From the NCBI GenBank assembly GCA_938041035.1, contig CALHYX010000050.1:5512-69511 (forward strand): a stretch of DNA of 64,000 nt. Reading direction: 5' to 3'. Below are positions 1-64,000 of the stretch, piece after piece (position 1 is the stretch's first letter; each line of letters opens with the position of its first letter). The notes beneath the pieces are model-generated. The model saw nothing but the letters and a program-made list of their open reading frames with translations, searched no databases and was not told the origin of the DNA. The translations under genes were made by a program, and so were the position numbers. This stretch comes from an uncultured Acidimicrobiales bacterium (GTDB taxonomy: Bacteria > Actinomycetota > Acidimicrobiia > Acidimicrobiales > SHLQ01).

Positions 1-436
1 CGAGATCCAGCCGGCGCTCCATGCCTCCGGAGTACTCTCCGATGCGGCGGTCGATCGCCTCCATGTCGATCAACGACGACAGTTGGTCGATGCGTTCGGC
101 GATCTCGTGTTTGTGCAGCCCGTAGAGCCGGCCCTGCAGGTACAGAATCTCCCGGCCGGTCTGGCGCTGGTCGAGCGAGGCGTCCTGGAGCGCCACGCCG
201 ATCTGGAGGCGGATCCGGCCCGCGTCGCCCACCACGTCCATACCGAGCACGGACGCGGAACCCGCCGTCGGCCGCAGCAGCGTCGTCAACATCTTCACCA
301 CGGTCGACTTGCCCGCGCCGTTCGGTCCGAGAAAGCCGTAGATCTCACCCGCCGCAACGGCGAGATCGACCCCGCGGACCGCCAGCACGTCACCGAAGGA
401 GCGTTCCAATCGTTGGGCCGTTATCGCGGATTCCAT
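1..436 (-). CDS. ABC transporter ATP-binding protein (ABC-2/DrrA-like). The N-terminal part is in the window and the C-terminus runs off the left edge.
   Basis: Hand translation of the minus strand from ATG at 436 gives MESAITAQRLERSFGDVLAVRGVDLAVAAGEIYGFLGPNGAGKST (Walker A) and later YSGGMERRLDL (ABC signature). It is absent from the ORF track because it is truncated by the window edge. Confidence 0.85.
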   Translation of the reverse strand, partial: MESAITAQRLERSFGDVLAVRGVDLAVAAGEIYGFLGPNGAGKSTVVKMLTTLLRPTAGSASVLGMDVVGDAGRIRLQIGVALQDASLDQRQTGREILYLQGRLYGLHKHEIAERIDQLSSLIDMEAIDRRIGEYSGGMERRLDL

Positions 437-487
437 CGCCTGAAACTACCCGCCGCGACCAGCGACCTGCGTACCGATCGCGAAACG

Positions 488-1312
488 TCAGCCACCCAGC
501 AGTTCGATGAGTTGTTCGAACCGGGGGCGGGCGATCTCCCGGGCCACATCGGCGCGTTCGTCGGGGGCGGCGGTGGCGACCTCGCGCCAGACGGCCCGAC
601 CGGCCATGAATCCGCTGGCGCCCGCCTCGACCGCCTCGGCGACCTGTTCGGCGTAGCGGGCAAAGGTGACACCGGCCGACAACAGCGCCCAGGGGCGACC
701 GGCGCAGCACTCGGTGATCTCGGCGCACCGGCCCGGCCCGGGAAACGCCACCTTGAGTAGCGGCGGCTTCATGGGGGCAAAGGTACGGGCGGCTTCGAGG
801 TGCATCCCCGGCACGACATCGGGCCCGTACGGCACGGGTTCGAGCACGAGATCGACGCCAGCCTCCCGGCAGCGATCGACGACCGTTGCGGCGATGCGCT
901 GCTGATCGTCGGCGTGGGCCGAACCGTCGGGCCGCCAGTGCAACAGCAGCTTGGCCACGTCGGCGCCGGCGGCGCGCACCTGTTCGGGCCCCCAGTCCGG
1001 CGCGATGGTCGTGACCACCGATGACGGATCGTCGAGGTAGCCCTGATTCTCGAGCGCACCGATCACGCCGACGCCATCGGGCACCATGGCGTCGGTGATC
1101 GCATCGGGGAGGGTGTATTCGTTCTCGAGCATGACGCCCGTCGCCAGGTCGGCCATGCCCTCCAGCACGGCGTATTTGAGATGACGGATGTCGTCGGACG
1201 ACGCGGCGGCTGGATCCTCGGGCGACACGACGGCTCGCAGCGAGTCGCGGTGATCGATGGCGAGGACGCCGATCCGACCGTCGGCCCGGCGGATCGCGTC
1301 GAGGCCACTCAT
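488..1312 (-). CDS. Class I aldolase-fold protein (LacD / Cgl0159-like), probably the 2-deoxy-5-keto-gluconate-6-phosphate aldolase step of inositol catabolism.
   Basis: Taken from the 299-aa ORF, with the start trimmed to MSGLDAIRR (ATG at 1312), which forms an ATGA overlap with the iolB stop. It has a TIM-barrel-like sequence and sits directly downstream of iolG-iolB. The function is inferred from this context. Confidence 0.65.
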   Translation of the reverse strand: MSGLDAIRRADGRIGVLAIDHRDSLRAVVSPEDPAAASSDDIRHLKYAVLEGMADLATGVMLENEYTLPDAITDAMVPDGVGVIGALENQGYLDDPSSVVTTIAPDWGPEQVRAAGADVAKLLLHWRPDGSAHADDQQRIAATVVDRCREAGVDLVLEPVPYGPDVVPGMHLEAARTFAPMKPPLLKVAFPGPGRCAEITECCAGRPWALLSAGVTFARYAEQVAEAVEAGASGFMAGRAVWREVATAAPDERADVAREIARPRFEQLIELLGG

Positions 1313-2142
1313 GGTCGAGTCACCGGCAGCTCCCAACCGTCTTTGTCCCAGTCGTCTTCGATCCACAGGAAGTTCTGCGCGAAGCACGGCGGGGTGGTCC
1401 GGGCCTCGTCGTAGAGGTTCCCGGCGAGGAAATTGAGAAAGAACATGTGGCTCCCCGGGCAGGCGACCGACGAGTGGTAGCCCTTCGTCACCAGGGCACA
1501 GTCACCGTCGTTGGCGACCAGCACCTCATCGAAGGGTTCATCGACCCGCCAGTTGCGATGCATGGCAAAGCCGTCGGCGGGGTCGAGACGGAAGTAGTAG
1601 GTCTCCTCCAGGTAGGGCGAACCGTCGTAACCGTCGTGACAGTGCGGCGTCCATCCCGACCACGTGCCGCGCGGCACGTACACCTCGTACAGAATCAGCC
1701 GCTCGGCCGGCAGCGGCGGGGCCAGGATGTGATTGACCTGGCGCCGGGCGGTACCGCCGCCTCGCACTTCGGACTTCATCTCCGCGGGGGCGAACACCCG
1801 CACCGGGTACTTGCCTTCGGCCGGCGCGCTGCCGATGGCGAATTCGGCGTCCCCGTCGGCGGTCACGACAATCTCGGTGCCCGGAGGGGCGTAGAACACG
1901 CTCGGCATCGACGCGAAGACGCTGTCGCGCTCGATGCGGTGGGTGGCCCCGGCGGCGGTGACCGTGACCGCGCCCGAGAGGGGCACGATCGCCACCTCCT
2001 CCCCGTCGCGCCGGGTCTCGTGGGTTTCGCCGTCGCCGAGGCGAACCACCGCGAAGGACAGGTACTCCCATCCCGCCGACTCCGGGGTCACCTCCATGGT
2101 CACCGGCCCGGGGCCGGGTTTGATCAGGTGTTCGGCACTCAC
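1309..2142 (-). CDS. iolB: 5-deoxy-glucuronate isomerase
   Basis: Cupin-type IolB-like sequence (ERLILYEVYVPRGTWSGWTPHCHD...). The start is trimmed to GTG at 2142, which overlaps the iolG stop as GTGA. The upstream part of the ORF is Arg/Gly-rich and overlaps iolG. Confidence 0.85.
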   Translation of the reverse strand: MSAEHLIKPGPGPVTMEVTPESAGWEYLSFAVVRLGDGETHETRRDGEEVAIVPLSGAVTVTAAGATHRIERDSVFASMPSVFYAPPGTEIVVTADGDAEFAIGSAPAEGKYPVRVFAPAEMKSEVRGGGTARRQVNHILAPPLPAERLILYEVYVPRGTWSGWTPHCHDGYDGSPYLEETYYFRLDPADGFAMHRNWRVDEPFDEVLVANDGDCALVTKGYHSSVACPGSHMFFLNFLAGNLYDEARTTPPCFAQNFLWIEDDWDKDGWELPVTRP

Positions 2143-3167
2143 GTGTCCACCTCTCCGGTCAGCACGGGCCGACCTTTCTCGACCGACCGCCAGGCCGCCA
2201 GCCCGCAAAGGAGCGGGGCGCGGGCGTCGGTCGGACCTACCGGGGGTTCGGTCCCCGACGAGATGGCCGAGACGAACTCGGCCCACTCGTCGAGGTAACT
2301 GGTTTCGTATCGTTCGAGGAAGAAGTGCTCGAGGGGTGCCCTCGAGTACCCCTCGGCGGTCGCCAGCTCGGTGGTGCGCTCGTGGACGTTGCGCGAGGTC
2401 ATCATCCCCAGCGAACCAAAGGCCTCGACCCGTTGGTCGTAGCCGTAGGCGGCGCGACGGCTGTTGTCGATCGTGGTCAGGACGCCGTTGGCGTGGGTGA
2501 GGATCAACACCGCGGTGTCGACATCGCCCGCCTCGCCGATGGCCGGGTCGACCCGGACGGCGCCCTTGGCGTACACCTCGACCACCTCGCTTCCCGTGAC
2601 GAATCGGGCCATGTCGAAGTCGTGGATCGTCATGTCGCGAAAGATCCCGCCCGAGACGGCGATGTACTCGATGGGCGGCGGTCCGGGGTCCCGGCTGGTG
2701 ATGCGCAACATCTCCAGGTCACCAACGGCGCCGGCGGCCACCGCCTCCTGCAAGGCTCGGTGGTTGGGGTCGAACCGGCGGTTGAACCCGACCTGGAGCG
2801 AAACGCCTGCCTCCGCAACCGCGGCCAGGCCGCGGTCGACCTCGGCCAGGTCGAGCGAAACCGGCTTCTCGCAAAAGATGTGCCGTCCGGCGGCGGCGGC
2901 GGCCACCATGGCGTCGACGTGGGTGTCGGTGCTGGTGCAGATGGCCACCGCGTCGGCCGGAGCCGCCAGCGCGTCGTCGAGGGTCGCAAACGCGGGGCAA
3001 CCGAAGTCGTCGGCCACCGATGCTGCGGCATCGGCCGCGATGTCGTACACGCCGGCGAGCGCCGCCCCGGGAATCTGCCGGGCGAGCATCTCGGCGTGCA
3101 TGCGGCCGATCCGGCCGGCACCGAGCACGACGATGCGGACCGGGGATGGGGGGTCGGGTGGGGTCAC
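2139..3167 (-). CDS. iolG: Inositol 2-dehydrogenase (Gfo/Idh/MocA family)
   Basis: Has the N-terminal Rossmann motif VVLGAGRIGRMHA, the EKP motif (IFCEKPVS) and the GFNRRFDP motif. It lies in the iol cluster. Confidence 0.85.
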   Translation of the reverse strand: MTPPDPPSPVRIVVLGAGRIGRMHAEMLARQIPGAALAGVYDIAADAAASVADDFGCPAFATLDDALAAPADAVAICTSTDTHVDAMVAAAAAGRHIFCEKPVSLDLAEVDRGLAAVAEAGVSLQVGFNRRFDPNHRALQEAVAAGAVGDLEMLRITSRDPGPPPIEYIAVSGGIFRDMTIHDFDMARFVTGSEVVEVYAKGAVRVDPAIGEAGDVDTAVLILTHANGVLTTIDNSRRAAYGYDQRVEAFGSLGMMTSRNVHERTTELATAEGYSRAPLEHFFLERYETSYLDEWAEFVSAISSGTEPPVGPTDARAPLLCGLAAWRSVEKGRPVLTGEVDT

Positions 3168-3194
3168 TGCTTACCTCCAGCGCCTGGGCGGCTG

Positions 3195-3212
3195 CCGCGT
3201 TCGGGAACGCGG
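3195..3212. promoter_or_regulatory. 18-bp perfect palindrome CCGCGTTCGGGAACGCGG in the divergent iolG / lipoprotein intergenic region. Candidate operator.
   Basis: The inverted repeat was read directly from the sequence. It lies 28 nt upstream of the iolG start codon. Confidence 0.3.
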
Positions 3213-3370
3213 TTGTCGACCGCATACAATCGCGAACGTGATGAACCCGTCATCGCCACGTGGTTCAGGCGTGTAACGCCGGGCACACTGTGGTCGTGGC
3301 GGGAGAAACGGTGGTCGGTCGAATGACGTGGTTGGCTGCATACAGCGGACGACGAAAGGCGAACACCACT

Positions 3371-4003
3371 ATGAAGTTCCGGATGATTCCTGCGGCAGGC
3401 CTGGCGATAGCGCTTGCGGCGAGCGGGTGCGGCAACATTGCCGAGAACCTCGGCGAGCGGGCCCTCGAGGAAGCGGTCGAAGCCGGGATTGAGGCCGAGG
3501 ACGGCGGCAACGTGGAAATCGACATCGACGGCGACAGCGGCTCGATCACCATCGAGGGGGAAGACGGCGAGAAGGTCTCGATCAGCGGCGAAGCCGACGA
3601 CGAGGGCGGTTCGTTCAAAATCGAGGGCGAGGACGGCGAGACCTTCGAGATCAACGGTGGTGATGATGCCGAGCTCCCCGAGGACTGGCCGGCCTTCATG
3701 CCCGACATCCCGGGCACCATCGTGTCGACCCAGCAGATCGGCAGCGATGCCGAGGGCTACACGGTGAACGTCGTGACGACCACCGACGACCCCATAGGCG
3801 CTCACGAGAGCATCGTGGCCGACCTCGAAGGCCAGGGGTTCACGGTCGAGGTGAAGCAGCAGGGGTCCACCGAGGCGGGCGAAAACCGCACGGCGGTGCT
3901 CTCCAACGACGCCCACACCGTGACCACCACGGCCTGGACCGAGGGCGCTGCCGGAAACGGCGAGGGAACCCTGACGGTGTCGGTGACGCCGAAGACCAGT
4001 TGA
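3371..4003 (+). CDS. Acidic secreted lipoprotein of unknown function
   Basis: Internal ATG at 3371 gives MKFRMIPAAGLAIALAASGCGN, a signal peptide with the lipobox LAASGC. The mature part is rich in D, E and G. Confidence 0.7.
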   Translation: MKFRMIPAAGLAIALAASGCGNIAENLGERALEEAVEAGIEAEDGGNVEIDIDGDSGSITIEGEDGEKVSISGEADDEGGSFKIEGEDGETFEINGGDDAELPEDWPAFMPDIPGTIVSTQQIGSDAEGYTVNVVTTTDDPIGAHESIVADLEGQGFTVEVKQQGSTEAGENRTAVLSNDAHTVTTTAWTEGAAGNGEGTLTVSVTPKTS

Positions 4004-4125
4004 TCCACCGCCCGGCTGACGAGTCGGGCGACAAGAGCGGCGGGAACCGCAGCGAGGCGTCGGAAACGCCCATCGATTCGATGGTCGACCGGCGTCTCGT
4101 TCGCGTTTTCGGTGCCCGGCGCCGA

Positions 4126-4977
4126 TCACCCGCGAACCTCGGGTCCCGGAACCGGCTGCTGCCCCGCGCCGATCACCGACTGGTCGTAGTCGATACACGC
4201 TCCGGTCATCAGGCCGCTCTCCTCCGAGGCCAAAAAGGCGATGGCCCGCGCCGCCTCGGCGGGATCGATCAGTCGACCGAACGGCTGGGCCGCAGCGGCC
4301 TCGACCAACCAGTCCTCGGCCGCCCCTTCGGCCTCGATCTGCACCCGATGCTCGTTCGGTGTGTTCATCCAACCGAGGTTGACGGTGTTGATACGGATCT
4401 GGTCCCGCATGACCGAATAGGCGGCGTTCTTGGTGAGCGTCATCAACCCCGCCTTCGAGACGGCATAGGGCAACAGCGTCGGCAACGAGCCGTAGCCCGA
4501 GACGCTGCCCACGTTCACGATCCGGCCGGCGATCGCCTCGCGGCGCATGATCGAGACGGCTCCCTGTATGAGCTGGAACGGCGCCCGGACGTTGATGGCC
4601 TGCATCCGGTCCCAATCCTCGACCGTGGTGTGGGTGAGCGTGCCGCGGTCGGTGAGCGCGGCGGCGTTCACGAGCACATCGACCCGGCCGTGCCGGGCAT
4701 CGACGGCCGGCATCACGCCGGCGACCTGGCCGGCCTCGCTCAGCTCGACCGGCTGAAACCAGGCGTCGGCCCCGGCGGCGATGAGATCGGCGCAGACCCG
4801 TTCACCCCGCTCGGCGTTTCGACCACACACCACGACCGCCGCGGCACCCCGGGTGACGAAGAGCCGGGCGACGGCCTCCCCCAGCCCCTGGGTGGCGCCG
4901 TTGATGACGGCGACCTGGCCATCGAGTCGGCGCTGGTCAGCATGGTCGACTGGTCCGGCGCTGTCGGTGGCGGTCAC
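4126..4977 (-). CDS. SDR family oxidoreductase
   Basis: Has the NGATQGLG cofactor motif and the YAVSKAG (YxxxK) motif. The GTG start at 4977 overlaps the iolD stop as GTGA. Confidence 0.85.
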   Translation of the reverse strand: MTATDSAGPVDHADQRRLDGQVAVINGATQGLGEAVARLFVTRGAAAVVVCGRNAERGERVCADLIAAGADAWFQPVELSEAGQVAGVMPAVDARHGRVDVLVNAAALTDRGTLTHTTVEDWDRMQAINVRAPFQLIQGAVSIMRREAIAGRIVNVGSVSGYGSLPTLLPYAVSKAGLMTLTKNAAYSVMRDQIRINTVNLGWMNTPNEHRVQIEAEGAAEDWLVEAAAAQPFGRLIDPAEAARAIAFLASEESGLMTGACIDYDQSVIGAGQQPVPGPEVRG

Positions 4978-6836
4978 CAGCCCACCCGTTGATCGGCTTT
5001 GCCGGCGTCCATCTCGGCCCGGGCATCGAGCACGGTCGCCCGGTCCGACACCTCGGGTACGCCGACCTCCCAGAAGGATCCGCCTTCGGTCCACGAGTAC
5101 GCGTCCGTCTTCAGCGCAATCACATAGGTGCGGTCGGCGGCGCGAGCCCGTTCGAACGCCGCTTCCAACTCGCCAATGTCGGTGACCGTCTCGGACTCGC
5201 ACCCCATGGCCGCGGCGTGGGCGGCGAAATCGACCGATACGACGTCGCGGACGTTGCAGTCCGCGATGAGGTTGTTGAACGGTGCCCCGCCCTGACCGGT
5301 CTGCAGTCGGTTGATCACCGCGAAGCCGCCGTTGTCGCAGACGATCACGATCAGCTTGTGACCGCTCAGAACCGAGCTGTACAGGTCCGAGTTCATCATC
5401 AGATACGAACCGTCGCCGACGAAGACCACGACCTCCCGATCGGGCAGCGCCATCTTGGCGCCCCAGCCGCCGGCGATCTCATAGCCCATGCAGCTGAACC
5501 CGTATTCGGCATCGAAGGAGTGCACCGTGTCCGACCGCCACCCGTTCACCAGTTCGCCGGGGAAGCCGCCGGCCGCGGTGAGTGCGTAGGTCGAGGCGTC
5601 GGCCGCCCGGTCGACCACGCCAACGACCTGGGCGTAGGTGGGCAGATCGGGGCCGCCGCTCGGCGCGGCCAATTTGTCGATGTAGGCGTGGTACTGGGCG
5701 GTTTCGGCGCCGGCGCGATCGCTCCACTCGTCGGGAGACCGCCACTCCCCCATCGCTTCGGACAGCTCGGCCAGCGTCGTGCGGGCGTCGCCGACGAGCG
5801 GCAGGCTCCGGTGTTTGGTCGCGTCGAAGCGGGCGGTGTTGAGACCGATGATCGCCACGTTCTCGTCTTTGAAAACCGTCCACGAACCGGTGGCGAAGTC
5901 CTGGAGTCGGCTGCCGACCGCCAACACCACGTCGGCTTCGCCCGCCAGGGCGTTCGCCGACGTGCAGCCGGTTACCCCGAGTGTGCCGGCATTGAGCGGA
6001 TCACCCGAGACGAGGCTGGTCCGACCGGCCACCGTCTCGACCACGGGGATGTTGTGCGCCGCGGCGAACCGGGCCAGTTCGGGTTCGGCGAGCGACCAGT
6101 GCACCCCACCGCCGGCGATGATCAGGGGGCGTTCGGCAGTGCGCAGCCGCGACGCGGCTTCGGCCAACTCCTGGGTATCGGGCCGGGGCCGCCGCATCCG
6201 ATGCACGGTGCGCGCAAAGAACCGTTCGGGGTAGTCGTAGGCCTCGGCCTGCACATCCTGGGGTAGGCCGATGAATGCCGGTCCACAGTCGCCGGGGTCG
6301 AGCATCGTGTGGAGCGCGATCGGCAGCGATTGTACGACCTGTTCGGGGCGGGTCAGTCGGTCCCAGTAGCGAACCACCGGTCGAAACGCGTCGTTCACCG
6401 TGGTGGACGGCTCGCCGAAGTGCTCGACCTGTTGCAGCACCGGATCGGGGATGCGGGACTGGAACGTATCGCCGGCGAGCAGGAGCAGCGGGAGCCGGTT
6501 CGCCATCGCCACGCCCGCGGCGGTGACCATGTTGGTCGCCCCAGGGCCCACCGAGGACGTCGCCACCATGATCTGGCGGCGGCGGCTCGCCTTGGCGTAC
6601 GCGGTCGCCGCCAGCGCCATTCCCTGTTCGTTCTGGCCGCGCCAGGTCGGGAAGTCGTCGGCAACCTCCTGGAGTGCATGGCCGAGACAGGTCACGTTGC
6701 CGTGCCCGAAGATGGCGTACACGCCGGGAACCAGTCGCGCCTCGGTGGTCGAGCCATCGGGCTGTTCCAGCTCGATGTACTGCGCCATGAGGTAGCGGAC
6801 GATCGCCTGGGCGGTCGTCAAACGGACGGTCTGCAT
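4974..6836 (-). CDS. iolD: 3D-(3,5/4)-trihydroxycyclohexane-1,2-dione acylhydrolase (ThDP-dependent)
   Basis: 620-aa protein with acetolactate-synthase-like ThDP enzyme architecture (GDGSYLMMNSDL ThDP motif), located in the iol cluster. Confidence 0.9.
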   Translation of the reverse strand: MQTVRLTTAQAIVRYLMAQYIELEQPDGSTTEARLVPGVYAIFGHGNVTCLGHALQEVADDFPTWRGQNEQGMALAATAYAKASRRRQIMVATSSVGPGATNMVTAAGVAMANRLPLLLLAGDTFQSRIPDPVLQQVEHFGEPSTTVNDAFRPVVRYWDRLTRPEQVVQSLPIALHTMLDPGDCGPAFIGLPQDVQAEAYDYPERFFARTVHRMRRPRPDTQELAEAASRLRTAERPLIIAGGGVHWSLAEPELARFAAAHNIPVVETVAGRTSLVSGDPLNAGTLGVTGCTSANALAGEADVVLAVGSRLQDFATGSWTVFKDENVAIIGLNTARFDATKHRSLPLVGDARTTLAELSEAMGEWRSPDEWSDRAGAETAQYHAYIDKLAAPSGGPDLPTYAQVVGVVDRAADASTYALTAAGGFPGELVNGWRSDTVHSFDAEYGFSCMGYEIAGGWGAKMALPDREVVVFVGDGSYLMMNSDLYSSVLSGHKLIVIVCDNGGFAVINRLQTGQGGAPFNNLIADCNVRDVVSVDFAAHAAAMGCESETVTDIGELEAAFERARAADRTYVIALKTDAYSWTEGGSFWEVGVPEVSDRATVLDARAEMDAGKADQRVGW

Positions 6837-6877
6837 CGCTCTACCCTTCTTCCCTTCTTCGCCCTGTTTGGCGCTGA

Positions 6878-8059
6878 TCAGTCAGCTCGAATCGAGGTGA
6901 CCGGTTCCCAACGTTGCGAGTCCCACGATCGCACGAGCGCCGACTGCACGCTCACGTAGTCGATCGCCTCGGAGAATCCCGGCTGGTGCTGGACTCCGGT
7001 GGCCACCGCGTTCAGGAACTCATAGCCCTCGATGACCTTCATATCCTCGTACCCGATCGCATTGGCATCACCGGGCACAAAGTTGCCGTGATACGGATAC
7101 CGGTCGCCGGCGTACACCGTGGTGTAACCGTCGTGCAGCTCGTCGTCGTCGAGCAGGAACAGCTGCATCTCGTTCATGGTTTCCAGGTTCCATCCCAGCG
7201 CCCCCTTGGTCCCGTGCACCTCAAAGGCCATCTGGCTCTGAGGACCGATGATGTTGCGCGAGACCTCGAACGAACCCTGGGCGCCGTTGGCGAAGGTCGC
7301 CAACATCCCCGCGTAGTCCTCGTTGGTGACCGGACCCGTCGGGTCGCCCGGAGCGCCGCGGTCGTAGTGGGTCCCGCCGGGCTGGGGCACGGGACGATCG
7401 GTGATGAAGGTCTTGCGCATCCCCACCACCGAGTCGATCGGCCCGATGAGCATGTGGGCCAGGTCGACGGAATGGCTGAGAATGTCGGTGGTGACGCCGT
7501 AGCCGGCACCATCGAATTCGAATCGCCACGACAGCAGCCCGAGCGGGTCGGAGCCGTACATCGAGAAGAACCGACCGCGGTAGTTGGTGATGTCGCCCAG
7601 GCGACCGTCGGCGATGAGTTGCCGGGCGTACTGCACGAGGGGCGCCCAGCGGTAGTTGTAGCCAACCCCGGTGATCACGCCGGCCTCGCGGGCTGCCCTG
7701 TCGGCCGCCACCGTCTGCTCCGGGGTACCGCCGACCGGCTTCTCGCAAAACACGTGCTTGCCATTGGCCGCGGCGGCCTCGACCATCTCGACGTGGAGCA
7801 TGTTCGGTGAACACACCGTCACCACATCGACATCGGGGTGTTCGACCACGCGCCGCCAGTCGGTCGCCCCTTTGGCAAAACCAAACGAATCGACCGCCTG
7901 GGTGCACCGTTCCTCGAGGTTGTCACCGACGATGACGAGCTCGGGGTCAAACACCCGATCGGGAAACAGCGTCGGTATGCGGGCGTAGCTGCGGCTGTGG
8001 GCCTGACCCATCCAGCCGAAACCGATCACACCGACACCGATGCGCTTGCGGGCTGTCAT
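6878..8059 (-). CDS. Gfo/Idh/MocA family oxidoreductase
   Basis: Has the Rossmann motif GVIGFGWMGQAH and the EKP motif VFCEKPV. 393 aa. Confidence 0.85.
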   Translation of the reverse strand: MTARKRIGVGVIGFGWMGQAHSRSYARIPTLFPDRVFDPELVIVGDNLEERCTQAVDSFGFAKGATDWRRVVEHPDVDVVTVCSPNMLHVEMVEAAAANGKHVFCEKPVGGTPEQTVAADRAAREAGVITGVGYNYRWAPLVQYARQLIADGRLGDITNYRGRFFSMYGSDPLGLLSWRFEFDGAGYGVTTDILSHSVDLAHMLIGPIDSVVGMRKTFITDRPVPQPGGTHYDRGAPGDPTGPVTNEDYAGMLATFANGAQGSFEVSRNIIGPQSQMAFEVHGTKGALGWNLETMNEMQLFLLDDDELHDGYTTVYAGDRYPYHGNFVPGDANAIGYEDMKVIEGYEFLNAVATGVQHQPGFSEAIDYVSVQSALVRSWDSQRWEPVTSIRAD

Positions 8060-9000
8060 CGTTCGTAGACCTCGGGGTTCACACAGCTTGCGGGACGGTC
8101 GCCGCCGAGCACGGTGTGCACGTTGGCGATGGCGTGGGTGTACATCCGGCGCCGCCCCCGATCGGTTGCGGACGCAATGTGTGGTGTCACCACTACGTTC
8201 TCGCGGGTTAGGAGGGGATGTCCGATCGGGAGCGGTTCCGGTGTGGTCACATCCAGCGCGACGAACGCCAGGTGACCAGATTCGAGCGCGGCGACGAGTG
8301 CGTCCTGGTCCACCACGCCGCCCCGAGCGGCGTTGACGAACACCGCTCCGGGTTTCATGGCGGCCAAGGCGGTTTCGTCGACCATCTCGCGGGTTTCATC
8401 GGTAAGGGGACAGTGCATGGTGACCACGTCGGAGCGGCGCCACAGCTCGTCGAGACCCACCGAAGCAAAGGCGATGTCGTCGACGTAGGGATCGTGCACG
8501 ATGACGTCCATGTCGAGGGCCGCCGCGGCCCGTGCGACCCGCGAGCCAATGCGGCCGTAGCCGACGACCCCGATGGTGCGACCCGCCAACTCCATGCCCT
8601 CGTTGGCGGCGTAGTAGTCGCCGTCGTGATCGCGCAGGCGCCGCTGGTTGGCCGGGAGGCTCTTCGTGGCCGACAAAAGCAGGGCCATCGTGTGCTCGGC
8701 CGTGGACACGGTCGGCGATTCCGGCGCGTTGCACACGACGATACCCCGCTCGGTAGCGGCGTCGAGGTCGACGGTGTCGAAGCCGATACCCGTGCGCGAG
8801 ATCACCTGGAGGTCGGGAGCTTCGGCCATCCGTTCACCCGGCCAGAGCGACGCCCCGGCCAACACCGCTACGGCGGCGGGCAGGGCCTCGGACTCGGGGC
8901 CGATCACGGTGAAGTCATCGCCGAAGATGTCTTCGAACCCATCCGGGATCGCTCGATCGATGTACAGCGCCGGTGGCGATGTGGACCCGACCGAAGTCAT
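8056..9000 (-). CDS. D-isomer-specific 2-hydroxyacid dehydrogenase family protein
   Basis: The start is trimmed to ATG at 9000 (ATGA overlap with the iolC stop). Has the NAD motif GVVGYGRIGSRVA and the C-terminal PHIASAT motif. Confidence 0.85.
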   Translation of the reverse strand: MTSVGSTSPPALYIDRAIPDGFEDIFGDDFTVIGPESEALPAAVAVLAGASLWPGERMAEAPDLQVISRTGIGFDTVDLDAATERGIVVCNAPESPTVSTAEHTMALLLSATKSLPANQRRLRDHDGDYYAANEGMELAGRTIGVVGYGRIGSRVARAAAALDMDVIVHDPYVDDIAFASVGLDELWRRSDVVTMHCPLTDETREMVDETALAAMKPGAVFVNAARGGVVDQDALVAALESGHLAFVALDVTTPEPLPIGHPLLTRENVVVTPHIASATDRGRRRMYTHAIANVHTVLGGDRPASCVNPEVYER

Positions 9001-9953
9001 GTCGCGGCTCCCCGTTCGGTGAGGAAGCTCTCGATTTCGGCGAGCGTCGGCATGTCGTCGGCACACATCATGCGCCCGGCCACGATCGCGCCGGCGGCGT
9101 TCGCGTAACGGGCGATCCGGTCGAGTTCCCAGCCCTGGGCGAGTCCGTAGGAGAACGCGCCACCGAAGGCGTCGCCGCTGCCGAGGCCGCACACCACATC
9201 GACCGGGTAGGGGGCATACGCGTCCCGGCCATCGGCGGTGGCCACCATCACGCCGTCGCCGCCGAGTTTCACCACGGCGATCTCGACGCCCCGTTCGAGC
9301 AGCGCGTCGGCGGCGGCATCGGGGTCGGCGGTTCCCACCGCGACCTCGCACTCGGTCCGGTTCCCGATCGCCACCGAGACGTGGTCGAGCATGGGCGAGA
9401 TGGCGGCGTGAGCCGCCGCCGGCGACTCCCAGAACATGGGTCGCCAGTCGAGGTCGAGCACGGTATGGCGCTTGCGGCCCCGTCGCCGCAGCAGTTCGGT
9501 CACCGTCGCCGCACTCGGTTCGGCGTGAAAGCGCGAGGCCGGCACCCAGAAGATGTCGGTTTCGACGATCGCCTCGACCGGCACGTCCTCGAGGGCGAGG
9601 TCGAGATCCGGGGCCGATGGGTACCGGTAGAAGATGATCGTCGGATCTTCGGGCGGATCGAGTTCGGCGAACGCCAGCGGGGTCGGAAGCTCCGGGTGGG
9701 AGCTGACCCACCGGGAGTCGACCCCGAAGGTGTGTTCGAGGGCGTGGCGCACGTAGTCACCGAACTGGTCGTCGCCGACCTTGGTCACCGTCGCCGCACT
9801 GAGGCCCAGCCGCGCCGCCGCCACGGCGACGTTCGTCGACGAGCCACCGATCGACTTCTGGAACGACTCCACCTCGGTCATCGACCGATGGGGTTGTTGG
9901 GCATAGAGGTCGACGCTGACCCGCCCGATGGTGATGAGTTGGGGCGTGGTCAC
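8997..9953 (-). CDS. iolC: 5-dehydro-2-deoxygluconokinase (PfkB family)
   Basis: PfkB kinase sequence (GLGSGDAFGGAF anion hole) in the iol cluster. The start is trimmed to GTG at 9953, just after the ABC ATPase stop. Confidence 0.85.
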   Translation of the reverse strand: MTTPQLITIGRVSVDLYAQQPHRSMTEVESFQKSIGGSSTNVAVAAARLGLSAATVTKVGDDQFGDYVRHALEHTFGVDSRWVSSHPELPTPLAFAELDPPEDPTIIFYRYPSAPDLDLALEDVPVEAIVETDIFWVPASRFHAEPSAATVTELLRRRGRKRHTVLDLDWRPMFWESPAAAHAAISPMLDHVSVAIGNRTECEVAVGTADPDAAADALLERGVEIAVVKLGGDGVMVATADGRDAYAPYPVDVVCGLGSGDAFGGAFSYGLAQGWELDRIARYANAAGAIVAGRMMCADDMPTLAEIESFLTERGAAT

Positions 9954-9954
9954 G

Positions 9955-10749
9955 TCAGTCGTCGCCGGAGATCGCCCGTTTGAGTTCGTCCTGCAACTCC
10001 TCCAGTTCGGCACCGCCGGCCATCAACTGGGTGAGTTCGTCGATGGTGATCTCGTCCTTGGCGAAATTGCCCATCGATTCGCCGCGATTCAGGATGAGGA
10101 ATCGATCGCCCACCGGGTAGGCATGGCGAGGGTTGTGAGTGATGAAGATCACCCCGAGGCCGCGTTTGGCCGCCTCGACGATGTAGCGCAACACCACGCC
10201 GGACTGCTTTACCCCGAGGGCCGAGGTGGGCTCGTCGAGGATCAGCACCTTGGCACCGAAGTACACGGCTCGGGCGATGGCGACCGACTGGCGCTCGCCG
10301 CCCGACAACGTGCCCACCGCTTGTTCGGTGTCGCGAATGTCGATGCCCATCTTGGCCATCTCTTCTTTGGCGATGGCCTTGGCCTTTGCCTTGTCGATCC
10401 ACTGCAACGGCCAGACGCCTTTGGTGGGTTCAGCCCCGAGGAAGAAGTTCCGCCACACCGACATGAGCGGCACCATGGCGAGGTCCTGGTAGACGGCGGC
10501 GATGCCGTTGTCGAGGGCCTGACGGGGCGAATCAAAGGTCACCGGCTTTCCCTCGAGCCGGAACTCGCCGGCGTCGTGCTGGTGCACGCCGGCCAGAATC
10601 TTGATGAAGGTGGACTTTCCGGCGCCGTTGTCACCGAGCACGCAGGTGACCTTGCCGGCCTGCACCTCGGTGGTCACGCCCTGGAGGGCGATGATGTTGC
10701 CGTAGAATTTGCCGATGTCCTCGAGTTCGAGCAGAGGGGTATCGCTCAT
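9955..10749 (-). CDS. Sugar ABC transporter ATP-binding protein (single-domain, CUT2-like)
   Basis: Has Walker [10 protein letters not shown], signature LSGGERQ and Walker B ILILDEPT. Confidence 0.9.
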
Positions 10750-12695
10750 CGGATCGCCTCCGCCTTGGATCGGATGTAGTTGTTGGCGATCACCGACAGC
10801 AACAGAATCGCCCCGAGGAACACGAACCGCCAGTCCGAGTTCCAGCGCGAAGACGGAAGTCCCTGGATGGCCATCGCCATGATGACCGCACCGATGGCGG
10901 CCCCGAACGTCGAGCCGTAGCCGCCGGTCAGCATCGTTCCGCCCACCACCGCGGCGATGATGTACTCGAACTCCTCACCATCGCCGGTGTTGGCCTGGAT
11001 GGTGTTCAGGCGAAACGCCAGGAGCACGCCGACCAGCCAGGCCGCACCGGAAACCAACATGAACAGCTGGGTCTTGGTGCGGGCGGCGGGAACACCGATC
11101 TGCCGGGCGGCATCCTTGTTGCCGCCGACGGCGAATACCCAGCTCCCGAACTTGGTGCGAGCCAGCACCCAGGTGCATGCGGCGGTGAAGACGAAGAACC
11201 AGATGATGCGCACGCTGAACTTGGCCGGCGGTATCCCCCGGTCAAGCTCGACCTGGGTGACCCACAACATGCGAATGGTCACTCCGACCACCATGGCGAG
11301 AATGCCCGCGATGGCAACCGACTGTCCGAACCGATCGGCGCGAGCGTCGATGAAGCGCCGCTCCTCGAACAGCGTCGTGGCGATCGACCACACGACGATC
11401 GCCGCTGCGACCGCCAACATGATTGAGAAGACCTGGCCCCGGAACTTGGGCGAGGCGGATTCGGCCCGGATGAAGAACGCCATGGCGGCTACGCCGATGC
11501 CGATGAGGGCGAGCACGACCGATCCCGTCAGCCGCGATATCGATCGCGCTCGGCTCTGCCCGACGAGGAGTAGGACGGCGCCGATCATCGACAGGCCCAC
11601 GAACAGGATTGCCCGCAGGCCCTGTTCGGTGACGAGAAACGTGATGTCCTCGTCGACCGCCGGATCAAAGCTCAGCGCCGCGACAACGGCGAGCGCAACG
11701 GCCACGACGCCGGCGCCGAGCGCCTTCAGCATCGGCGCACTGGAACCCAACGAACCAATGCCCGGATGACGGCTGTACCGCATGGCGCAAAGACCAACCG
11801 ATCCGACCAGCATCGCCGCGCCGATGACCGCCGCGCCGAGGGCGTTGCCGCCGGTGTCATCGGTGTTGTGCAGGATCAGGATTCCGGCGATGAGCACCGC
11901 CACGCCCGGCAGCACCCCCGCCAGACTCACGAGGCCGCGTTCTTTGCGCCGCCGGAAGTACAGCTCGTGCAGACCGACGAACAGCAGCACCAGGCCGGCC
12001 ACGATCGCGATCGTATAGAAGGCGTCGCGCGCCTCCCAGATGTGGCTGTTGCGGTCCCACTCGGCGCCGAAAATCCGGTCGAAGAACGCATAGCCCTTAT
12101 CGCCTCCCCGGTCGTCGGCGGCGATGGCCAGGTCGTCCAGCTTGCCCACCTGGATCTGGTCGACCAGGAGCTTGGCGAAGCCCAGCTTGGCGCCCACGAT
12201 GATGAAGAACGAACCGAGGGTGACGATGAAGCTCGGCAGTGAGGTTCGGTTGACCATGGTGCCGTTGAACCAGCCGAGGCCCATCGCGACGATGAACGAC
12301 AACGGCAGGGCGACCCACAGGCTCAGCCCGGCGCCGCCCATGTCGCCGGTGATGTCGCGCACCAGCAGCAGGGTGACGATGCCCAGGGCGCCGGTGGCGG
12401 CACCGGCGGACAGGTCGAATTCGCCCCCGATCATGAGCATCGACACGGCCACCGCCATGATGCCGAGGGTCGAGGACACGTCGAGGATCGTCGAAGCACC
12501 CCCGGTGAGACCGAACGGTCCGGATACGGCCCAGAAGAAGATCCAAATCGAGGCGGCGGCGAGCGTGGCGCCAACCTCCGGGCGAATGAACAATCGTTGA
12601 AAAACGCCCTGGTACACGAGTCGCTCGTCGGCGACCTCATCCTGCGCCGACGCGATGGCGCCGGCGGCGCTGTCGTCGATTGTGACGTCACTCAT
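10746..12695 (-). CDS. Sugar ABC transporter permease (BPD_transp_2 type) with a large internal multi-TM insertion
   Basis: Start at ATG 12695 (MSDVTIDD), preceded by GGGGGAGA. The N-terminal ([23 protein letters not shown]) and C-terminal ([26 protein letters not shown]) permease motifs are separated by roughly 250-300 hydrophobic residues. Confidence 0.8.
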
Positions 12696-12792
12696 CGTGA
12701 CGGGTCTCCCCCCGTTTGGTGCCCAACAAAGAACTTGGCAACGCCGTCCCCCGGCGCGTGCCGTGGCCTGGCAGCAGGCCGGTTGCGCCGTC

Positions 12793-12824
12793 GGCGTCGG
12801 GCACCGAAACCGGTGCCCGACGCC
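12793..12824 (-). other. Perfect 14-bp stem / 4-nt loop hairpin between the binding-protein and permease genes
   Basis: GGCGTCGGGCACCG-AAAC-CGGTGCCCGACGCC, read directly from the sequence. Confidence 0.45.
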
Positions 12825-12857
12825 AACCGACGTCATTCAGTACGCCGTTTCCGGCGA

Positions 12858-12885
12858 GTCGAGCGGCGCATCCGCACCGCTCGAC
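12858..12885 (-). other. 9-bp stem hairpin immediately downstream of the binding-protein stop codon
   Basis: GTCGAGCGG-N10-CCGCTCGAC, read directly from the sequence. Confidence 0.35.
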
Positions 12886-12900
12886 GAAGGTGTTACCTGA

Positions 12901-13977
12901 CTAGCGGGTGCCTTCGGCGACGAGCGCCTTGACATCGCTCGCGTTGTCGATGGTCACGAAGCCCGGACCGGTAAGGACCGGCAGTCCACCACCCGCGGTG
13001 TTGGCGTTGGTCGCTTCGAGGTACATCAAGATGACCGGCAGGTACCCCTGGAGGTACTGCTGCTGGTCGACGGTGAAGGCAATGGATCCACCCTCGATGG
13101 CATCGATGATGTCGGGGGTGATGTCGAAGCCACCGATGGTCAGCTCACGACCGAGATCGTTGGCGGCCGCGAGGCCCGACATGGCGATGACCGGGCCAAC
13201 GCCCAGGAACGCATCGATGTCGGGGTTGGCCTCGAGGACGGCCTTGATCTGGTTGATCTGATCGGTCTGGTCAGCATCGAGACCCACGAACTCATCGGTC
13301 ACCGTGCCCGAGAACGTGTCGGCCATGCCGTCACAGCGCTCGGTGAGACCCACGTTCGACTGCTCCTGACGGCCACACAACACGTGCGTCGCTCCGGCAT
13401 CGTTGAACCGTTCGCCCGCACCCTGGCCGGCGATGAACTCGGTCTGACCAATGTGGGTGGTCGCACCGATGTCCTGGTAGTCGTTCACACCCGAGTTGAG
13501 CGTGTAGACGGGGACACCGGCCGCAACGGCCTCCTGGAGCGGGCCGACGAGCTGATCGGGGCTGGGCAACGAAGCGGCGATGCCGTTGGAGCCCTCACCG
13601 ATAGCGGTGGCGATGTCGGTCACCATCTGCCCGGGGTCGTTGTTACCCGGCATCCACACGAGCGTCACGCCGACATCGGCCGCAGCCGCTTCCGCGCCCC
13701 GCTTGACGACGGACCAGAACGGGCCGTCGTCGGAGTGGGTGATCATGTGGAAGGTGAGGTCCGAACCCTGAACCGCGTCGACACTGTCGTCGCCGCCGTC
13801 GTCGTCTTCGGCCATGGCTTCATCATCACCATCGCCGTCGTCGCCGCCACCGTCGTCACTGCTACTCGAATCATCGCTCGAGTCGCCCGCCGCATCACTG
13901 CCACCATCGCTGCCGCAGGCGGCAGCGATCATGGCGATAGCGAAGAGCAACACGAGAAGTTTGCGCAACTTGATCAT
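12901..13977 (-). CDS. Sugar (probably inositol) ABC transporter substrate-binding lipoprotein
   Basis: ATG at 13977 is preceded by AAGGAGGGG. The signal peptide with lipobox reads MIKLRKLLVLLFAIAMIAAAC. An acidic Ser/Asp/Gly linker is followed by a periplasmic-binding-protein type I fold. Confidence 0.85.
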   Translation of the reverse strand: MIKLRKLLVLLFAIAMIAAACGSDGGSDAAGDSSDDSSSSDDGGGDDGDGDDEAMAEDDDGGDDSVDAVQGSDLTFHMITHSDDGPFWSVVKRGAEAAAADVGVTLVWMPGNNDPGQMVTDIATAIGEGSNGIAASLPSPDQLVGPLQEAVAAGVPVYTLNSGVNDYQDIGATTHIGQTEFIAGQGAGERFNDAGATHVLCGRQEQSNVGLTERCDGMADTFSGTVTDEFVGLDADQTDQINQIKAVLEANPDIDAFLGVGPVIAMSGLAAANDLGRELTIGGFDITPDIIDAIEGGSIAFTVDQQQYLQGYLPVILMYLEATNANTAGGGLPVLTGPGFVTIDNASDVKALVAEGTR

Positions 13978-14026
13978 GTATTCAGTCCCCTCCTTGGGAA
14001 TGGTTGTTTGCCGATTGCGACCATTG

Positions 14027-14938
14027 CTAGGCGACTCCCGTATCGGGACTCGCGATGCGCTGATCGACAGCTCGGAGGTAGTCGACGCTCCTGCGAACGT
14101 CGAGAATGGGGCCCTCACCGGGGGCGGGATCTCCACCGGTGATGGCGGCGTCTTGTTCGACCACGTACCAGCCGTCGAAGCCGGACGCTTCGAGGGCGAT
14201 AACGATGTCGTCGATGGCGATGTCGCCGGCATCGAACGGACTGAACATGCCCTGCTGCACGCCTTCCATGAGGCTCAGTTCGGGGGCGAGTCCGGTGACG
14301 CGGTCCGCGACGGCGAAGACCACGTCCTTCAGATGGGCGTGCACGATGCGGTCGCCTGCGGACGCGATGAAGTCGAGCGGGTCGTACCCGCCGAGGGCCA
14401 GATGACCCGAGTCAAAGGTCCACCCGACACCGCTGTGGTCGAGCACCCGCTGCACCTCGTCGGCCTGTTCGATCACGGTGCCGAGGTGCGGGTGCAGCGC
14501 CTGGGTGAGTCCATGGCGAGCGCAGAGCTCATCGAGCCGATCGAGCATGGTGAAGATGTGTTGCCATTCACCTGCACTCAGCTCCGTGCGCGGGCCCCAC
14601 TCCCAGTCGGTGACTATGGCGGTGATGAAGTAGGTACCACCCGCTCGGGCAAACCGATCGGCCACCGTTTCGGCCGCCGCCAAGGTGGCATCGACCTGCT
14701 CGGGAAGATGAAGAAACTGGGGCACGAAGCCACCGAGCAGTCCGAGGTTGTGGACGGCCAGACGATCGCGCAGTTCGATGGGGTCGCTGGGCAGGTAGCC
14801 CTCCGAGCCGTACTCGGTGACGGTGAAGCCCAGCTCGGACATTTCGCTCAGCACCCGATCGACGGCGAGTTCGCGCCCCCAGCCGGGGACTTCGCACACG
14901 CCCCAGGAGATGGGCGCAGCCGCGATCCGGTCGATCAT
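14027..14938 (-). CDS. iolE: Xylose-isomerase-like TIM-barrel protein, probably inosose dehydratase
   Basis: 303 aa from ATG 14938 (MIDRIAAAPISWGVCE...). It belongs to the sugar phosphate isomerase/epimerase family and is the first gene of the iol transport/catabolic operon. The function is inferred from this context. Confidence 0.7.
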   Translation of the reverse strand: MIDRIAAAPISWGVCEVPGWGRELAVDRVLSEMSELGFTVTEYGSEGYLPSDPIELRDRLAVHNLGLLGGFVPQFLHLPEQVDATLAAAETVADRFARAGGTYFITAIVTDWEWGPRTELSAGEWQHIFTMLDRLDELCARHGLTQALHPHLGTVIEQADEVQRVLDHSGVGWTFDSGHLALGGYDPLDFIASAGDRIVHAHLKDVVFAVADRVTGLAPELSLMEGVQQGMFSPFDAGDIAIDDIVIALEASGFDGWYVVEQDAAITGGDPAPGEGPILDVRRSVDYLRAVDQRIASPDTGVA

Positions 14939-15060
14939 CGGCGCACGGCCGTTCGTTTGATCGCCACCAAGTGCATCCCCATGCCTATTCTTCCCCCACC
15001 GCACCCCGCCCCGAGGTCCGAAGCCAACCGCGCTGATTTCGCTCAAACCCCCGTCTTGCG

Positions 15061-15074
15061 TTGGAGCGCTCCAA
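15061..15074. promoter_or_regulatory. Perfect 14-bp palindrome TTGGAGCGCTCCAA. Candidate LacI-family operator.
   Basis: Located in the divergent iolE / lacI-family intergenic region, 21 nt upstream of the first regulator ATG. It resembles CebR/CelR-type TGGGAGCGCTCCCA boxes. Confidence 0.55.
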
Positions 15075-15094
15075 CAATATACTGCAATCAGCGA

Positions 15095-16132
15095 ATGTCA
15101 AACGATTCGGCCCATTCGCAACGGGGTGACATGAGCCAACCGACCATGCAGGACGTCGCCGAGCGGGCGGGCGTGTCGCGGTCGCTCGTCTCGTTGGTCA
15201 TGCGCGACTCACCGAAGGTCAGCGACGAGAAACGAGCTCGGGTGCTCGCCGCGGCAGCCGAGCTCGGCTACCGCCCGAACGTGCTGGCCCGCCACTTGGC
15301 TGAGGGCTCGACCCGCACCATCGGCGTGATCATCAACGATCTCCACAACACCTTCTTCGCCGAAGCAGCCGACGGCATCGAGGCCGAAGCCCGAGCCAAC
15401 GGCTACCGGCTGATTCTCGCGAGCGGTTCGCTGAGCGAGGATCGCGAAATCGAAGCGATGGAGCAGTTCCTCGAGCTCCGCACCGATGGGATCATCCTCC
15501 TCGGCCCCTGGGCCAGCACATCGTTGATCGAGGTGCGCTCGCACGCGACACCGACGGTGGTCGTCGCCCGCACTGTGCGCTCCGACGTGGTCGACTCGGT
15601 CATCAACAACGACCGACTCGGTGCCGCCCTGGCGGTGCGGCACCTGCATGCGTTGGGGCATCACCGCATCGCCCACATCGGCGGCGGCCGGGGAGCCGGC
15701 GCCCGACCGCGCCGCACCTCGTATGAACGGGCGATGCGGTCACTCGGCCTGCACGATCACATCCAGGTCGAGACCGGCGATTACACCGAGGCTTCGGCGA
15801 CCAAGGCGATGGGCAAACTGCTCGATGCGGCCTCCCGACCGACGGCGGTCTTCGCGGGCAATGACCTGATGGCGGCCGGCGCCATGGACCGGATCGAAGT
15901 CGACGGGCTTACCGTCCCCGACGACATCTCGGTGATCGGCTACGACAACACCGCCCTCGCCGCGCTCAACCACATGTCGCTGTCGACGATCAACCAACCG
16001 AGGTTTGAGATGGGCCAACTCGCCATGAAGCTCATCCTGGAACGTATCGACGGCGGTCGCACGACCCCGGTCCACCACGTTCTCGATCCAACACTGGTCG
16101 TGCGGCGCACCACCGGCCCGGTCCCGTCATGA
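15095..16132 (+). CDS. LacI family transcriptional regulator, probably the repressor of the iol locus
   Basis: Has the HTH MQDVAERAGVSRSLVSLVM and a periplasmic-binding-like effector domain. The start is ATG 15095 or ATG 15131. The upstream 427 codons of the 772-aa ORF are antisense to iolE and the binding protein. Confidence 0.9.
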   Translation: MSNDSAHSQRGDMSQPTMQDVAERAGVSRSLVSLVMRDSPKVSDEKRARVLAAAAELGYRPNVLARHLAEGSTRTIGVIINDLHNTFFAEAADGIEAEARANGYRLILASGSLSEDREIEAMEQFLELRTDGIILLGPWASTSLIEVRSHATPTVVVARTVRSDVVDSVINNDRLGAALAVRHLHALGHHRIAHIGGGRGAGARPRRTSYERAMRSLGLHDHIQVETGDYTEASATKAMGKLLDAASRPTAVFAGNDLMAAGAMDRIEVDGLTVPDDISVIGYDNTALAALNHMSLSTINQPRFEMGQLAMKLILERIDGGRTTPVHHVLDPTLVVRRTTGPVPS

Positions 16133-17223
16133 CCGTCCGTATCGCCATCTTCGGCACCTCCTGGTGGGCCGACTCGATGTATCTCCCCGCCCTCGCGTCG
16201 CTGCCCGAGGCCGAGGTGGTCGCCGTGTGCGGCCGTCGCCAGGCTCCGGCAGCCGAACTCGCCGATCGCTGGTCGATCCCGGCCTTCTTCACCGACTCCG
16301 GCGAGTTGTTCCGAGAGGCCCGCCCCGACGCCGTCATCATCGCCACGGCCAACGACAGCCACCACGCGATTGCGATGGAGGCCATCGAGGCCGGGGTGGC
16401 GGTGCTGTGTGAGAAACCCCTCGGTCGAACGCTCGCCGAGGCCGAGGAGATGGCGGCCGCCGCCGAGGCCGCCGACATCACGACCATGGTTCCGTTCACC
16501 TATCGATACATGCCGACGAATCAATACGTGAAGCGTCTACTCGACGAGGGCTTCGTAGGTCGGCCCTACCACCTCAACCTGCGGTACTTCACCGACTACG
16601 CCCGTGACAGCACGTACACCTGGCGTTTCGACGAGGCCATCGCCGGGTCGGGAGTGCTCGGCGACCTGGCCACCCACTGGTTCCACCTGGCCCGCTGGTT
16701 CCTCGGCGACATCGTGGAGGTCGGCGCCATGACGTCACACCACCGACCACGCGATCCTCGGCCCGACGGCTCGGACTACGTGCGCAGCGAGGACGCGGCC
16801 AACGTCAACGTGCGCTTCGCCTCCGGCGCCGACGGCGTGCTCCAGGTCAGCGCGGCGTGCTCGGAGGCGACCGACTTTGGGCAGACCCATCACCTCGAGA
16901 TCATCGGCGAGGCCGGCACCCTCGCCAGCCGAATCGATTGGGACGCCGAGCAGACGGTGTGGGGTCTCCCCGCCGGCGAACGCGGCCCGCTCCGCCGACT
17001 CGACATCCCCGCCGAGTTCACCGCTGGTCTGCGCACCGAGACCGTGCACGACACCTACCGCGACGTCTTTCGCGAGTCGCCCGTGATGACGCGCGCCTTC
17101 GTGAAGGCCGTCGCCGAGAACCGCCCGTGTGAACCGGATTTCGCCGAGGGCCTTGCGGTGCAGCGGGTGCTCGACGCGGCGATTCGCAGCGCCGCCGACC
17201 GGGGCCGACGCCACGCCATCTGA
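16129..17223 (+). CDS. Gfo/Idh/MocA family oxidoreductase
   Basis: ATGA overlap with the regulator stop. Has the Rossmann N-terminus and the EKP motif VLCEKPLG. Confidence 0.85.
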   Translation: MTVRIAIFGTSWWADSMYLPALASLPEAEVVAVCGRRQAPAAELADRWSIPAFFTDSGELFREARPDAVIIATANDSHHAIAMEAIEAGVAVLCEKPLGRTLAEAEEMAAAAEAADITTMVPFTYRYMPTNQYVKRLLDEGFVGRPYHLNLRYFTDYARDSTYTWRFDEAIAGSGVLGDLATHWFHLARWFLGDIVEVGAMTSHHRPRDPRPDGSDYVRSEDAANVNVRFASGADGVLQVSAACSEATDFGQTHHLEIIGEAGTLASRIDWDAEQTVWGLPAGERGPLRRLDIPAEFTAGLRTETVHDTYRDVFRESPVMTRAFVKAVAENRPCEPDFAEGLAVQRVLDAAIRSAADRGRRHAI

Positions 17224-17285
17224 CCAGGGGCACCGGCCAGCCCGTACCATCGCGGCGATGACCCACGACCGGATCCCTCCCGACG

Positions 17286-17882
17286 ATGCTTGACCACGTC
17301 TTCACCGACGCGATCGGCGCCCTGCGCGACTCACTCGAAGGGGTACTGCTGGAGCGCCAGGCCCTGGAGGAGCGCTATCAGGTCGATGTCCTGCTCGGCG
17401 ACCACACCTGGGAGACGTCCTACGGGCTGCCCGGTGAGCAGGACCCACCGCGCATCCGCGTCGACATCACTCTCGAGTGGCCCACGTGGGCCCAGAGCTC
17501 CTATCGAAGCTGGTACATCGGCGAGGAGATGGCCGAACCGCCCATCATCACCGTGCAGGTCTCGTTCCGACTTCAGGAGCTGTCGGCTCCGCCGGACCCG
17601 GCCATGTTGTTGAGCGCCCTACCCGACACCGGCCCGTTGCTGGGCGCGGAGGCGCTGATGCGGTCCGGGCCCACCCTCGAAACGGTGTACGGCCACGATC
17701 TGACCCAGCCGCCGTGGTTCACCGCCGTCGTGACCTTCGAGGGCCTGTTCGAGTTCAGCGACGCGACGCTGGAGGACGGCACCAACCTCGACGGGTCGTT
17801 CAAGGAGGTCGGCAGTTGGGTGAGCTCCACGCTCGTGAAACTGGGCGACCTGCCGGTCACCTTCCGCTCATCCCCGGACTAG
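17286..17882 (+). CDS. Hypothetical protein
   Basis: 198-aa ORF with strong GC3 coding bias. No motif recognised. Confidence 0.65.
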   Translation: MLDHVFTDAIGALRDSLEGVLLERQALEERYQVDVLLGDHTWETSYGLPGEQDPPRIRVDITLEWPTWAQSSYRSWYIGEEMAEPPIITVQVSFRLQELSAPPDPAMLLSALPDTGPLLGAEALMRSGPTLETVYGHDLTQPPWFTAVVTFEGLFEFSDATLEDGTNLDGSFKEVGSWVSSTLVKLGDLPVTFRSSPD

Positions 17883-17892
17883 CGCCCGGGTT

Positions 17893-18759
17893 CTACGAGC
17901 CCAACTCGCGTTCGACCGGCAGCAACGGGTCGAACTCCGCGTCGCGTTTGTCGGCCTGGGCCTGGAAGGCCTCCATCATGTCGTGGGGCTGGAACATGCC
18001 GGTTTGCCAGGTCGCGATGTAGTTGAGCGAGTCGGCGACCGAATGGTCCCGCCCGTAGTTGATGGTCTCCTTGGTGCCCCAGATCGCCAGCGGCGACTTG
18101 GTCGCGATTTCGGCGGCGACTTCGAGAGTGCCGGCCACGAGGTCTTCGTGGGTGTCGAATACCTGGTTCACCAGACCGACCTCGTACGCCCGCGCCGCGG
18201 GCATGCGCCGACCGGTGTAGGCCAGCTCCCGGGCCACCCCTTCCGGGATCAGTTTCGGAAGCCGCTGGAGGGTTCCGACGTCGGCGGTCATGCCGATGTT
18301 GATCTCGTGGATGCAGAACCAGGCATCGGTGGTGCTGTAGCGCATGTCCGCCGCGGTGACGAGGTCGACACCACCGCCGACACAGCCCCCCTGGATGGCG
18401 GCGAGCACCGGCATGCGGGCGGCTTCGAGTGACCCGAGGGCGTCCTGCAGCCGTTTCGCGGTCAACCGAAGCTGAGCGCGCTGACGTCCGATCTCGGTCG
18501 ACCCGGAATCGCCGCTGATCGAGCTGTCGGTGAAAACCGCGAGGTCCATGCCGGCGCAGAAGTGACGGCCGGTGGACGACAACACGATGGCCCGGGCCCG
18601 GCCCTCGTCGCTGATGGCGTTGATGATCTCGGGAAGTTCGGACCAGAACCCGGGAACCATCGAGTTGAGTTCGTCGGGTCGATTCATCTGCACGTGCACG
18701 ACGTGATCGGCCTCGGTCACCGCAAAGCAGGTGTACTCGGAGTCGAGGTAGCTGGGCAT
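17893..18759 (-). CDS. Enoyl-CoA hydratase/isomerase family protein (dienoyl-CoA isomerase-like)
   Basis: Crotonase fold motifs (FCAGMDL, AAIQGGCVGGGVDL). GGGAGAA lies upstream of the ATG. Confidence 0.85.
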   Translation of the reverse strand: MPSYLDSEYTCFAVTEADHVVHVQMNRPDELNSMVPGFWSELPEIINAISDEGRARAIVLSSTGRHFCAGMDLAVFTDSSISGDSGSTEIGRQRAQLRLTAKRLQDALGSLEAARMPVLAAIQGGCVGGGVDLVTAADMRYSTTDAWFCIHEINIGMTADVGTLQRLPKLIPEGVARELAYTGRRMPAARAYEVGLVNQVFDTHEDLVAGTLEVAAEIATKSPLAIWGTKETINYGRDHSVADSLNYIATWQTGMFQPHDMMEAFQAQADKRDAEFDPLLPVERELGS

Positions 18760-18782
18760 AGTGGGTTCTCCCCGGGAGGGCG

Positions 18783-19994
18783 TCAGCCGGCGGCGGCCTC
18801 GGCGTTGCGTTCCTGATCGATCGAAAATTCACCGTACTCCGAGGCGGTGTCAACGTAGTCCTCGAACTGGATGACACCGATCTCGGTGAACCGATCGCGC
18901 AACCAGCCATCGGCCGCGTCGAGCAGCCCAAGCTTTTTGCAGTTGGGCACGATCTTTGAGAACAACATGGCCTGGAACACCTTCTGTTCCTCGGGCAGGT
19001 CGAGCACCCGTTCGACCATCGGCCGCACCGGCACGCCCATCCGCTCCCAGACCTCCTGTTGCAGGAACCGGTCGCGCATGCGAACCGCGGCCTCGAATGC
19101 GAACTCCTGGCGTTCGCGGATCTCCGCCGCGTTGAGCTCGGTGTAGAACTCCTGGAGGCTGAGCACGCCAAAGGCGACGTGGCGAGCCTCGTCGCTCATC
19201 ACGTAACGCAACAGCTTCTTCAGGAGGGGTTCCTCGGTGAAGCTGTGCATGAACCCGAAGGCGGCGAGAGCGAGGCCTTCGACCATGATCTGCATGCCGA
19301 GGTAGGTCATGTCCCATCGGCTGTCGGCGATGATGTCATCGAGCAGGATGCCGAGGTGCGGGTTGATCGGATAGCTGTTCTCCACCTTTTCGTTGAGGTA
19401 CTTCGCAAAGACCTCCACGTGCCGGGCCTCGTCCATCACCTGCGTGGCGGCATACAGCTTGGCGTCGTACCAGGGCACCGTCTCGACGATCTTGGCGGTG
19501 CAGAGGAGCGCCCCTTGTTCACCGTGGAGGAACTGGCTCAGCCGCCAGGTGAACGACTCGTAGCTGAAGTCGCGCATCTCCTTGTCGCCCCAGTTGTAGA
19601 TGGGCGAGGTCGGGTCGGTTGTCCACCCGGTCTCCGGGCCGAGTTCGGCCATGATCGAGAACGCTTCGTACGGATCGACCTCGATGGACCAGTCGAGATC
19701 GGTGGTCACGTTCCACTGGGAGACCTTGGCCTTCTCGTACAACTTCTCGAGCCGGGGTCGTTGCCCCTTTTCGTAGTCCCAGGTGAACATGGCGTCGGCG
19801 TTGTCCGGGGTGACGTGTTCGGTCGCATCCGGGTCGGCGTTGGTGGAGCAGAGGTCCATGATGGCGTCGACGTCGTTGACCGACGCCCGACCCAAGATGG
19901 TGGCATCGCTCAGATGGGCGGCGGCGGTGGCTTGCGCACCGGGCCCGGCCTCGGCGACCGCCGGGGCATCGTTGGGAACATCTGGTGAGGACAC
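18783..19994 (-). CDS. Ferritin-like di-iron oxygenase (AurF / desaturase-like)
   Basis: Has two ExxH di-iron motifs (DEARHVEVF and DEARHVAFG). The exact start is uncertain. Confidence 0.75.
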   Translation of the reverse strand: MSSPDVPNDAPAVAEAGPGAQATAAAHLSDATILGRASVNDVDAIMDLCSTNADPDATEHVTPDNADAMFTWDYEKGQRPRLEKLYEKAKVSQWNVTTDLDWSIEVDPYEAFSIMAELGPETGWTTDPTSPIYNWGDKEMRDFSYESFTWRLSQFLHGEQGALLCTAKIVETVPWYDAKLYAATQVMDEARHVEVFAKYLNEKVENSYPINPHLGILLDDIIADSRWDMTYLGMQIMVEGLALAAFGFMHSFTEEPLLKKLLRYVMSDEARHVAFGVLSLQEFYTELNAAEIRERQEFAFEAAVRMRDRFLQQEVWERMGVPVRPMVERVLDLPEEQKVFQAMLFSKIVPNCKKLGLLDAADGWLRDRFTEIGVIQFEDYVDTASEYGEFSIDQERNAEAAAG

Positions 19995-20029
19995 AGGGGG
20001 AACCTTTCTGGTGTTTTCGTCGGTTGCGG

Positions 20030-20650
20030 TCAGGGCTGCCAGTCGGGACTGGCGGAGGAGATCATTCGGTCGATCACGATGCGCCAGTCGTCGGGGTCGG
20101 GGCGGGGGCGACCGAGGCTGTTCGACAGGTGCATACCGAGGCCGATGGCCATCGACAGGCTGACGATGGCGTCGACGGGTAGATCGGGGTCGAAGATTCC
20201 GGCGGTCTGCGCGGCGCGGATGAGGTCGCCGAGGCGGGTGCGTTCCTCGTCGAGGATGGCGTGCAACTGTTCGGCCACCTCGGGCTCGCGCCGGGACGCA
20301 ACGAACACCTCGAGCAGGAGACCGTGGGTGTTGTTCTCCGGACTGACGAGGTGCGAGCCGAGGGCGGCCAGCAATCGGTCGGGTTCGGTGGTTCCCTGAC
20401 CGGACAGGATCTGCGCGACTTCGCCGGGCATGCGGTCGGCGATGGCGTCGAGCAGCAGCTGGGCTTTGCCGGAGTACCGGCTGTAGATCGCGCCGGTGGT
20501 GAGACCGGCGCGCCGGGCGATGTCGGCTACCCGAGCGCCTTCGTATCCCCGTTCGGCAAACACCTCGGCGGCGGCATCGATCAGCTGGCGCCGATTGTGG
20601 TCAGCCGGGCGCGCCGGCGCGGCGGGGGTCTCGCTGGTGGTACCGCTCAC
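20030..20650 (-). CDS. TetR family transcriptional regulator
   Basis: Has the N-terminal HTH region RQLIDAAAEVFAERGYEGARVADIARRAGLTTGAIYSRY. Confidence 0.9.
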   Translation of the reverse strand: MSGTTSETPAAPARPADHNRRQLIDAAAEVFAERGYEGARVADIARRAGLTTGAIYSRYSGKAQLLLDAIADRMPGEVAQILSGQGTTEPDRLLAALGSHLVSPENNTHGLLLEVFVASRREPEVAEQLHAILDEERTRLGDLIRAAQTAGIFDPDLPVDAIVSLSMAIGLGMHLSNSLGRPRPDPDDWRIVIDRMISSASPDWQP

Positions 20651-20690
20651 GCGGTTGCCGCGGTTGGTGACCCGAGGAACATAGCTCGAT

Positions 20691-20706
20691 GATAACGACT
20701 ATTATC
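20691..20706. promoter_or_regulatory. AT-rich inverted repeat GATAA-N6-TTATC upstream of tetR. Candidate operator.
   Basis: It sits in the only AT-rich patch of the intergenic region, 41-56 nt upstream of the tetR GTG. Confidence 0.3.
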
Positions 20707-20768
20707 CGGATTGCAAGCAGGAAAAACACCGGCCATACCGCCCGCTTCGTCGGCGCTGCGGGGGGGGG

Positions 20769-21743
20769 TTACAGCGTGCGGAGATCGACCAGCGGTCGGG
20801 CACCCACGTGAGAGATGACCTCCGCCGCCGCCACCGAACCGAGACGGCCGCACTCAGCGAGGTCGAGTCCGCGGGCGAGCCCCACCAGCACGCCGGAGGC
20901 GTACAGGTCGCCGGCGCCGGTGGTATCGACCACCTGGCCGGGATCGACGGCCGCGATTTCGAGCCGTTCACCGCCGCGCAGGATCAACGAACCCTGGGCG
21001 CCCAGGGTGATCGCCGCGGTCTCGCAGAGGTCGGCCACCTTGGTCAACGCCACGTCGAGGTCGTCGGTCTCAAAGAGCGAACACACCTCGTCCTCGTTGC
21101 CGAACACCAGGTCGACCTTGTCGTCGAGCAGGTCGAGCCACTCGGCCCGGTGCCGGTCGACGCAGAACCCGTCGGAAAGGGTCAGCCCGACGGTGGCGCC
21201 GGCGTCTCGGCCAGCATCCATTGCCTTGCGGATGGCGGCCTTGGCCGACTCCATGTCCCAGAGGTAACCCTCGCAGTAGACCAGCTTGGCCGAGGCGACG
21301 AGGTCGGCGTCGACGTCGTCGGGCTCGAGGAAGGCCGAAACACCGAGGTAGGTGTTCATCGTGCGTTCGGCGTCCGGCGTGACCTGAATGAGACACCGCG
21401 CCGTCGCCGGGCCCTCGGTGGCGGCGGGGGCCGCGTATCCGACACCGATCGAGGCGATGTCGTGGGCGAACACCTCACCCAACTGGTCGTCGCGCACCTT
21501 GCCGATGTAGCTCCCGGAGGCGCCGAACGAGGCCACCCCGGCGATCGTGTTTGCCGCCGATCCACCCGAGACCTCCATGGCGGGTGGCATCGCCGCGTAC
21601 AGCTCGTGCGCCCGATCGTCGTCGATGAGGGTCATGGCCCCCTTGACCAGGTCGTTGGCCTCGATGAACTCGTCATCGACGGTCGCGATGACATCGACGA
21701 TGGCGTTTCCCACGCCGATGACGTCGATCGATTTTTCGGTCAC
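20769..21743 (-). CDS. Adenosine kinase / PfkB family carbohydrate kinase
   Basis: GTG at 21743 is preceded by GGAGA. The sequence reads VIGVGNAIVDV ... DTTGAGDLYASG, typical of PfkB-type adenosine kinases. Confidence 0.8.
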   Translation of the reverse strand: MTEKSIDVIGVGNAIVDVIATVDDEFIEANDLVKGAMTLIDDDRAHELYAAMPPAMEVSGGSAANTIAGVASFGASGSYIGKVRDDQLGEVFAHDIASIGVGYAAPAATEGPATARCLIQVTPDAERTMNTYLGVSAFLEPDDVDADLVASAKLVYCEGYLWDMESAKAAIRKAMDAGRDAGATVGLTLSDGFCVDRHRAEWLDLLDDKVDLVFGNEDEVCSLFETDDLDVALTKVADLCETAAITLGAQGSLILRGGERLEIAAVDPGQVVDTTGAGDLYASGVLVGLARGLDLAECGRLGSVAAAEVISHVGARPLVDLRTL

Positions 21744-21893
21744 GGTGTCTCCGTCCGGTTGAGCAACCAGACAGGGTACGTGACCCCGGGCCCTACGCCG
21801 AATTCGGCCCCGCCGCGGCTCCAACCCCGATCCGCCGCACGTCGGGCGCGAATCCCCGGGCGCCGGCGACCGGCGTCGGTGGGTCCGACGGCG

Positions 21894-22067
21894 CTAGGAC
21901 GTGAGCCGAGGCAGCACGACGCCGCGCTCGAGCGCATCCCGGCGACGGCCATCGACGATGGCTCGAGCGAACTCGTCGTCGTCCACCTCGATATCGGACG
22001 TGTACGCCGACCAGTCGACCTCGGGGGACTCCCAGGATTCTGCTGGTTGTGTGTGATCGATGGTCAT
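21894..22067 (-). CDS. Small hypothetical protein (57 aa), below the ORF-track size cutoff
   Basis: Hand translation gives MTIDHTQPAESWESPEVDWSAYTSDIEVDDDEFARAIVDGRRRDALERGVVLPRLTS. GGAGA lies 6 nt upstream of the ATG, and codons are GC3-rich. Confidence 0.35.
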   Translation of the reverse strand: MTIDHTQPAESWESPEVDWSAYTSDIEVDDDEFARAIVDGRRRDALERGVVLPRLTS

Positions 22068-22309
22068 GATTGTGTCTCCGCCTTCTCGCTATCGGGGCCC
22101 CGCTGGAATCGCGTTGGCCCCGGCATGCCTGCCCTACCTCCATAAAACCCCAACGGCGTGTTGCGGTTCCACGGTTTGAATGTCGGTCGCGTGACGATTG
22201 ACGACCGACCACCACCGGTCGCGACGCAACACGCGCGCAGGGCGCGAATTCGGCGCGAACCGCTTCGAGGAGACGCTCAGCTCAGGGCGAGTCAATAGAC
22301 TCGGCGACC

Positions 22310-24832
22310 GTGACTACCGATCCGTACCGCCTGTCCCGCGAAGCCCTCCCCCGCCATTACCGGCTGGTGCTCGAACCCGATATCGCCAACGCCACGTTTC
22401 GCGGCACGGTCGCCATCGAGATCGACATCGCCGAACCGACCGACCGGCTGGTGCTCAACGCGCTCGACCTCGAGATTCAGACTGCGTCGGTCTCCCTCGA
22501 GACCACGCCCACCGACGGACAGCGACCCTCGTTCGACGCCCACGTCGAACTCGACGCCGAGACCGAACGGCTGAGCCTGACCGTCGACCAGGTGTTACCC
22601 AAGGGCGGCGCGGTCGTCGAGCTCGCCTTCACCGGCATCCTCAACGACAAGTTGAAGGGCTTCTACCGGAGCACGTGGACCGATGAGGACGGTGCCGACC
22701 ACACCATTGCGACCACCCAGTTTCAATCGACCGACGCGCGTCGGGCCTTTCCCTGTTGGGACGAGCCGGACTTCAAAGCCACGTTCGGCGTCACGCTGGT
22801 CGTCGAAGCCGAGCACCTGGCGGTGGCCAACAGCGCCGAGATCGAGCGCGACGTGCGCGACGACGGCAAGGTGGCCGTCCACTTCGCCGACACGATCCCC
22901 ATGTCGACGTACCTGGTCGCGTTCGTCGTCGGCCCGCTCGAGGTGACCGACCCCATCGATGTCGATGGCGTTGCCGTCCGAATCGTTCACCGACCGGGTC
23001 GAGGCCACCTCACCCCCTTTGCCCTCGACGTCGCCGACAAGGCACTGCGCTACTTCACCGACTACTACGCGCTCCCCTACCCCGGCGACAAACTCGACAT
23101 GCTCGCCATCCCCGACTTCGCGTTCGGGGCGATGGAAAACCTGGGCTGTGTCACCTATCGCGAGGTACTGCTCCTGGTCGACCCCGACGAGGCAACGCAA
23201 CCCGAGCTCCAACGGGTGGCCGACGTGATCAACCACGAACTCGCCCACATGTGGTTCGGTGACCTCGTCACCATGCGCTGGTGGAACGGCATCTGGTTGA
23301 ACGAGGCCTTCGCCACCTTCATGGAAACCCGGGCGACCGATGCCTACCGGCCCGACTGGGACCGGTGGACCGACTTCGGGCTCTCCCGCTCGGCCGCGTT
23401 CGACGTCGACGCCCTCGAGGCCACCCGACCGATCGAGTTCGACGTCCGGTCGCCCGCCGACGCCGAGGCCATGTTCGACATCTTGACCTACGAAAAGGGC
23501 GCCGCGGTCGTGCGGATGCTCGAACAGTTCATGGGGCCCGATGCGTTCCGCGACGGCATCCGCCACTACCTCACGACCCACCAGCTGGGAAACACCGAGA
23601 CCCACGATCTGTGGGACGCCCTGGAAACCACCACCGACCAGCCGGTCCGCCGGATCATGGAGTCGTGGATCTTCCAGGGGGGCTACCCGGTGGTGACCTA
23701 CGAGCGCGACGGCGACCAGCTTCGCATCGACCAGCACCGGTTCATGTTCGAAGGCGACGATGAACGCCGCTGGCTGGTGCCCATCGGGCTGCGAACCGAC
23801 TCGGCGGAGCGCACGAGCACCCTGCTCGACGGACCCGCAACGGTCGCCGGCGCCACCGCCGTCCCCACCCTGAACGCCAACGCGTCCGGGTTCTACCGGG
23901 TCCGCCACACCGACGAGGTCCTCGACCGGATCGCCGACGGCGCCGCCGCGGGATTCCCGGCCGTGGAGCGCTACAGCCTCGTCGATGACGCGTGGGCAAT
24001 GGTTCTGGCGGGCGAGACGTCCGCCGGCTCGTTCCTCCGGCTGGCCGAGGGTTTCGTGGACGATACCGAGGCCGCCGTCTGGCAGCGCCTCGCCGGTTCG
24101 CTGGGAACGTTGTCGCGGGTGCTCGACGATGACCTACGGCCCGCGTTCGAACAGCGGGTCCGCGAGCTCGTTGGCCCGGCCGCCGAGCGAGCCGGTTGGG
24201 ACGCGGCCGAAGGTGAATCCGACCGCGATCACCAGCTACGGGCCACGCTGCTGTCCGCCTACGGCATAACCGGCGCTCACCAGGGCACTCGCGACCGGGC
24301 GCGGGCCACCCACACCCGGGGCGGCGCACACCCGTCCACGATGGCCGCGGCGGTCGGAATCGTCGCCGCCACCGGCACCGTCGAGGAGGCCGACGACTTC
24401 TGGGAACGCTATCGATCGGCCACCACCCCTCAGATCGAGCGTCGGTACCTCGACACCCTGGCCGACTTTCCCGACGAGACGGCCGTTCAGCGGCTGATCG
24501 AGCGCACCCTGACCGACGACATCCGTTCCCAGGACGGCCCGTACATTCTCGGGCGAGCGCTCACCAACCGCCTGCATGGGCCGATGGTGTGGAAGTACGT
24601 CAAGGACAACTGGAGCACCGTGAACCAGCGCTTCCCGACCAACAGCATCTCTCGTCTCCTGGGTGGCGTTCGCGGTCTTTCCGACCCGGAGGTCGCAGCC
24701 GACGTCCAGTCGTTCATCGCCGCCAACCCGGTCGACCAGGGCGGCAAAACCATCGAACAGCACCTCGAACGACTGCGGATCAACGTGGCCCTGCGCTCCC
24801 GGGCGAGCGACGAATTGGGGCCGGTGCTGTAA
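22310..24832 (+). CDS. pepN: Aminopeptidase N (M1 family)
   Basis: Has the GAMEN motif (FGAMENLG) and HELAHMWFGD...WLNEAF (HExxH-E). 840 aa. Confidence 0.92.
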   Translation: MTTDPYRLSREALPRHYRLVLEPDIANATFRGTVAIEIDIAEPTDRLVLNALDLEIQTASVSLETTPTDGQRPSFDAHVELDAETERLSLTVDQVLPKGGAVVELAFTGILNDKLKGFYRSTWTDEDGADHTIATTQFQSTDARRAFPCWDEPDFKATFGVTLVVEAEHLAVANSAEIERDVRDDGKVAVHFADTIPMSTYLVAFVVGPLEVTDPIDVDGVAVRIVHRPGRGHLTPFALDVADKALRYFTDYYALPYPGDKLDMLAIPDFAFGAMENLGCVTYREVLLLVDPDEATQPELQRVADVINHELAHMWFGDLVTMRWWNGIWLNEAFATFMETRATDAYRPDWDRWTDFGLSRSAAFDVDALEATRPIEFDVRSPADAEAMFDILTYEKGAAVVRMLEQFMGPDAFRDGIRHYLTTHQLGNTETHDLWDALETTTDQPVRRIMESWIFQGGYPVVTYERDGDQLRIDQHRFMFEGDDERRWLVPIGLRTDSAERTSTLLDGPATVAGATAVPTLNANASGFYRVRHTDEVLDRIADGAAAGFPAVERYSLVDDAWAMVLAGETSAGSFLRLAEGFVDDTEAAVWQRLAGSLGTLSRVLDDDLRPAFEQRVRELVGPAAERAGWDAAEGESDRDHQLRATLLSAYGITGAHQGTRDRARATHTRGGAHPSTMAAAVGIVAATGTVEEADDFWERYRSATTPQIERRYLDTLADFPDETAVQRLIERTLTDDIRSQDGPYILGRALTNRLHGPMVWKYVKDNWSTVNQRFPTNSISRLLGGVRGLSDPEVAADVQSFIAANPVDQGGKTIEQHLERLRINVALRSRASDELGPVL

Positions 24833-24836
24833 CGCC

Positions 24837-26015
24837 GTGCCCACGTTTCCTCCTCGTCCTCCTCGCCCTCGCGCCAACTGGTACCTGCCGCTCACCCCGC
24901 CTCGGCGCCTCGATGTCTTCGCCGTTGAACCAACGACGGCGCAGATCGTGTGGCGCGACCTGGGCGAGGGGCCCGTGACGGTCGAGATCGAGGGCCGGAC
25001 GGTCGAGACCGGGTGGGATGCCCAACTCGGATCCGTCGTCATCGACGGCCTTCGGGTCGACACGACGACCTCTGCGCTCGTCCGACCCAAGGTCGGCGAA
25101 GCCCGCACCCTGCCGATCACCACGCTGCCCGAACCGGCCGGACCCGAGCGGTGCCGGTTTGCCACCCTGTCGGACCTCCACATCGGCACCTCCTCGTTCG
25201 GGATGTTGACCACGCAACGGGAACGACCCCGACCGGACGTGCTCCACCCCATGCGGGCGGCGCGCGCCGCGATCGCCGAGGCGGTCGACTGGGGCGCCGA
25301 GTTGTTGGTGTTCAAGGGCGATCTCACCCACCACGGACGGCGGCGGGACTGGGAAGAGGTCGGCGAGCTGCTCGACAGCGTGCCCGTGCCCTGGATCGCC
25401 ATCCCGGGCAACCACGACAATCACAAGACCAAGTCGTCCATTCCGTTGGATGAGGGCCTCGCCATGATCGGCCTCGACCGGGTGCCGACCCGTCACGTCG
25501 ATCTCCCCGGCGTGCGCATCATCGTCGCCGATGCCCTCACCGGCCATCACAACTACGGAGACTCGAGCGCGATCCATCACGAGATCTGCGAACTGGCGGC
25601 CGAAACCGACCTGCCGGCGTTCGTCGGTCTGCACTTTCACCTGATGCGCACGCCGGTGCCGTGGTTCTGGCCCCTCGGTGTGCGCAAGACCCAGGCCGAT
25701 GCGTTGCTCGCCGATCTGGCCGCTGCGAACCCTCGCTCCTTCGTTTCCTCGGGCCACACCCACCGCAATCGCCGTTACACCGCCGGTGCGATACCGATCA
25801 CCGAAGTCGGTTCACCGAAGGACTATCCCGGGGTGTGGGCGGGGTACGCGGTGCATGAAGGTGGCATCCGTCAACTGGTTCGGCGCACGGCCGAGCCGAG
25901 CGTGCTGAGCTGGACCGAGCGCACCCGACTCGCCGTCGTTGGCGTCTGGGGCCTGTGGAGCATGGGTACCCTCGACCACCGCAGCTTCACCCACGACTGG
26001 GCCACTGCGCTCTAG
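24837..26015 (+). CDS. Metallophosphoesterase
   Basis: Has the calcineurin-like motifs SDLHIG, KGDLTHHG, GNHDN and GHTHRN. The start is tentatively GTG 24837, just after the pepN stop. Confidence 0.8.
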   Translation: MPTFPPRPPRPRANWYLPLTPPRRLDVFAVEPTTAQIVWRDLGEGPVTVEIEGRTVETGWDAQLGSVVIDGLRVDTTTSALVRPKVGEARTLPITTLPEPAGPERCRFATLSDLHIGTSSFGMLTTQRERPRPDVLHPMRAARAAIAEAVDWGAELLVFKGDLTHHGRRRDWEEVGELLDSVPVPWIAIPGNHDNHKTKSSIPLDEGLAMIGLDRVPTRHVDLPGVRIIVADALTGHHNYGDSSAIHHEICELAAETDLPAFVGLHFHLMRTPVPWFWPLGVRKTQADALLADLAAANPRSFVSSGHTHRNRRYTAGAIPITEVGSPKDYPGVWAGYAVHEGGIRQLVRRTAEPSVLSWTERTRLAVVGVWGLWSMGTLDHRSFTHDWATAL

Positions 26016-26036
26016 CGGACGCTCTCGGTCGGAGCG

Positions 26037-26585
26037 TCAGCCGAGCTCGATGCTGAACGTGGCGTCCTCGGCGACCGCGGCCGTGAACCGGCGCACGGAA
26101 TCGTCGGGTTCGGTGGCCGTACAGGCGAGCGTGAACGGCGTGTCGAGCAGGCGCAGACGGGGGCCGGCGCACGCCACCCGGTAGTCCTGGCCCAGGTCGG
26201 CCGCGAGGCGGTCGGCCGCGCTCGCCTCGATGTCGGCGACCTGCATCACCGGGTGCAACAGCCGGGCATCGATCGTTCCGTCCTCGTCGACCTGGGTGAC
26301 ATCGAACTCGGCCGTCGCTCCCCCGAGCTCCGCCGTGCACCGAACGGTCACCCCGAGCCCGCGCTCGATGGGTTCCGGGCACACCACATTGGTCATCGCG
26401 GCCGAATCCTCGTCGAGGAGGAGGCCCGGGATCAGCGCTTCGACAGCGGCCCGGTCGAGCGTGTCCGCCGACGAACACGCGCCGCAAACCAACACCATCA
26501 ACACGACGACCGCACCGACGGCGGCTCTCCACGACCCCGCCCCGTGCGGGGCCGGCGCGATCCCCGAACCATCCGCAACCATCAT
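26037..26585 (-). CDS. Secreted or lipoprotein-like protein (DUF4333-like) with several Cys residues
   Basis: ATG 26585 forms an ATGA overlap with the upstream gene's stop. Has an N-terminal hydrophobic segment VVVLMVLVCGAC. Confidence 0.6.
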   Translation of the reverse strand: MMVADGSGIAPAPHGAGSWRAAVGAVVVLMVLVCGACSSADTLDRAAVEALIPGLLLDEDSAAMTNVVCPEPIERGLGVTVRCTAELGGATAEFDVTQVDEDGTIDARLLHPVMQVADIEASAADRLAADLGQDYRVACAGPRLRLLDTPFTLACTATEPDDSVRRFTAAVAEDATFSIELG

Positions 26586-27238
26586 CGGGTGACCCCGGTG
26601 ACCAGCCAGCCGACGAACGCGAGTTGGGCCAGGTGATAGGTCACATGCACCGCCACCCGGCCGCCCCAGGCATCCTCGTCGGCGGCGCTCACGAAACGCC
26701 CCCAGCCCAGGAGTGCGTCGGACGCAACGAACAGCACCCCCGCGATGATGGCCCAGAACGAACCGGTGGCGATCGCGAGGAGACCCATGGTGCCCAGCAC
26801 CGCGATGTACGCACCGACGGCGACCCCCAGCCGGGAATCGCTCGTCCGCGCTCGGTTGACGATCGGCCGCCCGACCAGCACCAGCGGACCGACGAGCGCC
26901 GCGGCTCCGATACCGAGCCATCCGGTGGAAACGCCGGCGCTCAGCAGCGCCGCAATGGTGGCCAGGTGAGCGAGCAGAAAGGCGCCGAGACCGCCCTCGA
27001 AGGGCCAGGTCGGCACCATCAACACGATGTCGCCGACCAGGGAGAGCACGAGCGCAACGACGATCAGGGTTCGGACCGCTCCCGAAAACGGATCGAAGGC
27101 CAGCGCCGCCCCGATCACCGCGACCAGGGTCAGCGGTTTCGCGACGTACTCGACGCTGAGCCGGTCCTCGGCGACCGCCCACCAGTCGATGACCGCAATG
27201 GCCAACGCGACGGCGACGAGGGTGTACCCCAGAGCCAT
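26582..27238 (-). CDS. YhhN family membrane protein (lysoplasmalogenase-like)
   Basis: 218-aa polytopic membrane protein with the YhhN-like features SLVGDIVLM and FVASDALLG. Confidence 0.75.
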   Translation of the reverse strand: MALGYTLVAVALAIAVIDWWAVAEDRLSVEYVAKPLTLVAVIGAALAFDPFSGAVRTLIVVALVLSLVGDIVLMVPTWPFEGGLGAFLLAHLATIAALLSAGVSTGWLGIGAAALVGPLVLVGRPIVNRARTSDSRLGVAVGAYIAVLGTMGLLAIATGSFWAIIAGVLFVASDALLGWGRFVSAADEDAWGGRVAVHVTYHLAQLAFVGWLVTGVTR

Positions 27239-27247
27239 GGCGTCGGT

Positions 27248-28474
27248 TCAGCGCTGGTCTTCGGCGAAGGCGACCGCGTCGGTCCACGACGCACCATCGA
27301 TGATGAGGCGCCGAAACTGCATGACGTGGCGGGGCCGGTTCATCCCGAAAACGCCCACGATGGCTCCGTCGCGTCCGTAGATCGTGGCGAACCGACGTTC
27401 CTCGGGTGAACCGGTGACCAGCAGGGTCTCGTCATCGGTGCTCGGGCGCCCCGCCATCTGGATCTTGCGGTCGTACTGATCGGACCAGAACCACGGCACC
27501 GGGGCGAACGGCTCGGCGTCGGCATCGTCGACCAGCAGTCGCCGGGCCGCCGCGATCCCCTGCTCGACCGCGTTGTCCCAGTGCTCGACCCGCATCGTCT
27601 CGCCGAACCGGGGATTGGGCCACCGGGCGACGTCGCCGGCCGCGGCGATGCCCGGGGCGGCCAGACAGGTCTCGTCGCACACGATGCCGTCGTCGATCTC
27701 GAGCCCGGATTCGGCCAACCACTCGACGTTGGGGATGACACCGATTCCGACCACCACCACGGCGGCGTCGATGACCGACCCGTCGGTGAGCCGGACCGCC
27801 CGCACGCGGCCATCGTCGTCGGCGTCGAGGCTCTCGACACCAACCCCCAGGCGCAGGTCGACCCCGTGTTCGAGGTGCAGATCCGCGCAGACCCCGCCGA
27901 TCTCGGCGCCGAGTACCCGGCCCATCGGTACGGGAAGCGATTCGATCAGGGTGACGTTCAGCCCGCGCTCACGGGCGGTCGCGGCCACCTCGGCGCCGAT
28001 GAAGCCCGCACCGACCACCACGACCCGGTCGGGTTGGGCGCTGAAGGCCGTGGCGATGGCGACGCAGTCATCGACGGTTCGCAACGTGAAGACGCCGGCC
28101 ATTCCCTCGGTGCCGGGCAGCGTGCGACAGCGCGCCCCGGTGGCCAATAGGAGCCGGTCCCAGGGTTCGGTGCTGCCATCGTCGAGCGTGAGCGTTCCGG
28201 CCGAGCGATCGAGGCCGACCGCGTGGACACCCAGGCGAAAGTCGAGGTCGAGCTCGACGTAGTGCTCGGGTTCGGCGAGCGTGACCTCGACCGGCTGACG
28301 GGTGCCCGCCAGTACATCTTTGGACAACGGCGGGCGGTCGTAGGGCAGGTGCGGCTCGCCGCTGATGATGGTTATCGGACCGGCAAACCCATCTCGGCGA
28401 ACCGCTTCCGCGCCGCGGATCGACGCCAACGAGCCGCCGACGATCGTCAGCGACCCGGTGGACGAGTCGGTCAC
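27248..28474 (-). CDS. FAD-dependent ferredoxin reductase (pyridine nucleotide-disulfide oxidoreductase)
   Basis: Has the FAD motif IVGGSLAS, the NAD motif VVVGAGFIGAEVA and AAGDVARW. It resembles putidaredoxin reductase. Confidence 0.88.
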   Translation of the reverse strand: MTDSSTGSLTIVGGSLASIRGAEAVRRDGFAGPITIISGEPHLPYDRPPLSKDVLAGTRQPVEVTLAEPEHYVELDLDFRLGVHAVGLDRSAGTLTLDDGSTEPWDRLLLATGARCRTLPGTEGMAGVFTLRTVDDCVAIATAFSAQPDRVVVVGAGFIGAEVAATARERGLNVTLIESLPVPMGRVLGAEIGGVCADLHLEHGVDLRLGVGVESLDADDDGRVRAVRLTDGSVIDAAVVVVGIGVIPNVEWLAESGLEIDDGIVCDETCLAAPGIAAAGDVARWPNPRFGETMRVEHWDNAVEQGIAAARRLLVDDADAEPFAPVPWFWSDQYDRKIQMAGRPSTDDETLLVTGSPEERRFATIYGRDGAIVGVFGMNRPRHVMQFRRLIIDGASWTDAVAFAEDQR

Positions 28475-28478
28475 CGAA

Positions 28479-28673
28479 TCAGTCGTCCGCCAGGCTGATC
28501 GCCTGCTTCGGGCAGCGCTGGATCGCCTCTTCCATCTTGGCCCGTTGATCCTCCGCCGGGTTTTCGTTCAGCACGTACAAGAAGTCATCGTCGCGAACTT
28601 CGAACACCTCGGGCGCGATGTCCATGCAGATGGCGTTGCTCTCGCAGAGGTCATAGTCGACCACAATCTTCAT
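28479..28673 (-). CDS. Small ferredoxin (single-cluster, 3Fe-4S/4Fe-4S type)
   Basis: Start ATG 28673. The sequence reads MKIVVDYDLCESNAICMDIAPEVFEV...RCPKQAI. Confidence 0.8.
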   Translation of the reverse strand: MKIVVDYDLCESNAICMDIAPEVFEVRDDDFLYVLNENPAEDQRAKMEEAIQRCPKQAISLADD

Positions 28674-28864
28674 TCTTCGTAGGCCTCCCGGGCTCAATCC
28701 AAACCACCCCCGGTTCCCGGCCGTAGGGCAGCGCCCTCATCATGGCAGATTTCGCCGCCCCGCCCGGATCGTCGCCGACCAAACCCCAATTCTTCGCTAA
28801 ACCTTCGCCGCCTCGACGTCGATACCAGATTCGTTATGAAACGTGACGGGACTCGGGGAACGAC

Positions 28865-30928
28865 ATGAGGATGCGCAACGTAGCGGCGGCCACCGCGTTG
28901 GTGAGCGGCATGCTGGTAGCGCCCGCGAGCGCCAGTTCAACCGAGGTGGCCACCGAGCCAACACCCGGGTTCAGCGCCGACGCCGGCGCGACCGAGGTCG
29001 TGCGGGGCGAGGTGCTATCTCGCACCTACGTCGACGTCGGCGGAATCGTCACCACCCGGACCGTGGTCGAAGTCGACCAGACGGTCACCGGCACCGCGGC
29101 CGGAACGATCGTGGTCGAAACCGAGGGCGGCATCACCGACGACGGGCTGATCCAGGTCACCTCCCATCAACCAGAACTCGAACTCGGCGCCATCGTCGAA
29201 CTCGAACTCGAACGCGCCACCGGCGCGGGTCTCGCCACCGCCAACGAGGCGACGAGCGACGACTCCTCCGACCAGGTCTTTCGCGTCGTCGGCGACGAAG
29301 AGGGCGAAACCGTCCTCGTCGAGGGCGATGAGGACGACTTGGCGGGCGAGGGCTTCCACGGCTTCGCCGCCGAACAGAACGCCACCAACTACGTGCTCAA
29401 GGACTACTCGTTCGACCAGTTCCCGACCGGGGTGCCCTACGTGGTCAACCCGAACACGTCCGACGTCGCCGGGACCGGCGAACTCGCCGCGGTCCAGGCC
29501 GGCTTCCAGGTCTGGGAGAACGATCCGTTCTCCGACATCAACTTCGACTACGCCGGTTCGACCACCGTCACCAGCCGAGCCCTCGATGGCCAGAACGCGG
29601 TGTTCTGGGCCCCCGGCAGCGGCTTCCTCGGCCGGGCGACCACCTGGTTCACCGCCGACGGCCGCGTCGTCGAGTTCGACATTCACCTGAACAGCGACTT
29701 CGCCTGGGCGGACCTGCCCAGCGGACCTCAGTTCGACATCCGTTCGGTCGTCATCCACGAATCCGGCCACGCCCTCGGGCTGGGCCACCCGCCCGGCGAC
29801 GAATCGGTCATGTTCGAATCGCTGTTCCAGGGCGCCACCAAGTGGAACCTGTCCACGGGCGACCTCGCCGGCATCGGCGTCAAGTACGGCATTCCGACCT
29901 GTGGCGGCCAGCTGCCGACCATCCTCGGCACCGCCGCCGGTGAGCGCATCGACGGCACGAACGGCGACGACATCATCTTCGCCGGCGCAGGCGACGACAC
30001 CGTCTACGGCCACGGCGGCAACGACATCATCTGCGGCTTCGACGGTGACGACACGATCTACGGCGGCGACGGTGACGACACCGTGTACGGCGAAGCGGAC
30101 GACGACGTGCTGCGCGGCGGTTACGGCAACGACACCCTCGAGGGGGGCTACGGCATCGACGACGCCAAGGGCGAGTGGGGCGTCGACCTCGTCCGCGGTG
30201 GCCCGGGCAACGACATCGTCGGCGGCGGCCCCGGCGACGATCGAGTCGAAGGCGGCTCGGGTAATGACATCGTCCGCGGCGGCCCCCAGAACGACGATCT
30301 CTGGGGCAACGCGGGCGACGACAAGCTCGTCGGCCAGATGGGTGAGGACGTGCTGCACGGCGGCACCGGCCGCGACAACCTGCAGGGCAACGAACACGAC
30401 GACGTCCTCGACGGCGGGCCCGGCAACGACCGGCTGAAGGGCAACGGGCACCGCGATCTGCTCCGCGGCGGTGACGGCGACGACTACCTGCACGGTGGCA
30501 CCGATGTCGACCGCCTGATCGGCGGCGATGGGAACGACAAGCTCTACGGCGCCGGTGGTGACGACCGCATCTACGGCGGCGACGGGAACGACTACGCCCA
30601 CGGTGGCGGTCACGACGACCTCATCCGCGGTGAAGCGGGCGACGACGACGTGCGCGGCGGCGCCGGCGAGGACAACGTCGGCGGCGGTTCGGGCCACGAC
30701 TACGTCTACGGGTTCCAGGACGACGACCTGCTGAACGGCAACACCGGCAACGATCGGCTCTACGGAGGTGACGGTGACGATGTCGTCAACGGTGGAGCCG
30801 GCGCCGACACGCTGTACGGCGAGGCCGGCAAGGACGTCCTCCACGGCGGCGATGACACCGACTCCTGTCTCGGCGGGGCGGCCGCCGACAAAGCGGTGTT
30901 CTGCGAGAACGAGCTGAGCGTCCCCTAG
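28865..30928 (+). CDS. Secreted M10-type zinc metalloprotease fused to a long GGxGxD beta-roll region (serralysin-like architecture)
   Basis: Has the signal peptide MRMRNVAAATALVSGMLVAPASA. HESGHALGLGH lies at 29756-29788 and is followed by a SVM Met-turn. The C-terminal half consists of calcium-binding nonapeptide repeats. Confidence 0.85.
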   Translation: MRMRNVAAATALVSGMLVAPASASSTEVATEPTPGFSADAGATEVVRGEVLSRTYVDVGGIVTTRTVVEVDQTVTGTAAGTIVVETEGGITDDGLIQVTSHQPELELGAIVELELERATGAGLATANEATSDDSSDQVFRVVGDEEGETVLVEGDEDDLAGEGFHGFAAEQNATNYVLKDYSFDQFPTGVPYVVNPNTSDVAGTGELAAVQAGFQVWENDPFSDINFDYAGSTTVTSRALDGQNAVFWAPGSGFLGRATTWFTADGRVVEFDIHLNSDFAWADLPSGPQFDIRSVVIHESGHALGLGHPPGDESVMFESLFQGATKWNLSTGDLAGIGVKYGIPTCGGQLPTILGTAAGERIDGTNGDDIIFAGAGDDTVYGHGGNDIICGFDGDDTIYGGDGDDTVYGEADDDVLRGGYGNDTLEGGYGIDDAKGEWGVDLVRGGPGNDIVGGGPGDDRVEGGSGNDIVRGGPQNDDLWGNAGDDKLVGQMGEDVLHGGTGRDNLQGNEHDDVLDGGPGNDRLKGNGHRDLLRGGDGDDYLHGGTDVDRLIGGDGNDKLYGAGGDDRIYGGDGNDYAHGGGHDDLIRGEAGDDDVRGGAGEDNVGGGSGHDYVYGFQDDDLLNGNTGNDRLYGGDGDDVVNGGAGADTLYGEAGKDVLHGGDDTDSCLGGAAADKAVFCENELSVP

Positions 30929-31067
30929 CGCGGCCAAGCCCGCGCGGCGTCGTGGGGTGCGGAGAAAAATCCGATCGGGGCATGCGCCATCGGCGAATCC
31001 CGGACCACTACGGTTTTGGGCGATTTGGATCCACCGCTCACCGGAGATCCATGGCGAAAGGGCCCCG

Positions 31068-32702
31068 ATGCAGCCGAAGTTGTTCCCGATCACCCACCCC
31101 GACCAGCGGCAGAGAACTCGCCCCCGGCGACGCCGACTCGCCACGGTCGCGCTCGCGACGGCGACCGCGGTGTTCGGACTGGCACCGGCTGCGTCGGCTC
31201 AGCCACCGATGTGCGACGGAATCGCCGCCACCATCGTCGGTACCGCCGCCAGCGAAACGCTCATCGGAACCCCCGGCGCCGACGTGATCTACGCGGGCGC
31301 CGGTGACGACACCGTCGACGGCCTCGGGGGCGACGACACCATTTGCGGAGGCGACGGACTCGACAACGTCGAGGGCGGCGACGGCGCCGACACCATTATC
31401 GGCGACGCCGGCCAGGACTCGCTCAACGGCGGGCCGGGCGACGATTTCATCGACGGCGGCCTCGGCGTGGACTTCATCGAAGGAAACGACGGCGACGACC
31501 TGGTCTCCGGCGGCAACGATAACGACGTCATCCTCGGCGGCGCCGGCGTCGACGAACTCCTCGGCGATGCGGGTGACGACACCATCGAAGGTGGTGCCGA
31601 CGACGACGTATTGCGCGGCGGCCCCGGCGACGACACGATCCGCGGCGACGACGGCGATGACCTCGTTCGAGGTGGCGCGGGGAACGACGACATCGAAACC
31701 GGAGCCGGGGAGGACCGGATCTTCGCCGAGTCCGACGACGACGAGGTCGACGGCGGGCCCGACAACGACCTGATCGACGGCGGAATCGGCAACGACAACA
31801 TGAACGGCGGCGACGGAAACGACACCCTCAGCGGTGGCGACGGCGACGACATCCTCGCCGGCGGTCTCGGTGACGATCTCATCGGCGGTGACGACGGCAG
31901 CGACACGATCGAGGGCGGCTTCGGCGACGACGAGATCTACGGCGGACTCGGCGACGACCAGGTGTCCGGGGACCACGGGGCCGACGAGATCCACGGCGGA
32001 TCCGGCGCCGACACCCTCGGCGGCGGTGCCGACGTCGACCTGATCTTCGGCGACGATGGCGGCGACCTGCTTCGGGGTGGTCCCGGCAACGACGTCATGA
32101 AAGGCGGCCTCGACGACGACACGTTGATCGGCTTCCTCGGCGACGACAACCTCGACGGCGAGGACGGCGACGACCTCGTCGCCGGCAACGGGGGCGACGA
32201 CATCCTCGTCGGCGGCACCGGCGAGGACACGGTGAACGGCGGGCTGGGCAACGACACCGTGAGCGGTGGCGACGGAGGCGACAACATGAACGGCGGGGCG
32301 GGGAACGACCGCCTGGTGGGCGGCAACGGCAACGACGTTCTCAAGCCAGGTGCCGACGACGACGAGGTGCTCGCCGGCGACGGAGACGACCTCGTGTTCG
32401 CCGGCGGTGGAGACGACCTCGTGCGCGGCGGCAACGGTAACGACGTCGTGCGCGGCGGCAACGGTAACGACACCCTCATCGGCAACGCCGGCACCGACAG
32501 CCTCGACGGCGCCCGAGGCAACGACGTGCTTCACGGCGGGCCGGGAAATGATGCCCTGGTCGGCTCGTTCGGCGACGACTCGCTCTTCGGCGACGCCGGC
32601 GCCGACTTCCTCCGCGGCGGCTTTGGCATCGCCGACACCTGCAACGGCGGCCCCGACCCCGACGTGGGCGAAGGCTGCGAAACGACCATCGCGATTCCCT
32701 GA
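31068..32702 (+). CDS. Secreted calcium-binding beta-roll (RTX-like) repeat protein
   Basis: ATG 31068. Has the twin-arginine-like signal RPRRRRLATVALATATAVFGLAPAASA. Almost the whole mature protein is GGxGxDxLx repeats. Confidence 0.8.
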   Translation: MQPKLFPITHPDQRQRTRPRRRRLATVALATATAVFGLAPAASAQPPMCDGIAATIVGTAASETLIGTPGADVIYAGAGDDTVDGLGGDDTICGGDGLDNVEGGDGADTIIGDAGQDSLNGGPGDDFIDGGLGVDFIEGNDGDDLVSGGNDNDVILGGAGVDELLGDAGDDTIEGGADDDVLRGGPGDDTIRGDDGDDLVRGGAGNDDIETGAGEDRIFAESDDDEVDGGPDNDLIDGGIGNDNMNGGDGNDTLSGGDGDDILAGGLGDDLIGGDDGSDTIEGGFGDDEIYGGLGDDQVSGDHGADEIHGGSGADTLGGGADVDLIFGDDGGDLLRGGPGNDVMKGGLDDDTLIGFLGDDNLDGEDGDDLVAGNGGDDILVGGTGEDTVNGGLGNDTVSGGDGGDNMNGGAGNDRLVGGNGNDVLKPGADDDEVLAGDGDDLVFAGGGDDLVRGGNGNDVVRGGNGNDTLIGNAGTDSLDGARGNDVLHGGPGNDALVGSFGDDSLFGDAGADFLRGGFGIADTCNGGPDPDVGEGCETTIAIP

Positions 32703-32841
32703 TCGACGCCCCCAGCGGCGTACCCAACCCAAAAATGGTTCCAATTACCCACGGTGTGCCCTTGTGCACCGACCCTGCCCTCGCCGACAATGGAGTGCGG
32801 AGTTTCCCCGCTCCGCCCGCCCCCACCGAAAGAACCCACGC

Positions 32842-34125
32842 ATGAAACGTTCCGCCTCAATCGCTGCGTTGAGCCTGATCGGCGCCCTGCTCGCCGTCCC
32901 CGCAACCGCATCTGCCCAAACGGTGACCTGCACCCGGCTCACCCCGACGATCGTCGGCACCCCGGGCGACGATGTCCTCACCGGTACCCCGGGTCCCGAC
33001 GTCATCGTCGGCCTCGGCGGCAACGACATCATCAACGGCCTGGGCGGCGACGACCGCCTGTGCGGCGGCGACGGCAACGATGAAGTGCACGGCGGCGACG
33101 GACGGGACTTCGTGGTCGGCGATCACGACCTCGACACCCTGACCGGCGGCGACGGCGACGACGTCATCCGAGGCGGACTCGGAGCTGACGACATCGACGC
33201 CGGGGCGGGCGACGACTTCGTGAACGGCGGCGACGGCTGGGACACGATCATTGCCGGTGATGGCAACGACACGGTGCTCGGCGGCAACGGCCTCGACACC
33301 ATTTCCGGCGGCGAAGGCGACGACAACATCGAAGGCAACGGCCGACCCGACACCGTCGACGGCGGACCCGGCAACGACTTCGTCAACGGTGGCGCAGGCG
33401 AAGACCTCGTCATCGGCGGCACCGGCGACGACAAGCTCCGCGGCGGCGCCAGCGACTTCGACGACGTAATCGAAGGCGGCTCGGGCAACGACGACATCCG
33501 CGCCGGCGACGGCGACGACACCGTCAACGGTGGTGGCGGCAACGACATCATCTACGGCGGATTTGGCGACGACGTGCTCCACGGCGACGTGGGCGCGGAC
33601 GATGTCTTCGGCGACGAGGGCTTCGACATGGTGTTTGGCGACAACGGCCGGGACGATGTCTTCGGCGGGCCTGACGACGACTACGTCGACGGCGGCGGCA
33701 GCGACGACACCGTGTGGGGCGGCCGCGGCAACGACACGCTCGTCGGTGGCGATGGCAACGACCAGCTCTTCGGCCTCGAAGACGTCGATAGCCTCGACGG
33801 TGGAGCCGGAAACGACATCCTCGAAGCGGGTCGGGGCAACGACACGCTCATCGGCGGCGAAGGCAACGACGCCCTCAACGGTGACGTCGGCCGCGACACG
33901 ATCGATGGCGGCGACGGTAACGACATCATTTCCGGCGCCCACGGCTGGGACACCATCGACGGTGGCCTCGGCAACGACATGATCGACGGCGGCAGTGGTA
34001 ACGACACCATCGCCGGCGGCGACGGCGACGACGCCATCATCGGTGGTACCGGCACCGATTCCTGCGACGGCGGCCTCGGTATCGACACCGAGGCGACGTG
34101 TGAAACATCGGTGGGTTTCCCCTAG
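32842..34125 (+). CDS. Secreted calcium-binding beta-roll (RTX-like) repeat protein
   Basis: ATG 32842. Has the signal peptide MKRSASIAALSLIGALLAVPATASA followed by GGxGxD repeats throughout. Confidence 0.8.
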   Translation: MKRSASIAALSLIGALLAVPATASAQTVTCTRLTPTIVGTPGDDVLTGTPGPDVIVGLGGNDIINGLGGDDRLCGGDGNDEVHGGDGRDFVVGDHDLDTLTGGDGDDVIRGGLGADDIDAGAGDDFVNGGDGWDTIIAGDGNDTVLGGNGLDTISGGEGDDNIEGNGRPDTVDGGPGNDFVNGGAGEDLVIGGTGDDKLRGGASDFDDVIEGGSGNDDIRAGDGDDTVNGGGGNDIIYGGFGDDVLHGDVGADDVFGDEGFDMVFGDNGRDDVFGGPDDDYVDGGGSDDTVWGGRGNDTLVGGDGNDQLFGLEDVDSLDGGAGNDILEAGRGNDTLIGGEGNDALNGDVGRDTIDGGDGNDIISGAHGWDTIDGGLGNDMIDGGSGNDTIAGGDGDDAIIGGTGTDSCDGGLGIDTEATCETSVGFP

Positions 34126-34182
34126 CTCAACGCCCGATGACCGGGTGAATCAGGCTCGGTCGAAACGAAACACTGCGTGCGA

Positions 34183-34210
34183 CGGCCCTCTCCGGTTCCG
34201 GGGAGGGCCG
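34183..34210 (+). terminator. GC-rich hairpin between convergent genes. Candidate intrinsic terminator.
   Basis: CGGCCCTCTCC-GGTTCC-GGGGAGGGCCG forms an 11-bp stem with one G-U pair, followed by TTCCCGTTGT. Confidence 0.4.
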
Positions 34211-34240
34211 TTCCCGTTGTCGGCCACTCCCCGCGGCCGC

Positions 34241-35149
34241 TCACGCGAGGTCGCCAGGAGCGGCACCCAGGACTCGGGAACCCAACTCGAGCCATTCGGC
34301 GGCCTTCGCTGGGAGCTGCGTCGCCGCCGCCCGCCGGTAGTCATCGATGATCGCCTCGGGAATCACGCCTTGCCACCGCCCGGCACCGCCCCGATGGAAG
34401 AAGGAATCTGCGCCGCCTTCGAAGAGCCGGTCCATCCCCTGGTCGCTCTCGCGCATCGACGCCAGCGTGCATCGTTCGACGACACTCGACCACTGGTGGT
34501 CCGCCACCGGGCAGCCAAGAAAATCACCAACCCGGCGCATCTCGCCCTCCGGATCGTCCCAGAGGTCGGCGTAGTGCACGAAACAGACGTTGGGCTCGCG
34601 GCGGCGCGACCACCAGGAGCCGAGGTGGCGCAGCGGTGAGCACATCGCGCTCCACTCGTCGTAGAGCCGGTGATAGTCACCCCCAAACCGGAGGTCTATG
34701 GGTGCGACGCCATCTTCGGCCGCGAGCTCGTTCATGAACTCGACGGCCTCGGCGCGCATGTGCCTGCGATGGTTGCCCCAGGAGAGCAGCGCATCGGGAC
34801 CATCGCGGTACACCACGATGTAGGAGCAATGGGCGACAAACGGCGTGCAGTCAGCGGGACTGTGGGTCTTGATCGACCGCCGGTGCACCTGCTGCTCGAG
34901 GTGCTCGACGATCTCGGAAATCGGCCGCATTCGCATATCGACCCACCGAGCGAGTTCGCGCCGAGAGCCGGGTGGGTCGCCGGCCGGCCACAGCACTGCG
35001 TGCACGATCTCCTGCATCCAGGTGGTCCCGCTCTTCGGCGGCGTGCTGACGATGATGTCGCCTGGGCGGGTTTCGATGTGACGCCAGCGCCGACTGTCTT
35101 CGATCGCCGTAACGAAGTCAGCCGGAACTGCGTCGGGATTGTCGACCAT
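34241..35149 (-). CDS. Sulfotransferase (PAPS-dependent, Sulfotransfer_1-like)
   Basis: Has the 5'-PSB loop PPKSGTTWMQEI and a 3'-PB-like HRGGAGRWQG. Confidence 0.8.
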   Translation of the reverse strand: MVDNPDAVPADFVTAIEDSRRWRHIETRPGDIIVSTPPKSGTTWMQEIVHAVLWPAGDPPGSRRELARWVDMRMRPISEIVEHLEQQVHRRSIKTHSPADCTPFVAHCSYIVVYRDGPDALLSWGNHRRHMRAEAVEFMNELAAEDGVAPIDLRFGGDYHRLYDEWSAMCSPLRHLGSWWSRRREPNVCFVHYADLWDDPEGEMRRVGDFLGCPVADHQWSSVVERCTLASMRESDQGMDRLFEGGADSFFHRGGAGRWQGVIPEAIIDDYRRAAATQLPAKAAEWLELGSRVLGAAPGDLA

Positions 35150-35231
35150 CGCCGGATGCTACGGCAGGGCGGGGCCGCTATCGACGGAATTGGCTAGGCA
35201 AGCGGGCCTGTGCCCACTAGCGTTGGCCGCC

Positions 35232-37071
<1,840 letters not shown>

Positions 37072-37111
37072 CGCGTCGCGGCGGCCGTTCCGTCGAGACC
37101 GTCGGCCTCCG

Positions 37112-37486
37112 TCAGCTGTCGGGGGGCGACTCGTCCACCACGGCGAGGGTCCCGGCGTCGGTGTCGATCTCCACGAGCGCCCCGTCGGCGGGTTCATCGG
37201 CGCTGAACGAGACGTTCATCAACGCGGCGATACCGAAGTCACGGCTGATGATCGCCAGATGGCTCTCGATGTCGCCTGCCCGACAGATGATGCCGGCCAG
37301 ATCGGCCTCGATGGGCGCCAGAAACGTGGCTCCGGCGTCGGCGACGAGCGCCACCAGTTCGGTGGCGGCATCGTCGCCTTCGTCGAGCACGGCGATGACG
37401 TCATCGGGTGTGGTGAATCGCCGTAACCGGCCCTGCACCCGCGCGCCGGCCACAATGGGGTTGCCGGAGGCAACAATGGTAGTCAT
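37112..37486 (-). CDS. Stand-alone PEP-utilizing-enzyme mobile (swivel phosphohistidine) domain protein
   Basis: 124 aa. ICRAGDIESHLAIISRDFGIAAL matches the GGxTSHAAIVARExGIP phosphohistidine motif of PEP synthase / PPDK / rifampin phosphotransferase swivel domains. Confidence 0.7.
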   Translation of the reverse strand: MTTIVASGNPIVAGARVQGRLRRFTTPDDVIAVLDEGDDAATELVALVADAGATFLAPIEADLAGIICRAGDIESHLAIISRDFGIAALMNVSFSADEPADGALVEIDTDAGTLAVVDESPPDS

Positions 37487-37498
37487 GGTGATGGCTCG

Positions 37499-38581
37499 CT
37501 AGAACTCGATGACCTGGCGGATGACGTCGGCGTCGCCAAGGGCTCCGAGGGCCTCGTTGACCTCGTCGATCTTGATCCGACGCGAGATCATGCCCTCGAG
37601 GTCGAGCTTGCCCGCCTTGTAGAGCCGAAGGAACCGATCGAAGTCCGTGCGGACATCGGCGCCGCCGTACATCGACCCGACGAGGGTCTTCTCGCTGAAG
37701 AACATCTCAAAGGCGTTGAGCTCAAAGGTCTCCTCGGCCCGACCCACGCCGACGATGCACGCCGTCCCGCCGCGGCGGATCAGGTCGAAGGACTGGCGCA
37801 TCGTCTGAGGCAGGCCGATGCACTCCAGCGCGAAGTCGAAGCCGTCGCCGCCGGTGATCTCGGCCTTGACGTCCTCGATCTGGTCCGGCGTGGCGGTGTG
37901 GGTGGCGCCGAAGGCCTTGGCCCGATCGAGCTTGCCCTCGTGGAGGTCGATGGCAACGATCTCGGCGGCACCGGCGACCCGGGCACCCTGGATGGCCGCA
38001 ACCCCGACGCCGCCGGCGCCGATGACGACGACCGAGGAGCCCGGGGTGACCTTGGCGGTGTTGAGCGCGGCGCCCACCCCGGTGGTGACCCCACAGCCGA
38101 TGAGCGCCGCGATGTCGAGCGGAATGTCGTTGTCGATCTTGATGGCCGCGCTGGAGGGAACGATGGTCTCCTCGGCGAAGGTGCCACAGCCGGTCATGGA
38201 ACCAACGGGCTCGCCGCCGCGCATGAACTGGCTGTTCATCGCCATGGAGATCGTGCCGGTCATGCAGAGGTTCGGCTGATGCCGGCCCGTGCAGTACGGG
38301 CAGGTGCCGCAGGGGGGCGAGAAGGCGATGATGACATGATCGCCCGGGGCGACATGGGTGACGCCGTCACCGACGTCGGTGACCACGCCGGCGCCCTCGT
38401 GGCCGAGCACTGCGGGAGGCGGCTGCGGGATGGTGCCGTTCATCGCGGAAAGGTCGGAATGGCACACGCCGCTGTGAGAGATCTTGATCTGCACGTCGCC
38501 GGGGTTGAGTGAGCGAAGACTGACGTCGTCGGCGACCACCAATTCATCGGTGGGCACGGTGGTCATGATCGCAGCAAGCAT
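37499..38581 (-). CDS. Zinc-dependent alcohol dehydrogenase (class III / mycothiol-dependent formaldehyde dehydrogenase-like)
   Basis: ATG 38581. Has the motifs GVCHSDLS, GHEGAGVV, the structural-zinc CGTCPYCTG and the NAD motif VIGAGGVG. Confidence 0.88.
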   Translation of the reverse strand: MLAAIMTTVPTDELVVADDVSLRSLNPGDVQIKISHSGVCHSDLSAMNGTIPQPPPAVLGHEGAGVVTDVGDGVTHVAPGDHVIIAFSPPCGTCPYCTGRHQPNLCMTGTISMAMNSQFMRGGEPVGSMTGCGTFAEETIVPSSAAIKIDNDIPLDIAALIGCGVTTGVGAALNTAKVTPGSSVVVIGAGGVGVAAIQGARVAGAAEIVAIDLHEGKLDRAKAFGATHTATPDQIEDVKAEITGGDGFDFALECIGLPQTMRQSFDLIRRGGTACIVGVGRAEETFELNAFEMFFSEKTLVGSMYGGADVRTDFDRFLRLYKAGKLDLEGMISRRIKIDEVNEALGALGDADVIRQVIEF

Positions 38582-38666
38582 TGTTCCCCTTGGAGGCTCG
38601 AACCGGTGTTGCCGCCGACGGTAGTGGAACTGGTTCCATTGCGGCGAATACCGCAGTGGTTTCGAG

Positions 38667-39839
38667 GTGACGGTTGATGAGTATGGTTCGTGGATGGCGA
38701 TCACTGGAACGACGCGCTCGACCTCCGAGCTGAATCTGCTCATCGACTACTGGGACCGGCTGACCTATGAGAACTCGCGCAAGCGGACGTCGCTCACGTC
38801 GGGGTTGATCCCGGTCCGCGAATACGTCTCGATATCGGGCGTGGAGGCGTGGTTGCGGTGGCCGGCCATCTTCGACCAGCTCGACGAGGCGATGGGGGCC
38901 GCCGAGCTCGGTGCCGCGTTGCGAGGCCCGGGAACCCGCACCACCAATGCGCACCCCTTTGCCCTTCCGGTCATCCCGTTCGGTGGGTGGCGGGCGGTCG
39001 ACCGGTTGGCGGAGTACGGGTTGGTCGAAGCCGTCGACGATGTCGAGGAGCGCGTCGACAAGATTCTCGACTTCTGGATTCGCTTCGTCGAGCCCTGGCG
39101 CGCCGACGGGTTCCGGTCGTGCTGGGACGCGGCGAACACGCTGCGTACCTGCGATCCCGAAATCATCGAGACCCTTGCCGATCACGCCCAGCCGGTCGTC
39201 GGCGCCGACGAGAACCGGCTGGCTCGCCGATTCGTGGCCGGACTACAGCAGTATCTGTTCCTGCTGTACCTCGATACCCGTCTGGGTACCGGCGACTCGG
39301 GCCCGTACCCCCTGCCCAACGGTCGCCACATGATCGTGCGCGAGTATTCGGGGCTCGGCCAGAGCTGGATCCCCTGGAGCGATGTCGGCGCGGATGCTCC
39401 CTATAACGAGGTCGTGGTCGGCCTCGTGTTCCGACCGGGCATCCACAACCAGGTCACCGACCTGTCGACCACCTTCTCGGTGCCCGCCGACAACCTCGAG
39501 TTTCTCGAGGCGATTTCGATCATGGCGCCCGGCCCCGACGGCACGCTCGTGCCGGTGCACGAACAGCGCGTCGAAATTGCCGCCGAGGTGAAAACTGCGC
39601 AGGCCGCCATCTACCGACGGATCGCCGGATGGTCGATGGCCGAGAAGGTGCATAACGGCGCCCACGTGTATTTCCGGGGACTGTTGTGGCCGCTCACCTC
39701 GGTCGCCGGGATCGACGAGGCAATCGACTGGTCCCTGCCCGGCGAGTCGGCGGCAGAGGCGTGGCCATTATTCGAAGGCGGCCTGCCCGAGGATCAGGCC
39801 GAAATGCAGCCGCCGTTGTTTCTGCGCTTGCCCGAGTAA
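38667..39839 (+). CDS. Hypothetical protein (390 aa, no recognised domain)
   Basis: Long ORF with strong GC3 coding bias, divergent from the ADH operon. The start is GTG 38667 or ATG 38694. Confidence 0.65.
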   Translation: MTVDEYGSWMAITGTTRSTSELNLLIDYWDRLTYENSRKRTSLTSGLIPVREYVSISGVEAWLRWPAIFDQLDEAMGAAELGAALRGPGTRTTNAHPFALPVIPFGGWRAVDRLAEYGLVEAVDDVEERVDKILDFWIRFVEPWRADGFRSCWDAANTLRTCDPEIIETLADHAQPVVGADENRLARRFVAGLQQYLFLLYLDTRLGTGDSGPYPLPNGRHMIVREYSGLGQSWIPWSDVGADAPYNEVVVGLVFRPGIHNQVTDLSTTFSVPADNLEFLEAISIMAPGPDGTLVPVHEQRVEIAAEVKTAQAAIYRRIAGWSMAEKVHNGAHVYFRGLLWPLTSVAGIDEAIDWSLPGESAAEAWPLFEGGLPEDQAEMQPPLFLRLPE

Positions 39840-39858
39840 GAGCGCGCCCGGCCCCGAC

Positions 39859-40071
39859 TCAGCTGACGGGGTCGAGGTCGTCGGTCGGGCGACGGTTCGA
39901 CGGATGCTGCCGCTTGGCTCGCCGGAGCCGGTATTCATCGAGCGCTACTACCGCCGCCAGCGGAGTCTCGGCATCGTGGTCTCGGCGATCGGCGAGCCGG
40001 GTGATCAGCGTGCGTTCAAGCGCGTCCGCATTCGACCCTTCGTCAACCGGGGGTTCATCCGACGTATCCAC
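39859..40071 (-). CDS. Small hypothetical protein (70 aa)
   Basis: ORF with a GTG start and moderately high GC3, located 51 nt downstream of the GNAT gene. No motif recognised. Confidence 0.3.
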   Translation of the reverse strand: MDTSDEPPVDEGSNADALERTLITRLADRRDHDAETPLAAVVALDEYRLRRAKRQHPSNRRPTDDLDPVS

Positions 40072-40122
40072 CCTCTGCCATTCGGCGAGGCGGCGCCGAT
40101 CATAAGGGGTCAGCCAAACCGG

Positions 40123-40698
40123 TCAGAGGTAGCGGGGCGGCGCGGCCGTGCGGAGCCGGGAGTCATCGGTGGCCAGCACCGCGTACAGCTCGCTGTCGCG
40201 CCATTCCTCACCGATCATCATGTCGTGGCGCAGTGACCCTTCGTACCGCATGCCAAGCTTGCGCAGCACCCGAGCCGACGCGGTGTTCTCCGCATCACAC
40301 ACCGCCCAGATCCGGTGCAGGGCAATGTCGTCGAACCCAAAGTCGACCATCAGCGCCGCGGCCTCGGTCGCATAACCCCTGCCCCACCGGTCGGCGCGCA
40401 GAAGATACCCGAGCTCGCCCCGGCGGTGCCGTCGACTGTCGATCGTCAGGCCGACAACGCCCACGACATGACCGGTCGCCAACTCCTCGATGGCGAGGTT
40501 GTAGATATTGCGAGGTTCCCGGGCGGCCTCGCCGAGCAACGTCGCCACGTAGTCCTCGTTGGCGGGCGCATCCATCGGCCCGAGCGGAACGAATTGCACC
40601 GCGGCAACGTCGCCGGTCCAGGCGAGGGTCGCAGCCGCGTCGCCGCTGGTGAACTCCCGCAGCTTCAGCCGCTCCCCCGAGATCTCTACGGGGAACAT
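40123..40698 (-). CDS. GNAT family N-acetyltransferase (RimJ/RimL-like)
   Basis: ATG 40698 (MFPVEISGERLKLREF...). The acetyl-CoA binding region reads RGELGYLLRADRWGRGYATEAA. Confidence 0.85.
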   Translation of the reverse strand: MFPVEISGERLKLREFTSGDAAATLAWTGDVAAVQFVPLGPMDAPANEDYVATLLGEAAREPRNIYNLAIEELATGHVVGVVGLTIDSRRHRRGELGYLLRADRWGRGYATEAAALMVDFGFDDIALHRIWAVCDAENTASARVLRKLGMRYEGSLRHDMMIGEEWRDSELYAVLATDDSRLRTAAPPRYL

Positions 40699-40739
40699 GG
40701 AGCCAGTATGGGAGGTGATCCGCTCACCGACCCAACCGG

Positions 40740-41612
40740 TCAGCGTGCGAGTTGGGCGACGAGTACCAGCTGTTCGGTGGTGAAGCCGCCGCCGACCCGG
40801 GATTGCGAACTCGACCCGACCAGCCACGCCGCCACCGCTTCGGCGAAGTCGCCGGCCATCGTGTCGAAGTCATAGGTCTGGCCCGATGGCCACCACGGCA
40901 CCGAGTTCGGGGCACCGCGAGCGGCGCGCCAGGCATCGCGATCGGCCTGCGAGTTCAACTCGAGGTCGATGACGTGCCCGAGTTCATGGGCAAACACGCG
41001 GGCGACCGATCCGGGGGTGTCATCGCTGCGCACGTACAGCTCAACCCGGTTGGTATCGGGGAAGGTGAGGGCCCGCACGCCTTCGCGGCCGGGCATGACC
41101 ACGACGGTCCAGTTCGGAAAGGCCGCCGACCAGTTGTAGGGGACCCGAGCGATGCCGGCCTGACCGACCGACAGGTACCGAGGCGCGGCGGTCGTCGTCG
41201 TGGGCAGCGACGGAGGCACGGTCGGGAGGGTCTGCGGGATCCGTTCAACCGGCAGGGTGGGCGCCGGATCGGCCAACGAGGTGGGGACGGTCGGCACCGT
41301 GTACACGGGAGGCAGGGTGGGCACGGGAGGCAGGGTGACCGGCACCGCCGTCGGGGGCGGCGCCAGCGAACTCGGAATCGTCGGTGCCGCCTCTGCATCG
41401 GCCCCCGCATCGGGCGGCGCCACGGGCGACGGGGTGGCCTCGGCCGGCTCCGATTCGGCGATCTCCACCACACCGAGTACCTCCGCCCCCGGAGTCGATG
41501 CGGTGGAGAACAACGCCGGATCAGAGCCAGCCAGTTCTCGAATGCCCACGGCCACTACCCCGCAAGCGAAAAGAAGGAGAAGGGTGAGTTTCCCCAACCA
41601 CGTCAGCGCCAC
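40740..41612 (-). CDS. Membrane-anchored, Pro-rich protein with a HExxH motif. Putative zinc metallopeptidase.
   Basis: Has an N-terminal TM segment (LGKLTLLLLFACGVVAV), a long P/T/A-rich linker and a C-terminal FAHELGHVID. Confidence 0.6.
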   Translation of the reverse strand: MALTWLGKLTLLLLFACGVVAVGIRELAGSDPALFSTASTPGAEVLGVVEIAESEPAEATPSPVAPPDAGADAEAAPTIPSSLAPPPTAVPVTLPPVPTLPPVYTVPTVPTSLADPAPTLPVERIPQTLPTVPPSLPTTTTAAPRYLSVGQAGIARVPYNWSAAFPNWTVVVMPGREGVRALTFPDTNRVELYVRSDDTPGSVARVFAHELGHVIDLELNSQADRDAWRAARGAPNSVPWWPSGQTYDFDTMAGDFAEAVAAWLVGSSSQSRVGGGFTTEQLVLVAQLAR

Positions 41613-41719
41613 TCATGTACTTTAAATGCTTTTCGATGCATTGAACAATAGGTCGATCGGCTGCGGGTCGGGCCGAAGCGTTTGGACGAGCCGGCCACCG
41701 CCGCTACTAGGGTTTCGCG

Positions 41720-42742
41720 ATGAACTTCGACACCGCCCTGCTCTGCCCACTCGACCAGGCCGCGGATCGGGCCCAGGCACTCGAGGCCGCCGGCTTCGAC
41801 GGGGTATTCACCTTTGAGGGCAACAGCGATGTGTTCTTCCCGCTGGTCGCCGCCGGCCAGGCCACCGACCTCGCCCTCGCCACCAACGTCGCGGTGGCGT
41901 TTCCCCGCAGCCCCATGCACCTCGCCTACCAGGCATGGGATCTACAGCGGCTGTCTCGCGGCCGCTTCGTGCTGGGCCTCGGCACCCAGATCCGCCCCCA
42001 CGTCGAGCGGCGCTACTCGGCGATTTGGGGAAAGCCGGTCGGCCATATGCGAGACCTGGTCGAGGCCATTCGAGCCATCTTTGCCTGCTGGCACGACGGA
42101 GCCCGACTCGACCTGCACAACGAGTACTACGACCTCGACCTCATGACGCCGATCTTTGAGCCGGGCGCCCTCGAATGGGGCCCGCCACCGATCTGGCTCG
42201 GCGCCCTCGGCCCCAACATGACCGCTCTCGCCGGCGAGGTCGCCGACGGCGTGTGGATCCACCCGTTCTCGACCTCGACGTTCGTGCGGGAACACACCAT
42301 CCCCAACCTCGCTCGGGGCGCGGAGCGGGCCGGACGGACGAGCGCCGACGTCGACCTCGGCATCTTGTCGATGGTCGGGGTCTACCGCGACGACGCCGAA
42401 CGGCAGGCGGCCGAGCAGGGTTGCCGCTTCAACCTCGCGTTCTACGGGTCGACCCCCGCCTACCGCGTGACCCTCGAGGCGCACGGATGGGGACACCTGC
42501 AGCCGGAGTTGCGGGCGATGACCAAAGCCAACCGCTGGGACGAACTCGGCACCCTCATCGACGACGAGGTACTCCACACGATCGCGGTGCTCGGTACGCC
42601 GGATGAGGTCGCCGGCCAACTCCACGAACGCTATGGCGACCTCGCCACCCGGCTCGGGTTCTCACTCCCCTACGGCGCGGGCGACGACCTGCTGGCCGAT
42701 CTGGTCGGTGCCTGCCACCAGACGTTCAACCCGCAGGACTGA
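41720..42742 (+). CDS. LLM-class (luciferase-like), probably F420-dependent oxidoreductase
   Basis: 340-aa protein of the luciferase-like monooxygenase family. Confidence 0.85.
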   Translation: MNFDTALLCPLDQAADRAQALEAAGFDGVFTFEGNSDVFFPLVAAGQATDLALATNVAVAFPRSPMHLAYQAWDLQRLSRGRFVLGLGTQIRPHVERRYSAIWGKPVGHMRDLVEAIRAIFACWHDGARLDLHNEYYDLDLMTPIFEPGALEWGPPPIWLGALGPNMTALAGEVADGVWIHPFSTSTFVREHTIPNLARGAERAGRTSADVDLGILSMVGVYRDDAERQAAEQGCRFNLAFYGSTPAYRVTLEAHGWGHLQPELRAMTKANRWDELGTLIDDEVLHTIAVLGTPDEVAGQLHERYGDLATRLGFSLPYGAGDDLLADLVGACHQTFNPQD

Positions 42743-44987
42743 GCGTCACCGGTATCGCGTTGAGTTCGGCGTTGCCCGACAGCGGGTCGACCGGCTCGGG
42801 ATCGGTCAACAGGTTGCTGTTCACGCCGGCGTGAGCGGCCGCGATCGACAACCGGGCGCCTTTGCGATCGTGGCCCCACCCATGGGGCAGGCTCACGACG
42901 CCGGGCCGGATCGTGTCGGCGATCTCCACCGGCACCGCGACCGTGCCCACCGCGGAACTCACCGTGGCGGTCGCTCCGTCGCGGAGGCCCAGCGTGGCCG
43001 CGTCGGACGGATTCACCAGCAGCGTGCATCGCGGCTTGCCCTTCACCAACACGCGAACGTTGTGCATCCAGGAGTTGTTCGACCGGACGTGACGTCGGCC
43101 GACCAGGAGGTACTCCCCGTCGCGATCGCGTTCGAGATCGGCGACGAGACGACCGAGATCCGCCGCGATCGGCTCGGGAACGATGGGGATGCGCCCATCG
43201 GGGGTGCGCAGAATTTCGGGGATGCGCGGGCCGAGAGGCCCCAGGTCAACCCCGTGCGGATTGGCGGCCAGGTAGTCGAGCGACAGCCCATCGGGCACCG
43301 CGCCGAACCTATCCCCGTACTCGCCCGCCCGGATCAACACGTCGAGCACCTGGTCGGCGCCACTGCGACCAACCGTGGTGAGCTCGCCCCGAAGCTCCTC
43401 CACCGGCCGGTCGAGCGCCCGGGCGGCCCGTTCGAGTTGGAAGGCGAGGGTGGCCTCGGCGACGGCCCACGGATCACCGTCGGGTCCTTCCCCACCGAGC
43501 AACAGCGTGAGCCGAGCCAGGATTTCCCATTCGGCCGGGCCGTGGGCCTCCACGGTCGGCGGGCTCCATTTGGCGACGTTGCGCACCGAAAGGGTCGTGA
43601 AGGCGACGTCGTAGTGGCTGCGGGCGAGGGGGCCTGGGGGCGGCAGGATCACGTGGGCGTGCCGGGTGGTTTCGTTGAGCCACGGGTCGACGCTGACCAG
43701 AAGGTCGAGTTGCGCGAGGGCGTCGTCGATCGCACCGGCGTCGGGACACGACAGGACTGGGTTGCCGGCCACGGTGAACAACGCTCGGATCTGGCCATCG
43801 CCCGGCGTGGTGATCTCCTCGGCCAGGGCGGCCGCGGGGAACTCGGCCCGGACCTCGGGCAGCCCGCGCACCCGGCTGGCCCACCGCCCGGTCACGAAAC
43901 CCCGACCCGACCCCGAACCGCGCCGGGCGTGGGCGGCCAGCGGGAACATGGCGCCGCCCGGCCGATCCAGGTTGCCGGTGACCAGGTTGAGAAGCTCGGT
44001 GGCCCACGAGGCCAACGTGCCAAAGCGGGTCGTGTGGGCACCGATGCGGGCGTACACCGCCGCGCTCGGCGCCGCGGCCAGGTCTGCGGCCAGGCTGCGG
44101 ATGGTGCCGGCGTCGATGCCGGTGACCGGGGCGACCGCGTCGGCGGTGAACGGGGCGAGGTGGCCGGCCAGTTCGTCGAATCCGTCGCAGTGTTCGGCCA
44201 GAGTCCCGAGATCGGCGGCGCCCGACGACACGACCTCATGGGTTAGAGCGAGGAGGAAATGAGCGTCGGTTCCCGGCCGAATCGCGAGATGGTCGGTCGC
44301 CAGAGCGGCGGTTCGGGTGAAGTTGGGGTCGACACAGACGAACCGGCCCCCGCGATCCACGATGGCCTTCAGCCGACCGGGAAAGTCCGGCGCCGTGCAC
44401 AGGCTGCCGTTGGACTCGACCGGGTTCGCCCCGAGCATCAGGAGGAAGTCGGTGCGGTCGAGGTCGGGCACGGGGATGATGTCGGGCGAGCCGAACAGCA
44501 TCCCGCTCGACACGTGCTTGGGCATCTGGTCGACCGTGGAGGCCGAGAACAGGTTCGTACTCCCGAGCGCCCGCAGCAGGGGCGGCAGAAAGAAGGAGGA
44601 CTCGTGGTTGTGGGCGTTCGGGTTGCCGACATAGGCGCCGAGGGCCTGGCGGCCGTGGGTGTCGACGACCTCGGTCAGACGACGTTCGATCTCGGCGAAG
44701 GCCTCGTCCCAGCTCACCTCCTCCCAGGTCGCGGTCGCGGGGTCATCGCCCCGGCGAATGACGGGGCCGGCCAGCCGATCCGGGTCGTCGTGCAGCGCAC
44801 CGATCGCCGAGCCCTTGGGACACAGAAAACCCTTGCTGAACGGGTCATCGCGGTCACCGCGAATCAACCACTCGTCGCCCCGCTTGCCGATCTCGAGCCC
44901 GCAGGTGGCCTCACACAGCGGGCAGGTGCGGTGGCCGAGCACGATGTGCTCGGGTTTGGTCGACGGGTCCCCGGAGGTCGTTGCCAT
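42726..44987 (-). CDS. Molybdopterin-dependent oxidoreductase (formate dehydrogenase / BisC superfamily)
   Basis: 753 aa. Has the N-terminal 4Fe-4S motif CPLCEATCGL...CPKG and molybdopterin-binding domains. Confidence 0.9.
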   Translation of the reverse strand: MATTSGDPSTKPEHIVLGHRTCPLCEATCGLEIGKRGDEWLIRGDRDDPFSKGFLCPKGSAIGALHDDPDRLAGPVIRRGDDPATATWEEVSWDEAFAEIERRLTEVVDTHGRQALGAYVGNPNAHNHESSFFLPPLLRALGSTNLFSASTVDQMPKHVSSGMLFGSPDIIPVPDLDRTDFLLMLGANPVESNGSLCTAPDFPGRLKAIVDRGGRFVCVDPNFTRTAALATDHLAIRPGTDAHFLLALTHEVVSSGAADLGTLAEHCDGFDELAGHLAPFTADAVAPVTGIDAGTIRSLAADLAAAPSAAVYARIGAHTTRFGTLASWATELLNLVTGNLDRPGGAMFPLAAHARRGSGSGRGFVTGRWASRVRGLPEVRAEFPAAALAEEITTPGDGQIRALFTVAGNPVLSCPDAGAIDDALAQLDLLVSVDPWLNETTRHAHVILPPPGPLARSHYDVAFTTLSVRNVAKWSPPTVEAHGPAEWEILARLTLLLGGEGPDGDPWAVAEATLAFQLERAARALDRPVEELRGELTTVGRSGADQVLDVLIRAGEYGDRFGAVPDGLSLDYLAANPHGVDLGPLGPRIPEILRTPDGRIPIVPEPIAADLGRLVADLERDRDGEYLLVGRRHVRSNNSWMHNVRVLVKGKPRCTLLVNPSDAATLGLRDGATATVSSAVGTVAVPVEIADTIRPGVVSLPHGWGHDRKGARLSIAAAHAGVNSNLLTDPEPVDPLSGNAELNAIPVTLSPAG

Positions 44988-45032
44988 TCGGGGAGTCTCG
45001 CACGCATCACCGACGGCTTCGACCCGAACCGC

Positions 45033-46355
45033 CTAGGAGGATGCGGGTAGGTACCGGTCGAGATTGCGGTGCAGGTTGATGATCCGGCATTCCTCGCCCG
45101 AGAGCGAGAGGTGGGTGAACCCGGGCTGATGCAGCCCTCGCTGGGCCTGCTCGATGTTGTCGACGTCCTGGTTGAGCACCAGACCGAGGTCGACATCACC
45201 TTTGGCCATCGTCACCGTGGGTGGGATGGTGCCGGCGGGAGCGCCCGGTTCGGCCCGGGTGAACGCCATGACGTCCATGAAGCACTGGTCGGGGGTGGGC
45301 CCGGGGCGAGACTTCACGATCTGCAACATGTCGGCGAAGACGAGCACGGTCACGTTCGGGAACACGTTGTACTGCGAAAGGTCCATCAGGTGTTCGGTGG
45401 CGAACAGCGAAAGGTCCACCCCGGTGGTTTCGAGGGTGTGCTCCCGAATTCGATCGGCGAGCACGTCGCGCAGGGTCGATCCGTCGGGGATCTCGGGGCA
45501 CGGCCCGGCGTCGGCGACCTCGCGCACGCCGAGTCGACCGCCCATGATCTCGACGAAGCCTTCCCAGACGGTTTGACGATCGACATCGCGCAACCTCGGA
45601 CTGGGCAATCCGTACGGTTGGAGGAGTTTGCCCACGTGGCCATCGCCCTCGTCGGCCCAGATGACCTGCGGGGAGTTGACGTCGTCCACCATCGGCAGCA
45701 TCTCGCGGTGGATGCCCTGCACGTGGTACGTCTCGCTGAACCCGTCGATCAACGTCTTCCAGTTGCAGCGCAACGCAGTGGTGAGCAGGGCGGAGCACCG
45801 GAAGTCGTCGACCATCGCCCAGGCCGAGTCCTCCGGTAGCGGTGCTAGGTGCTGGGCGAGCGACTCGGCATCGGGGTCGAGGTTGACCCAGACGGTCGGG
45901 CCCCACACGTCGACGCTGGCTTCGATCAGCGGGTAGTCGTCGTTTCGCAGCGTGCCGAACCCCTTCCGGGACGGCACCTCCCGCAGCCGCCCGTCGAGCG
46001 TCCAGGACCAGCGATGGAAACCGCACCGCAGCTCGGTGAGCCCGCCGCCGCTTCCCGAGCAGAGTTCGTTGCCACGGTGCAGGCACACGTTCTGAAAGGC
46101 GCGCAGCTCGCCGTCGGTGTCGCGCACGATGAGCACCGACAGGGCGCCGACCTCATAGACGAAGTAGTCACCCGGTCGAGCGACGTGGTCGAGACTGCAC
46201 GCAATCTGCCAGACGCGCGGCCACAGTTCCTCGGCCTCGCGCGCCGCATAGTCGGCGCTGATGTAGCGGTCGGCGTCGATGCGAACGGGAGCGTCGACCC
46301 GCCCCACCGACGAGATGGTCGAACCGGCGGCATTCTCGTCGGTGGTGGCGGTCAT
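45033..46355 (-). CDS. Rieske non-heme iron oxygenase alpha subunit (GbcA / choline monooxygenase-like size class)
   Basis: Has the Rieske motif CLHRGNELC...CGFHRW and the mononuclear iron motif DGFSETYHVQGIH. Confidence 0.9.
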   Translation of the reverse strand: MTATTDENAAGSTISSVGRVDAPVRIDADRYISADYAAREAEELWPRVWQIACSLDHVARPGDYFVYEVGALSVLIVRDTDGELRAFQNVCLHRGNELCSGSGGGLTELRCGFHRWSWTLDGRLREVPSRKGFGTLRNDDYPLIEASVDVWGPTVWVNLDPDAESLAQHLAPLPEDSAWAMVDDFRCSALLTTALRCNWKTLIDGFSETYHVQGIHREMLPMVDDVNSPQVIWADEGDGHVGKLLQPYGLPSPRLRDVDRQTVWEGFVEIMGGRLGVREVADAGPCPEIPDGSTLRDVLADRIREHTLETTGVDLSLFATEHLMDLSQYNVFPNVTVLVFADMLQIVKSRPGPTPDQCFMDVMAFTRAEPGAPAGTIPPTVTMAKGDVDLGLVLNQDVDNIEQAQRGLHQPGFTHLSLSGEECRIINLHRNLDRYLPASS

Positions 46356-46358
46356 CGT

Positions 46359-46715
46359 TCAGCCCAGGAACTCCGCGATGCGGTCCTTGGGCCGCCCGAT
46401 GATCGCCTTCTTACCCTTCACCACGATCGGCCGCTGAAGCAGAGCCTTCTTCTCGACCAGCAGGTCGACCACCGCTTCGGGGTTCCCGACGTAGTCGTCG
46501 GGGTTGAGTTCGAGCTTCTTGAACTTGGAGTCCTTGCGGACGAGATCCTCGACCGGGTCCTCGATGATCTTCACCAGGTTCTCGAGCGCCGCCCGGTCCG
46601 GCGGCTCCTTCATGTACAACACGACCTCGGCATCGACTCCCAGATCCTCGGCGACCGCCAAGGCGTTCTTGGAACTGCCTCAATGGGGGTTGTGGTAGAT
46701 GGTGACCTTGGCCAC
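46359..46715 (-). CDS. arsC: ArsC-family arsenate reductase (glutaredoxin-type fold) with an in-frame TGA (46680-46682) at the catalytic Cys position. Candidate selenoprotein; the alternative is a pseudogene.
   Basis: GTG 46715 is preceded by GGAG. Translation gives VAKVTIYHNPH-TGA-GSSKNALAVAEDLG..., continuing in the same frame as the 100-aa track ORF. It aligns with R773 ArsC ITIYHNPACGTSRNTL, and the total of 118 codons is typical for the family. Confidence 0.6.
46646..46663 (-). ncRNA. SECIS-like mRNA hairpin downstream of the in-frame UGA
   Basis: CCUUGGC-GGUC-GCCGAGG forms a 7-bp stem with one G-U pair. It starts 17 nt after the UGA and has a GU-containing tetraloop. GGCA directly after the UGA can also pair with UGCC further downstream. 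Confidence 0.4.
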
Positions 46716-46737
46716 GGTGTTCTCCGTCCTGTGGGGA

Positions 46738-48294
46738 TTAGTCGCGCTCGAACGGAACGCTTGCGAACCGTTCCTGAAGCACGTTCTTGGTGATCTTGCC
46801 AGATGGATTGCGCGGGATCGCATCCACGATCTCGAGCTGTTCGGGCATGGCGACCTTACGCAACCCCGCCTCGACGAGGAAGGCGCTCATCGTGGCCGCG
46901 TCGAGCGGCTCGGCGCCCTCGGCGGTCGCCACGACGGCGCACGCCCGCTCGCCAGTGCGGGAGTCGGGCAAGCCGATAACCGCAACGTCCTGGACCGAGG
47001 GGTGGGCGAACAACAGGTCCTCGACCTCCTTGGCCGAGATGTTCTCGCCGTTGCGAATGATGACGTCTTTGAGGCGCCCGGTGATCACGACGAATCCGTC
47101 GGCATCGATCGTGCCGAGGTCGCCGGTGCGGAAGTACCCGTTCTCATCGAACGCCGCCTCGTCGAGGGAGGCGTCGAGATAGCCGAGCATCATCTGCGGG
47201 GCCTTGGCCCGCAGTTCGCCTTCGACACCGGCGGCGACGATGTTGCCGGCGGCGTCGACCGCGATCAGCTCGACCCCCGGCATCGCCCGACCCTCAGAGG
47301 TGGCGAGCTTGTCGTCGGGGTCGTTCTGGTCACCCATGGTCAGGATCGGCGCTTCGGTGAGACCCCAACCCGAAACCACGCCGGCGCCTCCGAGTTCTGC
47401 TTTGACCTCGGCGTGCAGCGTGATGGGCTTGGGTGCCCCGCCGCCGGGGAAGTTCTTGACGTTGGGGAAGATCGGGGTGTCGGGGTTCTCCCGCTGGTGG
47501 GCGAGGTACACCATGTGGAACGGTGTCCCCGACCCCGGGTGGGTGCACTTTTCGTCGATCAACAGCGGCATCGTCGTCGGCGGGTTGAATGCCTCGTCAC
47601 ACAGCAGCGCACAACCCACCTGCAGCGCGGTGAACAGCCAGGTGATGCCACCGATGTGGGGGAACGGAAACACCAGGGCGGGGCGGTCGCCCTCGACCAC
47701 GTCGAGCCGGGTCCCCATGGCGTCGGCGACGGCATCGATCGAAGAGTCGGTGTGCCGGGCGCCTTTGGGGTCAGCCGTCGTGCCGGAGGTGTAGAAGTAC
47801 CACCGGACATCGGTGCCGTCGCCGGCGGGCGCGGCGGGCAACGTCGCGGGGTCACCGGTCGGGAACGCTCCCGGCGCCACCTCGATCGCGGTCAGACCAT
47901 CGATGTCGGCGGCCAACCCGCGCGCCATCTCACCGAAGTCGAATCCGCGAAATTCACCGGGGGTGAGCAGGAACTTTGCCTTGGCCTGACGACAGCAGAA
48001 GCCAACCTCGCGTTCGCGGTAGATCGCGATGATGGGATTCTGCAACGCACCGAGCCGGGCGAGGGCTCCGGTGAGCACGACCGTGTCGATCCACGTCGGC
48101 AGCTCCCAGGCGACGACATCGCCCTCACCGACCCCGAGGTCGTGGAGCCCGGCCGCCATGGCTTCGGCCGCAACGCGGTACTCGCCGAAGGTCATCCGAG
48201 CGCCGACCTGGTCGACCATCATCTCGGCATCGGGTGAGGCATCAGCGCGAGCCTCGATGAGCCCCCATAGCGTTGCCGCGGTCACGTCGGTCAT
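46738..48294 (-). CDS. AMP-dependent acyl-CoA synthetase/ligase
   Basis: Has the AMP-binding motif YTSGTTADPKGA and the GWGLTE and TGDLG motifs. GGGGGAG lies upstream of the ATG. Confidence 0.9.
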   Translation of the reverse strand: MTDVTAATLWGLIEARADASPDAEMMVDQVGARMTFGEYRVAAEAMAAGLHDLGVGEGDVVAWELPTWIDTVVLTGALARLGALQNPIIAIYREREVGFCCRQAKAKFLLTPGEFRGFDFGEMARGLAADIDGLTAIEVAPGAFPTGDPATLPAAPAGDGTDVRWYFYTSGTTADPKGARHTDSSIDAVADAMGTRLDVVEGDRPALVFPFPHIGGITWLFTALQVGCALLCDEAFNPPTTMPLLIDEKCTHPGSGTPFHMVYLAHQRENPDTPIFPNVKNFPGGGAPKPITLHAEVKAELGGAGVVSGWGLTEAPILTMGDQNDPDDKLATSEGRAMPGVELIAVDAAGNIVAAGVEGELRAKAPQMMLGYLDASLDEAAFDENGYFRTGDLGTIDADGFVVITGRLKDVIIRNGENISAKEVEDLLFAHPSVQDVAVIGLPDSRTGERACAVVATAEGAEPLDAATMSAFLVEAGLRKVAMPEQLEIVDAIPRNPSGKITKNVLQERFASVPFERD

Positions 48295-48312
48295 GTCTCC
48301 CCCTCAACCTTC

Positions 48313-48505
48313 GGGGTCAGACCCCACGAGTTCGGCGCGTCCGTCGGCGCCACGAGCGATCACCGTAGCCGCGGCCGCCAACGGGTGACAGATTGCCACG
48401 CCCGCCGCTGCGCTCCCGTTCCCGGGGCGTTCCCGGGGTCTGACCCCTCTATGTTCATTTGTGCGTGACCCGGGGTCTGACCCCCGCCTATGCTCATTTG
48501 AGCAT
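48313..48505. repeat. Intergenic cluster of repeats. It contains three GGGGTC(A/T)GACCCC palindromes (48313-48325, 48435-48447, 48472-48484), a tandem CGTTCCCGGGG x2 (48417-48438) and the 16-bp palindrome ATGCTCATTTGAGCAT (48490-48505).
   Basis: Read directly from the sequence. It lies in the 232-bp gap upstream of the acyl-CoA ligase gene. Confidence 0.5.
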
Positions 48506-48526
48506 TGCGGGCCGGCAGGTCGCCGG

Positions 48527-49408
48527 TCAGCTGGCGCGGGGAACGAACGGCTCGGGTTCGCCGGCCGAGGGCAGCGGATACCGGCGACGCACGAGGTCGG
48601 GCATCGCTTCACCGATCAGACCGGCGAGCATGGCGATCTCGGGCATCTCATTGGCCGGTCGAAGGTTGCCCCACACCAGCACGTGGGAGCCAAAGGTCTC
48701 GAGGCCGAGGTTGCCCTCGCCGCGCAGCAACAAATCGATGATGCGGGCGTCGAGAAACAGGTTGGGGAAGTCCTCGTCGGCGCACTCGATTCGGAAGGAC
48801 CGGTTGAACTCCTCGGACTCAAAGTCGATGTCGGAGCCGGTGATCCGGGTGACCAGCTTGGACATGTTGCCCTCCGGGGTCACGGTCAACGCCGGGAGCC
48901 AGGCCCCCACCTCGACCAGCGCGCCGGTACGCACCACTCCCTCGGATACCCACTCGGTGTTGGTCCTCCGGCCCACCCCCAGGGCGAGCATGACACTGCC
49001 CCCACCCACCGGAGAGCGTTTCGCTCGGCGGCGCCGGCGCTTGCCGTCGTTGCTGTGGATGATCTCGTACTCGTACTGGCCACAAAAGTCGTAGGCGACG
49101 ATAGGGGTACCCCGCGGGGTGCGACCGGACATCTGATTGCTGATCGACATGCGCTCCGCGCCGCCGTAGCTGGCAAAGCGGATCTTCCCCACGCCCTTGG
49201 CATCGTTGTTGTGATAGGTCAACCCGGCGCGATCCGCCGCATGTCGGGCCGCCCGGGCGCGGCCGCTGAACGTGTTGTACATCCACATGAGGAGGAGCAC
49301 GCCCACCACGGTGAAGACCACCACGCCGACCGTCATCCAGATCGTCGGCTCGAACGGCGCGTCGCGTCGTTGCGCTTCCAGTTGGGCGAACAGCCCGTAC
49401 CACGTCAT
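48527..49408 (-). CDS. Hypothetical membrane-anchored protein
   Basis: ATG 49408 (MTWYGLFAQ...). Has one TM segment (IWMTVGVVVFTVVGVLLLMWM) and a basic KRRRRRAKR patch. Confidence 0.6.
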   Translation of the reverse strand: MTWYGLFAQLEAQRRDAPFEPTIWMTVGVVVFTVVGVLLLMWMYNTFSGRARAARHAADRAGLTYHNNDAKGVGKIRFASYGGAERMSISNQMSGRTPRGTPIVAYDFCGQYEYEIIHSNDGKRRRRRAKRSPVGGGSVMLALGVGRRTNTEWVSEGVVRTGALVEVGAWLPALTVTPEGNMSKLVTRITGSDIDFESEEFNRSFRIECADEDFPNLFLDARIIDLLLRGEGNLGLETFGSHVLVWGNLRPANEMPEIAMLAGLIGEAMPDLVRRRYPLPSAGEPEPFVPRAS

Positions 49409-49458
49409 ACCGCGGTATCGACGGTTTGGAGCGCCCGCCTTAGCAGCGCGCGGAACCC

Positions 49459-50289
49459 CTAGTAGCCCTTGAACTCCGGAGCCCGCCGCTCGCGAAAGCT
49501 GGCGATGCCCTCGGCCACATCCATGGTGTGATTGTTGAGCTCGACCGCCCACGACTCTTCTTCAGCCATGGTGTGGCGGTCGACCTCAAAGGACCGATTC
49601 AACATCCACTTGGTGAGCATCAGCGCCTTGGTTGGACCCGAGGCCAGTTTCTCGGCCCACTCGGTGGCGGCGGCGACCAGTTCATCGGCCGGCACAATCT
49701 TGTTGCATAGCCCCAGTTCGAGTGCCTGCGCCGCCGGAATGTCCTCGGCGAAGAACATCAGTTCCTTGGCCTTTTGCAGTCCGACCAACCGGGGCAGGAT
49801 CCATGCGCCCAGCGCGTCGGGCACGAGGCCTCGCCGGGTGAAGATCTCGATCAGCTTGGCGTTGTCGGCCATGATCACGAGGTCGCACAAAAGCGCGAGG
49901 TGCGCCCCCATGCCCGCGGCGGTTCCGTTCACGGCCGCGATGATGGGCAGTTCGGAATCGAGAATCGCCGGCATGAGCGTGTGCTGACCCCGCAGCATCA
50001 TCCGGCGCGGCTCACCGACCGACGACGCCGGTGCGTCGTCGGGCCGATCGACCTGGTCCCGGTCGAAGGAGATGTCCGCACCGGGACAAAAGAGCTTCTC
50101 GCCCGTCGCCGTGATCACGATGGCGCGGGCTTCGAAGGTTCCGTTGAGCCCCTCGACGAGATCGCGTATCCGGTTCCGGTTCTCCGGGGTAAGCGCATTT
50201 CCCTTCTCCGGGCGGTCGATCGTGATCCAGGCCACCTGATTGCGGATCTCGAAGCGAATCTGTTCGTCTTGGGGTCGCTCTTCGGTCAT
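49459..50289 (-). CDS. Enoyl-CoA hydratase/isomerase family protein
   Basis: ATG 50289. Has the crotonase motifs FCPGADI and AAVNGTAAGMGAHLALLCD. Confidence 0.88.
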   Translation of the reverse strand: MTEERPQDEQIRFEIRNQVAWITIDRPEKGNALTPENRNRIRDLVEGLNGTFEARAIVITATGEKLFCPGADISFDRDQVDRPDDAPASSVGEPRRMMLRGQHTLMPAILDSELPIIAAVNGTAAGMGAHLALLCDLVIMADNAKLIEIFTRRGLVPDALGAWILPRLVGLQKAKELMFFAEDIPAAQALELGLCNKIVPADELVAAATEWAEKLASGPTKALMLTKWMLNRSFEVDRHTMAEEESWAVELNNHTMDVAEGIASFRERRAPEFKGY

Positions 50290-50297
50290 GGGCGCAA

Positions 50298-50675
<378 letters not shown>

Positions 50676-50731
50676 TCAGATGTGGGCGTAACCCTACCCT
50701 CGCCCGGCGGGTGGACCGCCAGTGCCCGGCG

Positions 50732-51280
50732 TCAGCCGAGACAGCGATCGACGGCGTCGAGGGGCGCCGCGAGTTCAGCCGGCACTTCCTCGCCCCCCTG
50801 CCCGGTGCGCCACAACCACAGGTCGCGCGCCCCGTCGGCTCCAAGCCCTCGTTCGACGCAGTTCCGCACCGCTTCGCCGCGGTTCACCGTAAGGCCATCC
50901 ACCGCCGCCTCGAGTAGATCAACGCACGCCTCGAATCCCGACACGATGCTCTCGACTTCGGCCTCGGTGAACGGCACCGAAGACGGTTCGAAGCCAAGGA
51001 TCTGGACCGATTCAACGCTGATTCCCAACTCGGCCATGCGGGCGGCCGGCACCTCGAGGAGGATCTCCCGGGCGATACAGACGGCATCGTCCTCGGGGAA
51101 CGCCACCGGAGGGTCACCTGGTTCGTTGGTGGAAAGGTCGACCGAGATTGCCGCCGCGAGGCGCCGGTCCTGGTCGTTGAGCTCGCGGCTCGGACGCCCG
51201 GACACGTACGACGCGATCGCGAACGCGGCGACGACCACCAGCACGGCGATCGCCAGGTTGCGCAGGCCTCCGGAAGTCAC
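50732..51280 (-). CDS. Hypothetical membrane-anchored acidic protein
   Basis: GTG 51280. Has an N-terminal TM segment (LAIAVLVVVAAFAIASYV). No recognised domain. Confidence 0.5.
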   Translation of the reverse strand: MTSGGLRNLAIAVLVVVAAFAIASYVSGRPSRELNDQDRRLAAAISVDLSTNEPGDPPVAFPEDDAVCIAREILLEVPAARMAELGISVESVQILGFEPSSVPFTEAEVESIVSGFEACVDLLEAAVDGLTVNRGEAVRNCVERGLGADGARDLWLWRTGQGGEEVPAELAAPLDAVDRCLG

Positions 51281-51402
51281 CGCACCACGCTACTGGCGTG
51301 CCGCCCCAACCCAGCCGGACCGGCCCGGGATTCAGCGGTCGGATCGGCGTGACCGATGACCCCCAAAAGAGGGGTTTACTCCGGCGCAGAAGCAGCGATC
51401 AT

Positions 51403-52128
51403 ATGGGCATGCAACGGTTCCTCCGAACGGCCCTTCGCCGTCCCACCTTCACCCGCCAGGGCGCCCTCAGTCGCGCTCGCCGCCTGCAGCCCGAACGCGC
51501 CCTCACCCCCCTTCGCAAAGTCACGATGTTGTTCGTCGGCTCCGGCCTGATCGGCATCGGCGTGACCCTGTTCCGGCGCGCCGACCTCGGGTTACCGCCG
51601 TTCGACGTGTTCTTGTCCGCCGTATCGGAGATCGCCAACGTCAGCCACGGACAAGCCAGCTGGGTCATCGGTGCGGTCCTGTTCGCCATCGCCGCGGCGG
51701 TGGGTCAGCGACCATCGCTGTACGGCGTGGGCTACGTGGTGCTGAACGGCGTCATGATCGACGCGATCGACCACCTGATCGGGGCCCCCGAAAGCCTGGG
51801 CGGCCGGCTGGCGTTCGTCCTCGCCGGGACCGCCACCATCGCCACGGCGGTATCGATCGTCGCCCACAGCACGTCGACCGGCGGCGCGTTCGAGCTGCTC
51901 ACACGGGCCGCGGAGCTCCGCGGCATCCAACCGGCGAGATTTCGCACCGGTCTGGAGGTAGTGATCTTCCTCAGCGGTGTTGCCCTCGGGGGCGTGTTCG
52001 GGGTGGCGACCGTGGTGTTCGCGCTCGGCATCGGTGTCCTGATCAACGCCACCGCCCAAGGGCTCGCCGATCACCGGGCCGGCCGCCAGGAACGCCTCGC
52101 GCAACGCCAACCCGTCAAGGCCGCCTAG
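51403..52128 (+). CDS. Integral membrane protein (YczE/YitT-like, uncertain)
   Basis: Multiple predicted TM segments. The start is ATG 51403 or ATG 51409. Confidence 0.55.
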   Translation: MGMQRFLRTALRRPTFTRQGALSRARRLQPERALTPLRKVTMLFVGSGLIGIGVTLFRRADLGLPPFDVFLSAVSEIANVSHGQASWVIGAVLFAIAAAVGQRPSLYGVGYVVLNGVMIDAIDHLIGAPESLGGRLAFVLAGTATIATAVSIVAHSTSTGGAFELLTRAAELRGIQPARFRTGLEVVIFLSGVALGGVFGVATVVFALGIGVLINATAQGLADHRAGRQERLAQRQPVKAA

Positions 52129-52183
52129 CCCGGGACCTCCGCAGAGCCGAGCGGGGCCCACGCGGCGTCCGTGGTCACTACCG

Positions 52184-53413
52184 CTAGGTCGGGATGTCCC
52201 GAAAGGGAATGCCCTTGTCGAGTCGGGGCTCGGGCGGCAATCCCAGGACGTTGTCGCCGATGATGTTGCGTTGCACCGCGTCGGTGCCACCACCGATCCG
52301 AGCCATCCATTGGCCGAGGAACGCGAAGTTCTGCCAGAACCCGCCCGATACCGCATCGTGACCGGCGAGCGTGGCGCCAGGGCCGAGGATCGCCATGGCG
52401 ATGTTGCCCATCGCCTCGAGCCGTCGTGATGACGCCAACTTGAGCACCGAGCTCTCGGGCCCCGGGAGCTCGCCGCGCGACGCGGCGGTGTGCACGCGGT
52501 AACCGAGAAAGCGCATCGTTTCGGTGTAGCCGTGCAACCGCATGAGATCCTGGCGGATCGTGGGGTCGTCGAGGACACCCCGACCGCGAGCGAGTTCGAT
52601 CAGGTCGGGTACCCCGACCGACGAGGCGCCTCCGATGCCGGTTCGCTCGCTCATCAGCGTGCTGAGGATCGGACCCCAGCCCCCGTTGATGGATCCCAGC
52701 ACGTTGGCCACGGGTACCCGCACGTCGGTGAGGAACACCTCGTTGAAGTGGGCGGCACCGGTGATCTGCACGAGCGGGCGGATCTCGATTCCAGGCGTGC
52801 GCATATCCAGCAGCAGGTAGGTGATACCACGGTGCTTGGGAACATCGATGTCGGTGCGGACCAGCAACATGCCCCAGTCGGCCTCGCGGGCGTTGGAGGT
52901 CCAGACCTTCTGACCGTTGACGACGATCTCGTCGCCGTCGACGATGGCGCTGGTGCGAAGACCCGCCAGGTCAGAACCGGCGCCGGGTTCGGAAAACAGC
53001 TGGCACCACAGGTGCTCCCCGGTGAGCATCGGTTCGAGCAGGTCGGCCTTTTGCTGGTCGGTTCCGTGCTCGATGATGGTGGGCCCGGCCATTCCTATCG
53101 ACTGGGCGAAGTGCCCGAAGGGGACCTCGAATCGGCGTTCTTCCTCGGCGAAGACCCGCGCCATGAGCGCCGGAAGCCCGCGTCCGCCGTACTCGACCGG
53201 CCACGTCAGCCCGGCCCAGCCGGCATCGAACTTGGTCCGCTGCCAGCGCTTGCATTCTTCGATCTTGGCGTCCTCTTCGGCGGTGGTCGCGGGCCGGGCG
53301 AAGGGACTGTCGGCCAACGTCTCGTGTCCGACCCTGGGACGCGCGTGCGCCTCGAGAAAGGCCCGGCATTCCCGCCGAAACGCCGCTTCCTCGGGGCTGT
53401 CGTCGAAGTCCAT
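52184..53413 (-). CDS. Acyl-CoA dehydrogenase
   Basis: 409 aa with ACAD N-terminal, middle and C-terminal domain features (WCQLFSEPGAGSDLA, GGGTDAVQRNIIG). Confidence 0.9.
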   Translation of the reverse strand: MDFDDSPEEAAFRRECRAFLEAHARPRVGHETLADSPFARPATTAEEDAKIEECKRWQRTKFDAGWAGLTWPVEYGGRGLPALMARVFAEEERRFEVPFGHFAQSIGMAGPTIIEHGTDQQKADLLEPMLTGEHLWCQLFSEPGAGSDLAGLRTSAIVDGDEIVVNGQKVWTSNAREADWGMLLVRTDIDVPKHRGITYLLLDMRTPGIEIRPLVQITGAAHFNEVFLTDVRVPVANVLGSINGGWGPILSTLMSERTGIGGASSVGVPDLIELARGRGVLDDPTIRQDLMRLHGYTETMRFLGYRVHTAASRGELPGPESSVLKLASSRRLEAMGNIAMAILGPGATLAGHDAVSGGFWQNFAFLGQWMARIGGGTDAVQRNIIGDNVLGLPPEPRLDKGIPFRDIPT

Positions 53414-53424
53414 CTCTGCGGCCG

Positions 53425-54354
53425 CTACTGGGCGCCGAAGACAGGCGCCGGCTCCGGGGCGGCGGCGATGGATTCATGGACCAGCGCTCCGGCCTCGGTG
53501 ACCGTCATGCGCCGGTCCCCCACCGTGGCCACCGGGCCGTGTTGCCAGCCGTCGCACACGTTGAGCTGCCCGCCGGTCGATTCGAATACCCGCCCGGTGA
53601 CGTCGCAGTGGGCCGAACCCAACCACACCATGAGCGGCGACACGTTGGCCGGGTCCTTCTCGTCCCACCCAGCCGGCGCGTCCTCGTCGTAGAAGATGCC
53701 AGCCGTCATACGGGTGCGGGCGTCGGGAGCCACCGCGTTGCACGCGACGCCGTAGCGGCCCCACTCCGCAGCCTGTTGAATCGTCAGCTGGGCGATAGCA
53801 GCCTTCGCCGCCGCATAATTTCCCTGCCCGATCGAGCCCATCAGGCCGGCTCCCGAGCTGGTGTTGACCACCCGTGCGACCACCGGGTCGCCGGCCTTGG
53901 CTCGATCGCGCCAATAGGTGATGGCGTGGCGAGCTGGGGCGAAGTGCCCCTTGAGGTGCACTCGGGTGACCGAGTCCCATTCTTCCTCGCTCATGCCCGC
54001 GAGCATGCGGTCGCGCAGGAAGCCGGCGTTGCACACCAGGGTGTCGAGCGAGCCGAAGGTGTCGATGGCCTGCTGGATCATGGCACCAGCCTGGTCCCAG
54101 TCGGCCACGTCGGCACCGTTGGCCACCGCCTGGCCACCCATGGCTTCGATCTCGGCCACCACGGCGGCGGCCGGCCCATCGCTGTCGGCCTCGCCGTCGC
54201 GGGAGACCCCGAGGTCATTCACCACGACCTTGGCGCCGGCAGCGGCGAACGCGAGAGCGTGGGCGCGGCCGAGACCACGGCCGGCACCGGTGACGATCAC
54301 GACCCGGTCGGCGCAGTCGACCTCTGCCGATACCTCATCTTGTCCAGCCGACAC
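53425..54354 (-). CDS. SDR family oxidoreductase (hydroxyacyl-CoA dehydrogenase-like, with a C-terminal extension)
   Basis: GTG 54354 is preceded by GGGAGGAA. Has the motifs TGAGRGLG, NAG and YAAAKAA. Confidence 0.85.
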   Translation of the reverse strand: MSAGQDEVSAEVDCADRVVIVTGAGRGLGRAHALAFAAAGAKVVVNDLGVSRDGEADSDGPAAAVVAEIEAMGGQAVANGADVADWDQAGAMIQQAIDTFGSLDTLVCNAGFLRDRMLAGMSEEEWDSVTRVHLKGHFAPARHAITYWRDRAKAGDPVVARVVNTSSGAGLMGSIGQGNYAAAKAAIAQLTIQQAAEWGRYGVACNAVAPDARTRMTAGIFYDEDAPAGWDEKDPANVSPLMVWLGSAHCDVTGRVFESTGGQLNVCDGWQHGPVATVGDRRMTVTEAGALVHESIAAAPEPAPVFGAQ

Positions 54355-54467
54355 AGCGTTCCTCCCGTGGTCCTGCCGGCGACGCCGGCGAGCGCACCCG
54401 CCGATGGGTGTGCGCGTAGCAGCACAGCACATTCAGCGGGCCGGGATCACATCGAGAGCAGGCTGGG

Positions 54468-55397
54468 TCAGCCGGCGCGACCGGTCAACGGAGATCCATC
54501 GCGGGACACGATGCTGCAGAGCACGTTGGTTTCGCCGGCTTCCCATTCCGCCCGGGTCGGCACGCTGGTGCCGATCGAGAAGTCGGAGAGATCGGCTACC
54601 TGGCCGAACATGGACCGGGCACAGGTCACCCGGGCCGACTCGCGCAGGTCGGCGAGGGCCGGGTAGTCGTTCTCGAGAATGGGCAACGCGACGGTCACCG
54701 TCGCCTCGGCCTGATGTGCTCCAGCGCAGGAAACCACCTCGATCGAGGCCAGCCACAGACCATCGTCGTCGGCGTTGAAACAGTCGCCGATGGCGAGTTC
54801 CGGGGCCGCATCGAACGGTCCGCTGTCGCCCGCCCGTTCCGGACCAAGCGTTCGCCAGGCGATGAAGGCCAGGCCGATGAGGCTGGCGGCGAAGAAGTAC
54901 TTGACCCACTTGGGGACAAAGAGATCGATGTCGGCCTTGACCGGCCCGCTCGACCGGACCTGATCGGCGGCCACGACGGTTGGTCCGCGCCTCCGGGAGC
55001 GGCCCAGCAGGCCGTTGGCCTTCTCGGCGGCCGCGGCTTCCTCGGCGCCGAGCGTTTCGCCGATCGGACGGAGATCGGCATCGGCGTCGGTGATTACGGC
55101 GGCGTCGAGGTCTCCCTCCGCGTCGTGCGTCACCGGCGAGATGAAGGGCCCGGGGGCCGAGTCTTCGAGCGGCTGGTCATCGGGTTGGGCGAGCACGTCC
55201 TCCGGGTCGAGGGTTCCGGACTTCAGGCCCCGCAGCAGAGCGACGTCGCCGGGAGCAACGCTGGAGTCCTCTCCGACCTCGATGTCGAACAGTTCGCACA
55301 GGTTGCCGGTTTCGGCCAGGCTGAGTCCAAGTTCGGCGGCCAGGTCGACCACTCGCACACGGGTGGCTCCGGCAGGAATCGAGGAACTATCGGGCAT
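54468..55397 (-). CDS. Membrane protein with an IF2_N-like N-terminus and a Cys-containing C-terminal ectodomain (septum-formation-family-like)
   Basis: The N-terminus (VRVVDLAAELGLSLAETGNLCELFDIEV) resembles the IF-2 N-terminal motif. There is a central TM segment (VKYFFAASLIGLAFIAW). The C-terminus contains GDCF...VSCAGAHQAE...TCA...LCS. Confidence 0.55.
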   Translation of the reverse strand: MPDSSSIPAGATRVRVVDLAAELGLSLAETGNLCELFDIEVGEDSSVAPGDVALLRGLKSGTLDPEDVLAQPDDQPLEDSAPGPFISPVTHDAEGDLDAAVITDADADLRPIGETLGAEEAAAAEKANGLLGRSRRRGPTVVAADQVRSSGPVKADIDLFVPKWVKYFFAASLIGLAFIAWRTLGPERAGDSGPFDAAPELAIGDCFNADDDGLWLASIEVVSCAGAHQAEATVTVALPILENDYPALADLRESARVTCARSMFGQVADLSDFSIGTSVPTRAEWEAGETNVLCSIVSRDGSPLTGRAG

Positions 55398-55505
55398 GCC
55401 TAACCATCGGCATTCTGCCCGTGTGGTTGACCCAAAATCCGGACAGCGTTCGAACTTTCGCCGTCACCGTCGGGAAACCCAACGTTGGCCGTCCGCAGCG
55501 TTTGG

Positions 55506-56558
55506 CTAGCGGTCGCCCGAGTGCAGCGCGGCGAGCATGGGGCGGCCATCGAAGGAGGCGCTGCCGAACAGCGATTCCGCCGACCACGAGACCCGAAGCT
55601 CGATCGGCCCCTCCGGCGGAAGCGGCCACACCCACCAGTCCGAGGTGACGAGCCGGTGCTCGCTGCGGCGGCGATCGTTCATATCCACGATCTCGGTTCG
55701 GGTCCCGACGGAGACGAGCACCGGACGGTCGGGGCGATCCTGGGTCCAGCGGGGCCAGATCGAACGGTTGCTGACGAAGGTTCCGTCGCTGAAGTGGAGT
55801 TCGAGGCTGAACAGCTCAGGTCCATCGACCAACTCGGGGGCCTGTCCCGGTACGAGCACCTCGACCGGTTGCAGCACCGGCGGAAGCAGCCACGGCCGCA
55901 GCGACTCGATGGTGACCGTGAGCCCGAAGCCTTCCGGGGTGACCGCGACGGTTGGCAGTCGAGCGACCGCCGATTCCGAGGCGGCCAGCTGCACGGCACC
56001 GCCCTGATCCGGAAAGTTCAGGGTCTCGAGCGTTTCGCCGGGCCGGGGCCCCCACCAGGGGCGATGATCGGCGGTACGGCGGTCGAGCGTCTCGAGCAGC
56101 TCGTCGAGCTCCTCTTTGGTCATGTGGCGGGTGCCGTAGGCGACGAGACGCCGCATTTCGGTGGGGCGCACCCCGAGTTCGCGAAGTACCTGACAGGCCC
56201 CGGAGCTCTCGTCCTCGAGCAGCCCGTGCAGGATCTCGAAGACACCGGTGGATCCCTCGGCGTCGTCGGCGCGCGGCGTGCGAAGCGCTCGGTTGGCCCG
56301 GTCGGTCAGCGGCGTCGGGCCGACCCCATCGTGCTCGAGCGAGAACCGGTGGGCGCGAAGGACATGGATGCCGCGTTCGATCCGCAGCGCATCGAGCGCA
56401 AAGAGGTCGGCCAACTCGGCCGTGTCGCCGGTGGCGGTGGCCATGATGCCGTACAACAAGTACTCGGTACCGCATTGATCGTCACCGATCGCTCCGGCTG
56501 TTTCCAATGCGACGGTCAGCGCCGATTGCGCTGCGTCATCAAGATTTCGGTCCTGCAC
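55506..56558 (-). CDS. Clp_N (Clp R) domain-containing protein with an unknown C-terminal domain
   Basis: GTG 56558 is preceded by GGAGGA. The N-terminal ~150 aa resemble the double Clp_N repeat (TEYLLYGIM..., VFEILHGLLED...). Confidence 0.6.
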   Translation of the reverse strand: MQDRNLDDAAQSALTVALETAGAIGDDQCGTEYLLYGIMATATGDTAELADLFALDALRIERGIHVLRAHRFSLEHDGVGPTPLTDRANRALRTPRADDAEGSTGVFEILHGLLEDESSGACQVLRELGVRPTEMRRLVAYGTRHMTKEELDELLETLDRRTADHRPWWGPRPGETLETLNFPDQGGAVQLAASESAVARLPTVAVTPEGFGLTVTIESLRPWLLPPVLQPVEVLVPGQAPELVDGPELFSLELHFSDGTFVSNRSIWPRWTQDRPDRPVLVSVGTRTEIVDMNDRRRSEHRLVTSDWWVWPLPPEGPIELRVSWSAESLFGSASFDGRPMLAALHSGDR

Positions 56559-56672
56559 GAATCCTCCGCGGGGAAGCCCTCCCTCGTAACTGTAAATCGG
56601 CGGGTCGAGCCCGCTCCTGAGGCGTACGGACCAAATCTCGGGCTTGGAGCGGCTAATCCTGCTCGTTTTCGG

Positions 56673-57521
56673 TCACGGGCGACCGGCGTGCGCCGCGTCG
56701 ACGGTGGTGGTGTAAATGACACCGGCCCCCGAGCCGCGGGCCTCGTCCGGGGACGCGCTCGCCGCGGTGAGGATGTACAGGGTGCGGCCGTCCGGGCCGC
56801 CCAGAGTGCAGGCATAGGTGGGGAGCGGCGTGTCGATCGTGTCGGTGACCTCGCCACCTTCGAGCACGCGGAGAACCCGGTTTCCCCTCGCGTCGGAGAA
56901 CCAGATGCCGCCGTCGGCGTCGAGCACACAGCCGTCGGGTGCGGTGTCGGGGACCGACGCCCAGATCCGCCGGTCGCTGAGGGTGCCGTCGGCCGCGATC
57001 GTGAACGCCGTGTACTGGGCACCGAAGGTCTCGCCCACGATGAGCGTGGACCCGTCGGGGGTGATGACCGAACCGTTCGGAAAGGCGAGGTCGGTGGCCG
57101 CGGTTTCGACCGTCCCGTCCGGGCGCACGAGGGCGAGAGCAGCGCCGGTGAAGGCGTCGAGTCCCCCCTTGTCGAGGTCGAAACCGAAATTGCCGACGTA
57201 GGCGTTGCCGTTGGCAGCGACGACCATGTCGTTGCAGTACCACGTGGCGACGCCGCTGAGGTCGGCGTGCTCGACCAGGCCATCGCCGCCCAGCCGGAGG
57301 ACCTTCCGGTTGGTCATCGACACGATCAGCATCTGGCCGTCGGGCAGCCATCCCAGCCCGGAGGGGCGTTCGGCGACCTCGGCCACCGCGACACGCTCGC
57401 CGGCCTCGTTCACCCGATAGACGCAGCCCTGATAGAAGTCGGAGTACCAGAACGAACCGTCGTGCCACCGCGGGCCTTCACCGAAGTCGACATCGGTGAC
57501 GAAGGGTTGGAGGTCGTGCAT
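56673..57521 (-). CDS. SMP-30/gluconolactonase/LRE family beta-propeller protein
   Basis: 282 aa. The sequence reads EGPRWHDGSFWYSD... and includes repeated propeller blades with PNG and PDG motifs. Confidence 0.85.
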   Translation of the reverse strand: MHDLQPFVTDVDFGEGPRWHDGSFWYSDFYQGCVYRVNEAGERVAVAEVAERPSGLGWLPDGQMLIVSMTNRKVLRLGGDGLVEHADLSGVATWYCNDMVVAANGNAYVGNFGFDLDKGGLDAFTGAALALVRPDGTVETAATDLAFPNGSVITPDGSTLIVGETFGAQYTAFTIAADGTLSDRRIWASVPDTAPDGCVLDADGGIWFSDARGNRVLRVLEGGEVTDTIDTPLPTYACTLGGPDGRTLYILTAASASPDEARGSGAGVIYTTTVDAAHAGRP

Positions 57522-57527
57522 TGGGGT

Positions 57528-58694
57528 CTACTTCCCGTCGATGATCGCGGTCACGGCGTCGATGAGGCCGGCGGTCCGGGGGTCGCCCCCCAGCCCACCG
57601 CCCATCTGATTCATGACGTAGCCAAAGGCCAGGCCCCGCCCGGGGTCGGCGAAGCCAACCGAGCCCCCGGCACCGTAGTGCCCAAAGGCGTTGGCTCCGG
57701 GCAGGACGAACAACTCCGAGTTGAGGCCGAAGCCAAAACCGAATGCGGATTCCAGTACGAGAGAGGCATCGGAACCGCGGCTGCGTTCGGTTCGCACGAA
57801 GTCGACGCTGTACTCATCGAGGAGGCGGACGCCGTCGACCTCACCGATCATCGCGGCGTACATGCGGGCGAGCGATGCGGCGTTGGTGATGCCGTTGGCG
57901 GCGGGCATTTCCGTGGCGTGGATCTCGCGGGTGTTGAACACGCCGTCCGTTGCGGCGAGCACACCGTTCATGAACAGCGCCCGGAAACCGAGCGTGCCGG
58001 GGCCGGCGATCTGGAGCATGAGCTCGATCTCCTCGGCGGTGGTCGGCGGCTCGGCGGCGATGAGCGGGGCGACCCTGCTCTCGGCTTCTTCGGGCAGGCC
58101 GATCCAGAAGTCGAGCCCGAGCGGTTCGGCGACCTCGCGAGCAAAGAAGGCACCGAGCGAGACGCCCGCGACGCGGCGGACGATCTCGCCGACGAGCCAG
58201 CCGTAGGTCACCGCGTGATAACCGTGTTTGCTTCCCGGTTCCCACAAGGGGGCCTGGGCGGCGAGCGCCTCGACGATCGGGGTGACCTCGCAGAGTTGTT
58301 CGATGCTGAGCTCGGCGTCGACCGCGGGCAGTCCGGCCCGGTGACTGAGGACGTCGCCGACGGTGATCCCGCCCTTGTCCTCGGCGGCGAACTCCGGCCA
58401 GTAGGTGGCTACTCGCGCCTCCGGGTCGAGCTGCCCGGACTCCACCAGCATCGCGGCGCACAGCGCCGCTGCACCCTTGGTCGTCGAGAACACCAGCTGG
58501 AGGGTCTCGGCGTCGTAGGGAACGCCGGGTGCGGCCTCGCCCCCGCGGAGGTCGACCACCTTTTCCCCTTGCACGTACACCGCGCAGGCGGCACCGACGT
58601 CGCCGTGTTCGGCAAAGTTGCGCTCGAATGCGTCCCGAACGGTCTCGTACCCCGGTGCGACCTCACCGTTGATCTGCGCTGTACTTTCGGCCAT
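57528..58694 (-). CDS. Serine hydrolase (beta-lactamase / EstB-type esterase family)
   Basis: ATG 58694 is preceded by AGGGGA. Has the SxxK motif FSTTKGAAAL and a later YH motif. Confidence 0.85.
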   Translation of the reverse strand: MAESTAQINGEVAPGYETVRDAFERNFAEHGDVGAACAVYVQGEKVVDLRGGEAAPGVPYDAETLQLVFSTTKGAAALCAAMLVESGQLDPEARVATYWPEFAAEDKGGITVGDVLSHRAGLPAVDAELSIEQLCEVTPIVEALAAQAPLWEPGSKHGYHAVTYGWLVGEIVRRVAGVSLGAFFAREVAEPLGLDFWIGLPEEAESRVAPLIAAEPPTTAEEIELMLQIAGPGTLGFRALFMNGVLAATDGVFNTREIHATEMPAANGITNAASLARMYAAMIGEVDGVRLLDEYSVDFVRTERSRGSDASLVLESAFGFGFGLNSELFVLPGANAFGHYGAGGSVGFADPGRGLAFGYVMNQMGGGLGGDPRTAGLIDAVTAIIDGK

Positions 58695-58823
58695 CTCATC
58701 CCCTGTTGACATCTGGCGCCGACCGTAGCGCTTCCGCGCCTCATCGGGACAAGCGCCGCAAGGCCGTCGATCGACCGGGCAGACCTCTGACCGGGGCGGT
58801 ACCCTCGGGCGCCAGGGGGCACC

Positions 58824-60359
58824 ATGAAACAGATGACGGCGCTCGATGCCAGCTTTTTGCATCTCGAGTCACCGCGCACGCCGATGCACATCGGCGCGCT
58901 GCAGATCTATGACCAGTCGACCGCCGAGGGCGGGTTCGTCACCTTCAAGAACATTCTGGCGGTGATCGAAAACCGGCTGTCCATGGCGCCGTCCTTCCGG
59001 CACCGGGCCATCAACGTGCCCCTCCAGCTCGACTATCCGTACTGGATCAACGACCCGGATTTCGATCTCGAATACCACGTGCGCCACATCGCGCTCCCCA
59101 AGCCCGGCGACTGGCGCCAGCTCTGCATTCAGGTCGCTCGGCTGCATTCCCGACCCTTGGATCTCGATCGACCGCTCTGGGAGTTCACGGTCATCGAGGG
59201 GCTCGACAACGTACCCGGCATCCCCAAGGGCAGCTTCGCCATCGCGAGCAAAGTGCACCACGCGGCGATCGACGGAGTGTCGGGCGCCGAGATCGCCGAG
59301 GCGATCCACGACATCTCCCCGGAGATCGTCGAGGTCCCCGAACGCGAACGCTGGAAGCCCGAACCGGTGCCGACTCCCGCCGAGCTCCTCGCCCGCGCCG
59401 GGTTCAACAACGTGCGCCAGCCGTTGCGGTTGCCGGCGCTGCTCAGCCAAACGGTCCCGGCCGTTCGCCGTCTGCGCGACGATGACCTCAACCTGCCGAC
59501 CCGACCCGGCGACGTGCCCCGCACCCGTTTCAACGGCAAGGTCTCGCCCCACCGCGTCTTCGAGGGGCGATCGTTCGAGCTCGACCGGATCAAGCAGATC
59601 AAGGCATCCGTACCGGGTGCGACGGTGAACGATGCCGTGTTGACGATTTGCGGGGGTGCCATCCGTCGTTACCTCGACGCCCACGGCGAGCTGCCGGAGA
59701 GCAGCCTCGTCGCCATGGCGCCGGTGTCGGTGCGCTCGGAGAAGCAAAAGGGCACGGCCGGAAACCAGGTGGCGACCATGTCGGTGGCGCTGCGAACCGA
59801 CATCGTCGATCCGGCCGAACGGCTCGCCGCGGTCCACGAAACCAGCAAGGACGCCAAGGAACTGACGAACGCGGTCGGCGCCAACCTGTTGACCGACTAC
59901 ACCCAGTTCCTGCCCTCGGCGACGATGGCGATGGCCACCCGGCTCTACGGTCGGCTCGGTGAGCGCATCGCTCCCATCTTCAACTGCGTCGTCACCAACG
60001 TTCCCGGCCCCCAGTTCCCGCTGTATCAGACCGGCTCGCAGATGGTCTCGTACTTCGGGTACGGACCGATCGTCGACGGCCTGGGGCTGTTCATGCCGGT
60101 GCTGTCCTACGACGGCAAGCTGACGATCTCGGTCACCTCGTGTCGAGAGATGATGCCCGACCCCGGGTTTTTCTCCCAGTGCATTCAGGACACCTTCGAC
60201 GAGCTGTACGCCTCGACGGTCACCGCTCCGGCCGCCAGGAAGGCGAAGCCACGAAAGCAACCGGCCGCCAGGAAGACCAGGAAGCGCGCCGCTTCGAAGA
60301 AGAAATCAGCGCCCAAGAAAAAGGCAGCGCCCAAGAAGCAGGCAGCGCCCAAGAGCTAG
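58824..60359 (+). CDS. Wax ester synthase / diacylglycerol acyltransferase (WS/DGAT) with a Lys/Ala/Pro-rich basic C-terminal tail
   Basis: Has the active-site motif HHAAIDGVSG. The C-terminal ~44 aa read ARKAKPRKQPAARKTRKRAASKKKSAPKKKAAPKKQAAPKS. Confidence 0.88.
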   Translation: MKQMTALDASFLHLESPRTPMHIGALQIYDQSTAEGGFVTFKNILAVIENRLSMAPSFRHRAINVPLQLDYPYWINDPDFDLEYHVRHIALPKPGDWRQLCIQVARLHSRPLDLDRPLWEFTVIEGLDNVPGIPKGSFAIASKVHHAAIDGVSGAEIAEAIHDISPEIVEVPERERWKPEPVPTPAELLARAGFNNVRQPLRLPALLSQTVPAVRRLRDDDLNLPTRPGDVPRTRFNGKVSPHRVFEGRSFELDRIKQIKASVPGATVNDAVLTICGGAIRRYLDAHGELPESSLVAMAPVSVRSEKQKGTAGNQVATMSVALRTDIVDPAERLAAVHETSKDAKELTNAVGANLLTDYTQFLPSATMAMATRLYGRLGERIAPIFNCVVTNVPGPQFPLYQTGSQMVSYFGYGPIVDGLGLFMPVLSYDGKLTISVTSCREMMPDPGFFSQCIQDTFDELYASTVTAPAARKAKPRKQPAARKTRKRAASKKKSAPKKKAAPKKQAAPKS

Positions 60360-60429
60360 CCCCGGGTGGCCGGCAACGGGTTGGCGCGGCGTGACTGGGG
60401 GCGTTGAGGTTGGTGAGGCGCCGGCCGGT

Positions 60430-61089
60430 TCAGAGGTGCTTGAGCGCTTCGCGACGCGTCAGCCCGGACAGCCGATCCTGGTTCCCGGTGACGAAGGCCC
60501 GGACCGAATCGGGTTCGCGGCGGGCATAGTCCCGGAGCGACCAGCCGATGGCTTTGCGGGTGAAGAACTCCGTGTCCCCCGAACGCCGCAGGGCGTACTC
60601 GAACAGCCGCTCCTCATCGACCTCGGCGCCGTAGTTGAGCTGATGCAAAATGGCGGACCGGACGAGCCAGATGTTGTCGTCGTCGATCCAGCGGTCCATC
60701 GCCTCGACGTGCTCCGGGTGCCTGGTGACCAACCCGCCCACGACGTGACACGCGAGCAGGTCGACCGTGTCCCACCAGGAGTCGGTAACCAGGTAGCGGC
60801 GCACATCATCGAGCGAATCGGCGTCGAGGTGCGATCCGTAACGGCGTAGGTAGTCCATGGCCACGTACCGGTACTCGCGATACGGCTCCGCCCACAGCGA
60901 GTCGGCGACGGCGATCGCCTCCGCGGCGTCCGCCGGCCGATGGGCGCGCACGATGGGCATCGCTGCGGCGCGAAGCGGCTTGGCCCGGATGCCGAGGAAG
61001 TCGAAGTGATCCCTCAGGTAGGCGGCCATGGCGACCGCCTGGGCCGGGTCGGCCAAGGGGGTGATGGCGGCGCGAACCTCCGCCAGCAC
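60430..61089 (-). CDS. DNA alkylation repair protein (AlkD-like HEAT-repeat family)
   Basis: 219 aa with helical-repeat sequence (DSWWDTVD, NIWLVRSAILHQL). The family assignment is from memory of PF08713-like sequences. Confidence 0.7.
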   Translation of the reverse strand: MLAEVRAAITPLADPAQAVAMAAYLRDHFDFLGIRAKPLRAAAMPIVRAHRPADAAEAIAVADSLWAEPYREYRYVAMDYLRRYGSHLDADSLDDVRRYLVTDSWWDTVDLLACHVVGGLVTRHPEHVEAMDRWIDDDNIWLVRSAILHQLNYGAEVDEERLFEYALRRSGDTEFFTRKAIGWSLRDYARREPDSVRAFVTGNQDRLSGLTRREALKHL

Positions 61090-61091
61090 CG

Positions 61092-62828
61092 TTAGTTGCC
61101 TCGCACCAGCCGCCCCGGGCGAGCGCCGGTGTCGACACCATCGCGCCGGGTGATTTCCCCGGAAACGATGGTGTAGTCGTACCCCGAGGCGTGCTGGAGC
61201 AGCCGCCGGCCGCCGGCCGGCAGGTCGTGGGCCAGATGCGGCGCGTGCAGTTGCAGATTCTCGTAGTCGATCACGTTGAAGTCGGCCTTCTTACCCACCT
61301 CGACGGTGCCCCGGTCGGTCAGGCCGAACAGGTTGGCGGTGTCGTGGCTCTGCTTCTTCACGATCCACTCGAGTGAGAGCTTCTCGCCTCGGGTGCGATC
61401 GCGGGTCCAGTGCGTGAGCATCGAGGTCGGAAGCGACGCGTCGCAGATCATGCCGCAGTGGGCGCCACCATCGGAAAGCCCGGACACGCCCTGGGGGTGG
61501 GTCAGCATCTCCCGGGTGGCGTCGCCGTTGTCGTAGCTGTAGTTGAACAGCGGCACCATCATCATCGCCCGACCGTCCTCGACGAGCAGCTGGTCGTAGA
61601 AGACCTCCCACAGGTCCTCACCTCGCTGCTCGGCGAGCGCGGTCATCGACTTGTCGGCGGCCGGCTCGTAGTCGGGCGGGTTGCCGAGCTGGAAGACGCG
61701 GTCGGGCTTCATGGCCAACAGCAGGTGCACCGAGTCGAACTGGATGGTCGGGTCCGGAGCCAGGTCGTCCTCACCGAGGATCGCGGCGCGCACCGAGGGC
61801 TTGCGCAGTTCGGCCACCTGTTCGTCGAGGCTCAGATGCTTGATGGCCATGTAGCTCGGCCGCTTGGCGAACGGGTGAAAGGTCTGGAGCCCGGCGAGCA
61901 GCCCGAAGGGTCGCCCGGCAATCTGGGGAAACACCGCGGCACCGCGGTCGACCGCGTTCAGCGATTCGTCCATCAGCTCGCGCCACATGTCCGGTTTGGC
62001 GTCGACCTGGGTGAGCGCAAAGGTGACCTTCTGGTCGAACTCGGCCGAGAGCCGACACATCCACTCCATTTCCTTCGGTGGGGCGATCAGGTCGAGTCCG
62101 GCCGCCCCCGCCGGGGCCAGCTCAAAGACCCCGCCACCGCCGGCACGCAAACCGCGCCCGAGGGCAAAGAGCTCGTCTTCGGCGGCAAAGGTGCCGGGTA
62201 CCGGTTCGCCGTCGATCGCCTTGTGACCAAGCGTGCGCGAAGTACTCACACCGAGCGCTCCGGCCTCGATGGCCTCCTGCACGATCGCTTCCATCGCGGC
62301 GATGTCCTCCGGGGTCGCCGGCTCGTTCTTGGCCCCCCGCTCCCCCATCACATACCCGCGGATCGCGCCGTGGGCGACCTGGGTACCGACGTCGATCGAC
62401 AGTTCGCGTTGGCCCACGACGTCGAGGTACTCCGGGAAGGTCTCCCACCCCCAGCTGATGCCCTCGGACAGCGCGGCGCCGGGTATGTCCTCGACTCCCT
62501 CCATCAGCTGAATCAGCCATTCTTCCTGGCCGGGCTGCACGGGAGCGAAGCCCACACCGCAGTTCCCCATCACCACCGTGGTCACCCCGTGGCCCGACGA
62601 CGGACTCAATTCGTCGTCCCAGGTGACCTGCCCGTCGTAGTGGGTGTGAATGTCGACGAAGCCGGGCGTGACGACGCGTCCGGTGGCGTCCACCTCGGTG
62701 TGCGCCTGGCCTTCGAGATCGGGCCCGATGGCGACGATCGTGCCGTCGGCCACGGCGACGTCGGCGGTGCGACGTTCGGCACCGGTTCCGTCGACGAGCG
62801 TTCCGTTTCGAATGATGAGGTCGTACAT
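61092..62828 (-). CDS. N-acyl-D-amino-acid deacylase (D-aminoacylase; amidohydrolase superfamily)
   Basis: The sequence reads MYDLIIRNGTLVDGTG...PGFVDIHTHYD. 578 aa. Confidence 0.88.
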   Translation of the reverse strand: MYDLIIRNGTLVDGTGAERRTADVAVADGTIVAIGPDLEGQAHTEVDATGRVVTPGFVDIHTHYDGQVTWDDELSPSSGHGVTTVVMGNCGVGFAPVQPGQEEWLIQLMEGVEDIPGAALSEGISWGWETFPEYLDVVGQRELSIDVGTQVAHGAIRGYVMGERGAKNEPATPEDIAAMEAIVQEAIEAGALGVSTSRTLGHKAIDGEPVPGTFAAEDELFALGRGLRAGGGGVFELAPAGAAGLDLIAPPKEMEWMCRLSAEFDQKVTFALTQVDAKPDMWRELMDESLNAVDRGAAVFPQIAGRPFGLLAGLQTFHPFAKRPSYMAIKHLSLDEQVAELRKPSVRAAILGEDDLAPDPTIQFDSVHLLLAMKPDRVFQLGNPPDYEPAADKSMTALAEQRGEDLWEVFYDQLLVEDGRAMMMVPLFNYSYDNGDATREMLTHPQGVSGLSDGGAHCGMICDASLPTSMLTHWTRDRTRGEKLSLEWIVKKQSHDTANLFGLTDRGTVEVGKKADFNVIDYENLQLHAPHLAHDLPAGGRRLLQHASGYDYTIVSGEITRRDGVDTGARPGRLVRGN

Positions 62829-62920
62829 GGGTCCCCCTGATGTCGGTGGTTTGATCGTAGCGCCGAGCGTCGCCCCGACACGAAATACCGCGGGCCGTCA
62901 ACCGGGGGCCGACGTCGCCA

Positions 62921-62942
62921 CTTCACCAAATGTTCACCTGGC
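62921..62942 (+). promoter_or_regulatory. PHO-box-like pair of 11-nt direct repeat units (CTTCACCAAAT GTTCACCTGGC)
   Basis: Two TTCACC cores spaced exactly 11 nt apart, about 95 nt upstream of the PstC-like ORF. It matches the actinobacterial PhoP GTTCACC direct-repeat consensus. Confidence 0.45.
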
Positions 62943-63035
62943 CGAAGAGCCCCGGTAACCCGGCGACACGCTGCGTCTCGATTGCGCCACCTACATTCGC
63001 CCTATGAGCCGCCGACTACCGGTCCACGCCCCGCA

Positions 63036-64000
63036 GTGATCGCTTCCCTCCCCGCCCCGAAGTTCAGCACGCCGACGACCCCGGCCCGAGCCATGGCCTT
63101 CCTCGCCGAGGGGTTCGCCTACCTCGTCATCACGCTGCTGGTCGCCATCGTCGAGTTCTATGTCAGCGGCCCCCTGACCGACTTCGCCCTCTCCAACTGG
63201 TGGATCGGCCTCGCCATCATGGCGATCTGGAACGTGGTCACCTGGCCCCGGGCCCAGACACCGACCGGTTCGCTCCTCGACCAGTTCATCGCCGACGCGG
63301 ACACCGGCGAAGGAGCCGGTTTCGCTCGGGTGGCGCTGCGGCAGGTCGTCAGATTCGGCGTCCTTTACGCCCTACCGATCATCGCCATCGACTGGTTCGC
63401 CCTCCGCGGGCGAATCGCCTTTCTGAGCATCGCCGTGGCCACCGGGTTGTTGCTTCGCTACGTCACGGCCGGGCGGGCGCCGTGGGACCTGTTGGCAAAC
63501 ACGGTCGTCACCGACAGTCTGGAAGGCGACGAGGTCACCGGGGTGGTCCCGACATCGCCGGCCGATCTCCAACTACAGGGCGAGCGGGTCAAGGAGAACC
63601 GCCGAGCGGGACGCCTCATGTTGTTCGCCGCTCTCATGTCGGTGGTGATCTCCGCCCTGATCGTGTGGAACATCTTCTCCGAGGCCTTCGAGTTCATCGC
63701 CGCCGAGGAGTTCTCCTGGGCCTCGCTGCGCGAGATCGGATGGTTCCCGCGGCGCGGGCTGTTCGATCTCTCCACCCTCTTCGTCGGCACGCTGTGGACG
63801 GTGGTGATCGCCATGGCGGTCGCCGGCCCGATCGGTCTCGGCGTGGCCTTCTACCTGTCGGAGTACGCGAGCGCCCGACTGCAGCGCATCGTGAAGCCGA
63901 TCATCGAGATGCTGGCCAGCATCCCCTCGGTCGTGCTGGGCTTCTTTGCCATCAGTTTCATCAGCCCCGACGTGCTGAAGCGGTTCTTCTTTCCCGAGAT
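63036..64000 (+). CDS. pstC: Phosphate ABC transporter permease (PstC-like) with a ~170-aa N-terminal membrane extension (RDD-like?). Truncated by the right window edge.
   Basis: The frame is open from 62841 to the window end, so it is not in the ORF track. Hand translation ends ...LFVGTLWTVVIAMAVAGPIGLGVAFYLSEYASARLQRIVKPIIEMLASIPSVVLGFFAISF, a PstC/PstA-type EAA-region sequence. The start is uncertain (TTG 62982, GTG 63036 or ATG 63093). Confidence 0.65.
   Translation, partial: MIASLPAPKFSTPTTPARAMAFLAEGFAYLVITLLVAIVEFYVSGPLTDFALSNWWIGLAIMAIWNVVTWPRAQTPTGSLLDQFIADADTGEGAGFARVALRQVVRFGVLYALPIIAIDWFALRGRIAFLSIAVATGLLLRYVTAGRAPWDLLANTVVTDSLEGDEVTGVVPTSPADLQLQGERVKENRRAGRLMLFAALMSVVISALIVWNIFSEAFEFIAAEEFSWASLREIGWFPRRGLFDLSTLFVGTLWTVVIAMAVAGPIGLGVAFYLSEYASARLQRIVKPIIEMLASIPSVVLGFFAISFISPDVLKRFFFPE

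Follow-up and report, generated by a model that had tools for sequence, protein, structure and literature searches.

The archetypal bacterial SECIS element is that of the Escherichia coli fdhF gene, known from the work of the Bock laboratory, and a G and a U in its apical loop are the contacts of the elongation factor SelB. Selenoproteins of the ArsC family, in which selenocysteine (Sec) stands at the position of the catalytic cysteine, have been predicted since 2005, and the selenoprotein family considered here is thus not itself new. In that year, Zhang, Fomenko and Gladyshev predicted 15 new families of selenoproteins from Sargasso Sea data; 'Arsenate reductase' (COG1393, UxxS) was one of them, represented by 14 sequences and a figure of its SECIS (PMC1088965). 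It appeared again as the 'ArsC 1' UxxS family (pfam03960, TIGR00014) in the GOS survey published by Zhang and Gladyshev in 2008 (PMC2398784). Reviews of 2022 and 2026 still carry the TIGR00014 UxxS family (PMC9312934, PMC13188914), and the later of them states that nearly all such selenoproteins are bioinformatic predictions whose functions are largely uncharacterised (PMC13188914). An earlier note on the DNA studied here, made from its letters, had described ArsC-like selenoproteins as known only from marine metagenome predictions and uncharacterised, and this is correct (PMC1088965, PMC2398784, PMC13188914).

The DNA in question is a stretch of 64 kb, analysed as a whole and called the window below. 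As we describe here, one of its genes, which gene finders mis-call, genuinely belongs to this family of selenoproteins, known so far from prediction and still uncharacterised. Our main reading, that the locus is a Sec-recoded gene, is held with a probability of about 0.87.

Reading frame, family and predicted active site

The features of the gene that are needed in this section are as follows.

46359 to 46715, minus strand: predicted coding sequence of an ArsC-family selenoprotein (translation, Pfam/TIGR00014, PDB alignment, 80 relatives)
46722 to 46725, minus strand: Shine-Dalgarno-like GGAG, with a 6-nt spacer to the GTG (direct sequence reading)
46680 to 46682, minus strand: in-frame UGA, predicted Sec codon 12, in a U-G-S-S (UxxS) motif (alignment with Cys12 of R773 ArsC)
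46536 to 46538, minus strand: Arg60 codon (LVRKD), equivalent to ArsC Arg60 (PDB alignment; invariant in alignment A1)
46431 to 46433, minus strand: Arg95 codon (LQRPIVV), equivalent to ArsC Arg94 (PDB alignment; invariant in alignment A1)
46392 to 46394, minus strand: Arg108 codon (IGRPKD), equivalent to ArsC Arg107 (PDB alignment; invariant in alignment A1)

The ArsC-family frame opens with a GTG at 46715-46713 on the minus strand, is closed by a TGA at 46361-46359, and comprises 118 sense codons when Sec12 is counted. It reads VAKVTIYHNPH-TGA(46682-46680)-GSSKNALAVAEDLG..., the residues that lie past this TGA, downstream of AKVTIYHNPH, being GSSKNALAVAEDLGVDAEVVLYMKEPP.... A mechanically produced list of open reading frames has a single entry for the frame, 46359..46661, a product of 100 aa with a TTG start. 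The earlier note had described this entry as a fragment of a longer frame, which starts at GTG 46715, contains a TGA at 46682-46680 and has 118 codons when read through; the sequence, its translation and the ORF list bear out each of these points. The GGAG that it had placed before the GTG is likewise present, at 46725-46722, but the spacer is 6 nt and not about 7.

Family searches were run with Cys written at the TGA position of the product. Pfam ArsC (PF03960) matched residues 7-116 with an E value of 2.3e-16, and the best NCBIfam model was TIGR00014, 'arsenate reductase (glutaredoxin)', with a score of 101.1 bits, narrowly below the equivalog cutoff of 106.05. The score of the Spx/MgsR regulator model TIGR01617 was far below that of TIGR00014 (54.8 bits vs a cutoff of 75.05). 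Identity as an Spx/MgsR regulator was rejected, both on this score and on the motif, which is U-G-S-S instead of CxxC.

A phmmer search against PDB chains returned full-length ArsC matches, among them 3RDW (3.9e-17) and the R773 ArsC entries 1I9D/1JZW (3.6e-15). When the product is aligned to the latter, its position 12 falls on Cys12 of R773 ArsC, and Arg60, Arg94 and Arg107 are matched by its R60, R95 and R108, respectively. The placement of the TGA at the catalytic Cys, as well as the conservation of the three anion-site arginines (in LVRKD, LQRPIVV and IGRPKD), had been proposed before any search was made, and the alignment agrees with both.

The UGA codon and the hairpin that follows it

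A protein search found about 2,500 homologues of the product. Among the nearest of them (79-89% identity), almost every protein is annotated with 100-101 aa and the same internal Met start. The proteins of a second group, with 69-76% identity in those that were inspected, are full-length and have W at the catalytic column; this W is a TGA translated under genetic code 4, and the contigs concerned have a GC content of 38-44%. In a third group (66-70% identity) the catalytic column holds C, encoded by TGC. This C was seen at the codon-12 column in four homologous proteins (P0024, P0028, P0029 and P0103), and TGC at the same column in the Cys-form loci L089 and L091-L094. Cys-containing and TGA-containing homologues thus align at one column, which was one of the checks that the earlier note had proposed.

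One genome per species was scanned, and 80 loci were obtained, several of them on closed chromosomes. Nearly all belong to metagenome-assembled genomes of Acidimicrobiales/Acidimicrobiia, recovered from marine water, sediment and sponges. TGA occupies codon 12 in 81/81 loci (80 relatives and the window), no other stop codon or frameshift interrupts the ArsC frame in any of them, the window copy included, and an ATG or GTG is found exactly 11 codons 5' of the TGA in 76 of the 79 loci that were parsed. We also noticed an apparent spread of the clade to a few low-GC lineages, or to lineages binned in other phyla.

Selection was estimated from 79 Sec-form genes. At codons 2-11, pN was 0.09 and pS 0.67, which gives a pN/pS ratio of 0.14; past the UGA, the ratio was 0.20 at codons 13-17 and 0.24 at codons 24-117. 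The segment upstream of the UGA is at least as constrained as the remainder of the gene. Such a low ratio at codons 2-11, at a pS of 0.67, indicates therefore that the codons on the 5' side of the UGA are translated.

These data bear on two readings in which no recoding takes place. It could be supposed that the locus is a pseudogene, a decaying arsC in which TGC has changed to TGA, or that the TGA arose by an error of sequencing or assembly; indeed, TGA is one base away from TGC, and the automatic ORF is shortened. Both variants of this supposition are effectively refuted, as TGA was found in 81/81 independent loci, long-read complete chromosomes included, no further stops or frameshifts accompany it, purifying selection acts on both of its sides, and an RNA hairpin, described below, is conserved. 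The assembly-error option in particular, which had been put forward for checking, can be dismissed because the TGA is present in 80 independent assemblies.

According to the second reading, translation would start past the UGA, at TTG 46661 or ATG 46613, and would give a protein of 84-100 aa devoid of the nucleophile, with the upstream frame and the hairpin serving as a leader or a regulatory element. Gene callers choose exactly such starts in dozens of genomes. We nevertheless consider this very improbable, as the pN/pS ratio is 0.14 at codons 2-11, with synonymous change saturating, the codons upstream of the UGA reproduce the ArsC beta1/active-site motif TIYHNP, and the start codon located 11 codons upstream is kept in 76/79 loci. 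Moreover, Cys forms are full-length in a single frame, and a fragment without beta1 and the catalytic loop would not be a functional ArsC fold. Decay, an error of assembly and initiation past the UGA are thus all excluded by the purifying selection upstream of the UGA and the conserved TGA.

Just past the UGA lies the following element.

46646 to 46663, minus strand: SECIS-type hairpin CCUUGGC-GGUC-GCCGAGG with a 7-bp stem (fold and cross-species comparison)

Its apical loop, GGUC, occupies 46656-46653, and the hairpin overlaps codons 18-24 (ALAVAE+G). The stem begins 16 nt past the UGA, and the first loop G lies 26 nt downstream of the U of the UGA. In the published bSECIS model, the distance is set at 16-37 nt. 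When 81 nt were folded as a single sequence, the result was no better than chance (z = -0.34 vs shuffles), and for this reason the significance of the hairpin is purely comparative. Along the gene, the codon entropy of four- and six-fold codons amounts to 1.3-2.0 bits, and at codons 18-23 (A-L-A-V-A-E) it is 0.10, 0.56, 0, 0, 0.58 and 0 bits, respectively. Conservation of third positions has its gene-wide peak at the same codons (0.96), and pS is 0.09 at the hairpin codons vs about 0.68 elsewhere, a fall of about 7-fold. Constraint at this place thus acts at the level of RNA.

The RNAalifold consensus of the 79-species alignment is precisely the 7-bp hairpin, with 99.3% of cells paired and the GGUC loop invariant. 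Compensatory changes occur in two stem pairs. Pair 27-36 is GC in 68 sequences, GU in 5 and AU in 6, and the A.C mismatch was never seen; pair 25-38 is UA in 77 and CG in 1, which represents one U-A to C-G switch. This GC-rich hairpin is kept, as an A-U variant, even in contigs of 38-44% GC. An extended lower SECIS stem was considered as well and rejected, being 71.5% paired and outside the RNAalifold consensus. Rfam, which has no usable bacterial SECIS model, was searched in gathering mode over the whole window and in E-value mode over 46300-46800, and returned nothing relevant.

The hairpin is lost or altered in 3/4 distinct Cys forms. It is absent from L093, L091 and L092 have a weak alternative only, and L094 has a different loop, GAUA. 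On the other hand, L089 retains the hairpin, exactly in the variant found in the TGA-bearing L032. There are earlier descriptions of remnant SECIS-like structures in Cys forms that descend from Sec forms (PMC1794560, Fig. 4 legend). A SECIS-like hairpin downstream of the TGA, which had been suspected from the single sequence, is therefore not only present, but also conserved with covariation and tracking the TGA across species. Also the preference for Sec recoding over decay, expressed on the same occasion, finds support in the conserved TGA, the selection on both of its sides and this tracking covariation.

The most probable course of events would be as follows. The ribosome would start at GTG 46715, and translation would not terminate at the UGA at 46682-46680, because the mRNA just downstream of it would fold into the 7-bp hairpin with the GGUC loop (46663-46646). 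A hairpin of this kind would recruit SelB carrying Sec-tRNA(Sec), its binding of SelB being putative, and Sec would probably be inserted at position 12. The second UGA, at 46361-46359, which is not followed by such a hairpin, would terminate translation.

TGA usage and the selenocysteine machinery

The window has a GC content of 67%, and TGA, the commonest stop codon in it, ends 34 of its 53 predicted genes, the ArsC gene among them. Since TGA is a normal stop here, genome-wide reassignment of this codon is excluded, and its read-through must be local and site-specific.

ARAGORN detected no tRNA genes in the 64-kb window and no tRNA-Sec in the flanks of the 80 loci. No sel genes were found in the window, and tRNA-Sec, selA and selB were found neither there nor in about 1.3 Mb of related flanks. 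A regular-expression search of six-frame translations for SelD, SelA and SelB signatures gave no match; SelD was missed by it because the active-site motif reads G-U-A-C-K. Detection of selD was achieved by a scan of all the sequence at hand in which in-frame TGA codons with a GGU-loop hairpin behind them were sought. Besides the ArsC genes, one recurrent match emerged, ...RL(S/T)QYSHGAG-TGA-ACKLGPS..., and it is SelD according to TIGR00476 (361 bits, cutoff 125) and NF002098 (352 bits, cutoff 299).

In 15 of the 80 related loci, this selD gene and the ArsC gene are 6-8 kb apart, with selD on the downstream side. Its active-site Cys/Sec codon is TGA in 15/15, and in all 15 a hairpin of the form CUGGCGCA-GGUnn-UGCGCCA comes after the UGA; its loop begins with GGU in 13/15, with C as the first loop base in L054 and L044. 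The presence of a UGA-containing selD in these 15 loci means that at least 15 genomes with the Sec-form ArsC gene also make the selenium donor enzyme and read UGA as sense in it. Among the matches listed, selD was not found in the closest relatives of the window, and selA and selB are absent from the positions next to selD.

Every predicted gene of the window was also extended upstream through in-frame TGA, and no other selenoprotein gene was found there. The matches which this extension produced are adjacent genes in the same frame or antisense frames.

It might be argued that the UGA is read through by a suppressor or Sec-like tRNA that inserts Cys, Trp or another residue, and that the hairpin stimulates this process. 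Natural recoding of UGA to Cys by tRNA-Sec-like tRNAs has been described in some bacteria, and the window and the related flanks yielded no Sec-tRNA, SelA or SelB. Such a scenario seems quite improbable to us, however, given that the hairpin has features of a bacterial SECIS bound by SelB (a small apical loop with GG-U and a suitable distance from the UGA) and that in related genomes the UGA of selD, too, has a loop of this type behind it. Furthermore, selD, whose product serves selenium donor synthesis, co-occurs with the ArsC gene and contains a UGA itself, the UGA of the latter gene marks a redox-active Cys position, as in a classic Sec/Cys pair, and TGA is the main stop codon.

Insertion of Sec is thus the reading that we prefer, and it has precedents in this part of the bacterial tree. 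In the sister order Actinomarinales, selA, selB (divergent), selC and selD are reported from 84/84 complete genomes in a preprint of 2026 (bioRxiv 10.64898/2026.04.03.716425). The use of Sec has been documented in Actinobacteria (PMC1794560, PMC5029168, PMC13449736) and in the class Acidimicrobiia (bioRxiv 10.64898/2026.04.03.716425). The gene is, moreover, near-universal among the Acidimicrobiales that we fetched, and the opinion that it would be unusual in an actinobacterial-type genome was overstated. There is good reason to expect that selA, selB and selC occur in the window's own genome.

Genomic context, function and relation to known systems

In the window, the ArsC gene is flanked by the following genes.

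46738 to 48294, minus strand: acyl-CoA ligase (AMP-binding), the upstream neighbour, which ends 22 nt before the ArsC start (Pfam/NCBIfam)
45033 to 46355, minus strand: alpha subunit of a Rieske-type oxygenase, downstream, which begins 3 nt past the ArsC stop (Pfam Rieske and Ring_hydroxyl_A)
42726 to 44987, minus strand: molybdopterin oxidoreductase, the next gene, 45 nt past the Rieske gene, with no in-frame TGA (Pfam)

The acyl-CoA ligase, the Sec-containing ArsC, the Rieske alpha subunit and the molybdopterin oxidoreductase are encoded co-directionally and tightly packed, within a catabolic cluster that includes genes for an enoyl-CoA hydratase, an acyl-CoA dehydrogenase, an SDR, a luciferase-like monooxygenase and a Zn-ADH. 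This order (ligase, Rieske, molybdopterin oxidoreductase) is common only to L026 and L053, and an acyl-CoA ligase gene also adjoins the Cys-form homologue in L092. In other lineages, the gene is located after an aminotransferase gene and before that of a LysR regulator, between serB-like and gcvT-gcvP genes, or elsewhere. Recurrent neighbours in 79 loci encode P-II, methyladenine glycosylase, NUDIX/DUF4916, DUF1800, Bax1-I and Fpg, as well as an MIP channel, which is two genes away in 4 loci. Neither the window nor the recurrent neighbours in these 79 loci include arsR, arsB/ACR3 or arsA/D. With neighbourhoods so varied and lacking ars genes, the gene behaves as a stand-alone gene of the housekeeping type.

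Because no ars-operon context was found, arsenate reduction is a function that we infer from the active site; it is the best functional guess, as the nucleophile position and the three anion-binding arginines are conserved. Sec12 would take the place of the nucleophilic Cys12, beside the anion-binding triad of Arg60, Arg95 and Arg108, and with these residues adjacent to each other the most likely chemistry would be an attack of the selenolate on arsenate or a similar oxyanion. The adduct would then be resolved by a cellular thiol system. Judged by sequence, the odds lean somewhat towards arsenate as the substrate.

A different possibility, which we find doubtful but deserving of consideration, is that a true ArsC-fold selenoprotein acts on another substrate (a different oxyanion, a protein disulfide or a compound of selenium) or serves some other redox function, and that 'arsenate reductase' is merely a family label. 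What speaks against it is the full-length alignment with R773 ArsC, in which the nucleophile position and the three arginines are conserved, and the wide lead of TIGR00014 as the best-scoring family (101 bits vs 55 for Spx/MgsR). Stand-alone arsC genes are common, and the MIP-family channel two genes off in 4 loci may be a weak hint of arsenite efflux. In favour of another role, one may point to the absence of an ars-operon context in any arrangement seen, the packing of the window gene between those of the acyl-CoA ligase and the Rieske oxygenase in a catabolic cluster, the score slightly under the TIGR00014 equivalog cutoff and the linkage to selD in 15 genomes. The functions of such predicted selenoproteins are, besides, called uncharacterised in the review already mentioned (PMC13188914).

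A more specific proposal, which we regard as unlikely, would make the UxxS Sec-ArsC clade a near-core gene of Acidimicrobiales unrelated to arsenic resistance and involved in selenium or oxyanion metabolism. The protein might, for example, reduce a selenium oxyanion or pass reduced selenium to SelD. Hints of this kind are the linkage between the Sec-form gene and selD in 15 species, the lack of ars context and the varied, stand-alone neighbourhoods.

Whatever the substrate, the identification of the gene as a Sec-recoded arsC has some practical consequences. In all of the 80+ genomes examined, gene callers either truncate it to 84-101 aa or translate its UGA as Trp (code 4), and the neighbouring selD is mis-called likewise by standard gene callers. 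Public protein sets therefore lack the catalytic residue of the enzyme and its first beta-strand. A 20-year-old uncharacterised family is now placed in named, abundant Acidimicrobiia associated with marine water, sediment and sponges. With named genomes and a well-defined SECIS (invariant GGUC, covarying pairs) at hand, Sec and Cys arsenate reductases should be easy to compare directly by biochemical means. What is new here is the taxonomic home of the UxxS family, near-universal among the sampled Acidimicrobiales relatives, and a quantitatively supported SECIS element together with a co-occurring Sec-containing selD. Knowledge is not changed in kind, and a specialist in selenoproteins would recognise the gene at once.

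Among characterised proteins, R773/E. coli ArsC (1I9D, 1JZW) resembles the window protein in full-length homology, the nucleophile at position 12, the Arg triad and a similar size of the catalytic core. It has Cys12 where Sec12 is predicted here, and its length is 141 aa vs 118 aa in the window protein, which lacks the C-terminal extension. The R773-type enzyme, moreover, goes with an arsRBC/arsRDABC operon, whereas the window gene has no such context. As regards the RNA element, the likeness to the SECIS of E. coli fdhF consists in a hairpin that lies within the coding region immediately after the UGA and has GGUC/GU in its apical loop. The first loop G is at +27 from the U of the UGA in the window vs about +23 in fdhF. 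The 7-bp stem of the window hairpin shows no evident bulged U, and a lower stem is poorly supported.

Two predicted selenoprotein families come closest. 'Arsenate reductase 2', or the arsenate reductase-like UxxC family (cd03032, NF041106), shares with the window protein the ArsC/Spx superfamily and Sec at an N-terminal redox position. This family is Spx-like, whereas the window protein has a UxxS motif, and its NCBIfam search did not return NF041106; on both grounds, membership in the UxxC family was rejected.

The 'ArsC 1' UxxS family agrees with the window gene in the Pfam/TIGR family, the position of Sec and the U-x-x-S motif (U-G-S-S in the window), in a stem-loop just past the UGA whose small apical loop contains G, in the marine type of its organisms, and in Cys homologues that greatly outnumber the Sec forms. 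We see no essential difference between the two in family, Sec position and motif; published example sequences of the family are AACY01238341 and MBT3519430.1. The published 'ArsC 1' entries are mostly anonymous metagenome reads, whereas here the family is found in named genomes of 80 species, mostly Acidimicrobiales/Acidimicrobiia, with quantified covariation and constraint at synonymous sites of its SECIS element.

SelD and its linkage to ArsC(U)

A second gene with an in-frame TGA was found alongside ArsC(U), the ArsC-family gene with predicted selenocysteine at its catalytic position, in loci from related genomes:

L059, 16438-17574, + strand: selD (selenophosphate synthetase; TIGR00476, 361 bits)

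SelD with an in-frame TGA is present also in L044, L054, L056, L057, L061, L064, L066, L071, L074, L076, L078, L079, L080 and L081. This TGA is the active-site Cys/Sec codon (context ..YSHGAG-U-ACKLGPS..), and selD has a hairpin of its own, CUGGCGCA-GGUnn-UGCGCCA, about 35 nt 3' of it. In public gene calls SelD is shortened to ~325-343 aa.

The order of genes is kept as serB-like HAD/ACT phosphatase, ArsC(U), gcvT, gcvP, (hypothetical, nucleoside hydrolase), SelD(U):

L044, L054, L056, L057, L059, L061, L064, L066, L074, L076 and L078-L081: serB-like-to-SelD(U) block, located at ~8.6-17.6 kb within each locus

Since this block is common to lineages whose SelD proteins are only ~60% identical, the two selenoprotein genes remain linked. 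Such linkage may reflect ancestral synteny, or it may be functionally meaningful.

Cys-encoding homologues and outlying loci

A homologue on a JGI metagenome contig (L089, 227-583; P0103) encodes Cys by TGC and retains a hairpin, CCCUGGC-GGUC-GCCGAGG, that matches the one in the TGA-bearing L032 base for base. The gene seems to have switched recently from Sec to Cys, its SECIS surviving as a fossil. Another Cys form (P0028, NPKCSTS; L092, 144-2395) lies 11 nt 3' of an AMP-binding ligase, which is also what precedes ArsC(U) in the window; therefore, the ligase-ArsC pairing may predate the Sec/Cys switch in this sub-lineage.

Five loci of 76-82% identity (L028, L032, L055, L068, L075) were binned as Chthoniobacterales, Verrucomicrobiales or Pirellulaceae, and L084 (1203-1592) has a planctomycete-type PSCyt1 neighbour on a low-GC contig. 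These outliers are due either to mis-binning or to the gene and its SECIS having been transferred horizontally as a unit. Two different Sec-ArsC loci, L027 and L047, are both assigned to the MAG isolate Ww568; their N-termini read MAQVTIYHNPH*G.. and MPNITIYHNPY*G.., the latter with Tyr rather than His before Sec, and the pair represents either paralogues or a mixed bin.

Surroundings of ArsC(U) in the window

ArsC(U) is embedded in a catabolic cluster:

37499-55397: Zn-ADH, luciferase-like monooxygenase, Mo-oxidoreductase, Rieske oxygenase, acyl-CoA ligase, enoyl-CoA hydratase, acyl-CoA dehydrogenase, SDR

Although Fdh-alpha-like, the Mo-oxidoreductase (42726-44987) scores far under every equivalog cutoff, and it contains no in-frame TGA.

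Elsewhere in the window, a 16-bp inverted repeat with one G-U pair and a 6-nt loop falls within the first codons of a mechanically called ORF of 696 aa:

~12790-12827, - strand: GTTGGCGTCGGGCACC-GGTTTC-GGTGCCCGACGCCGAC, at the 5' end of ORF 10746-12836

The repeat probably forms a terminator-like hairpin between genes, in which case translation of this ORF would probably begin further downstream than called.

Homologues annotated with Trp

Public protein sets include full-length forms of the ArsC(U) protein that have Trp at the catalytic position:

P0001, P0006 (369 member sequences), P0010, P0012, P0019, P0023, P0032: Trp-annotated proteins (DNA: L082-L088)

The codon behind this Trp is TGA, and the contigs, of 38-44% GC, were translated with genetic code 4. 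The Trp is an annotation artefact, one that conceals selenoproteins.
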